Source: an uncultured bacterium
GTDB taxonomy: Bacteria; Actinomycetota; Coriobacteriia; Coriobacteriales; Coriobacteriaceae
Direction of reading: 5' to 3'
Length of the DNA: 41,379 bases
NCBI GenBank assembly: GCA_905215005.1
Contig: CAJMOM010000001.1
Location: forward strand, 1 to 41,379
The translations under genes and the position numbers were made by a program. The stretch's first letter is position 1. Each line of letters starts with the position of its first letter. The notes under the pieces were generated by a model, which saw only the letters and a list, made by a program, of their open reading frames with translations, had not been told where the DNA came from and searched no databases. Positions 1 through 41,379 of the stretch are shown here, in pieces.

Positions 1-957
1 AACTTCCTTAAACTCAGGCAGCTTCTCGGAGCAGATGCCCTGAGCGATCGGGCAGCGCGTGTGGAAACGGCAGCCGGTCGGCGGATCCAGCGGCGACGGC
101 GGATCGCCAGCGAGGATAATGCGCTTGCGGGTCTTCTGGATATCAGGATCGGGAACCGGCACGGCAGACAGCAGCGACTGCGTGTACGGATGGTGGGGCT
201 CGCTGTAGAGCGTCTTCCAGTCCGAAACCTCGACCATCTTACCCAGGTACATAACGGCAACGCGATCGGAGATGTGCTGCACGACGGACAGGTCGTGGGC
301 GATAAACAGATATGCGGTACCGAACTTGTCCTGCAGTTCCTTGAGCAGGTTCAGAACCTGGGCCTGAATGGACACATCCAGAGCGGAAACCGGCTCGTCG
401 CAGATAATCAGCTTGGGCTTCAGCGCAAATGCGCGGGCAATGCCGACACGCTGACGCTGACCGCCGGAGAACTCATGAGGATAACGGTTGATGTGCTCGG
501 GGTTCAGTCCAACGACGTCGAGAAGCTCGCGGACGCGCTCAATGCGCTCCTCCTTGGTGCCCACGCCGTGAATGGTCATGGGCTCGGAGACGATCTCACC
601 GATGGTCATACGAGGATTGAGCGAAGCATAAGGATCCTGGAAGATAAACTGCATCTCACGACGCATGTCCTTGATCTCATGCTTGCTCATCTCGGCAACA
701 TCTTTGCCCTGGAAGAACACCTTACCGGCAGTCGGCTTGGTCAGACGCATGATGGTGCGGCCCGTGGTGGACTTACCGCAACCAGACTCGCCGACCAGGC
801 CAAAGGTCTCGCCCGGATAAATCTCGAACGAAATGTCATTCACAGCAGAGACGACACGCTTGGAGAAGCGCTTGGCGAACATGCCGGACTCAGCGGGGAA
901 CTCCTTAGAGAGGTGCTCGACCTTCAGCAACGGAGTACGCTCGTTGGTATCTGCCAT
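1..957 (-). CDS. oppF: Oligopeptide ABC transporter ATP-binding subunit (C-terminus beyond window edge)
   Basis: Not in the ORF track. Read manually from ATG at 957 (shares one base with the oppD TAA): MADTNERTPLLKVEHL...GLVGESGCGKST...FSGGQRQR...ICDEPVSALD...GCRFHTRCP; open to position 1. Confidence 0.93.
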   Translation of the reverse strand, partial: MADTNERTPLLKVEHLSKEFPAESGMFAKRFSKRVVSAVNDISFEIYPGETFGLVGESGCGKSTTGRTIMRLTKPTAGKVFFQGKDVAEMSKHEIKDMRREMQFIFQDPYASLNPRMTIGEIVSEPMTIHGVGTKEERIERVRELLDVVGLNPEHINRYPHEFSGGQRQRVGIARAFALKPKLIICDEPVSALDVSIQAQVLNLLKELQDKFGTAYLFIAHDLSVVQHISDRVAVMYLGKMVEVSDWKTLYSEPHHPYTQSLLSAVPVPDPDIQKTRKRIILAGDPPSPLDPPTGCRFHTRCPIAQGICSEKLPEFKEV

Positions 958-2048
958 TACGCCTCGCCTCCCTTCTTGGAATCCTTGCGCGTACGGGACG
1001 TCTCAGGAGCGTTCTTGAGAAACTCGGGGTCACCGGAGTAGTGGCACGCAGAGTAATGACCAGACTCGGTGACAACACGCTCGGGGCGCTGCTTGCGGCA
1101 CTTATCGGTTGCATAGGGGCAACGAGGCGAGAACACGCAGCCCTCGGGCAGGTTCATGAGCGAAGGCGGGTTGCCGTGAATCGGCGTAAGCGGCTTCTTC
1201 TCATCGATGGCCTGCTCCGGGATGGAGCGGATCAGGCCCCAGGTATAGGGGTGACGGCTCTCGTAGAAGATTTCCTCAGCAGTACCGAACTCGACGGGAC
1301 GACCGGCGTACATAACCATGATCTTGTCAGCCATATCGGCGACGACGCCCAGGTCATGGGTGATCATGATGATGGCGTTGCCGTTCTTCTCCTGCATTTC
1401 CTGCATAAGCTCAATAATCTGAGCCTGAATGGTAACGTCCAGGGCAGTCGTGGGCTCGTCGGCAATCAGAATATCGGGATCGCAGGCAAGAGCCATGGCA
1501 ATCATGACGCGCTGACGCATACCGCCAGAGAACTGGTGCGGATACTCATTGACGCGCTTCTCGGGCTCGGGGATACCCACGAGGTCCAAAAGCTCGGTAG
1601 CGCGCTTGAGCGCCTCCTGCTTGGAGTAGCCACGGTGCAGACGAAGACCCTCGCCCACCTGCTTGCCGATCTTATAGACCGGGTTCAAGGAGGTCATAGG
1701 ATCCTGGAAGATCATCGCGATATCGTTACCGCGAATGTGCTGCATCTCTTCCTCGGTCATCTCGAGGATAGAACGACCGCGATAGCGAACGTCGCCGCCC
1801 TCGATCTTTCCCGGAGGCATCGAGATAAGACCCATGATGGTCATGGCGGTCACGGACTTACCGGAGCCGGACTCACCGACGACGCCCAGGGTCTCGCCGC
1901 GATCGAGCGTGTAGGAGACACCATCGACAGCGCGAACAACGCCATCCTCGGTGTGGAAATACATCTTAAGGTCATCGACCTCGAGCAGATGCTGGCCCTC
2001 GGGAACCGGCTGGTCCTTCAGGTCCACATAGTTCTTGTTCTTCTTCAT
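957..2048 (-). CDS. oppD: Oligopeptide ABC transporter ATP-binding subunit
   Basis: Walker A GESGSGKS, signature FSGGMRQR, Walker B LIADEPTT, HPY motif and Cys-rich C-terminus (GCVFSPRCP). Confidence 0.95.
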   Translation of the reverse strand: MKKNKNYVDLKDQPVPEGQHLLEVDDLKMYFHTEDGVVRAVDGVSYTLDRGETLGVVGESGSGKSVTAMTIMGLISMPPGKIEGGDVRYRGRSILEMTEEEMQHIRGNDIAMIFQDPMTSLNPVYKIGKQVGEGLRLHRGYSKQEALKRATELLDLVGIPEPEKRVNEYPHQFSGGMRQRVMIAMALACDPDILIADEPTTALDVTIQAQIIELMQEMQEKNGNAIIMITHDLGVVADMADKIMVMYAGRPVEFGTAEEIFYESRHPYTWGLIRSIPEQAIDEKKPLTPIHGNPPSLMNLPEGCVFSPRCPYATDKCRKQRPERVVTESGHYSACHYSGDPEFLKNAPETSRTRKDSKKGGEA

Positions 2049-2050
2049 CC

Positions 2051-2986
2051 TTATGCGTCCTTCATCTTGACGTCGAGGGCGTCGCGCAGACCGTCACCCA
2101 GCAGGGTGAAGGCGAGCACCGTCGAGAGAATTGCCAGACCGGGCATGATCATCATCCAGGGAGCAGTCAGAAGATACTGCTGACCGTCCTGAATCATGGA
2201 GCCCCACGAAGGCGTAGGCGGAATAACGCCCATGCCGAGGAAGGACAGAGCGGACTCGGTCAGAATGGCGCCACCAATGTTCATGGTTGCGTAGACCACG
2301 ATAGAGGCGACGGAGTTCGGGAAGATGTGACGCACGACGATACGAGCATCGGATGCACCCATCGCGCGCGCAGCGTCAACATAGTCGTTTTCCTTGACCG
2401 TCAGGATCGCGGATCGGAAGACGCGCGCAATCGAAGGCCAGCCGAGAATACCGATGGCGATAAAGACGTTCTGAAGACCACGGCCGATAACAGCGATCAT
2501 GGCGACAACGAACAGCACGTACGGGAATGCCAGGAAGATATCCGCGCAGCGCATGATGATCGTATCCCAGATACCGCCGTAGAAACCGGCCAGAGCACCC
2601 ATAACCAGACCGATCACCGTGGAGATCGCAGTGGCCATAATACCGACGGAAAGCGAAACACGTGCACCGTAGATAACGCGGACGAGAATGTCACGACCAA
2701 GGGCGTCGGTGCCAAACGGGTGCTCGGCACACGGAGCCAGCAGCGACGTCTCGGCCATGGTGGTCGAGTCGGAAGCCGTCGGCGAACCGAGCCAGGGCTT
2801 AGCCCACAGATCTGCGGTCAGGGCAACCACAACGACGATGATGATCCAGCAGACACCGATAACGGCGAGCTTGTTCTTGCGAAGACGCTTAAAAGCGTCG
2901 CCCCACAGCGTGCGGGACTTGGTGGGAGCAGAGGCGGCCTTGGTGGCGGTAGCCTGCTCCTGAGACTGAGAATCAGTTTCCTGCAT
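2051..2986 (-). CDS. oppC: Oligopeptide ABC transporter permease
   Basis: HPFGTDALGRD, EAA-like loop DYVDAARAMGAS, PSWG motif, multiple TM segments. Confidence 0.93.
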   Translation of the reverse strand: MQETDSQSQEQATATKAASAPTKSRTLWGDAFKRLRKNKLAVIGVCWIIIVVVVALTADLWAKPWLGSPTASDSTTMAETSLLAPCAEHPFGTDALGRDILVRVIYGARVSLSVGIMATAISTVIGLVMGALAGFYGGIWDTIIMRCADIFLAFPYVLFVVAMIAVIGRGLQNVFIAIGILGWPSIARVFRSAILTVKENDYVDAARAMGASDARIVVRHIFPNSVASIVVYATMNIGGAILTESALSFLGMGVIPPTPSWGSMIQDGQQYLLTAPWMMIMPGLAILSTVLAFTLLGDGLRDALDVKMKDA

Positions 2987-3000
2987 GAGACGTACCTCCC

Positions 3001-4038
3001 TTAGGCCTTATCCGACGGACCGCCAAGGCGGATGCGCGGGTCGAGGAATGCATAGCTAATGTCGACGAGCAGGTTGATCACCATGACGACGACGACAATG
3101 AGCGTAACGCCGCCCATAACGATGGGCCAGTCACGCATGCTAATGGCGCGATAGACCTCATAGCCGATACCGGGCCAGTTAAAGACCGTCTCGGTCAGGA
3201 TGGCGCCCGAAAGCATGCCGCCAAAGTCGACACCAATATAGGTAACGACGGGGATGAGTGCATTCTTAAGCGCGTGCTTGATGATGATCGCGCGATTGGA
3301 GAGACCCTTGGCCTTTGCCGTACGGATGTAATCCTGGTTCATGACGTCAAGCAGCTGCGAGCGCATAATGCGGGCGGCGTAAGCGGTCGAAACCGAAGCC
3401 AGCGTAATGGTCGGAAGCACATAGTGCATCCAATCCTGATACTGAGAGCTGGAACCGCCGGCACCCGAGATCGGCATGGAGAATGCACCGCCCGTGGCGT
3501 CCTTGAGAATGACGCCAAAGAACAGTTGCAGCAACATACCGAGCCAGAAGGCCGGGACGGCAACGAGGATCGACGTGGTGAGCGTTACCAAAATATCCCA
3601 GAAGGAATAACGCTTTACCGCCGAAATGATACCCGCACCGATACCCATGATTGCCTCGAGCACGATGGCGCACGCGGCAAGTTTGACCGTATACGGATAC
3701 TTCTGGGCAAAGATTTCCGTAACCGGCAGCTTGCGCTGATACGAATTGCCCAGATCGCCATGAAGCAGGCCGTTCATGTAATACAAGTAACGGTCCACGA
3801 GCGACGTTTGAACGGGGTCGCCGTTCTCGTCAAGGATCGCGTTGCCGTCCTCGTCCGACTGGACCAGGTGATAGCGGACGCGAAGCTGAAGCTCCACCTC
3901 GGGGGACAGAGCCTTGTCTCCACCGATCAGCTTGATCGGATCTCCCGGCACGATATTCTGGAGGGCGAACAGAATCAGCGTAACGCCCAAAAATACCGGG
4001 ATGAACTGAAGCACACGTTTAACGATGTACTTACCCAT
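3001..4038 (-). CDS. oppB: Oligopeptide ABC transporter permease
   Basis: N-terminal YIVKR...PGDP, GDLGNSY, DYIRTAKAKGL, ETVFNWPGIG; RBS GGGGAG. Confidence 0.94.
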   Translation of the reverse strand: MGKYIVKRVLQFIPVFLGVTLILFALQNIVPGDPIKLIGGDKALSPEVELQLRVRYHLVQSDEDGNAILDENGDPVQTSLVDRYLYYMNGLLHGDLGNSYQRKLPVTEIFAQKYPYTVKLAACAIVLEAIMGIGAGIISAVKRYSFWDILVTLTTSILVAVPAFWLGMLLQLFFGVILKDATGGAFSMPISGAGGSSSQYQDWMHYVLPTITLASVSTAYAARIMRSQLLDVMNQDYIRTAKAKGLSNRAIIIKHALKNALIPVVTYIGVDFGGMLSGAILTETVFNWPGIGYEVYRAISMRDWPIVMGGVTLIVVVVMVINLLVDISYAFLDPRIRLGGPSDKA

Positions 4039-4068
4039 ACCACTCCCCTATCTAGGGATTAACCTAAA

Positions 4069-4098
4069 TGGGATGCCGATCGCCAGACCGGCATCCCA
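4069..4098 (-). terminator. Hairpin between oppA and oppB (partial terminator or mRNA stabiliser)
   Basis: Minus strand TGGGATGCCGGTC-TGGC-GATCGGCATCCCA followed by TTT. Confidence 0.65.
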
Positions 4099-4194
4099 AA
4101 ATTACCATCAGCCAGTTTACCCCAGGTTAGGGAGAACTGTATGTTTCCCATGAGGTCTACGTAAATACTTGACCCTCACGGAAGCTGCAAACTC

Positions 4195-5871
4195 TTAGGC
4201 GAGCTCAGCAGTACCCAGCTCGGCGTGCTTCTGCGGATCGACATAGAGGTGCTTGATGCGATCGGAGCCAACGATGGTGTGCGTGTAGAACATCACCGGG
4301 ATGACCGGGCAGTCGGCAGCGACCATTGCGTCGGCCTCCTGCATCTTAGCGACGCGCTCGTCGTCGTCAACCGTGGTACGAGCCTCGTCGACCTTGGCGT
4401 CGAACTCGGGGTTGTTGTAACCGGAACGGTTGTCGCCACCGAGGGAGTCGGAGTGGAACAGCGGATACAGGAAGTTGTCCATGATCGGGTAGTCGGCAAT
4501 CCAGCCCAGACGACCGAACTGATAGTTAAAGTTCTGATACTGCTCGAGCAGGGCAGACCACTCAGGGGTATCGGAGACAGCAGTAACGCCAACCTTGGCG
4601 AGGTCGCCGATGATGGACTCCATGATCTCCTTGTGGCCACCGTCCTGGTTGTAGGAAAGGGTCACGTTAATGCCACGATCGCCGTTAGCGTCAGCGGGAG
4701 CAACCTTGTCGAGGTACTCGTTAGCCTTGTCGACGTCGTAGGCGCAGAACTCCCATGCGCCCTCCTTGTAGCCATCGATGCCCGGAGGAACAATGCCGTC
4801 GGCGGGGGTACGGGTACCCTTGAAGATGGTCTTGCAGATGGCCTCACGGTTGATGGCCAGGGAGATACCCCTACGCAGGTCAGCGTTGTTGAACGGCTCG
4901 GCCGTGTTGTTGCAGGTCAGGTAGTAGGTGGAAGGCTCGGAGCCGAGCAGCATACGCTCGCCGTCACCCATGGTGTAGCCGTCCTTGGACACGCCGCGAT
5001 CCTTCTTGGCGGCGTCGATCTGAGCAACGGGAACGTCGCAGACATCGAGGTTACCGGCCTGGAACTCCTTGTAAGCGGTCTCCATGTCCTTGATGACCTG
5101 GAAGTGGATGCCATCGATCTTGGCCTTGTCGCCATAGTAATCGTCGAACTTCTTGAGGTTGATCTCCTGACCATCCTCCCACTTGCCGTCCATCATGAAC
5201 GGGCCGTTACCGACCGGTGCAAGATAGAAGCTCTTGGCATCGGACTCGGCGCACTCGGGAACCGGGGACAGAGCCGGGTGAGAAGCGACGAAGGGGAAGT
5301 CGGCGTAAGCGGAAGACAGCTTGACGACGAGGGTCTCATCGTCGGGGCAAGTAACACCGCTGAGCTCGGTGGCGTTACCGGCAAGCAGGTCGTCATAGCC
5401 CTCGACCATGGAAAGGTGATAGGAGACCTCAGAAGGGCCGTACTCGGTAGCGATGGCCGACTTGGTGTTGACCAGACGCTCCCAACCGAGCTTGAAGGAC
5501 TTGGAGGTGACGTCATCACCGTTGTGGAACTTGGCCTTCTTGATCTTGAAGGTGAACTCGGTGGCGTCGTCGTTGGCCTCGAAGGACTCGCAAGCCAGCG
5601 GAACGATCTCGCCCTTCTCGGCGTCATAAGAGGTCAGAGCGTCAAAGAGCTGGTACTCGACCTGAGTGCCCTGGTCCTCCTGGACATTGTAGGGGTCGAT
5701 GCAGACCGGGTTGTTGATGTAGAAGTTCAGCGTCGAACCGGACTCAGAACCGGAAGCGTCGCCGCCCTTCTTGCCGCATGCGGCAAGAAAAGCCATGGAG
5801 CTCGCAGCGAGGGTGCCGCCAACAAAGGCGCGACGACCCATAACGGGCTGGTGGAACATAGAATCAGCCAT
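4195..5871 (-). CDS. oppA: Peptide ABC transporter substrate-binding lipoprotein (family 5) with Tat-type signal
   Basis: Start moved to ATG 5871 (RBS AAGGAGG). GRRAFV twin-Arg, lipobox LAAC, AKFHNGD, PVGNGPF, GWIADYP. Confidence 0.93.
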   Translation of the reverse strand: MADSMFHQPVMGRRAFVGGTLAASSMAFLAACGKKGGDASGSESGSTLNFYINNPVCIDPYNVQEDQGTQVEYQLFDALTSYDAEKGEIVPLACESFEANDDATEFTFKIKKAKFHNGDDVTSKSFKLGWERLVNTKSAIATEYGPSEVSYHLSMVEGYDDLLAGNATELSGVTCPDDETLVVKLSSAYADFPFVASHPALSPVPECAESDAKSFYLAPVGNGPFMMDGKWEDGQEINLKKFDDYYGDKAKIDGIHFQVIKDMETAYKEFQAGNLDVCDVPVAQIDAAKKDRGVSKDGYTMGDGERMLLGSEPSTYYLTCNNTAEPFNNADLRRGISLAINREAICKTIFKGTRTPADGIVPPGIDGYKEGAWEFCAYDVDKANEYLDKVAPADANGDRGINVTLSYNQDGGHKEIMESIIGDLAKVGVTAVSDTPEWSALLEQYQNFNYQFGRLGWIADYPIMDNFLYPLFHSDSLGGDNRSGYNNPEFDAKVDEARTTVDDDERVAKMQEADAMVAADCPVIPVMFYTHTIVGSDRIKHLYVDPQKHAELGTAELA

Positions 5872-6113
5872 GCCATCCTCCTTATGAGATAGGACAAAGA
5901 AATGTTCAGTCGGACACATGTCGAGACAATCCGATCCGAACCATCAAAACGCCGCCCGTTGCTATGGCTGGTTATGCACAACAGGCCAACGTTTTGCAAT
6001 ACAGTAGCGCATTTTATGCACAAATTGGGCCTGATTCCGGTCAACGGTCAAGAATTTCTTTAGTTGGGCGAAGTATGTGGTGATATTTTTGACTCTGTTA
6101 CAAATATGTAAAC

Positions 6114-6145
6114 AAAAAAAGGGTCCCGCACTTGCGGAACCCTTT
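6114..6145 (-). terminator. Intrinsic terminator of secG
   Basis: Minus strand GGGTTCCGCA-AG-TGCGGGACCC followed by T7. Confidence 0.85.
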
Positions 6146-6168
6146 ACAAGTACTTATGCGGCTCGTGA

Positions 6169-6423
6169 TTAGTAGCCCACGATGCCCTGCGGGAAAAAGA
6201 ACATGCACAGCACGACGCACACGGCAAACACGACAGCCATGATGACGGTCAGGCGGTCAAGGTTCTGCTCCATGACGCCTGTGGCAGAGCTGGAGTTATA
6301 CAGCGAGCTAGCAATCATATCCGAAACGCCGGTACCCTTACCGGAATGCATCAGGACGAGAATCGTCAGCGCCACGGCAGAAACAGCCCAAACGACAAAC
6401 AGAAGAATCTGAAACGGACCCAT
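6169..6423 (-). CDS. secG: Preprotein translocase subunit SecG
   Basis: 84 aa, two TM segments, LVLMHSGKGTG and EQNLDRLT; RBS AAGGAG; usual position after the glycolytic cluster. Confidence 0.93.
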   Translation of the reverse strand: MGPFQILLFVVWAVSAVALTILVLMHSGKGTGVSDMIASSLYNSSSATGVMEQNLDRLTVIMAVVFAVCVVLCMFFFPQGIVGY

Positions 6424-6527
6424 AGATAAGCTCCTTAATAGAACAATTCAAACTCCAGTACTGTACCACAATCCCTCGCTCAACCCTACCTGCCACTCGG
6501 GGACGGTGCGGAAATGGCAGAAATACC

Positions 6528-6561
6528 AAAAAGGGGGTTGCCCAAATATGGGCAACCCCCT
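6528..6561 (-). terminator. Intrinsic terminator of pgk-tpiA-gpmI
   Basis: Minus strand GGGGGTTGCCCA-TATT-TGGGCAACCCCC followed by TTTTT. Confidence 0.9.
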
Positions 6562-6586
6562 GCAAGAAAACGCTTGGAGTTTTCTA

Positions 6587-8140
6587 TTAGGCCTCGGTGG
6601 CGAGCACGCGGCCCGTCATCTCGGCGGAAGGCTCCAGACCAGCCATGGTGAGCATAGTCGGGGCGATATCGGAAAGACGACCGTCCTCGATACCGGTGAG
6701 CTGTGCCTTCTCATCAACGATGATGAACGGCACGCGGTTGGTGGTGTGAGCCGTGAACGGATGCTTGGAACCGTCGGAAGCAACGTCAAACATGTGATCG
6801 GCGTTGCCGTGGTCGGCGGTAATCAGCGCAAAGCCGCCCTTGGCGAGAATCGCCGGGACAACCTTGGACAGAGCGTCGTCAACAGCCTCGACGGCCTTAA
6901 CGGCGGCGTCGAAGACACCGGTGTGACCAACCATGTCGCAATTCGCGAAGTTCACGATGTAGAAATCAGCGCGATCCTCGTTGATGGCAGCGACAAGCTT
7001 CTCGGTAACCTCGGGAGCGCTCATCTCGGGCTGCAGATCGTAGGTAGCGACCTTGGGGGAAGCGACGAGTACGCGCTCCTCGCCCTCCTTGGGCTCCTCG
7101 ATGCCGCCGTTGAGGAAGAACGTCACGTGGGCGTACTTCTCGGTCTCGGCGGTGTGCAGCTGCTTCAGGCCATTGGCGGCGATAACGTCGGCCAGGACGT
7201 TCTCGGGGAACGTCTTGGGGAAGGCGACCTCGACGTCAAACGTCGGATCGTACTCAGTCATCGTCACAAAGTGCGAAAGCTTGATCTGCTCGCGCTCAAA
7301 GCCGTCGAACTCCTTGTCCGTGAACACGCGGGTCATCTGACGGGCGCGGTCGGGACGGAAGTTGAAGAAGATGGCCGCGTCGCCCTCGTGGATGCCCTCG
7401 TTGTGGGCAGCGAAGGGCTCGACGAACTCGTCGCCGCGCGGATCCTTCTCGTAGTAGGCCTTGATACCGGCAACGGGGTCGGTATCAGCATCGGACGCGT
7501 TGACCATGACGTCGTAGGCGCGCTGGATGCGCTCCCAACGATTATCGCGGTCCATGGCCCAATAACGGCCCGAGACGGTGGCAACGCGAGCGTCGCAACC
7601 GGTCTCCTCAGAAATCTTGGCCAGGAAGGCGCAGAACTCACTCATGTAACCGGCACCGGACTGCGGGTCAACGTCGCGGCCATCCATGAAGGCGTGGACG
7701 CGAACGGTCTTGACACCATGCTCGGCAGCCATCTTGACCAGAGCCTCGACGTGGTTCATGTGAGAATGAACACCGCCAGGGCTCATAAGGCCCATGAGGT
7801 GGAGAGTCTTGCCGTCAGCCTTGACGTCGTCCATAGCCTTGACGAAGACCTTGTTCTTGGCGATGGAGCCATCCTTGATGGCGTTGTTGATGCGCGAAAG
7901 CTCCTGGAACACGATGCGGCCGGCACCGATGTTGAGGTGACCCACCTCGGAGTTGCCCATCTGGCCATCGGGAAGGCCCACGTCCTCGCCCGAAGCACCG
8001 AGCGTGGTGTGAGGATACTTCTCGTACAGGCTATCAAGGAAGGGCGTCTTGGCAGCGGCGACGGCGTTCTCGCCATCGGCCGGAGCCAGGCCGCAGCCGT
8101 CCATGATGATCAGGAGTGCAGGAAGATGACGCTGTGCCAT
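6587..8140 (-). CDS. gpmI: 2,3-bisphosphoglycerate-independent phosphoglycerate mutase
   Basis: GQMGNSEVGH (phospho-Ser), GRYWAMDRD, AETEKYAHVT, DMVGHTG, ADHGN. Confidence 0.97.
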   Translation of the reverse strand: MAQRHLPALLIIMDGCGLAPADGENAVAAAKTPFLDSLYEKYPHTTLGASGEDVGLPDGQMGNSEVGHLNIGAGRIVFQELSRINNAIKDGSIAKNKVFVKAMDDVKADGKTLHLMGLMSPGGVHSHMNHVEALVKMAAEHGVKTVRVHAFMDGRDVDPQSGAGYMSEFCAFLAKISEETGCDARVATVSGRYWAMDRDNRWERIQRAYDVMVNASDADTDPVAGIKAYYEKDPRGDEFVEPFAAHNEGIHEGDAAIFFNFRPDRARQMTRVFTDKEFDGFEREQIKLSHFVTMTEYDPTFDVEVAFPKTFPENVLADVIAANGLKQLHTAETEKYAHVTFFLNGGIEEPKEGEERVLVASPKVATYDLQPEMSAPEVTEKLVAAINEDRADFYIVNFANCDMVGHTGVFDAAVKAVEAVDDALSKVVPAILAKGGFALITADHGNADHMFDVASDGSKHPFTAHTTNRVPFIIVDEKAQLTGIEDGRLSDIAPTMLTMAGLEPSAEMTGRVLATEA

Positions 8141-8145
8141 ATGTC

Positions 8146-8913
8146 CTACTCGCCTGCCTTGACGACCATAGAGGCGAAGTCGGCAGCCTTGAGCGAAGCG
8201 CCGCCCACGAGGGCGCCGTCAACGTCGGGCTTGGCGACGAGCTCGGCGATGTTGCCGGGCTTGGCGGAACCACCGTACAGGACGCGGATGCCGTTAGCGA
8301 GCTCCTCGCCGAACATCTCCTTGAGGGTCTCACGGATAGCGCCGCAGACCTCCTGAGCGTCCTCGGCGGTAGCGGTCTTACCGGTGCCGATGGCCCAGAT
8401 GGGCTCGTAGGCGACGACGACCTGCTTGGGGCAGGTGATCTCAAGACCAGCAAGGCCAGCCTTGACCTGGTTCACGACATGCTCGACATAGGTGCCAGCC
8501 TCGCGGACCTCGAGGGACTCGCCGCAGCAGAAGACGGGAACAAGACCGGCGGCAACGAGGGCCTTGGCCTTCTTGTTCTGGTCCTCGTCGGTCTCGTGGA
8601 AGTAGTCGCGACGCTCGGAGTGGCCGATGATGCAGCAGGTGCAGCCAGCAGACTTGAGCATGTCGCAAGAGGACTCACCGGTGAAGGCACCCTTGGCCTC
8701 CCAGTACACGTTCTGTGCACCGAGGGCAATGGGGGCAGCCTGAATACGGTCATGAACCGTGGTGATGTCGATGGTCGGAGGGCAGACGAGCACCTCGACG
8801 CCGGCCGGAACCTCGGGCAGAGCCTGAGCCAGCTCGTCGGCGAGCTTGGCGGCCTCGGCGACGTCGTTGTTCATCTTCCAGTTACCAGCGATAAGAAGGG
8901 TGCGATTAGGCAT
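8146..8913 (-). CDS. tpiA: Triosephosphate isomerase
   Basis: Start at ATG 8913 (8-nt overlap with pgk). AGNWKMN, GHSERR, AYEPIWAIGTG, YGGS, LVGGASL. Confidence 0.97.
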   Translation of the reverse strand: MPNRTLLIAGNWKMNNDVAEAAKLADELAQALPEVPAGVEVLVCPPTIDITTVHDRIQAAPIALGAQNVYWEAKGAFTGESSCDMLKSAGCTCCIIGHSERRDYFHETDEDQNKKAKALVAAGLVPVFCCGESLEVREAGTYVEHVVNQVKAGLAGLEITCPKQVVVAYEPIWAIGTGKTATAEDAQEVCGAIRETLKEMFGEELANGIRVLYGGSAKPGNIAELVAKPDVDGALVGGASLKAADFASMVVKAGE

Positions 8914-10096
8914 CGAGAAGCGCCTCCACTCCGGGCAGGGCCTTACCCTCGACGAGCTCCATGGAAGCGCCACCACCGGTGGAGATCCAGCTCATCTTGT
9001 CGGCCAGGTTGAACTTGTTGACAGCTGCGACAGAGTCGCCACCGCCGATGATCGAGGTGCAGTCGGCCTCGGCGACAGCCTCGGCGATAGCCTGGGTGCC
9101 GTGAGCGAAGTTGTCGAACTCGAAGACGCCCATGGGACCATTCCAGAACACAGTCTTGGCGCCCTTGACGGCCTCGGCGTAAAGCTCCTCGGTCTTGGGG
9201 CCGATGTCCATACCCTCACGATCGTCGGGGATAGCGTCGGAAGCGACAACCTCGGGGACAGCGTCCTCGCCAAAGTGATCGGCAACGCGGTTGTCGATGG
9301 GGAGCAGGATCTTGACGCCCTTCTCCTCGGCCTTCTTGAGCATCTCGCCAGCGCGCTCGACCCAGTCCTCTTCCTTGAGGGACTGACCGACGGACAGGCC
9401 CTGAGCCAGGAAGAAGGTGTAGGCCATACCGCCACCGATGATCAGGGTGTCAGCAGAGTCGATGAGGTGATCGAGAACGCCGATCTTGGAGGAAACCTTG
9501 GAACCGCCGACGATGGCGACGAAGGGGCGCTCGGGCTCGGCGAAGATGCCGGTCAGCGTGTCGACCTCCTTCTCGAGCAGGAAGCCGGCGACGGCAGGCA
9601 GGTAAGCAGCGGGGCCCACGACGGAACCCTGGGCGCGGTGAGCGGTGCCGAAGGCATCGAGAACGAAGACGTCACCATAGGAAGCGAGCTTCTTGGCGAT
9701 CTCGGGATCGTTCTTCTTCTCACGCTTATCGAAGCGGACGTTCTCGAGAACGAGAACCTTGCCCGGCTCGACGGCGGCGACAGCCTCGGCAGCCTTCTCG
9801 CCGTAGGTGTCGGCAACAAAGGCAACGTCAAGACCAGAGAGCTCGGCGAGCTTCTTGGCGACGGGCTCGAGGGACAGCTCGGGCTGGAAGCCGGTGCCAT
9901 CGGGACGGCCGAGGTGGCTCATGAGGATGACGCGAGCATTGTGCTCAACGAGATAGTTGATGGTGGGCAGGGCAGCCTTGATACGGGTGGTGTCGCCAAC
10001 GACGCCATCCTTGATAGGCACGTTAAAGTCAACGCGGACGAGAACGCGCTTGCCGTCGACATCGATGTCGCGGACGGTCTTCTTGGTAAAGGCCAT
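8906..10096 (-). CDS. pgk: Phosphoglycerate kinase
   Basis: Start at ATG 10096. RVDFNVP, SHLGRP, DAFGTAHRA, WNGPMGVFE, STGGGAS. Confidence 0.97.
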   Translation of the reverse strand: MAFTKKTVRDIDVDGKRVLVRVDFNVPIKDGVVGDTTRIKAALPTINYLVEHNARVILMSHLGRPDGTGFQPELSLEPVAKKLAELSGLDVAFVADTYGEKAAEAVAAVEPGKVLVLENVRFDKREKKNDPEIAKKLASYGDVFVLDAFGTAHRAQGSVVGPAAYLPAVAGFLLEKEVDTLTGIFAEPERPFVAIVGGSKVSSKIGVLDHLIDSADTLIIGGGMAYTFFLAQGLSVGQSLKEEDWVERAGEMLKKAEEKGVKILLPIDNRVADHFGEDAVPEVVASDAIPDDREGMDIGPKTEELYAEAVKGAKTVFWNGPMGVFEFDNFAHGTQAIAEAVAEADCTSIIGGGDSVAAVNKFNLADKMSWISTGGGASMELVEGKALPGVEALLDA

Positions 10097-10152
10097 GTTT
10101 GCTTCTACCTTTCGTACGTGTCTGCCTCCCATTACGGCAGACGATTTCTTAT

Positions 10153-10199
10153 AAAAAGGGCGCGACCCTAGGGTGTAAGCCCTATAAGGCCGCGCCCTT
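10153..10199 (-). terminator. Terminator/attenuator between gap and pgk
   Basis: Minus strand AAGGGCGCG...TAGGG...CCCTA...CGCGCCC followed by TTTTT. Confidence 0.75.
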
Positions 10200-10236
10200 C
10201 TTTAGACGCTCAACGAGCTATTCGCTAAAAGCTAAA

Positions 10237-11262
10237 TTAAGCAACGAACTTCTCGAAGTACTTGATGGTGCGGACCATCTGAGAGGTGTAGGAGTTCTCG
10301 TTGTCGTACCAAGAGGTGACCTGAACGAGGGTCTGGCCGTTGCCGAGGTCAGAGCACATGGTCTGAGTGGCGTCGAAGATGGAGCCGTGGGTCTCGCCGA
10401 TGATGTCGGTGGAGACGATGTCGTCCTCGTTGTAACCGAAGGTCTCGGAGATGGTGGCAGCGTAGGCCTTCATAGCAGCGTTGACCTCGTCGACGGTGAC
10501 CTTCTTGTCAACGACAGCGTAGAGGTTGGTGATGGAGCCGGTCGGCGTCGGGACGCGCTGGGCGGCACCGATGAGCTTACCGTTGAGCTCGGGGAGAACC
10601 AGGCCGATAGCCTTGGCAGCACCGGTGGTGTTGGGGACGATGTTGACGGCGCAGGCGCGGCTACGACGCTTGTTGCCCTTGCGCTGCGGGCCGTCGAGCG
10701 GCATCTGGTCGCCAGTCCAGGCGTGAATGGTGGTCATGATGCCGGACACGATGGGAGCGAAGTCGTTCAGACCCTTGGCCATCGGGGCGAGGCAGTTGGT
10801 GGTGCAGGAAGCAGCGGAGATGATGTTGTCCTCAGCGGTCAGCGTCTCGTGGTTGACGTTGTACACGATGGTGGGCAGATCGCTGCCGGCCGGAGCGGAG
10901 ATGACGACCTTCTTGGCGCCAGCGTTGATGTGGGCCTGAGCCTTAGCCTTGCTGGTGTAGAAGCCGGTGCACTCGAGAACGACGTCGACGTCGAGGTCGC
11001 CCCAAGGCAGGTTGTTGGCGTCGGCCTCCTTGTAGATCTTGATCTCCTTGCCGTCAACGGTGATGGAATCCTCGCCAGCAACGACCTCGTGATCGCGAGC
11101 GTAGTTGCCCTGCGTGGAGTCGTACTTCAGCAGGTAAGCGAGCATATCGGGAGAGGTGAGGTCGTTGATAGCGACGATCTCGGAGCCCTCATGACCGAAC
11201 ATCTGACGGAAAGCCAGACGACCGATGCGACCGAAGCCGTTAATAGCAACCTTTACTGCCAT
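10237..11262 (-). CDS. gap: Type I glyceraldehyde-3-phosphate dehydrogenase
   Basis: Start at ATG 11262 (RBS AAAGGAG). [22 protein letters not shown]. Confidence 0.97.
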
Positions 11263-11396
11263 TGTGTCTCCTTTCGTAAGGCCCCCGCGAGCTACAGCGC
11301 CCGCCGTTGAGGCCCACAAACTAACCACTCGCCTAATATACCTTTTTTTTGACTTGAATTTCACGAGAATGCTCGAAATTGAAAATCAAATTTACG

Positions 11397-11410
11397 TTAA
11401 AACGTTTTAA
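11397..11410. promoter_or_regulatory. Perfect 14-bp palindrome upstream of gap; LacI-family-like operator
   Basis: TTAAAACGTTTTAA with central CG in an AT-rich promoter region; candidate -10 TATATT on the minus strand at 11335-11340. Confidence 0.5.
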
Positions 11411-11455
11411 AGACTAAAATAGCAGTTAAATCCATATATAAGTCGATACTTTAAC

Positions 11456-12385
11456 CTACCTGTTTGCTTCAATGAGCTTTTCAAGCCGTAAAACACGATG
11501 GTAGAGGGCTGACTTCGACAAGGGAGGGTCAGCCATCTCCCCCAAATCACGCAGTGACAGATCGGGGTAGCGCTCGCGCAGGTCGCAAAAGACCGCCAAG
11601 GCATCCGGAAGCGCATCGCGAAGGCCACGCTGCTCGAGCTCATCGATAAGCGCAAGCTGATGTTGGGCAGCGCCGGCGCTTCTGGTCTGGTTGGCGAGCT
11701 CGGCGTTCACGCGACGGTTCACATCGTTCTTAACCAACTTGACCGCGCGCGCCTCCTCAATCTCGGCAACGCTGCGCTTGGCACCAATCATCTTTAAAAG
11801 ATGCTCGATTTCCTCGGCGCTCTTAATGTACACGGCATATGACCCCCGCCGAGCATTAACACGCGCATGGACCCCAATCTGCTCCAACAGATCGCAAAGT
11901 CCCTTGGCATATTGCTCGCCCTGCACCGCGATCTCCAAATGAAAATCGCCGCGTGGATCGGCCACGAAACCGCCCGCGATGAGCGCGCCGCGGATATAGG
12001 CAAGCCTGCAGCAAGGACGGGCAACGATATGTCGGGGCACGCCGGCGACAAGTCCTCCCCTACGGTCGAGGATGCCCAGCAGCACCAGAGCCTTATCCAG
12101 GTCTGGCTGATCAGGCAAGGTGATGAGGTAGTTTCGAACCTTATGCAATACAGATTTACGAACGGTGAACTCCGTTTTGAGCTTAAGGATGCGATGCGTC
12201 AGCGTGATCATCGTGCGCGCGACAGCTCCCGTCTCAGTCGCAACCGTCAAACGATACCGCCCAGAGCCGGTAAGCGAGAGCGTACCACTCACGCGCGTGA
12301 GGGCGGCAAGCGTCGACAAGTCGCAGTATTCACATTCGGGTTCGCAGCGCGCAAGCTCGTCGCGCACCTCGGCGGTAAACGACAT
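11456..12385 (-). CDS. whiA: DNA-binding protein WhiA
   Basis: MSFTAEVRDEL, YIRGALIAGG, VNRRVNAELAN, C-terminal HTH SLRDLG...LSKSALYHR. Confidence 0.95.
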   Translation of the reverse strand: MSFTAEVRDELARCEPECEYCDLSTLAALTRVSGTLSLTGSGRYRLTVATETGAVARTMITLTHRILKLKTEFTVRKSVLHKVRNYLITLPDQPDLDKALVLLGILDRRGGLVAGVPRHIVARPCCRLAYIRGALIAGGFVADPRGDFHLEIAVQGEQYAKGLCDLLEQIGVHARVNARRGSYAVYIKSAEEIEHLLKMIGAKRSVAEIEEARAVKLVKNDVNRRVNAELANQTRSAGAAQHQLALIDELEQRGLRDALPDALAVFCDLRERYPDLSLRDLGEMADPPLSKSALYHRVLRLEKLIEANR

Positions 12386-12391
12386 GCAGGC

Positions 12392-13294
12392 CTATGCTTT
12401 CGTGTTGGCGCGCGACAGGTCGCGATGGGAAATGCTCACGTGATATTGGGCGCCTTCCAAATAACGTGCCGTGGCTTCGGCAATGGCAACGCTGCGGTGC
12501 TGGCCGCCTGTACAGCCGATGGCGATAGAAAGCTGCGGCTTGCCCTCCGCGATATAGCCCGGCATCACCGTATCGAGCAGCTGTGTCCAAGCCTTCCAAA
12601 ACTCCTGCGTCTTGGGATGGTCCAGAACAAAATCGGAGACCTTTTTATCGAGACCGGTCATCGTGCGCATCTCGGGATCGTAGAACGGATTAGGCAGGAA
12701 GCGAACGTCGATCATAATGTCCGCCTCGACGGGCATGCCGTGCTTAAAGCCAAACGAGAACACGTGGACGTCCATGAGCTGCTGGTCGGACAGCTCGGAA
12801 AATGCCATACGTAGCTTGTTACGCAGCGCAGAGGTGCGCAGACGGCTCGTGTCGATAATCATATCGGCTCGGTCGCGCACGCCCTGAAGCTGAAGGCGCT
12901 CGCGCTGAATGGCATCGGCCGTAGTCTCCCCCGGCTTGGCAATGGGATGACGGCGGCGATTTTCGCTGTAGCGACGAATCAGCACCTCGTCAGAAGCCTC
13001 CAGGAACACGATGTCGCAGCTCATCTCGCGCTCTTCGAGCGCGGCGACAGCATCGAGCAACTCGTCAAACAGTCCCTGGCTACGCAAATCGCAGGTGACG
13101 GCGAGATGCCTGCCCACGCCCGTATTGATGCCGACGAGCTCGGCAAGCTGGGCGATGAGACGCGGAGGCAGGTTATCGATGCAAAAATAGCCCATGTCCT
13201 CGAACACGTGCATGGCCTGCGTGCGGCCCGATCCGGACATTCCGGTGATGATGACGATATCGGGGATGCGCTCCGAGCGCTCCGCCGCATCCAT
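12392..13294 (-). CDS. rapZ: RapZ/YvcJ-like nucleotide-binding protein
   Basis: Start at ATG 13294. ITGMSGSGRT, FCIDNLP, SFGFKHG, DVRFLPNP, GCTGGQHRSV. Confidence 0.95.
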   Translation of the reverse strand: MDAAERSERIPDIVIITGMSGSGRTQAMHVFEDMGYFCIDNLPPRLIAQLAELVGINTGVGRHLAVTCDLRSQGLFDELLDAVAALEEREMSCDIVFLEASDEVLIRRYSENRRRHPIAKPGETTADAIQRERLQLQGVRDRADMIIDTSRLRTSALRNKLRMAFSELSDQQLMDVHVFSFGFKHGMPVEADIMIDVRFLPNPFYDPEMRTMTGLDKKVSDFVLDHPKTQEFWKAWTQLLDTVMPGYIAEGKPQLSIAIGCTGGQHRSVAIAEATARYLEGAQYHVSISHRDLSRANTKA

Positions 13295-13325
13295 GGCATC
13301 TCCCTTTTGCATGTGCTGCCTCCCG

Positions 13326-13362
13326 AAAACAAGCGCGGGACCCAGCAACCCGGATCCCGCGC
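13326..13362 (-). terminator. Terminator-like hairpin between nanE and rapZ
   Basis: Minus strand GCGCGGGATCCGG-GTTG-CTGGGTCCCGCGC followed by TTGTTTT. Confidence 0.7.
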
Positions 13363-13413
13363 GGTCAATTGCCTATATTGAGTATACCGCCCCGAGCGGA
13401 TACGAGGCCTGTC

Positions 13414-14100
13414 TTACGCCTCAAGCGCAGCCTTGAACCAACTCGTAATACTCGTGGGGTGCGTGATGGCGGTGCCGACGACAACGGCCCAGGCGCCAGC
13501 ATCGATCGCGGCGCGAGCCTCCTCGGGCGTATGCACACGGCCCTCGCAAATGATGGGAAGGCCGGGGAATTCCTCAGTCGCCTGGCGCAGGAGCGGCAGA
13601 TCGGGGCCGTCGGCCATGGTGCAATCGATAGCGGCAACACCATGAGACAGCGTGGTGGACACCAGGTCGAAGCCCATGTCGACAGCACGGCGAATGTCCT
13701 CGATGGTGGCACAATCCGCCATCAGGAGCACACCCTCCTCGTGCAGCGGGCGGAAGGTATCCTCGACCGTCTTGCCATCGGGGCGCGGACGATCGGTGGC
13801 GTCGATCGCCACGATATCGGCACCGGCAGCAACGCAGGCGCGAGCGTGACGCAGCGTCGGCGTGATGTAAACGCCCTCGTGCCCATCTTTCCACAGGCCG
13901 ATGACGGGAACCTCACAGCGACCCTTAATGGCGGCAATGTCGGCAAGACCCTGGCAGCGAATGGCGGCGGCGCCGCCGAGCTCGCAAGCTCGAGACATTT
14001 GAGCCATGGTCTCGGGCGTACGAAGCGGCTCGCCCATATACGCCTGAACGCTCACGACGAGCTTGCCCTTCAGGGATTGAATCAAAGGATCGACGGTCAT
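13414..14100 (-). CDS. nanE: N-acetylmannosamine-6-phosphate 2-epimerase
   Basis: Start at ATG 14100. LVVSVQA, GAAAIR, PVIGLWK, VYITPT, EGRVHTP, VVVGTAITHP. Confidence 0.93.
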   Translation of the reverse strand: MTVDPLIQSLKGKLVVSVQAYMGEPLRTPETMAQMSRACELGGAAAIRCQGLADIAAIKGRCEVPVIGLWKDGHEGVYITPTLRHARACVAAGADIVAIDATDRPRPDGKTVEDTFRPLHEEGVLLMADCATIEDIRRAVDMGFDLVSTTLSHGVAAIDCTMADGPDLPLLRQATEEFPGLPIICEGRVHTPEEARAAIDAGAWAVVVGTAITHPTSITSWFKAALEA

Positions 14101-14125
14101 GTGCGACTCAACCTTTCTCAAAACA

Positions 14126-14223
14126 GCCTTCTGAGACACCGCACCTTGACGTTCAAACCGTCGCTCGCGTACCGAAGTACGCTTCGCTCCTCTTTCACGT
14201 CAATCTGCGGCACCTCAGAAGGC
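14126..14223 (-). repeat. ~98-nt nested inverted repeat (long hairpin with cUUCGg loop) between nanK and nanE
   Basis: Paired arms GCCTTCTGAG/CTCAGAAGGC, CCGCA/TGCGG, TTGACGT/ACGTCAA, GCGTAC/GTACGC. Confidence 0.75.
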
Positions 14224-14240
14224 GCACTTGGTAGTTATGT

Positions 14241-15206
14241 TTACTTCAACGAGGCAAGAAGATGCTCAGCGGCACCGATGAGCGGAGCATCGCCCTCCAG
14301 AGAACCGATGAGGATCGGTGTGTTCTGAAGCGGATCGAGCGCCTGGCTGGCATAGCCCTCGTGCACCGAATCCTTCCACGTCTGCGAACGCCAATCGGGA
14401 CCTTGGTGAATCACGCCGCCCGAAAGCACGATGACCTCAGGGTCCAGGATGTTAGCGAGCGAGCCCAAGCTGGCCCCCAGCGCAAAGCCGGCGTCATGGA
14501 TGACCTCGGTCGCCTTTGCGTCGCCCGCACGGCACAGGTCGTTCACATCGCGACCGACCGAAGGACGGCTGGGGTCGACGCGGCCAAAACGCTCATCGTA
14601 CATTCGACCAATGGAAGTGCCCGAAGCAACCGACTCCAGATGGCCGGAACGCCCGCAGGCGCAGGGAATGCCGGCGGCAGCCGAGCACTCGATGTGGCCC
14701 ATATGGCCGGCAGCACCATGGAAGCCCTGCATCACGCGGCCGTTCTCGACATATGCGCCGCCGATGCCCGTACCGATGCCAAGACACAAGACGGAGAACT
14801 TGCCCTTGCCGACGCCCCAGTGGGCCTCGCCCAGAGCATGAGCCTGCACGTCGCCTACGACGGCAACGGGAAGACCGAGGTCCTCGCGCAGACGCGGCCC
14901 CAACTGAACGCCGGACCAGCCGGGCATGATCTCATTGGCATACGCGATGGCGCCCGTCTTGGGATCGACGACGCCGGCGGCACCGATACCGACGCCAAGG
15001 ACCTCGACATCGGGATTCGCCTCGAGAGCAGCCTTGATGGACGCCTCGATACGCTGGAAGACGGCCTCGCCGCCCTCCTGGGCCTCGGTAGGAACCTCGG
15101 CCTCAAAAACGGGATGGGGCACACTACCGTCAGCCGGGTACTCCATGATGGCGGTCGCGATCTTAGTTCCGCCGATATCGACAGAGCAGACGTACTTGTT
15201 CTCCAT
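14241..15206 (-). CDS. nanK: ROK-family sugar kinase, probable N-acetylmannosamine kinase
   Basis: VDIGGTK, GIGTGIGG, GHMGH...CACGRSGHLE; lies between nanA and nanE. Confidence 0.85.
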   Translation of the reverse strand: MENKYVCSVDIGGTKIATAIMEYPADGSVPHPVFEAEVPTEAQEGGEAVFQRIEASIKAALEANPDVEVLGVGIGAAGVVDPKTGAIAYANEIMPGWSGVQLGPRLREDLGLPVAVVGDVQAHALGEAHWGVGKGKFSVLCLGIGTGIGGAYVENGRVMQGFHGAAGHMGHIECSAAAGIPCACGRSGHLESVASGTSIGRMYDERFGRVDPSRPSVGRDVNDLCRAGDAKATEVIHDAGFALGASLGSLANILDPEVIVLSGGVIHQGPDWRSQTWKDSVHEGYASQALDPLQNTPILIGSLEGDAPLIGAAEHLLASLK

Positions 15207-15279
15207 GTCGCTCTCCTTAGGAGATAAAAAACAACTACAGGAAATGAAGGCGGTGTTATCGCCGCAACTTAGTAAAGGT

Positions 15280-15374
15280 TTCCCAGGTGCCCGAGGTTGG
15301 GGTGAAAGTGGTCGGGCGTTGCCCTAATGGGTCACGCCCGACCACTTGAGCCCCAAGATCGGGTGCCTGGGGAA
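15280..15374. repeat. ~95-nt imperfect inverted repeat immediately after the nanA stop
   Basis: Core AAGTGGTCGGGCGT/ACGCCCGACCACTT (14 bp perfect), flanked by TTGGGG/CCCCAA and CCCAGG..CCCGA/TCGGG..CCTGGG. Confidence 0.8.
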
Positions 15375-15377
15375 GCT

Positions 15378-16298
15378 TTACAGGAGACCGTTGTCCTGGA
15401 GGACCTTCTTAATCGCCTCGACGTTCTCGCCGGTCATGGCCTTCACCGGGCGCGGCATGGTCGGGCTGTCGAAGATACCCATGAGGTTCATAGCGGTCTT
15501 GAAGGCGCCGACGCCACCGGCATAGCCCTGGACGCCCGAGGTGACATCCCAGATGTGCGAAATCTCGTTGAGGCGATCCTGCTCGGCCTTGACGGTAGCC
15601 CAGTCACCAGCCTGGGCGGCCTTCCACTGACGCACGTAGCCCTCGGGCTCAACGTTGGCGAGACCCGGGACGGAACCGTCGGCGCCACCGAGGTAGGCGC
15701 CGTCGACAACAACCTCGTGACCGGTGAGAATGCTCATCGGATGGCCGTTCTTCTCGTTCTCCTGAACGAGGTAGCGGAATGAGATGTCATCACCCGAGGA
15801 ATCCTTGACGCCGGCCAGAACGCCCTCGGCGCCGAGCTTGGCAAGGAGCTTCCAGGGGAGCTTGGTGTGGACGCACACGGGGATGTCGTAGGCGAAGATG
15901 GGCAGGTCGAGTTCCTCATGCAGGATGCGGAAGTGCTCCTCGACCTCGGTCATGCCCTGCAGGGCATAGAACGGGCAGGTGGCGACAAGCGCATCGGCGC
16001 CCAGCTCCTGAGCGACCTTGCCGTGCTCGATCATGCGCTCGGTCTCGGTGTCGATGATGCCGACCAGAACGGGAACGCGGTGGTCGACGATACGGACGGC
16101 CTCGGCGATGATCTGACGGCGACGCTCGTCGGTGGAGAAGACGACCTCGCCCGAGGATCCCAAGAAGAACAGGCCATCGACGCCGGCATCGATCATGCGG
16201 TTGATGCTGCGCTCAAAGGAGGCAACGTCGAGCTGGTGGTCTTCGGTATCGGGAACAACGACGGGAGGGATAACGCCGGTGAATTTCTGAGTTGCCAC
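15378..16298 (-). CDS. nanA: N-acetylneuraminate lyase (DHDPS family)
   Basis: Start at GTG 16298 (RBS AAGGAG). GSSGE, YDIP, Schiff-base Lys in GVKDSSGD; adjacent to nanK and nanE. Confidence 0.85.
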   Translation of the reverse strand: MATQKFTGVIPPVVVPDTEDHQLDVASFERSINRMIDAGVDGLFFLGSSGEVVFSTDERRRQIIAEAVRIVDHRVPVLVGIIDTETERMIEHGKVAQELGADALVATCPFYALQGMTEVEEHFRILHEELDLPIFAYDIPVCVHTKLPWKLLAKLGAEGVLAGVKDSSGDDISFRYLVQENEKNGHPMSILTGHEVVVDGAYLGGADGSVPGLANVEPEGYVRQWKAAQAGDWATVKAEQDRLNEISHIWDVTSGVQGYAGGVGAFKTAMNLMGIFDSPTMPRPVKAMTGENVEAIKKVLQDNGLL

Positions 16299-16366
16299 AA
16301 GAATCTCCTTAGTTGTCTGGCAGGCGGCCCTATGCCACCCACTCTTGTTGGCAGTGTCCAGGCCGT

Positions 16367-17218
16367 CTAGGCCAAAGAACACGAGTAGAACGTTTGGTTA
16401 AAAAAGTCGACGGCTTCGTTTTCGAACGCATTGATGCGCTCGTGAGCGTATTTTGCATAGATGATATGCCTCCGGTCACACTCAAGACCGTTGAATACGG
16501 CAAACTGATCCTTGGGATCGCTCACGGTATCCATAAGCGATGTGCCCATGAGCACCGATCCGCGCACCCGAGACGACAGCGCCTCGAGGCCGCCAGGAAG
16601 CGGATTGGCAACCGCCGTGCAGGCGAGACCCCGCTCGTCCAGAGCAGAAACCGCCAGCGCGACTCCGCCGCCTAGACCCTCGCCCCATGCAAAGATGCGG
16701 TCGGTGTCCATGCCATCAAGATTGCGCGCGACCTTCGCCAACGCGCAGCCCCAACGGACGCGCTCGACAAAAGCGGGCGAAGCAATTCCCCGCTGCAGGT
16801 CGTCCGCACCAGCAACATCGTCATCCAGAGCGAGGACGGCATACCCCATGGCGGCAAACCTCGTCATGTGATGCCAGCCGCGCGCAGGCCGATCGATGTC
16901 GTGGAACATCAGGCACAGCGGCACGAGCTCGGATGCCCGAGCGCGACCGGCGGGCTCGATCAAACGTGCGTGGACCACATCGCCACCAAGCTCAAAGGAA
17001 ACCTCGGAGTAGCGGGCATACGGATTGGCGAAATCAATCGCCGTAATGGCCAGACCTTGAATTTCAAGATCCAAAGCACATGCCTCAAAATCAGAAACAT
17101 CTGCCTGAACATCACCGTGCCAGTCCCGATATTCAGCGAGCCTTGACGAAACCGTCCCAGGAATCCCCGCAAGCTCGGAGACAATCAGCCCATCGACATT
17201 GCTCTCGCACTTAGACAT
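16367..17218 (-). CDS. CE7/AXE1-like alpha/beta hydrolase paralogue lacking the nucleophile Ser
   Basis: Colinear with the upstream esterase (VHARLIEP, PLCLMFH, RFAAMG, QFAVFNGL, AHERI) but has WGEGLGGG where the paralogue has NGASQGGG. Confidence 0.75.
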   Translation of the reverse strand: MSKCESNVDGLIVSELAGIPGTVSSRLAEYRDWHGDVQADVSDFEACALDLEIQGLAITAIDFANPYARYSEVSFELGGDVVHARLIEPAGRARASELVPLCLMFHDIDRPARGWHHMTRFAAMGYAVLALDDDVAGADDLQRGIASPAFVERVRWGCALAKVARNLDGMDTDRIFAWGEGLGGGVALAVSALDERGLACTAVANPLPGGLEALSSRVRGSVLMGTSLMDTVSDPKDQFAVFNGLECDRRHIIYAKYAHERINAFENEAVDFFNQTFYSCSLA

Positions 17219-18188
17219 GAGCCTCCCCTCCCTTGCAGAAAAACGGAATGATCAGATCGTCAAAATCCTGAATCTCCTCGTGGCCAAAGCCTTCAAAGAA
17301 CTCATGACGCTTTTCACAGGTCAGGTTGTTATAGACCGCAAACTGCGTCGCTGGCGGACAGACAATATCGGCTGTGCCTGTGCCAAACAGCACAGGGCAT
17401 TTGACCATGGGGGCAAAGTTCTTGGAATCGAAGTACGCCAGCTTGGCATAGGCTTCGTCAATACGAGTCGAGTCCTCGTCAAACCAGCGAGACCAATAGC
17501 GCAGGCCCTCGTAGGCAATGTCGTCGGCATCCAAATCCCAGACCAGGCGGAAATCTGACAGGAAGGGATAGAGGATGGCGGCACGATTGATAAGCTCGCT
17601 GTTAAGCGCACAGGTCGCAATGCCCAAACCGCCGCCCTGCGACGCGCCGTTCACAAACACACGCGCAAGATCGATGCCCTCGAGCTCGCGAACGATGCGG
17701 CACAGGATGCGAATATCTTGGTGCAAGCGGACATAGTAGAGGTTGGCCGGGTCGCCGTCGATACCGGCGACGATATGACCGGCAACCGTTGTGCCCTCAA
17801 ATCCACCAATGTCCTCAGAGGGACCTCCTTGGCCGGGGCAGTCGAGGGCGATGAGTGCCATGCCCATGCCCGCAAACGACGCCTGCTCAAACCAGCTGCG
17901 GCTTGCACCCGGATACCCATGGAACTGAAGTACCAATGGCACGGGCTCGTCCGAGACAGGTTTAAGGTACTTGGCATGCAGGCGCGCGCCACACATGCCG
18001 GTATACCAGAGGTCGAAAAGCTGGCAGGTCGCGGCATCGGCGACCGATGCCGTCTCGATCTCATAGTCAAGCCCGACGGCGTCGGCCTCGGCCATGCGAT
18101 CCTTCCAAAAGAGATCGAAATCTGATGGACGGGGCATGGCGCCTCGGTATTCACCAAATTGATGTTGTAGCTCCTGAGCACTTGGCAT
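17211..18188 (-). CDS. Acetylxylan esterase/cephalosporin-C deacetylase family (CE7) acetylesterase
   Basis: PSDFDLFW, FHGY, PGQ, GASQG nucleophile, DIVCPP Asp, GHE His; no signal peptide. Start ATG 18188 (alternative TTG 18203). Confidence 0.88.
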   Translation of the reverse strand: MPSAQELQHQFGEYRGAMPRPSDFDLFWKDRMAEADAVGLDYEIETASVADAATCQLFDLWYTGMCGARLHAKYLKPVSDEPVPLVLQFHGYPGASRSWFEQASFAGMGMALIALDCPGQGGPSEDIGGFEGTTVAGHIVAGIDGDPANLYYVRLHQDIRILCRIVRELEGIDLARVFVNGASQGGGLGIATCALNSELINRAAILYPFLSDFRLVWDLDADDIAYEGLRYWSRWFDEDSTRIDEAYAKLAYFDSKNFAPMVKCPVLFGTGTADIVCPPATQFAVYNNLTCEKRHEFFEGFGHEEIQDFDDLIIPFFCKGGEAHV

Positions 18189-18224
18189 GGCTCGTGAACC
18201 CAACCTTTCGAAATCGCAACGGAG

Positions 18225-18252
18225 GTGCGCCCGGCAAGGGAACCGGGCGCAC
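18225..18252 (-). other. Perfect 10-bp GC hairpin between the transporter ATPase and the esterase genes
   Basis: GTGCGCCCGG-N8-CCGGGCGCAC, no U-tract. Confidence 0.6.
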
Positions 18253-18268
18253 GGGAGGGAAAGCGAGG

Positions 18269-19096
18269 CTACTCGCCGAGCTTGGGATGCAGCAGCGACG
18301 GCGCAGCGCCGAGCAGCATCTTGGTGTAGGGGTCCTGGGGGTGCTGGAAGACCTGCTTGGCCTCGCCCTGCTCGACGATCCTGCCGCCATTCATAACGAT
18401 GATGTCGTCAGAGATATAGCGGACCGTCTGGATGTCATGGCTGATGAACACCATGGCCAGGCCGAGCTCCTTCTTAAGGTCGGTCAACAGGTTCAGAATC
18501 TGTGCGCGGACCGAAACGTCCAGAGCCGAGGTGGGCTCGTCGGCGATGATGGCATCGGGGTTCAGCGACAGGGCACGGGCAATTGCGACGCGCTGACGCT
18601 GGCCGCCCGAAAGCTGACCGGGAAGAACCTCGGCGGCGGAGCTGGGCAGACCGGTGAGCTCCAGGAGCTCCTTGACGCGCTTCTCCTGCTCGGCCTCGGT
18701 ACCCAGGTTGTGGACGCGCATGGGGTCGAGCAGCTGCTCGCGAACGACCATGCGGGGGTTGAGCGCCGTGGCCGGGTTCTGGAACACGACCGAGATGACG
18801 CGACCCATGTGGCGACGGTCCTCGGCGGTACGTTTGGTAACGTCCTTGCCCTTAAAGTAGACTTTGCCGCTCGTAGGGGCCTGCAGGCCGCACATGACGT
18901 TGGCGGTGGTGGACTTACCGCAACCGGACTCGCCGACGATGCCGATCGTCTGACCGGGCATGAGCTTAATCGTTACACCCTGGACGGCGTGAACCAGGTT
19001 GGGGTGCAGAATCGAGCCGGTACGGGTCCTAAAGGTGACGTGGACGTCATCAAGGAAGATGATCGGCTCGACGCCGTTGACTGCGGTCTCGCTCAT
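18269..19096 (-). CDS. ABC ATP-binding subunit of probable sialic-acid transporter
   Basis: GESGCGKS, LSGGQRQR, IIADEPTSALD; within the nan cluster. Confidence 0.9.
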   Translation of the reverse strand: MSETAVNGVEPIIFLDDVHVTFRTRTGSILHPNLVHAVQGVTIKLMPGQTIGIVGESGCGKSTTANVMCGLQAPTSGKVYFKGKDVTKRTAEDRRHMGRVISVVFQNPATALNPRMVVREQLLDPMRVHNLGTEAEQEKRVKELLELTGLPSSAAEVLPGQLSGGQRQRVAIARALSLNPDAIIADEPTSALDVSVRAQILNLLTDLKKELGLAMVFISHDIQTVRYISDDIIVMNGGRIVEQGEAKQVFQHPQDPYTKMLLGAAPSLLHPKLGE

Positions 19097-21112
19097 CTAC
19101 ATCACCTCCGCGTGAGGGGTCAAACCATTTGCCTTGAGCACCTCGTCGGGGAGCTCGGAATAGAAGTGCTCGGTGCCGGGCACGCGCTTGAAGACCGGAC
19201 GGGTGTCCAGGCCAATACGCGGATGGCTCGAGCGGGGCGCGAAGCGATCGCCCTTGGGGAAATCGCGCGGGCTCGGAACGGCGCCGGGCACCTGGTGCAG
19301 GCGACCCGAACCGCTCTCGATGGACAGAACGGAACCCAGAAGACCGCGGGTGTACTCGTGGATCGGGTTGGTGAGCAGCTCCTTGGTGGGTGCCTGCTCG
19401 ATAACCTGGCCAGCGTACATAACCGTGATGTTATGGGCAACCTCGGCGACCAGAGCCAGGTCATGCGAAACGAAAATCATGGCAAAGCCGAGCTTGGCCT
19501 GAAGATCGTTGAGCAGCTTGATGACCTGCTTCTGGACGGTAACGTCCAGAGCGGTCGTGGGCTCGTCGCAGATGACCAGCTTGGGGTCGCGGGTAAGGGC
19601 CATAGCGATCAGGACACGCTGACGCTGGCCGCCGGAAAGCTCGTGCGGATAGCTCTCGAGCGTGCGCTTGGGATCGAGGCCGACGAGCTCCAGGAGCTCC
19701 TCGGCGCTGCGGGTTCCGCCGCGCTTGGTGAGCTGCTTCATCTGGGCAGAGATGAGCATAGAAGGGTTGAGCGAGGACAGGGCGTCCTGATAGACCATGG
19801 CGATATCGGTACCGCGCAGGCCGAACCACTCCTTCTTGCTCATCTTGAGTAGGTCACGGCCCTCCCAGAGAACCTCGCCGGAAAGATGCTCGTCATCGTC
19901 GGTCAGGCCCATGATGGCCAGCGTGGTGATGGACTTACCGCAACCGGACTCGCCCACCAGGCCCATGGTCTGACCAGGACGGACGTCAAAGTTGACATGG
20001 TCGACGACGTTGATATCACCGTGATGCTCAAACTGGATGCAGAAGTCACGGACCGAGAGAATCGGTTCGACAGACTCATCGGGCACATGGCGATCGTCAC
20101 GCTTGAGCTCGACATCGCGCAGGGCGCCAAGGCGAGCGGAGAGGGACTGGGCCTGCTCCTTGTAGGCGCGAACGGGATCGGAGACCAGCAGATCGGCCTC
20201 GCGACGCTTGGAGGAATCGGTAGGATCCAGGGCGGCGGAGGGAGCAGCGGCCATGGCGTCGGTAATGCCCTCGGAGAGGATGTTGAGCGCCAGGCAGGTG
20301 ATCATGATGGCCAGGCCAGGGAACAGCGCCTGCCACCAACGGCCGGCGAGCACGCCGCCGCGGGCGTCGGCGAGAATGTTGCCCCAGGTAGCGGTGGGCT
20401 CCTGGATACCAGCGCCGATGAAGGTCAGCGAGGCCTCGAAGATGATGGCGTCGGCGACCAGGGTAACGGTGAAGACCATGATCGGGGCGATGCAGTTACG
20501 CAGAACATGCTTGATCAAAATCCACGGAGCCTTGGCGCCGGAAACGATGACCGCGCGGACATAGTCCTCGCCGTACTCGGACACGATATTGGCGCGTACG
20601 ATACGGGCAATCTGCGGAGTGTACATAAAGCCGATGGCGAAGATGATCGACGGCACGGAGTTGCCCAGGATGGAGACGAAGACGGCCGCGAGGGCGATGC
20701 CCGGGATGGACATGATGATGTCCAGGATACGCATGATCGTCTCGGAGACGGCCTTGCGCGAAACCGCTGCAAGGGCGCCCACGACCGAGCCGCAGACCAG
20801 AGCCATGGCAGTGGCGCCAAAGCCGATGATCAGCGAGTAACGACCACCGTAGAGCATACGCGACAGAATGTCGCGACCCTTATCGTCGGTACCGAAGATA
20901 AATCCGTTGCCGGGAGCCTGGCGAGCCGTAAAGATCTCGACCGGGCTATAGGGGGCAAGAAGGGGCGCCAGAATCGCAGTCAGGGCGACCAGCACCAGCA
21001 CGACGGCGGCAATCTTAGAAGACAGCGTCATCTTCTTCCAGCCACCGAGCTTGAGCCCCTTGGAGGCAGCCTTCTCGAGCTGCTCGGTTTGCTTCTCTCG
21101 AATCTTTACCAT
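19097..21112 (-). CDS. Fused ABC permease plus ATP-binding subunit of probable sialic-acid transporter
   Basis: N-terminal half DppC-like (FGTDDKGRD, ATWG); C-terminal half ATPase (GESGCGKS, LSGGQRQR, CDEPTT). Confidence 0.9.
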   Translation of the reverse strand: MVKIREKQTEQLEKAASKGLKLGGWKKMTLSSKIAAVVLVLVALTAILAPLLAPYSPVEIFTARQAPGNGFIFGTDDKGRDILSRMLYGGRYSLIIGFGATAMALVCGSVVGALAAVSRKAVSETIMRILDIIMSIPGIALAAVFVSILGNSVPSIIFAIGFMYTPQIARIVRANIVSEYGEDYVRAVIVSGAKAPWILIKHVLRNCIAPIMVFTVTLVADAIIFEASLTFIGAGIQEPTATWGNILADARGGVLAGRWWQALFPGLAIMITCLALNILSEGITDAMAAAPSAALDPTDSSKRREADLLVSDPVRAYKEQAQSLSARLGALRDVELKRDDRHVPDESVEPILSVRDFCIQFEHHGDINVVDHVNFDVRPGQTMGLVGESGCGKSITTLAIMGLTDDDEHLSGEVLWEGRDLLKMSKKEWFGLRGTDIAMVYQDALSSLNPSMLISAQMKQLTKRGGTRSAEELLELVGLDPKRTLESYPHELSGGQRQRVLIAMALTRDPKLVICDEPTTALDVTVQKQVIKLLNDLQAKLGFAMIFVSHDLALVAEVAHNITVMYAGQVIEQAPTKELLTNPIHEYTRGLLGSVLSIESGSGRLHQVPGAVPSPRDFPKGDRFAPRSSHPRIGLDTRPVFKRVPGTEHFYSELPDEVLKANGLTPHAEVM

Positions 21113-21115
21113 AAT

Positions 21116-22072
21116 CTACACCGTCCTGATGCGCGGGTTGATGAGCAGGTAGAGCATGTCAACCACGATGTTGATGATGATGAAGGCAAGAGCAACGACG
21201 ATGACGACGCCCTGAACCAGGTTCGCCTCGTTGCCCTGAACGCCCTGCAGAATCGCGGTGCCCATGCCGGGGAGGTTGAAGATAACCTCGATGACGACGG
21301 CGCCGCCCATGAGGTAACCGATCTTAAGACCGAGGGTGGTGACCGGGGTGATCAGCGCATTGCGAAGAACGTTGATGCCGACGACGACCTTCTCGGGAAC
21401 GCCGGCGCCGCGAGCCATACGGACATAATCCTTATCGAGCTCCTCGACCATGGCGGTACGCACGATACGAGTCATCTGGCCCGTCAGCGGAAATGCCAAG
21501 GCGATAGCGGGCATGATCATACGTCCCAGATAGCCAACCGGATTCGTGGTGAAGTGAGGCAGAGCACCGGACGCCGGGAGCACCTTAAGGTAGGAAGAGA
21601 ACAGCAGAATCAACAGAACGGCAAGCCAGAACGACGGGGTTGCCAAGCCGGCGATGGAAAAGACGCGGATCACTTGGTCCGGCCATTTGTCGCGATACAG
21701 TGCCGCGATGACGCCGAGCAAAAACGAAACGACCGCACCGATGGCAAGACCGATGAAGGTCAGCTGCATCGTGACGGGCAGGGCCGTGGAGATGCGCTTG
21801 GCAACGGAGTTGCGAGCAGCACCATAGGTGCCCATGTCGCCATGGATCAGATCGCCCATATAGCGCACGTAGCGCACGGGCCAGGGGTCGTCCAGACCAT
21901 ACTTCTCATGGTACTCGGCGACCGCCTCGGGCGAGGCACCGTCACCCAACGCCGTGTAGGCGGGGTCGGTCTTGGAGAACGACATAAGGAAGAACACCAG
22001 GACGGTGACGCCCAATGCCATGATCGGCAGCGCCACAAGACGCCTTCCAATCAAACGTAGCAAGTTGTTCAC
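21116..22072 (-). CDS. ABC permease (DppB-like) of probable sialic-acid transporter
   Basis: Start at GTG 22072 (RBS GGGGAG). GDMG, PSFW, DYVRMARGAG, EVIFNLPGMG, INPRIR. Confidence 0.9.
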   Translation of the reverse strand: MNNLLRLIGRRLVALPIMALGVTVLVFFLMSFSKTDPAYTALGDGASPEAVAEYHEKYGLDDPWPVRYVRYMGDLIHGDMGTYGAARNSVAKRISTALPVTMQLTFIGLAIGAVVSFLLGVIAALYRDKWPDQVIRVFSIAGLATPSFWLAVLLILLFSSYLKVLPASGALPHFTTNPVGYLGRMIMPAIALAFPLTGQMTRIVRTAMVEELDKDYVRMARGAGVPEKVVVGINVLRNALITPVTTLGLKIGYLMGGAVVIEVIFNLPGMGTAILQGVQGNEANLVQGVVIVVALAFIIINIVVDMLYLLINPRIRTV

Positions 22073-22133
22073 GTTCTCTCCCCTTTCTTTTGTCGGTAGG
22101 ACCAACTGGTATATGAGTACGGATACTCATTAC

Positions 22134-22167
22134 AAGACCCGAGCGACATCGTTGCCGCCCGGGTCTT
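22134..22167 (-). terminator. Hairpin after the substrate-binding protein gene
   Basis: Minus strand AAGACCCGGGCGGCA-ACGA-TGTCGCTCGGGTCTT; a second small IR ATGAGTA-N4-TACTCAT lies at 22113-22130. Confidence 0.65.
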
Positions 22168-22229
22168 TGTTTCAACTATGAGGATACGGTCCCAACGACC
22201 GACATCCTGCATACAGACTCAAGCGAGTC

Positions 22230-23843
22230 TTACGCCTTGACGGTCGCAACGCCCCTGAAGGACATGCTCGTCGTGCCGATGCCCTTGAAGCCATCGAGGG
22301 CCTCGCCGTTGGGCGCAGTGGACGGATCGTCCCAGGAAGCGGAGACGGTCTTGACGTGGACAACGGGGTACAGAACGGCGTTGTCGGCAATGATGTCGAA
22401 GCACTCGTTCCACTTCTTCTGCTGCTCGTCGCCCTCGGCGGCAAGAGCCTCGTCCATGAGACCGTGGAGCTTCTGCCACTCAGCGGACTCCTTCCACGGG
22501 CAACGGGTCTGCATCCAGACGTTGTCGCCGTACCACCAGTTGAGCAGCAGGTCGGGGTCGGCGCCGAAGCAGGAAGGATCGCCAGGGGCAAGGAGGATAT
22601 CGTAGGCCTCGCCGCCGTCGATGGCAGCGTAGGTGGCCGGCGAGGTATCGGTCTGGATGGTCACATCGAAACCGAGAGCGTCGAGGTCGTTCTTGACCTG
22701 GGCGGCCATGCCCTTAATCTGCTCGTTGTCGGTGGTGCGCAGGGTGATAGCGCCCGGGGTGATGCCAGACTCCTCGATGAGCTTCTTAGCCTTCTTGGCG
22801 TCGGTCTTGTACACCGTGGAAGCCTCATGATAGTTGGTGAAGCTCTTGGGCAGGTAGCAGCTGGCAGCGGTGGCAAGGCCGGCGAAGGTGTTACTGACCA
22901 TCTTCTCGGTGTCGAGCGCATACATGACAGCCTGACGGACCTTGACGTTGTTCCAAGGCTCCTTGGCGACGTTGAACATGATGAAGCGGGTGCCGAAACC
23001 CTGAACGTTATCGATCTTGCAGCCGGCGCTCTCGAGCTGGTCGACGGCGTCAGCGGTAACGAGCTCCATAACGAGCGTGGAGCCCTCCTGCTGAGCGGTA
23101 ACGCGAGCGGTGGGGTCGGTCAAGATGCTGTACTGGATCTTCTTATCCTCGGCAGCATACTCACCGTTGTACTCGGGGTTGGGAACCAGGGTGATCTCGG
23201 TATCGGAAATAGAGTCGTACATCCAGGGGCCGGAACCGATCGGCTGCTTGGCGCGATCCTCCTCGGTCTGGGTGGCCGGGGTAACGCGGACGATGGCAAG
23301 ACGATCCTTGAGCAGGGAGAAGTTGGGGACCTTGGTCTTGACCGTCACGGTGCTGGCGTCCTTGGCCTCGATGGACTCGAAAGGCTGGAAGAACGGAGCA
23401 TAGGTAGCGGAAGCTGCGCAAGCGGTGTAGGAGGCAACGACATCGTCAGCGGTGACCTCGGTGCCATCGGAGAACTTGGCGCCCTTGCGGATGGTGACCT
23501 CGAAAGTGGTGTCGTCCACAGACTTGGGATCGTCGGTGGCGAGCTCGTTGAAGGTGCTGTAGTCGTGGTAATCGATGCCGTAGAGGCCCTCGACGACGTG
23601 CCAGTTAGCACCCAGGCCCACAGCGGAGCCGGTGCTGGCGGGATCGAAGCTGGACGGAGCGTAAGCGGAACCAGCGGTGATCACGCCGCCGCCACGGTTG
23701 GCGGAATCGGTGGAACCGGAAGCGGAACCCTCGTCGCTAGAGCTGCCACCGCAGCCGGTGAGACCAAGCCCTGCGACAGCAGCGACGCTGCCGGTGAGGC
23801 CGAGGAACGAACGCCTGGACATACCCTTGTTGATGATGGCCAT
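22230..23843 (-). CDS. Family 5 substrate-binding lipoprotein, probable sialic-acid binding, Tat-type signal
   Basis: Start at ATG 23843 (RBS AGGAG). SRRSFL, lipobox LTGC, AKFSDG, PIGSGPW; first gene of the nan cluster. Confidence 0.88.
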   Translation of the reverse strand: MAIINKGMSRRSFLGLTGSVAAVAGLGLTGCGGSSSDEGSASGSTDSANRGGGVITAGSAYAPSSFDPASTGSAVGLGANWHVVEGLYGIDYHDYSTFNELATDDPKSVDDTTFEVTIRKGAKFSDGTEVTADDVVASYTACAASATYAPFFQPFESIEAKDASTVTVKTKVPNFSLLKDRLAIVRVTPATQTEEDRAKQPIGSGPWMYDSISDTEITLVPNPEYNGEYAAEDKKIQYSILTDPTARVTAQQEGSTLVMELVTADAVDQLESAGCKIDNVQGFGTRFIMFNVAKEPWNNVKVRQAVMYALDTEKMVSNTFAGLATAASCYLPKSFTNYHEASTVYKTDAKKAKKLIEESGITPGAITLRTTDNEQIKGMAAQVKNDLDALGFDVTIQTDTSPATYAAIDGGEAYDILLAPGDPSCFGADPDLLLNWWYGDNVWMQTRCPWKESAEWQKLHGLMDEALAAEGDEQQKKWNECFDIIADNAVLYPVVHVKTVSASWDDPSTAPNGEALDGFKGIGTTSMSFRGVATVKA

Positions 23844-24075
23844 GTCTTCTCCTATCAATAGAGAATCTTACTCGGGAGCACCTAGACTTGCCCCCGCGCA
23901 ACTTGCGGACGATATATACCTTACCTACCGACGAACCCAACTGAGGTGCCGCGCTCGGCGACCGATACATACATACGCTTGAACGGTATTTACTACCGTT
24001 CACCGAATTCGTTGACAAACGATTCGCCAGACAGTATGTATCGGCGAGGTGAGATATCAGTCTTCGTCAACCCGC

Positions 24076-24116
24076 AGGATAGCAGGGTTTTCGCTTGGGT
24101 TAGTCAAACGTTTTAG
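24076..24116 (-). promoter_or_regulatory. Candidate nan operon promoter (extended -10) with an upstream LacI-like site
   Basis: Minus strand TGcTATCCT at 24084-24076; CTAAAACGTTTGAC at 24116-24103. Confidence 0.4.
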
Positions 24117-24207
24117 CGTTAATAAAACCCGAAACCAGCAGGCAATCATGGCGAAATAAATGGTTGAAAATCGCGCAATCATGTATATCAGTTGTTTAGG
24201 CTCGTGT

Positions 24208-26154
24208 TTAGCTATCAGAATGGCCAGCCGCCGCCTCGGCGCGCTCGGCATTCCATGCAACGAGCGCCTCGTGGACCGCCTTGGCAACATCGGCAGGTAT
24301 GCCGCGAACTTCCGCGATCTCTTGCTCGCTCGCCGCGCGCAAACGCTTCATCGAGCCAAAATGGCGCATAAGGGCACGTTTTCTGGTGGGTCCCACGCCT
24401 GGAACGTCATCGAGTACCGAAACCGTCATGGCTTTATCGCGCAACTCACGATGGAATGTAATTGCAAAACGGTGCGACTCATCGCGTACCTGTTTAATTA
24501 GATAGAGCGACGCAGACCCGGTCGGCAGCACGACAGGAGTCTCGTCCCAAGGCACAAAAACTTCCTCGTCGGCCTTCGCCAAGCCACAAACTGGTATATC
24601 GAGCCCAAGAGCCTCAAGTTGCTTGATCGCAGCGGTCAATTGCGGCTTACCGCCATCGACAACGAGCAAATCGGGGCGAGATCCAAAGCGCTCGTCGGCC
24701 ATACGCTCGGGAGCATAGCGTCGTCCCAAAACCTCGGACATCGACACGAAGTCGTTTGCCTCGTCCAATTCGGCCTGAATTTTAAAACGACGGTACTGGC
24801 TCTTGTCGGCGCGCCCGTTTGTAAACACCACCATCGAGGCGACGGTAAAGGTTCCGTGCAGCGTCGAGATATCGAAGCACTCGATACGCATCGGCGGCGC
24901 CGGCAGCGCCAGCGCGCTTTCGAGCTCTAGGAGCGCCTGATTGGTGCGGTCGTCAGCGTACCCCGTTCGCATCATGTAGCGCATGAGGGCATGGCGCGCG
25001 TTTTTGGATGCTATATCGAGCAGACGGTGCTTTTCGCCACGCTGCGGCCTATGGAGATGGCAGGAACGCTCACGCTTGCCCGCAAGCCACTCCCCCAGCG
25101 CCTCCGCATCCTCAAGCTCGACAGAGAGGTTTATCTCAGCTGGAATATCAGCCGTCTCGTCGTAATAGCGCTTAAGAAAGCCCGACTGGAGCTCTTCCTC
25201 GTCAACATCAAGACCCTTGTCGAGAATGAACTCGCAGGTGCGAACTGTTCGGCCCTCGCGAACGACGAAGACGCAAGCGGCGGAGATGGTCTCCTCGCGA
25301 TAGAAACCGATGACATCGATATCGACACTGGAGGGAAAAACGACTTGCTGACGGTCGTCCAGACCCCTGATGACCTCCAAACGACGTTTGACGCGGGCAG
25401 CGCGCTCAAAGTCGAGCGCCTCGGCGGCATCCGTCATCTCGGAGGTCAGCTCATCGACGACATCCTTGCGATGGCCCGACAAAAAGCGCTCGACACGCTT
25501 GACGTTCTTGGCATAGTCTGCCGGGGAAATCGCGCCGACACACGCACCCGGGCCGCGCCCGACATGGTAGTCAAAGCAGGGACGCCCGTTTTGCGCGCAA
25601 ATCATATTGACGATGTCTTCCTCGCCCTTGTGGGACTCGACGATACGACGACAACGACGCCACTCCGCACAAGAAGCCGAGCAGATCGGAATCACCTTGC
25701 GCAGCGTATCAATGGTCTCACGCGCCGCGCGGCTGTCTGTATAGGGACCAAAATAACGCGTTCCCGGCTTATGGCGCTCACGCGTATATTTGATAGCTGG
25801 GAACAGATCGCTCTTGGTGATAGCGATAAAGGGATAGCTCTTGTCGTCCTTAAGGTCCACATTAAAGTACGGATGGTACTGACCAATCAAATTGCGTTCG
25901 AGCACCAACGCCTCATGCTCGGTCTCCACCACGATATAGTCAAAGCTCGCCACCAGCTGCATCATCAGCGGGATCTTTTGACGCTCATCCTGCAGTGTCA
26001 CGTATTGACGCATGCGGGCGCGCAGGTTTTTCGCCTTGCCCACGTAGATGACATCGCCCTTGGCATCCTTCCAAAGGTAGCATCCGGGCTGTGTGGGAAC
26101 GCGCGAAACCTGCTCGGCAAGCGTTGGAATGTTGTCGTGACCGGCCACGTGCAC
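24208..26154 (-). CDS. uvrC: Excinuclease ABC subunit C
   Basis: GIY-YIG (GCYLW, IYVGKAKNLR), DDKSYP, IECFDIS, VDGGKPQL, RDESHRFA, HhH GVGPTR. Confidence 0.97.
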   Translation of the reverse strand: MHVAGHDNIPTLAEQVSRVPTQPGCYLWKDAKGDVIYVGKAKNLRARMRQYVTLQDERQKIPLMMQLVASFDYIVVETEHEALVLERNLIGQYHPYFNVDLKDDKSYPFIAITKSDLFPAIKYTRERHKPGTRYFGPYTDSRAARETIDTLRKVIPICSASCAEWRRCRRIVESHKGEEDIVNMICAQNGRPCFDYHVGRGPGACVGAISPADYAKNVKRVERFLSGHRKDVVDELTSEMTDAAEALDFERAARVKRRLEVIRGLDDRQQVVFPSSVDIDVIGFYREETISAACVFVVREGRTVRTCEFILDKGLDVDEEELQSGFLKRYYDETADIPAEINLSVELEDAEALGEWLAGKRERSCHLHRPQRGEKHRLLDIASKNARHALMRYMMRTGYADDRTNQALLELESALALPAPPMRIECFDISTLHGTFTVASMVVFTNGRADKSQYRRFKIQAELDEANDFVSMSEVLGRRYAPERMADERFGSRPDLLVVDGGKPQLTAAIKQLEALGLDIPVCGLAKADEEVFVPWDETPVVLPTGSASLYLIKQVRDESHRFAITFHRELRDKAMTVSVLDDVPGVGPTRKRALMRHFGSMKRLRAASEQEIAEVRGIPADVAKAVHEALVAWNAERAEAAAGHSDS

Positions 26155-27837
26155 CTACCTGCGACGAAGCAGCGCCGAGACCTCGGGCATCTTAAGGACG
26201 ACGGCAAGGCCAAAGGTAACAGCAAGCGAGACGACACCCGCAACGCAAACGTAGCCAAGAGTAATCAGAATCGAGCCGCCAAGTGCCCCGACAAAGTGTT
26301 CAAGCGCCCACATGACGCCGGCGCCCGCGGCAGCACCTAGGCCACCGAGCAAAAGGCCAAAGAAACCGCCATGTAGGATAGATTTGACCTGAAGGCCACG
26401 CAGGCGACGACGCAGCCACCACAGCGAACAGCCGACCAAGATCACGTAGTCGACGACATACGAAAGCGCGATTGCCGGCATACCGAAGCCCAGCACAACG
26501 CCAAACAGCAGAACCGAGCCGGCCTGGCCGATGGCGGAATACAGGCAATAGCGGCTATAGGGCTTCATGTCGAGCAAGGCAGAGAAGCTCTTCTGCATCA
26601 ACACGACCACGCCGTAGAGCGGCAGCGAGAGCGCCAGGTAGACAAGGTACTCGGACACCAGCGTCACGCCGGATTCATCGAACTTGCCAGCACAGTAGAT
26701 CATGTTGAGCGGACGCGCGAAGACAATCAGGTACAGCGCGAACGGAATCAGGAAGAACAGCATCTGGGCGACGCCACGCGAAATGCCCGTGCGAACGCTG
26801 TCGTAATCCTTCTCCTGTGCGTCGTGAGAGAGCTCGGTATAAAGCGCCGTCGAAAGCGAGGCGGCAATCAGCGCGTAGGGTAGCGTGTACCACAGGCGCG
26901 CATAGGCGATGACGGAAGGGCCAGTCTCGGGCTGGACCACCAGCGCGGCAGCGTTGGTGATAGAAGTCGAGACAAACATGCACACCGTGGCGAGCAGCGT
27001 CGGGATACCGAGCGCAATCGTCTGGCGCAGCGCGGGGTCCTTAAAGTCGATATGGATATGGGGATGCACGCCGTGCTTGCCGAGCGCGGGGATCTGACAT
27101 GCCATCTGAACAAAGACACCGAGGGTCGTACCGGCCGCAATCAAGATGATGCCGGCGCGTTCGCCAAACTGTGCGGACACGGGCGCAAAACCCATAAAGC
27201 TCGCAATGACGATCACATTGTTGAGGACCGGGGCAAACGTCGACCAGAAGTAGTCGCGGTGTGCGTTGAGAACGCCCGAGAACACCGAGCCCAAACCATA
27301 AAACAGAATCTGGATGGCAAAGAAACGGAACATGAACGCAGCGGTATCCATGCTGCCGCCGTCACCCGAAAGGAACGATTGCGTCCAGATAAAGCCCGGG
27401 GCGAACACGGTCCCCAGCAACGAAATGCCACCCAGCACCAAAAGCAGAATGCCGAGCAGGTTGCCCACGTACTCGTTCGAGGCCTCGCGACCCTGCTCAC
27501 GCCTCACGCCCATGTACACGGGCAAAAACGCCGTCACGAGCATGCCGCCCATCACGAGTTCGTAGAGCATATTGGGCAGGTTGTTGGCGACCTGATAGGA
27601 GGACGAGAGTAGCGACATGCCAATAGCGGCCGCCATTGCCCACGTTCGGATAAAACCGGTAACGCGAGACACGATGGTCAGGATGGTCATAAGCCCGGCG
27701 GAACGACCAACCGTGGAGTAGTCCGACGAGCCCATGTCGTCAGCGTCATCTCGCGACGAAGAAGCTTCGGATGAGGGCGTCTGAGGCGCAGATTCTTTTG
27801 CAAAATGAGCTCCGCACTTCAATTCTTCCTGCGGCAT
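26155..27837 (-). CDS. murJ: Lipid II flippase MurJ (MviN)
   Basis: SRVTGFIR, ANNLPNMLYEL, AFLPVY, APVLNN, many TM segments. Confidence 0.92.
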   Translation of the reverse strand: MPQEELKCGAHFAKESAPQTPSSEASSSRDDADDMGSSDYSTVGRSAGLMTILTIVSRVTGFIRTWAMAAAIGMSLLSSSYQVANNLPNMLYELVMGGMLVTAFLPVYMGVRREQGREASNEYVGNLLGILLLVLGGISLLGTVFAPGFIWTQSFLSGDGGSMDTAAFMFRFFAIQILFYGLGSVFSGVLNAHRDYFWSTFAPVLNNVIVIASFMGFAPVSAQFGERAGIILIAAGTTLGVFVQMACQIPALGKHGVHPHIHIDFKDPALRQTIALGIPTLLATVCMFVSTSITNAAALVVQPETGPSVIAYARLWYTLPYALIAASLSTALYTELSHDAQEKDYDSVRTGISRGVAQMLFFLIPFALYLIVFARPLNMIYCAGKFDESGVTLVSEYLVYLALSLPLYGVVVLMQKSFSALLDMKPYSRYCLYSAIGQAGSVLLFGVVLGFGMPAIALSYVVDYVILVGCSLWWLRRRLRGLQVKSILHGGFFGLLLGGLGAAAGAGVMWALEHFVGALGGSILITLGYVCVAGVVSLAVTFGLAVVLKMPEVSALLRRR

Positions 27838-27840
27838 CGC

Positions 27841-28341
27841 TCAGTCCTCTCTCGTAATCGCGGCAACCGTCGCCCCGCAAAATGCAATTAAATCATCGGG
27901 TGCAAGCTCGAGCTGATAACCACGCTTGCCTCCCGAAATAAAAATGGTATCCCAAAGGACGCATGTCTCATCAATGAGCGTCCGGTAGCGTTTTTTCATG
28001 CCGACCGGGCTGCAGCCGCCGCGAACGTAGCCAGTCGCCGCAAGCAAATCCTTCACATGCATCATGGCCAAGGACTTCTCCCCCGCGGCACGCGCGGCGG
28101 ACTTTAGATCGAGCTCGTCGGCAACAGGGATGCAGCACACGACATAGTCGTTGGACGGTGTCACGCAGACCAAAGTCTTAAATCCTTGACCGGGCTCCTC
28201 GCCAAGCTGCTCCGAAATCGCGACCCCCAGACCCACCGACTCATCACCATCGTCTTCGTACGTATGTAGAACATAGGAAATGCCGGCGCTTTCCAGCTCG
28301 CGCATCGCATTGGTTTTTGGCGTCTTTACAGCCTTTGCCAT
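27841..28341 (-). CDS. ybaK: Cys-tRNA(Pro) deacylase YbaK/EbsC
   Basis: Start at ATG 28341. KTNAMR, FKTLV, TGYVRGGCSPVGMKK, SGGKRG. Confidence 0.92.
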   Translation of the reverse strand: MAKAVKTPKTNAMRELESAGISYVLHTYEDDGDESVGLGVAISEQLGEEPGQGFKTLVCVTPSNDYVVCCIPVADELDLKSAARAAGEKSLAMMHVKDLLAATGYVRGGCSPVGMKKRYRTLIDETCVLWDTIFISGGKRGYQLELAPDDLIAFCGATVAAITRED

Positions 28342-28422
28342 GACATATCCTTTCCCTCGCATTCGGACGTAAAGATTAAGTATATGTCCAATTCGGCTGC
28401 ATACGTCACTTCGACACAGCAA

Positions 28423-28453
28423 GCGCCATCGAATCACAAGGAGTCGATGGCGC
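28423..28453 (-). terminator. Hairpin after uvrA
   Basis: GCGCCATCGA...TCGATGGCGC 10-bp stem with a weak U-tract. Confidence 0.55.
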
Positions 28454-28473
28454 CCATAAACTGAATCGCCTAT

Positions 28474-31353
28474 TTATTGAGCATCAAGTTGAGCCTGACG
28501 CTCCCGGTCACGCCTGAGCAACGGCGCCAAAAACTTGCCCGTATAACTCTGCGGACAGTCCGCAACCTGCTCCGGTGTGCCCGAAACCACAACGGTTCCG
28601 CCGCCGTTACCGCCCTCGGGACCCATATCGATCAGACGATCGGCAACCTTGATGACATCAAGGTTGTGCTCAATCACCAGTACCGTGTTGCCCGCATCGA
28701 CCAAGCGCTGCAGCACATCGAGCAGCTGGCGGACGTCCTCAAAATGAAGGCCGGTCGTCGGCTCGTCCAAAATATAGAACGTCTTGCCCGTCTGGCGTCG
28801 ATGAAGCTCCTTGGCGAGCTTCACACGCTGCGCCTCGCCGCCCGAGAGCGTCGTGGCGGGCTGGCCCAGGCTCACGTAGCCCAAGCCTACATCGTACAGT
28901 GTCTGGAGCTTTCGCTTGATCTGCGGGATATTCCCAAAGAAGGCCAGCGCCTCGGTGACACTCATTTCGAGCACGTCCGAGATGGTCTTGCCACGGTAGG
29001 TGACCTCGAGTGTCTCGCGGTTGTAGCGTTTACCGCCGCAAACTTCGCAGGGAACGTAGATATCGGGAAGGAAGTGCATCTCGATCTTGATCTGCCCGTC
29101 GCCCTTGCACGCCTCACAGCGCCCGCCACTCACATTAAAGGAGAAACGACCCGGCGAGTAGCCGCGCGCCTTCGACTCCGGCGTACTCGCAAACAGCGCG
29201 CGAAGATCATCCCACAGGCCGATATAGGTAGCAGGGTTGGAACGCGGCGTGCGGCCAATCGGCGACTGGTCGATATCGATAACCTTATCGATACACTCGA
29301 TGCCCTCGATTTTCTTATACGGACCCACAGGGCGCGTCGAACGGTGAATGGCATTCGTAAGGGCAGGCGCAATGGTATCGGTAACCAGGGAGCTCTTGCC
29401 CGATCCCGACACGCCGGTAACAACCGTAAGCGTACCAAACTCGATCTTGGCAGTAACGTTTTTGAGGTTGTTGGCTCGAGCGCCCGTAATTTTAAGGCAG
29501 CCGCGACCGGGCTTGCGCCGTTCATCAGGCACCCGGATCATTCGTTTGCCGGTCAGATAAGCGCCCGTCATCGACTCAGGACACGCCATGATATCGGCAG
29601 GCGTTCCCGCCGCGACTACGTGTCCGCCGTTGACGCCGGCGCCGGGCCCCATGTCGATCACGTAATCGGCGGCACGGATTGTATCCTCGTCGTGTTCGAC
29701 GACGATAACGGTATTGCCGATATCGCGCAGGCGCTCGAGCGTCTTGATCAAGCGCTCGTTGTCACGCTGATGAAGACCGATCGAGGGCTCGTCCAGAATA
29801 TAGAGCACGCCCATGAGACCCGCGCCGATCTGCGTTGCCAGGCGAATACGCTGCGCCTCGCCACCAGAAAGCGTCGCCGAGGCACGATCGAGCGTCAGAT
29901 AGTCGAGTCCAACATCGACCAGAAAACGCAAGCGCTCCAGGATTTCCTTGACGATGCGCCCGCCGATAAACTGTTGGCGCTCGGTGAGCTCCAGGCCCTC
30001 AAAAAACTCGAGCGACTCACGGCACGACAGGCAACAAACCTCGTAAATGGACTTGCCGCCCACGGTGACGGCGAGCATCTCAGGGCGCAAACGAGCGCCG
30101 TGGCAGCTCGAGCACGGTTCCTCGCGAATGTACTTCTCCAAGCGCGCCTTGGTGTTCTCGTTCGTCGTCTCGGTATAGCGTTCGTACAGGATGTTGCGAA
30201 CGCCCGAAAACTTGGTATCCCACTGGCTGCGACGTCCGTCGAGCTTTTGGTAGTCGACCGAGATCTTCGTATCGCCCAGGCCATCCAAGAATGCACGACG
30301 CACGCGAGGGGGCAAATCCTCCCACGGCGTATCGGTGCTCACCTTAAAGTGTTTGCAGACCGCAGCAAAAATCTGCGGATAGTAGTTCGAATTGCCAAAC
30401 AGGCTACCAAAGACTCCGTCGGCAATGGACTTCGAGGGGTCCTCGATCAGCGCCTCGGCATCAACGGTTTTCTTAAAGCCCAGGCCGTCGCACTCAGGAC
30501 ATGCGCCATAGGGAGCGTTGAACGAAAAATCACGCGGCTGAAGATCGTCAATGGAGTGTCCATGCTCCGGGCACGCCAAGGCCAACGAATACTCCAGCAG
30601 CTCGCCCTCGGTCCCCTCAGGAGCATCACGATCGGGCAGCATGTACACGTTTACATTGCCGTGAGCCAGCGCGGTCGCCTGCTCAACAGACTCGGCGATA
30701 CGGCCCAGAGAATTCTCACGGATCACGATACGGTCAACCACGACCTCAATGTCGTGTTTGAACTTCTTGTCCAGGTCGATAGGGTCGTCGAGCGAGCGCA
30801 CTTCACCGTCGACACGCACGCGGCTAAAGCCCTCGGCGCGAAGGTCCTCAAACAGTTTGGTGTACTCGCCTTTTCGCCCGCGCACCACCGGTGCCAGCAC
30901 AAACGCGCGGCGACCCTCCCCCGCCGCCAAGACTTTGTCGGCAACCTGGTCGGTCGTCTGACGCTCAATGACGCGGCCGCATTCGGGACAGTGCGGGGTG
31001 CCCACACGGGCGAACAGCAGGCGCAGATAGTCATAAATCTCGGTTACGGTGCCAACCGTCGAGCGAGGGTTTTTAGACGTCGTCTTTTGGTCGATCGACA
31101 CCGCCGGCGAAAGGCCGTCGATTGAATCCAAGTCGGGTTTGTCCATCTGGCCCAAGAACTGGCGCGCATAGCTCGAAAGGCTCTCGACGTATCGACGCTG
31201 GCCCTCGGCATAGATAGTGTCAAATGCCAGCGAGCTCTTGCCCGAGCCAGAAAGACCGGTAATGACCACGAGTTGGTCACGCGGAATGGAAACATCGATA
31301 TCACGGAGGTTGTGCTCACGAGCGCCGCGAATAACGATAGAAGAATCAGACAT
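28474..31353 (-). CDS. uvrA: Excinuclease ABC subunit A
   Basis: Start at ATG 31353. GAREHNL, two ABC cassettes ([26 protein letters not shown] twice), Zn fingers. Confidence 0.98.
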
Positions 31354-31414
31354 GGAAGCTCCTTGCCTCCTATTGCATCGAATCATACTGCCGATGAGTT
31401 TAGCGCACTCGACG

Positions 31415-31428
31415 CGCACAGATGTTCG
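31415..31428. promoter_or_regulatory. LexA SOS box upstream of uvrA
   Basis: CGCAC-AGAT-GTTCG, one mismatch to the Gram-positive consensus CGAAC-N4-GTTCG; candidate uvrA -10 TATGAT on the minus strand at 31382-31387. Confidence 0.7.
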
Positions 31429-31546
31429 TAATACAAGATTCGCAGACCTTTAGCTTTGCGTATCGGGTGCTTTGTTTCTCGAAATGCCGTGGAAAGGTTA
31501 CAGTAATCTACTACTGAACTTAATTTGCCGTAACAGAGGAACGTCC

Positions 31547-33700
31547 ATGACCGAAGATATCCCCCTTGAAATCACTTCGAGCGACATGGCCAATCTGCCC
31601 ATATTCATCGCCGTCCTTATCGTGGCCACCGTCGTCGTGCGCGTGTATTTTTCAATCAAACACAATGAAAAGCCGCCCATTGCCCGCGTCTTTTGGTGCG
31701 CGACGCTCCTCATCCCGCTCGGCGTGGTAGCTGCATGGATTACGAATCAATTGCTCGTAAATGAGGACAGTTCCCTATGGGTCCTTTCTTATTCGGCGCT
31801 CGGTGCTGCCGCCGTTATACTTCTTGTCGAGCCCTTAGTTTCGGGACTTATCGACCAAACCGATCTTGCGACGGGAACGGTTGCCTGTATTTGCCGTGAC
31901 ATCCTTGTCATCGCCGCTGTTTCAGCGCTCTCGTTCGTTTCACTTGAAATTGCCTGCAACGAAACGTTCTATCGCATTCCCGCCAACTCATTCGGGTTTT
32001 CCGTCGGGCTGCTCGCGACGGTTCTGCTCTCCCTTTATTTGCTGGGACAGCGTCATGGAGGCGTCATGGCCCTCGTGCCCGTCGCCTGTTGCATCCTTGG
32101 CATTGCCGAGCACTTCGTCATAACGTTTAAAGGCGAGGCCATCCTGCCAAGCGATATCTTGGCCCTTGGCACCGCAATGGAAGTGAGCGAGGGATACGAG
32201 TTTACCTTTACCGCCGGAATCGTAACCTCTCTAGCCCTGCTGGAGATTTCCCTGGGGCTTCTTTCGCTTATCCGACCGAGAAAGCTCCGTACGCCCACCC
32301 ATGTCTTCCCCGCAATCGCCGCTAACCTCTGCGCTTTTCTGCTAGTGACCGTTGTGGGGCTCTCGGGCTTTTCCAGCATCGACTTGGAGCAGGCGCTGAA
32401 TTTTGGATTTGACCGTTGGCAGCCCATCACCACGTATGCGTCTCAGGGTTTTATCACTTCGTTCACCGAAATGGTCAACGAGTTGCCCATTGAGAAGCCC
32501 GAAGACTATACGCCCGATGAGGCGCAGAGCATCGAGCAGGAGCTCGCCGCCACCTACGACAGCACGTATGGCTCGAGCGAGCAGCGCGCGGCGGCCGTTG
32601 CCCAGTTCAATGAAATCAAGCCGACGATTGTTGCCGTCATGAACGAGAGTTTTAGCGACCTTTCGTGCTTTGAGCAGCTCCAGGCGGCCGGGTACACCGG
32701 CCCCGCATTCTACAACTCGCTTCCCGACACACTTGTTCGCGGCACCATGCTCGCTTCGGTCGCCGGTGGCGGAACGGCAAACTCCGAATTCGAATTTTTG
32801 ACCGGAGCGACAACGGCCTTTGTCGGATTAGGCAAGATCCCCTATCAGCTGTATCAGATGAATGGCGTCAACAGCCTGGCAAAGGACCTTAAGGAGCTTG
32901 GGTATACCGCTACCGCTATGCACCCGCAAAACCCCGTCAACTACCATCGAGATAAAATCTATCAGCAGCTGGGCTTTGGAGACTTTCTTTCAATCGGCGA
33001 TTTCGAAGGTGCGCCCTGTTACCATGCCGGCGTATGCGACTACGCCACCTACGACAAGATACTCGACCTGCTTAGAACCGACGAAGCGCCGCAGTTCATC
33101 TTTGACGTCACGATGCAAAATCACGGCGGCTACGACTATGGCACCGTTCCCGCCGAAGAGCTGACAAACTATTGGGTCGAGGGAGCCAGCGAGGGCGCCA
33201 ATAGCGCGCTCAACACCTATCTCACCTGCATCAACGCATCCGACCGGGACCTCGAGTACTTTATCAACGAGCTCCGCAATATCGGCAGACCGGTTGTCCT
33301 TGTCTTTTTTGGCGACCATCAGCCGAGCGCCGCAACGACTCTCAACGACGAGCTGTACCCTCAGGAAGATACGGCAAGCCACGCTTTCCGTGTCTATCAG
33401 TCGACCTATTTCGTCTGGGCTAACTATGAAATCGCCGGCAATACCGAGCTCAACGTCTACGACACCGTCGGGGCAAACGAGATTGCAGCCATTACCCTTA
33501 ATAAGATCGGCGCCCCGCTCACCGACTATCAAAAGGCCCTGCTTGCAACAAGGTCAGATGTGCCCACCATCAATGTCGCCGGCTACCTTGGTGCCGACGG
33601 GCTGTGCTACGACTTGGAATCTGAAGACAGCCCATACGCCTCGACGATCGACAAGCTGCAGCGCATGCAATACCTCGAGTTTGCCAGCAAAGTTCAGTAA
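31547..33700 (+). CDS. LTA synthase family / sulfatase-like membrane phosphotransferase
   Basis: Start at ATG 31547 (RBS AGAGG). Multi-TM N-terminus, then VMNESF, GGTANSEFE (catalytic Thr), TMQNHG, FGDHQP. Confidence 0.88.
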   Translation: MTEDIPLEITSSDMANLPIFIAVLIVATVVVRVYFSIKHNEKPPIARVFWCATLLIPLGVVAAWITNQLLVNEDSSLWVLSYSALGAAAVILLVEPLVSGLIDQTDLATGTVACICRDILVIAAVSALSFVSLEIACNETFYRIPANSFGFSVGLLATVLLSLYLLGQRHGGVMALVPVACCILGIAEHFVITFKGEAILPSDILALGTAMEVSEGYEFTFTAGIVTSLALLEISLGLLSLIRPRKLRTPTHVFPAIAANLCAFLLVTVVGLSGFSSIDLEQALNFGFDRWQPITTYASQGFITSFTEMVNELPIEKPEDYTPDEAQSIEQELAATYDSTYGSSEQRAAAVAQFNEIKPTIVAVMNESFSDLSCFEQLQAAGYTGPAFYNSLPDTLVRGTMLASVAGGGTANSEFEFLTGATTAFVGLGKIPYQLYQMNGVNSLAKDLKELGYTATAMHPQNPVNYHRDKIYQQLGFGDFLSIGDFEGAPCYHAGVCDYATYDKILDLLRTDEAPQFIFDVTMQNHGGYDYGTVPAEELTNYWVEGASEGANSALNTYLTCINASDRDLEYFINELRNIGRPVVLVFFGDHQPSAATTLNDELYPQEDTASHAFRVYQSTYFVWANYEIAGNTELNVYDTVGANEIAAITLNKIGAPLTDYQKALLATRSDVPTINVAGYLGADGLCYDLESEDSPYASTIDKLQRMQYLEFASKVQ

Positions 33701-33845
33701 GCCCGCCCATTCGCTTGGACCCATCGTATTGCAAGCACGCTCGGCCCAAATGCATCGCAAATGACTCCCGCTCGCAAACGAGGGTACAATGACGCTCGTG
33801 TCGCATCACGGGGCCCCGGCCCCAACATATACAAAGGAGTCATAC

Positions 33846-34676
33846 ATGGGTTGCGAGCACGCACAGGCCGCCGGCGGACAAACGTCGCCGTCGCAATTTG
33901 AGGAGAACACGCTGTCCGAGGTCAAACGCGTCATCGCCGTGCTTTCCGGCAAGGGCGGTGTCGGCAAGTCGTTTGTCACCGGTGCCATCGCCACCGAGCT
34001 TGCCCGTCACGGCCACAAGGTCGGCGTCCTCGATGCCGACATCACCGGTCCCTCCATCCCCAAGATGTTCGGTATGAGCGGACGCCACGTCCATGCCCTT
34101 GGCAACCTTATGCTGCCCGAAATCTCCGAGCACGGTGTCAAGGTCATGAGCTCCAACCTGCTGCTCCAAAACGAGACCGACCCCGTCCTTTGGCGCGGTC
34201 CGGTCATCGCAGGCGCCATTAGGCAGTTCTGGAGCGAGACCTCGTGGGGCCCCATCGACTACCTGCTGGTCGACATGCCTCCGGGAACAGGCGACGTCGC
34301 GCTCACCGTCTTCCAGTCGCTGCCCGTCGATGGCATCGTCATCGTCACGAGCCCGCAGGATCTGGTCTCGATGATCGTCGCCAAGGCGGTCAACATGGCC
34401 GAGAAGATGAACGTCCCCATTCTGGGCATTGTCGAGAACATGAGCTATATTGAGTGCCCCGACTGCGGCAAGAAGATCGAGGTCTTTGGCAAGAGTAAGC
34501 TCCCCGAGGTCGCAGAGCGCTATAACCTCGACATCTTGGGCCAGCTTCCCATTAATCCGGCACTCGCCGAGGCCTGCGATAAGGGCGAGGTCGAGACCGC
34601 GCTGCCCGATGGCATGTTGCCCAAGGCAGTCTCTGCCGTCGAGGCCATTACCCCGCACGAGACCGACGAGGCCTAA
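33846..34676 (+). CDS. mrp: Mrp/NBP35 (ApbC) Fe-S carrier ATPase
   Basis: Start at ATG 33846 (RBS AAAGGAG). SGKGGVGKS, DADITGPS, WRGP, DMPPGTGD, ENMS...CPDC. Confidence 0.93.
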   Translation: MGCEHAQAAGGQTSPSQFEENTLSEVKRVIAVLSGKGGVGKSFVTGAIATELARHGHKVGVLDADITGPSIPKMFGMSGRHVHALGNLMLPEISEHGVKVMSSNLLLQNETDPVLWRGPVIAGAIRQFWSETSWGPIDYLLVDMPPGTGDVALTVFQSLPVDGIVIVTSPQDLVSMIVAKAVNMAEKMNVPILGIVENMSYIECPDCGKKIEVFGKSKLPEVAERYNLDILGQLPINPALAEACDKGEVETALPDGMLPKAVSAVEAITPHETDEA

Positions 34677-35948
34677 GTGAACACGAGCGCCTTCTATGAC
34701 GTCCTGGTAATCGGCGGCGGGGCTTCAGGCCTCGCCGCTGCCATTACGGCCGCACGCGCTGGCAAAAGCGTCTGCATCGTTGAGCGCGATGTCGCCTGTG
34801 GCCTTAAGCTCCTTGCGACCGGTAACGGCCGCTGCAACCTCTCCAACGAATCGATTGATCCTCAGCGGTATAACCACCCCGCATTCGTCGAATCCGTCAT
34901 GGGCCCCCAGCCCGAACAAGAGCTTATGGGTTTCTTCTCCTCGCTGGGTATCATGACAACCTCCGAGGAAGGCCGGCTGTACCCGCGCTCCCTTCGCGCT
35001 GAATCGGTGCGCGACACGCTTCTCAACGTTTGCGACCGCCTAGGTATCACCTTAATCTGCGGAGCCAACGTTGCCTCGGCGCACAAAGCTTCCGAAGGCT
35101 GGGCACTCCAAATAGACCGTCCAGCGCGGGTGCTCAAGGCAAAAAAGCACGACGACCGAAAATCGGAGCTCCGCTCGCTTCGGAAAGCGCTCGCCGATGT
35201 CCCTCGCAAGAACGAGGCCCTGCAGGCACATGCCGTAATTATCGCCACGGGCGGCAACCCCACCGGTATCGCCGATACGTTTCGCCTCCCCCTCACTTCG
35301 CTGCACCCCATCCTCTGCCCCGTATCGGCAACGGTCGCTGGCGATCGGGCGGCACTCAAGACGTTGGATGGTCTGCGCGTCCGCGCCCGCTTGACGCTCG
35401 CCCGTAACCATAGTGAGCTCTGGCACGAAGACGGTGAAGTGCTGTTTCGAACCTTCGGCATCTCGGGCGTCGCTGTCTTCAACCTCTCCCGTCGTATCCA
35501 GCGCGGCGATACGATCCTGCTCGACGTTTTCCCCGACCTCTCTAAAGACGAGCTGCTCGATATGCTTAACCAGCGCGTTAAGCTGCTCGGCGGCTTTTCG
35601 CCCCGCGATCCCCGTTGGCTCGACGGCATGCTCGCCCCGCAACTCTCCTGCGTCGTCTGCACAGCGTTTGAGCAGTGCCATCCAGGCTCCAACGATGTCA
35701 TCCACCTGGTCTCGATCCTCAAGCACTTTAAGTTGCTCGTCGAGGGTACAGCCGAGGAGCGCTCGGCGCAGGTCACGCGTGGTGGTGTATCTGTCGAGAG
35801 CATCTCAACACCCAGTCTACGCGCGCGCTGCGTTGTCGACGCCCCGCTTTACGTCTGCGGCGAAGCGCTCGACATCGACGCCGATTGCGGAGGCTTTAAC
35901 CTTGCGTGGGCCTGGCTCTCGGGCATTCGCGCTGCAAGCAGCTTGTAG
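34677..35948 (+). CDS. HI0933/YhiN (BaiN-like) family flavoprotein
   Basis: GGGASG, KLLATGNGRCNLSN, GRLYP, GISG, AQVTRGGV, GEALDIDADCGGFNL; GTG start abuts the mrp stop. Confidence 0.88.
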   Translation: MNTSAFYDVLVIGGGASGLAAAITAARAGKSVCIVERDVACGLKLLATGNGRCNLSNESIDPQRYNHPAFVESVMGPQPEQELMGFFSSLGIMTTSEEGRLYPRSLRAESVRDTLLNVCDRLGITLICGANVASAHKASEGWALQIDRPARVLKAKKHDDRKSELRSLRKALADVPRKNEALQAHAVIIATGGNPTGIADTFRLPLTSLHPILCPVSATVAGDRAALKTLDGLRVRARLTLARNHSELWHEDGEVLFRTFGISGVAVFNLSRRIQRGDTILLDVFPDLSKDELLDMLNQRVKLLGGFSPRDPRWLDGMLAPQLSCVVCTAFEQCHPGSNDVIHLVSILKHFKLLVEGTAEERSAQVTRGGVSVESISTPSLRARCVVDAPLYVCGEALDIDADCGGFNLAWAWLSGIRAASSL

Positions 35949-35978
35949 CCGCGCAGTCTATAATCAAAAACGCATTCG

Positions 35979-36010
35979 GGCCGTCTGGGATACCGGACGG
36001 CCTCTTTCTT
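35979..36010 (+). terminator. Terminator-like hairpin between the two flavoprotein genes
   Basis: GGCCGTCTGG-GATA-CCGGACGGCC followed by TCTTTCTT. Confidence 0.7.
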
Positions 36011-36028
36011 GCCTCTAAGGAGACCTCG

Positions 36029-37669
36029 ATGATCGAAATCACCCAAGTCAACGCGTCGCTCGATGAAGCCGGCGATGAAAATGCCTGCCTCATTGTTGGC
36101 AAGCGAGTCGCCAAGCGCATCCTACGTTGCAAGGACTCCGAGATCAAGTCCATCGAACTCCACCGCAAGTCAATCGACGCTCGCAAAAAACGAGACGTCC
36201 ATTTTATCCTGAGTTTTCGTGTTGAGCTGACTAGTCCCCACCTCGAGCGAGAAGCGGTCGACAGCGTTGCCGAGCGTGACCGCTCGCGCGTACGCGCGAT
36301 AGAAGACGATGAGCCTTCATTCCCCTCCCCCGTCTCCGACGCACCTCAAGAACGCCCTGTCGTTGTCGGCGCCGGATGCGCCGGCCTTTTCGCTGCGCTC
36401 ACGCTCGCCAAAGCAGGTCTTAAGCCCTTGCTTATCGAGCGCGGCGACCCGGCATTTCGCCGCTCGCAGGCGATCGACCTCTTTCTAAAGGAGCGCATCC
36501 TCGACCCCGAGAGCAATATTCAGTTTGGTCTGGGCGGCGCGGGGACCTTCTCGGACGGCAAGCTCAATACGGGAACAAAAAATCCCGCCCATCGCCTTAT
36601 CCTCGAAACCTTCGTCGAGGCGGGTGCGCCCCGCGATATTCTGTGGGATGCCAAGCCGCACATTGGCTCCGACATCCTTCCCAAGGTTGTCACCGCTATA
36701 TCCCAGCGCATCGAGCAGCTCGGAGGTGTCGTCCGTTATCGAACGAAGCTCGTCGACATTCGCATCGACGCGTCTGGCGCCATCACCGGTATTGATGTCC
36801 AATCGTCCCAAGACGCCGCTTACGAGCCAATCGAGACAAAGCACCTCATCCTCGCCTGCGGGCATTCTGCTCGCGATATTTTTGAGCTCCTTAAGGACCA
36901 CAACGTGGCCCTCGCACAAAAGACCTTTGCCATGGGCGTTCGCATCGAGCATCCGCAACGCGACATCGACAGAGCCCAATATGGAGCCTCGGCGGAACAT
37001 CCAGCGCTCGGGGCGGCCCCCTACAAACTTGTTGCCCATCTTCCCAACGGCCGCAGCGTGTTCTCGTTTTGCATGTGCCCCGGCGGACAGGTTGTTGCCG
37101 CCTCTTCAGAACCGTGCCATCTGTGCGTCAACGGGGCCAGTCTCAATGCCCGCGACGGACGCAACGCAAATGCCGCCCTGCTCGTTAACGTCACGCCTGA
37201 GGACCTTCCCAACGATGACCCGTTCGCCGGCATCGAGCTCCAGCGTGCCTGCGAGGCGGCCGCCTATCGCCTGGGCGGTTCCAACTGGAACGCACCGGCA
37301 CAACTCGTCGGAGATTTCCTCGCAGGACGCGCCAGCAAGGCACCCGGAAAGGTAAAGCCCACCTATCCGCTCGGTGTGACCTGGACGGCAATTGACGAAG
37401 CCCTACCGCAGCATATCGTCGAGTCGCTCCGCCTGGGACTTCCCCTACTCGGAAAAAAGCTACGAGGCTACGACCGTCCCGATGCCGTTCTTACCGGCGT
37501 GGAGACTCGTTCGAGCTCACCGGTCACTGTCACCCGAGACCGAACGTGCCATGCCGTGTCGACCCCGGGCCTCTACCCTTGTGGTGAGGGAGCTGGATAT
37601 GCCGGCGGCATCATGAGCGCGGCCACCGACGGCATCCGTTGTGCTGAAGCCCTGATCGCAGACCTCTAA
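36029..37669 (+). CDS. Uncharacterised FAD-dependent oxidoreductase (COG2509-like)
   Basis: Start at ATG 36029 (RBS AAGGAG). SIDARKK, VGAGCAG, GGAGTFSDGKL, PHIGSD, FCMCPGG, GEGAGYAGGIMSAA. Confidence 0.88.
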   Translation: MIEITQVNASLDEAGDENACLIVGKRVAKRILRCKDSEIKSIELHRKSIDARKKRDVHFILSFRVELTSPHLEREAVDSVAERDRSRVRAIEDDEPSFPSPVSDAPQERPVVVGAGCAGLFAALTLAKAGLKPLLIERGDPAFRRSQAIDLFLKERILDPESNIQFGLGGAGTFSDGKLNTGTKNPAHRLILETFVEAGAPRDILWDAKPHIGSDILPKVVTAISQRIEQLGGVVRYRTKLVDIRIDASGAITGIDVQSSQDAAYEPIETKHLILACGHSARDIFELLKDHNVALAQKTFAMGVRIEHPQRDIDRAQYGASAEHPALGAAPYKLVAHLPNGRSVFSFCMCPGGQVVAASSEPCHLCVNGASLNARDGRNANAALLVNVTPEDLPNDDPFAGIELQRACEAAAYRLGGSNWNAPAQLVGDFLAGRASKAPGKVKPTYPLGVTWTAIDEALPQHIVESLRLGLPLLGKKLRGYDRPDAVLTGVETRSSSPVTVTRDRTCHAVSTPGLYPCGEGAGYAGGIMSAATDGIRCAEALIADL

Positions 37670-37697
37670 CGCACAAATTCCAGCGCGCAAAAGACAT

Positions 37698-37729
37698 AGG
37701 CCCCGAGCTCCACAGGGAACTCGGGACCT
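37698..37729. terminator. Hairpin between the convergent oxidoreductase and uvrB genes
   Basis: AGGCCCCGAGCTCC-ACAG-GGAACTCGGGACCT; pairs better on the minus strand via G-U. Confidence 0.6.
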
Positions 37730-37734
37730 GTTCG

Positions 37735-39975
37735 CTATTTCTTAAACCGTGCACCCTGGCGTTTTCTGCCCGATGCGAACGTGGAACCCTTGCGGGCCTG
37801 CGAGCGTAAGCGCTCGATCGTCTCGTCCTCAGACGCACCCTCGAGCATCGCCCGAATCTGAACGACAGCATCGCGCAGGCGCGCCGCCTCCTCAAAGTCC
37901 ATAGCGGCGGAAGCGTTACGCATATCCTCTTCCATGGTTTCGACGATCCGCACAAGCTCGTCATGCGGCAGTTCTTCCAACTGCTCCGCAAGTGTCTGCT
38001 CGGGCGCCACCGTTTCCGGCACACCGCCCTCGCCCGACTCATCGGGCGTATAGAATGCGCCATGGCCAAGAGAGTCGCCCTTCGAGCGTCCCTTGGAGCC
38101 CACAGTTTTTTCGGCCTCGGCAATAAAACTTGAGATGTCGTTGATGGCCTTGCGCACTGTCTTGGGCACAATGCCATGTTCTTCGTTATATGCCATCTGA
38201 ATCTCGCGACGGCGCTGTGTCTCCTCGATGGCCTCTTTCATCGAATCGGTCACAACGTCTGCATACATGATGACTTCGCCATCGGCGTTACGGGCCGCAC
38301 GGCCAATCGTCTGAATCAGCGAACGACGGTTGCGCAAGAAGCCTTCCTTATCGGCATCGAGAATTGCCACCAGTGAGACCTCGGGAAGATCCAAGCCCTC
38401 GCGAAGCAGGTTGATGCCAACGAGAACATCGATCTTGCCCTCGCGCAGCGTTCGCAGGATCTCGACACGGTCCATTGTCGCCGTATCAGAGTGCATGTAA
38501 TTGACCTTAATGCCCGCATCAAGTAGATGGTCGGTCAGGTCCTCGGCCATGCGCTTGGTCAACGTGGTCACCAGCACGCGCTCCTTGCGGGCAACGCGCT
38601 CGCGAATCTCGTCCTCAAGATCGTCAATCTGGCCGCGAACTGGACGCACGTCAATCTTGGGGTCGAGAAGGCCGGTCGGACGAATAATCTGCTCCACGTC
38701 GTTTTGGCTCACCCGCAGCTCGTAGTCGCCCGGCGTGGCCGAAACATAGATAAACTGGGGTATCCTTGCTTCAAACTCATCGAAACGAAGCGGGCGGTTA
38801 TCGAGCGCCGAGGGCAGGCGAAAACCATGTTCCACCAGCGTCACCTTACGCGAGCGGTCACCTTCGTGCATGCCGCGAATCTGCGGCACCGTCACATGGC
38901 TCTCATCGATGATGCAGAGCATATCCTTGGGAAAGTAATCGATTAGGGTAAACGGCGGCTCACCCGGCTTGCGACCGTCCAGATGACGCGAGTAGTTCTC
39001 GATGCCGTTGCAAAAGCCCATCGTCTCGAGCATCTCAAGATCATAATCGGTACGCTGCTGCAGACGCTGCGCCTCGAGCAACTTGTCGGTCGCCTTGAGC
39101 TCCGCAACGCGCTTCTCGCACTCTTCGCTGATCGATTTCAGAGCCGCCTTGACCTTCGGCTTCTCGGTCACGTAGTGCGATGCCGGCCATACGGGAATGG
39201 CCTCGTACTCACGAAGCATCTCACCGGTGACCTCATCGATCTCGGCAATCAGCTCGACCTCGTCGCCAAAGAACTCAAACCGCAACGGATGCTCGGCATA
39301 AGGCGGATACACGTCAACAACATCGCCGCGCACACGGAACGTGCCACGTGCCAGGTCATAGTCATTGCGATCATATTGAATGTCGATAAGCGCATGGATA
39401 AAGTCATCGCGCTCGAGCGGCACCTTCTTGTCGACGTTTGGAGCCAGACCCGCATAGTCCTCAGGAGAGCCAATGCCATAGATACACGAGACCGATGCGA
39501 CAACGATCACATCACGTCGAGAGAGCAGTGACGCGGTCGCCTGATGACGCAGCATCTCGACCTCTTCGTTAATCGAGGAGTCTTTCTCGATATATGTATC
39601 GCTTTGCGGCACATACGCCTCGGGCTGATAGTAGTCGTAGTACGAGACGAAGTAGACCACAGCGTTATTGGGAAAGAACTCTTTGAGCTCGCTCGCAAGC
39701 TGAGCGGCGAGCGTTTTATTCGGAGCCATGACCAGCGTCGGCTTTCCCAGGGCCTCAATAGTCTTTGCCATCGTGAAGGTCTTGCCCGAACCAGTCACGC
39801 CCAGCAAAACCTGATAGCGGTCTCCGTCCCTCACACCCTGCACAAGCGACTCAATGGCTTTAGGCTGAGAGCCTGCAGGGTCATAGGGAGACACGACCTT
39901 AAACGGCACGTCAGAGCCTTCAACGCCAAAGCGCTTAAGTTCACCACCAACGCGTTCTACTTCAAATTCCGCCAT
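37735..39975 (-). CDS. uvrB: Excinuclease ABC subunit B
   Basis: [46 protein letters not shown]-terminal UVR domain FEEAARLRD. Confidence 0.98.
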
Positions 39976-40026
39976 GGATACTCCTAACTCATATATCTGC
40001 AGTATACGCAGGCGGCAGGCATAGTC

Positions 40027-40608
40027 CTATACGAACCGATCGGGATAGAGGGTTTTGTAGCGAACCCAGGCATTATTGACACGAATCAGATACGCCTGCG
40101 TCTCGGGAAAGGTGATTGCATTATGAAGCGACGTACTCTGCTGCGCCCATCCGTCGACATTGCCCATGCCGGCGTTATAGGCGGCAATGGCACTGTCAGT
40201 CGACCCGTTAAAATACGCTAGAAGATACGAAAGATACGCACAGCCAAACTCGATATTCGTAGCCGGATCGTTAAGGTTGTCGGCCGAATACTCGCCACCG
40301 TCGACAAGGCCCTTGGCGATCATATCCTGGGCAGTCTCGGGCATCAGCTGCATCAATCCCTGAGCACCCTGATTCGACTCGGCCTCGGGATCCCAATTCG
40401 ATTCAGACTTAATGACAGCGCACACCAGATACGGATCCAGATTATGCGAAATACTGGATTGCTTTACATACGCCTCGTAGTCAATCGGATACAGCGGCTT
40501 AAAGAAAGCGGCAGGAGCATATGAGTAAACGAATGAGATAAGGCCGAAGGCAAAAACGGCAGCCAGCGGTATAAGGCGATACCACGTAAGGAAACGTGTC
40601 TTAGGCAT
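40027..40608 (-). CDS. Membrane-anchored lytic transglycosylase (SLT domain)
   Basis: N-terminal TM, IKSES (catalytic Glu), GAQGLMQLMPETA, AAYNAG, ETQAY. Confidence 0.92.
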   Translation of the reverse strand: MPKTRFLTWYRLIPLAAVFAFGLISFVYSYAPAAFFKPLYPIDYEAYVKQSSISHNLDPYLVCAVIKSESNWDPEAESNQGAQGLMQLMPETAQDMIAKGLVDGGEYSADNLNDPATNIEFGCAYLSYLLAYFNGSTDSAIAAYNAGMGNVDGWAQQSTSLHNAITFPETQAYLIRVNNAWVRYKTLYPDRFV

Positions 40609-41242
40609 CGGCCTCCTCCTTATCCGCTACATCCCCGAACCCATGGCGCGAAAGCCATGCGTCCAGTTGTTCAAAGAGCGAGTTATCGTCTGCCGCATTG
40701 TCAATCACAGTTGTAGCGAGATTGCACAGCGCAGACTCTTCGGGCTGGCAAGCAGAACGGGCATCAAAATCAGATGGCTCCATGCCACGTTGAATAGCGC
40801 GCTCGCGACGAACTGACAAAGGGGCGCTGATGACCAAAATTTCATCAGCCAAGCCAAATGCATCCTCAAAACCAGTCGGAGCAGAAACCTCGACCACCGC
40901 AAAAGGATAACGGGGAGATGAAACCGTACAACAAACCGGATCGAGAATCCTAAGCGAAAGCTGTTCAATCAGAATGGGATGCACGATGTCATTGAGCCGT
41001 GCGACCGAATCAGGAGAAGCGAAAGCTCGAGAAGCGAGGATGCCGCGGCGAATGCCGCCTTCCTCATCCAAAATGTCCCAACCGAATTCATCAGCGAGTG
41101 TATTGACGATATCAGAGCCCGGCACATACAGCGATTTTGCAAGCTCATCCAGATCGATAAGCATAGCGCCACGAGATTCGAAATAGCGGCAGGCAGTTGA
41201 CTTACCCGAAGCAATATTGCCCAAGACAAATACGGTAAACAT
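40601..41242 (-). CDS. coaE: Dephospho-CoA kinase
   Basis: GNIASGKST, DLDELAK, LNDIVHP, IDN; usual position upstream of uvrB. ATG 41242 (alternative TTG 41245). Confidence 0.88.
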   Translation of the reverse strand: MFTVFVLGNIASGKSTACRYFESRGAMLIDLDELAKSLYVPGSDIVNTLADEFGWDILDEEGGIRRGILASRAFASPDSVARLNDIVHPILIEQLSLRILDPVCCTVSSPRYPFAVVEVSAPTGFEDAFGLADEILVISAPLSVRRERAIQRGMEPSDFDARSACQPEESALCNLATTVIDNAADDNSLFEQLDAWLSRHGFGDVADKEEADA

Positions 41243-41379
41243 CAAGCCCTCCCTAACGCCAATGCGAGTAATTATCGCTCAAATACACTAGATGGACTCA
41301 AAATACAGCCAAACAGTAAGAGCGCATACGGGGGAACTAGGTCCCAAAGTACACCGTGTGTACAACGCAAAAAAGGGGG

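Follow-up and report, generated by a model that had tools for sequence, protein, structure and literature searches.

A pair of CE7 genes within a putative sialic acid operon

Within the window (the whole 41,379-nucleotide stretch of DNA analyzed), two adjacent genes, hereafter A and B, encode paralogous CE7 proteins among genes linked to sialic acid use (Table 1). The original prediction described them as colinear, overlapping by 8 nt, with B as an uninterrupted ORF of 283 residues, and both reading frames and the overlap were recovered accordingly. An alternative TTG start at position 18203 would lengthen A by five residues; its homologues, however, begin to align at the first residue encoded from the ATG.

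Table 1 Features of the esterase pair and of the surrounding operon, in window positions.
Feature	Position	Strand	Details
SatA-like solute-binding protein, first operon gene	22230..23858	-	Pfam SBP_bac_5 3.8e-64
ABC permease	21116..22105	-	Pfam BPD_transp_1 1.3e-38
Permease-ATPase fusion, 671 aa	19097..21112	-	BPD_transp_1 residues 108-286, ABC_tran 371-520, oligo_HPY
Second ABC ATPase	18269..19096	-	Pfam ABC_tran 3.3e-36
Gene A, CE7 esterase of active type	17211..18188	-	325 aa from ATG; Ser183, Asp274, His303; PGQ for RGQ
Codon of A nucleophile Ser183, TCG	17640..17642	-	Read from sequence
Shine-Dalgarno-like run GGGAGGGGAGG within the end of A	17222..17232	-	3 nt upstream of the ATG of B; read from sequence
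A/B overlap ATGTCTAA, 8 nt	17211..17218	-	B start codon and A stop codon; read from sequence
Gene B, Gly-type CE7 paralogue, no nucleophile	16367..17218	-	283 aa; AXE1 match
Codon of B Gly181, GGT, nucleophile position	16676..16678	-	Aligns with Ser of GxSQG
Codon of B Asp230, GAT, retained	16529..16531	-	Read from sequence
Codon of B His259, CAC, retained	16442..16444	-	Opens HERINAFENE motif; read from sequence
NanA-like aldolase, DHDPS family	15378..16382	-	Pfam DHDPS 3.1e-41; longest ORF overlaps the end of B
ROK-family kinase, NanK-like	14241..15206	-	Pfam ROK 3.9e-51; N-acetylmannosamine kinase models match below cut-offs
NanE, N-acetylmannosamine-6-phosphate 2-epimerase	13414..14139	-	Pfam NanE 8.2e-51; NCBIfam NF002231 264 bits, cut-off 189
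Terminator-like hairpin after nanE, 13 pairs, 10 G-C	13333..13362	-	Consensus match alone

A genome scan returned 597 relatives, of which the best 80 were kept (77 titled Collinsella, two "uncultured bacterium", and one Oscillospiraceae on a 2.3-kb contig). Among these best 80 of 597, the A-B order was colinear in all 80 loci, and the linkage, which the original prediction had singled out as a point to check, proved strict, the end of A overlapping the start of B in all 78 Collinsella-type loci that extend upstream of B. The overlap was ATGTCTAA in 77 of these 78, with the remaining locus starting B at GTG; the 30-nt junction was identical in 67, the others carrying one or two base changes, and the Shine-Dalgarno run was conserved.

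The surroundings of the pair have the features of a SatABCD (ST3) operon, namely a SatA-homologous solute-binding protein and oligopeptide-type permeases and ATPases beside nan genes, the ligand specificity being predicted. The best PDB matches of the binding protein were 5za4, 5z99, and 5yyb (E about 1e-91; 1.2e-91 for 5z99), against 7.8e-29 for the next family, and 5Z99 is SatA of the Haemophilus ducreyi SatABCD sialic acid transporter (PMC10017367). The locus thus resembles the SatABCD clusters of H. ducreyi and Bifidobacterium breve, both in a binding protein nearest to the H. ducreyi SatA and in oligopeptide-type permeases and ATPases encoded with nanA, nanK, and nanE; it differs in having a permease-ATPase fusion and, in addition, the A-B pair. 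The NanA-like aldolase matched PDB 5c54 ("Dihydrodipicolinate synthase/N-acetylneuraminate lyase") with an E-value of 3e-71 and scored under the NCBIfam cut-offs for both nanA and dapA.

B is a CE7 homologue without the nucleophile

Both proteins matched the Pfam family AXE1 (cut-off 21 bits), A with an E-value of 1.5e-83 (280.7 bits) and B with 2.8e-26 (92.5 bits). Their identity is 27% over 255 columns, well above what chance would give (E 3e-24), and a profile-profile comparison with hhalign aligned the B family to canonical CE7 proteins with a probability of 100% and an E-value of 1.6e-62. The closest structure to A was PDB 3fcy (E 6.7e-73).

A was predicted to have the full triad context of an active enzyme. 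The triad is present, in the motifs GASQG, DIVCPP, and GHE (D274, H303, and E304), together with FHGY, but the CE7 signature is not complete, as the RGQ motif reads PGQ, with the Gly-Gln kept and the Arg replaced by Pro. PGQ was found in all 14 A-type sequences checked; among the 17 canonical CE7 sequences in which the pattern could be matched, 16 carry RGQ and one (P0264) PGQ.

For B, the profile alignment bore out the predicted losses. The nucleophile elbow reads GEGLG, with Gly181 aligned to the Ser of GxSQG, the oxyanion-hole position has FHDI where A has FHGY, and the RGQ motif has no counterpart. A one-residue register shift, which would bring Glu180 to the nucleophile position, was rejected: the positions that hold small residues in the elbow would then be occupied by Trp and Leu, and every alignment gives Gly181. 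B retains catalytic-type D230 (MDTVS), H259, and E260 (AHE), so that the Asp and the His-Glu pair are found in both paralogues. The segment expected to be missing after NPLPGG (roughly 40-45 residues) corresponds to a gap of 42 residues, and the loop after LALDDD is shorter by about 15-17 residues.

An AlphaFold2 model of B built from alignment A1 reached a pLDDT of 94 and a pTM of 0.93, superseding a single-sequence model with a pLDDT of 37. Its top Foldseek matches were all CE7 esterases (TM 0.72-0.75), and 5hfn, an engineered loop-truncation variant, gave the highest target-normalised TM (0.72) and the lowest rmsd (2.8 A) among the PDB matches. A and B thus both belong to AXE1 with a CE7-like alpha/beta-hydrolase fold, predicted in the case of B. 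Canonical CE7 acetyl xylan esterases and cephalosporin C deacetylases (3fcy, 6fkx, 1ods, and TM0077, 1vlq) share AXE1 with both and superpose on the B model at the same TM values; compared to them, A carries PGQ for RGQ, whereas B has Gly for Ser, HD for HGY, no RGQ, no three-helix insertion, and a short beta-interface loop.

These last two differences touch on quaternary structure. The CE7 hexamer is described as being built by an N-terminal extension, a three-helix insertion after beta6, and a beta-interface loop (PMC6209228, consulted in part). All three elements are kept in A. Of the three, only the N-terminal extension (pLDDT 95-98) is intact in B, where the insertion has lost 42 residues and the beta-interface loop is shorter, a departure from the elements of the CE7 quaternary architecture.

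Gly181 is conserved and B is under purifying selection

The elbow residue was Gly in all 120 close homologues of B. In 79 gene copies the Gly181 codon was GGT in 65 and GGC in 14, hence Gly in 79/79, while the Ser183 codon of A was TCG in 65 and TCT in 6 of 71 copies. All 78 complete Collinsella copies of B were intact, with no stop or indel. The dN/dS of B was 0.18 (95% CI 0.13-0.24), with values of 0.09-0.12 in its core segments, compared to 0.063 for A. Two aspects of these rates count against a selected role of B as a partner of A: the dN/dS of B exceeds that of A about threefold, and the loop remnant (residues 133-150) evolves nearly freely, with an omega of 0.68.

B could be a decaying duplicate, or Gly181 could reflect a sequencing error or a strain-specific mutation, the caveat that came with the original prediction. 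The GGT codon is one transition from AGT (Ser), the higher nonsynonymous rate would fit decay, and the B allele of the window is unusually divergent, with 88-95% identity to the others. However, the invariance of Gly across homologues and copies, its encoding by two synonymous codons, the intact copies, the upper limit of 0.24 on dN/dS, and the existence of Gly-type relatives at 30-49% identity with invariant residues of their own refute this explanation, to which we attach almost no credence. The combination found in B, i.e., a lost catalytic residue, purifying selection, and conservation across lineages, is the one expected of a pseudoenzyme. The suggestion that B is a pseudoenzyme acting as a subunit or a binder is supported in this respect, since Ser-bearing orthologues, neutral decay, and frameshifts were looked for in this set and none was found.

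A deep Gly-type clade and natural A::B fusions

B falls within a deep clade of Gly-type proteins that has motifs of its own. Gly was present at the elbow in 51 of 76 diverged representatives (50% clustering, 245-340 aa). In a set of 52 stand-alone proteins selected for Gly181, the near-invariant residues are D107 (50), R113 (50), R120 (51), and E180 (50), followed after the His by E260 (48), N263 (49), and E266 (47). The remnants of the old triad, Asp230 (44) and His259 (46), are more weakly conserved than these residues of the clade's own. The deletion after NPLPGG is not general, as 22 of the 52 keep the full-length spacing.

Other collections were searched as well. A profile search with alignment A3 gave 33 matches, the few named ones being Tractidigestivibacter, Oscillospiraceae, and one JGI name, and an atlas search returned clusters automatically labelled "cephalosporin C deacetylase" from Actinomycetota. 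A tblastn search against plasmids gave three weak matches, all to ordinary CE7 genes, and no natural Gly-type protein was seen among the 16 matched PDB sequences, which are all named esterases or deacetylases.

Twelve natural single-chain A::B proteins of 504-550 aa were identified, in which the domain order is that of the genes in the window. Their N-domains are A-type, 47-67% identical to A and with a GxSQG motif, and their C-domains are B-type and branch within the Gly-type family, at no fewer than three positions of the tree. The A-type enzymes form one clade, starred in the tree with a support of 99, which contains the A of the window, eight fusion N-domains, and three other sequences. 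After the catalytic His, A- and B-type proteins have in common the pattern H-E-x-I-x-x-F-[DE]-[DN], which none of 20 scanned canonical CE7 proteins matched. Among the 12 C-domains, two have Leu or Arg in place of the His and two have Glu in place of the Asp. The C-domain of P0181 carries an elbow Ser, which means that some second domains may still be active.

The fusions, together with the strict overlap of A and B in 78/78 loci (best 80 of 597), independently support the idea of a partnership. They also lack the N-terminal extension. As two of the three contact elements are lost or shortened in B, and the fusions are devoid of the third, B is unlikely to simply take the place of a subunit in a canonical CE7 hexamer. 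On the other side, adjacency of the separate genes is known from Collinsella-type loci alone among the best 80 of 597, which counts against B as a partner, as does the retention of Asp and His in 44 and 46 of the 52 stand-alone proteins, for which a pure scaffold has no obvious need.

This retention could be explained if B were itself an enzyme that follows a non-canonical mechanism, in which His259-Asp230 would work with D107, E180, R113, and R120 on O-acetyl sialic acid, by water-mediated hydrolysis, acetyl transfer, or acetyl migration, in sequence with A and not as its subunit. New acidic and basic residues by the elbow and the oxyanion loop in 50-51 of the 52 proteins, a core dN/dS of about 0.1, as for an enzyme, and the confidently predicted fold with its pocket-forming core would all agree with this, and the fusions would not contradict it, since enzymes of the same pathway also occur fused. 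Nevertheless, B has lost the elbow nucleophile, the Tyr of the oxyanion hole, the Gln of GxSQG, and RGQ, conservation is weaker in what remains of the triad than in the new motif residues, and His or Asp is substituted in some of the fusion C-domains. In addition, the Ser181 to Ala change in pneumococcal Axe is reported to have abolished acetate release (PMC5352144, consulted in part). We therefore regard an independent activity of B as unlikely, if still worth considering. A particular form of it, more speculative by far, would make the Gly-type clade an O-acetyl migrase, in which His-Asp with Asp107, Glu180, Arg113, and Arg120 might move acetyl groups from 7-O or 8-O to 9-O, or from 4-O, and pass a single isomer to the coupled or fused A. 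If so, the clade would be the sialate O-acetyl migrase, which has long been postulated and whose enzyme has, to our knowledge, not been identified.

Alternatively, B might bind or sense acetylated sugar, or some other ligand, without catalysis and without stable contact with A, for example to hold substrate or to signal to regulators. The conserved core that lines its pocket, lacking a nucleophile, resembles that of binding pseudoenzymes, and no regulator gene was found in the operon. However, the repeated fusions to A-type domains in the gene order of the window point to joint action with A, and a domain search found no DNA-binding or signalling domain in B, so that we consider this explanation rather improbable.

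Proposed role of B and comparison with known systems

From the sequence evidence, B is probably a non-catalytic partner and not a broken gene, given its conservation, the breadth of its family, and the proteins in which its type is joined to an active enzyme. On balance, we favor, with some reserve, a B kept by selection as the partner of the active esterase A, most likely as a subunit of a hetero-oligomer. B would have lost its own activity, would contact A, and might modulate its stability, assembly, specificity, or gating.

The substrate may be O-acetyl sialic acid, as suggested by the operon context and by analogy with pneumococcal Axe. A SatABCD-type transporter would import sialic acid, including O-acetylated forms, and the A-B esterase, placed in the cytoplasm because neither protein has a signal sequence, would strip the O-acetyl groups from it. 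The resulting Neu5Ac would then be processed by the NanA-like lyase, the ROK kinase, and NanE.

Axe of Streptococcus pneumoniae (SPD_1506) is a close likeness, a CE7 enzyme linked to sialic acid use and to a nan locus. It is described as intracellular and Ser181-dependent, releasing acetate from bovine submaxillary mucin and boosting sialic acid release by NanA (PMC5352144). The review by Vimr places Axe in streptococcal nan clusters, according to a figure legend, and mentions an Axe homologue in Collinsella aerofaciens (E 1e-54, 34% over 314 residues; PMC3658417). Unlike the A-B pair, Axe is presented as a single gene, with no serine-less partner in the part of the report consulted (PMC5352144). 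The same report finds no growth or virulence phenotype upon loss of axe, which counts against the proposed partnership.

NanS and EstA have an SGNH fold and not the CE7 alpha/beta-hydrolase fold. The job proposed for A-B is also that of these two enzymes, as Escherichia coli NanS and EstA of Bacteroidetes are reported to remove O-acetyl groups and thereby enable sialic acid catabolism (PMC3658417, PMC10017367). NanS is reviewed as acting before uptake, at least in the portions of these sources consulted, whereas A and B are devoid of signal peptides.

For the pseudoenzyme itself, a parallel is offered by ABHD5 (CGI-58), a conserved alpha/beta-hydrolase pseudoenzyme with a replaced nucleophile that is a co-activator of ATGL. 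B would resemble it in acting with an active enzyme, an action that is proposed in its case. The partner of ABHD5 is unrelated in fold, whereas that of B would be an adjoining paralogue, sometimes fused to it. In the literature searched, judged partly by title and the start of the abstract, we found no description of CE7 pseudoenzymes, nothing relevant on CE7 proteins with O-acetyl sialic acid, and no publication on a Collinsella sialic acid esterase that concerns the pair.

Collinsella is an abundant gut actinobacterium, and O-acetylated host sialic acids block many sialidases and lyases. If A and B do form a hetero-oligomer, it would bear on the use of these sugars by Collinsella and would be a bacterial carbohydrate esterase made of an active and a dead paralogous subunit, for which the fusions are ready-made constructs. 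It would also provide a tractable model of how pseudoenzyme subunits arise by tandem duplication.

In databases, Gly-type proteins are labelled as ordinary acetylxylan esterases or cephalosporin C deacetylases. Hence, the CE7 CAZyme counts of gut metagenomes include a large serine-less clade, which probably hydrolyses nothing on its own.

A CE7 paralogue pair in a sialic acid operon

The A-B pair lies inside one minus-strand operon, flanked by uvrC on one side and rapZ-whiA-gap-pgk-tpi on the other, with a strong terminator-like hairpin 3' of nanE. These flanking genes are usual neighbours in Actinobacteria, and the sat-CE7-nan operon resembles an insertion into a housekeeping-gene block. Downstream of the glycolytic genes, the same strand carries a second ABC transporter of the oligopeptide type. 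PMC10017367 identifies 5Z99, which with its relatives is the best structural match of the SatA-like protein, as SatA of H. ducreyi. The longest ORF of the aldolase has a GTG start 16 nt inside the 3' end of B; the true start may be further downstream, since the alignment with structural homologues begins only near residue 30. The aldolase scores under the NCBIfam cut-offs for both nanA and dapA.

Features of the operon and of the second transporter
Feature	Coordinates	Strand	Details
sat-CE7-nan operon	13414-23858	minus	within 12392-26154
Gene 1, SatA-like binding protein		minus	best PDB match 5z99 and relatives, ~1e-91
Gene 2, permease		minus	
Gene 3, permease-ATPase fusion	19097-21112	minus	671 aa; BPD_transp_1 108-286, ABC_tran 371-520
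Gene 4, separate second ATPase		minus	after the fusion
Gene A	17211-18188	minus	after the second ATPase; 325 aa; Pfam AXE1 E 1.5e-83
Gene B	16367-17218	minus	after A; 283 aa; Pfam AXE1 E 2.8e-26
Gly181 codon of B (GGT)	16676-16678	minus	
NanA-like aldolase (longest ORF)	15378-16382	minus	after B; PDB 5c54 at 3e-71
ROK kinase		minus	after the aldolase
NanE		minus	after the ROK kinase; NCBIfam score above cut-off
Second oligopeptide-type ABC transporter	1-5919		binding protein, two permeases, two ATPases
Its binding protein	4195-5919		

As originally predicted, A and B are colinear, overlapping paralogues (27% identity, E 3e-24). B is translationally coupled to A, the genes sharing ATGTCTAA and a GGGAGGGGAGG run standing 3 nt upstream of B's ATG. 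The predicted GASQG, DIVCPP and GHE motifs of A are present, and its closest CE7 structure is 3fcy (E 6.7e-73); the prediction had overlooked that A carries PGQ, not RGQ. The CE7 serine mechanism is not available to B: its nucleophile elbow reads GEGLG, with Gly181 at the position of A's Ser183, it has FHDI instead of FHGY, and no RGQ counterpart is found. Asp230 and His259 are kept. The loss of about 40-45 residues noted earlier corresponds to a 42-residue gap at the site of the three-helix insertion of CE7 enzymes, and the loop after the strand LALDDD is also shorter. Read directly, neither sequence begins with a signal-like hydrophobic stretch, so both proteins should be cytoplasmic.

Conservation and selection of B

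The original prediction cautioned that the GGT codon could be a strain-specific mutation or a sequencing error. Gly stands at the elbow in all 120 of the best 120 of 245 close homologues (85-92% identity, each 283 aa long), as GEGLG in 119 and GVGLG in one. A genome scan returned 597 relatives, and the best 80 loci were kept; 77 of these carry Collinsella in their titles, which places the window in a Collinsella aerofaciens-like genome. At codon 181 both GGT (65) and GGC (14) occur among 79 copies (window copy counted), and all 78 complete copies of B are full length and free of stops and indels. The end of A overlaps the start of B in 78 of the 80 loci, the remaining two starting within B at a contig end; gene order is colinear and nanA lies 3' of B in all 80, and all ten genes were found in 52.

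The dN/dS of B, calculated by Nei-Gojobori on unique alleles as pairwise averages over related alleles rather than with a tree-based model, is 0.18 (bootstrap 95% CI 0.13-0.24), compared with 0.063 (0.038-0.095) for A, 0.032 for nanA and 0.015 for the ROK kinase. Purifying selection thus acts on B, less strictly than on A but at a distance from neutrality that is still large. By segment, the values for B run from 0.09-0.12 in the core through 0.26 in the N-terminal extension to 0.68 in the loop remnant (133-150). Taken with the invariant glycine, its two codons and the intact copies, these values led us to reject both error and decay as the origin of Gly181.

Among the copies of B, the allele of the window stands apart: it shares 88-95% identity with the other 78, whose own median is 98.6%, whereas identity in the flanking proteins is 97-100%. 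Of the 21 positions at which it departs from the majority, 20 fall in residues 10-172 (18 of them in 10-112), and its dS against the others is 0.21, versus 0.10 for A, which suggests that the 5' half is a recombined or old allele. One locus, L078, on a 2269-bp contig titled Oscillospiraceae bacterium, carries an A-B pair 91-99% identical; the title more likely reflects a binning error than gene transfer.

The Gly-type clade

With each 50% cluster represented by a single sequence, the search yielded 250 matches at E <= 0.001, 150 of them listed. Stand-alone rows of 245-340 aa were kept and other lengths omitted; nine poorly aligned distant rows were dropped by name and two-domain proteins handled separately. 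Among the matches listed, the elbow of the 76 rows kept is Gly in 51, Ser in 22, and Cys, Ala or a gap in one each. With the window's B included, this gives 52 stand-alone Gly-type proteins, which were selected for Gly181. G179 and G183 are present in all 52, R120 in 51, E180, D107 and R113 in 50 each, N263 in 49, E260 in 48 and E266 in 47, while the old triad residues are less well kept (D230 in 44, H259 in 46). The clade signature is FHD ... RGWHHMTRF ... WGEG[LF]GG ... LMD ... HERINxFENE. Elbow-to-Asp spacing is full length (89-103) in 22 and 77 in one; in the other 29, among them the window's B with 49, it is reduced to 47-68. The full-length members indicate that the deletion is a later event within the clade. 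Three homologues look intermediate: P0179 keeps RGQ and Gln with the elbow GEGQGA, P0170 keeps RGQ with Cys at the elbow (GNCQGG), and the second domain of P0181 has GESYG, with Ser.

The AF2 model of B, built with alignment A1, is confident (pLDDT 94, pTM 0.93) and has CE7 esterases as its best PDB neighbours (TM 0.72-0.75). Both the highest TM-score normalised to the target (0.72) and the smallest rmsd (2.8 A) belong to 5hfn, an engineered loop-truncation variant.

Fusions of A-type and B-type domains

Fusion of B-type to A-type domains has occurred repeatedly. Twelve natural fusions of 504-550 aa were found (P0161, P0163, P0169, P0181, P0258, P0270-P0275 and P0278), with the domains in the window's gene order. 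Each N-domain shares 47-67% identity with A and has GxSQG; a short linker follows, then a B-type domain from near B residue 50-80 (residue 19 in P0270). The C-domain elbow is Gly in nine, Ser in one (P0181), Ala in one and Phe in one; His259 is replaced in two of the 12, and Asp230 is Glu in two.

In a maximum-likelihood tree of 100 rows, a starred branch (97) sets every Ser-type sequence on one side, the starred clade (99) that holds the window's A also contains eight fusion N-domains and three proteins that stand alone, and the fusion C-domains fall within the Gly-type family at at least three places. Because branches are long and the search was quick, we take neither a root nor an order of events from this tree.

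PGQ occurs in all 14 A-type sequences checked (A and 13 others), while 16 of 17 canonical CE7 sequences with a pattern match have RGQ and one (P0264) has PGQ; RGQ is also retained in the three fusions that diverge most. That B's invariant Arg113 or Arg120 compensates for the PGQ of A is pure speculation. The motif H-E-x-I-x-x-F-[DE]-[DN] after the catalytic His is common to A-type and B-type domains and was absent from all 20 canonical CE7 sequences that were scanned.

Comparison with known CE7 enzymes and possible role

The source names of these proteins are acetylxylan esterase or cephalosporin C deacetylase. A is an ordinary CE7 member, PGQ excepted. B is homologous to the family but fails its catalytic criteria, and we therefore regard it as a candidate pseudoenzyme of CE7 fold rather than as an esterase; with the fixed glycine and purifying selection, this agrees with the original reading. 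Serine-less CE7 proteins or A-B pairs were not described in our literature searches, which were largely without subscription papers and do not prove absence.

B is kept by selection, and its most likely place is in a cytoplasmic A-B hetero-oligomer: A would hydrolyse O-acetyl groups of imported sialic acid and B would serve assembly, stability, gating or specificity. PMC6209228 describes the CE7 hexamer as built by three elements, namely N-terminal extension, three-helix insertion and beta-interface loop. Two of the three are absent or shortened in B, which means that a complex of A and B cannot have the architecture of that hexamer. Residual or new chemistry in B is conceivable, given its retained His and Asp and the new D107, E180, R113 and R120.

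The proposed substrate is drawn from the operon context and from analogy with pneumococcal Axe, an intracellular, Ser181-dependent CE7 enzyme that frees acetate from sialylated mucin and increases sialic acid release by NanA, although its deletion was without phenotype (PMC5352144). Vimr's review already includes a C. aerofaciens Axe homologue (PMC3658417).
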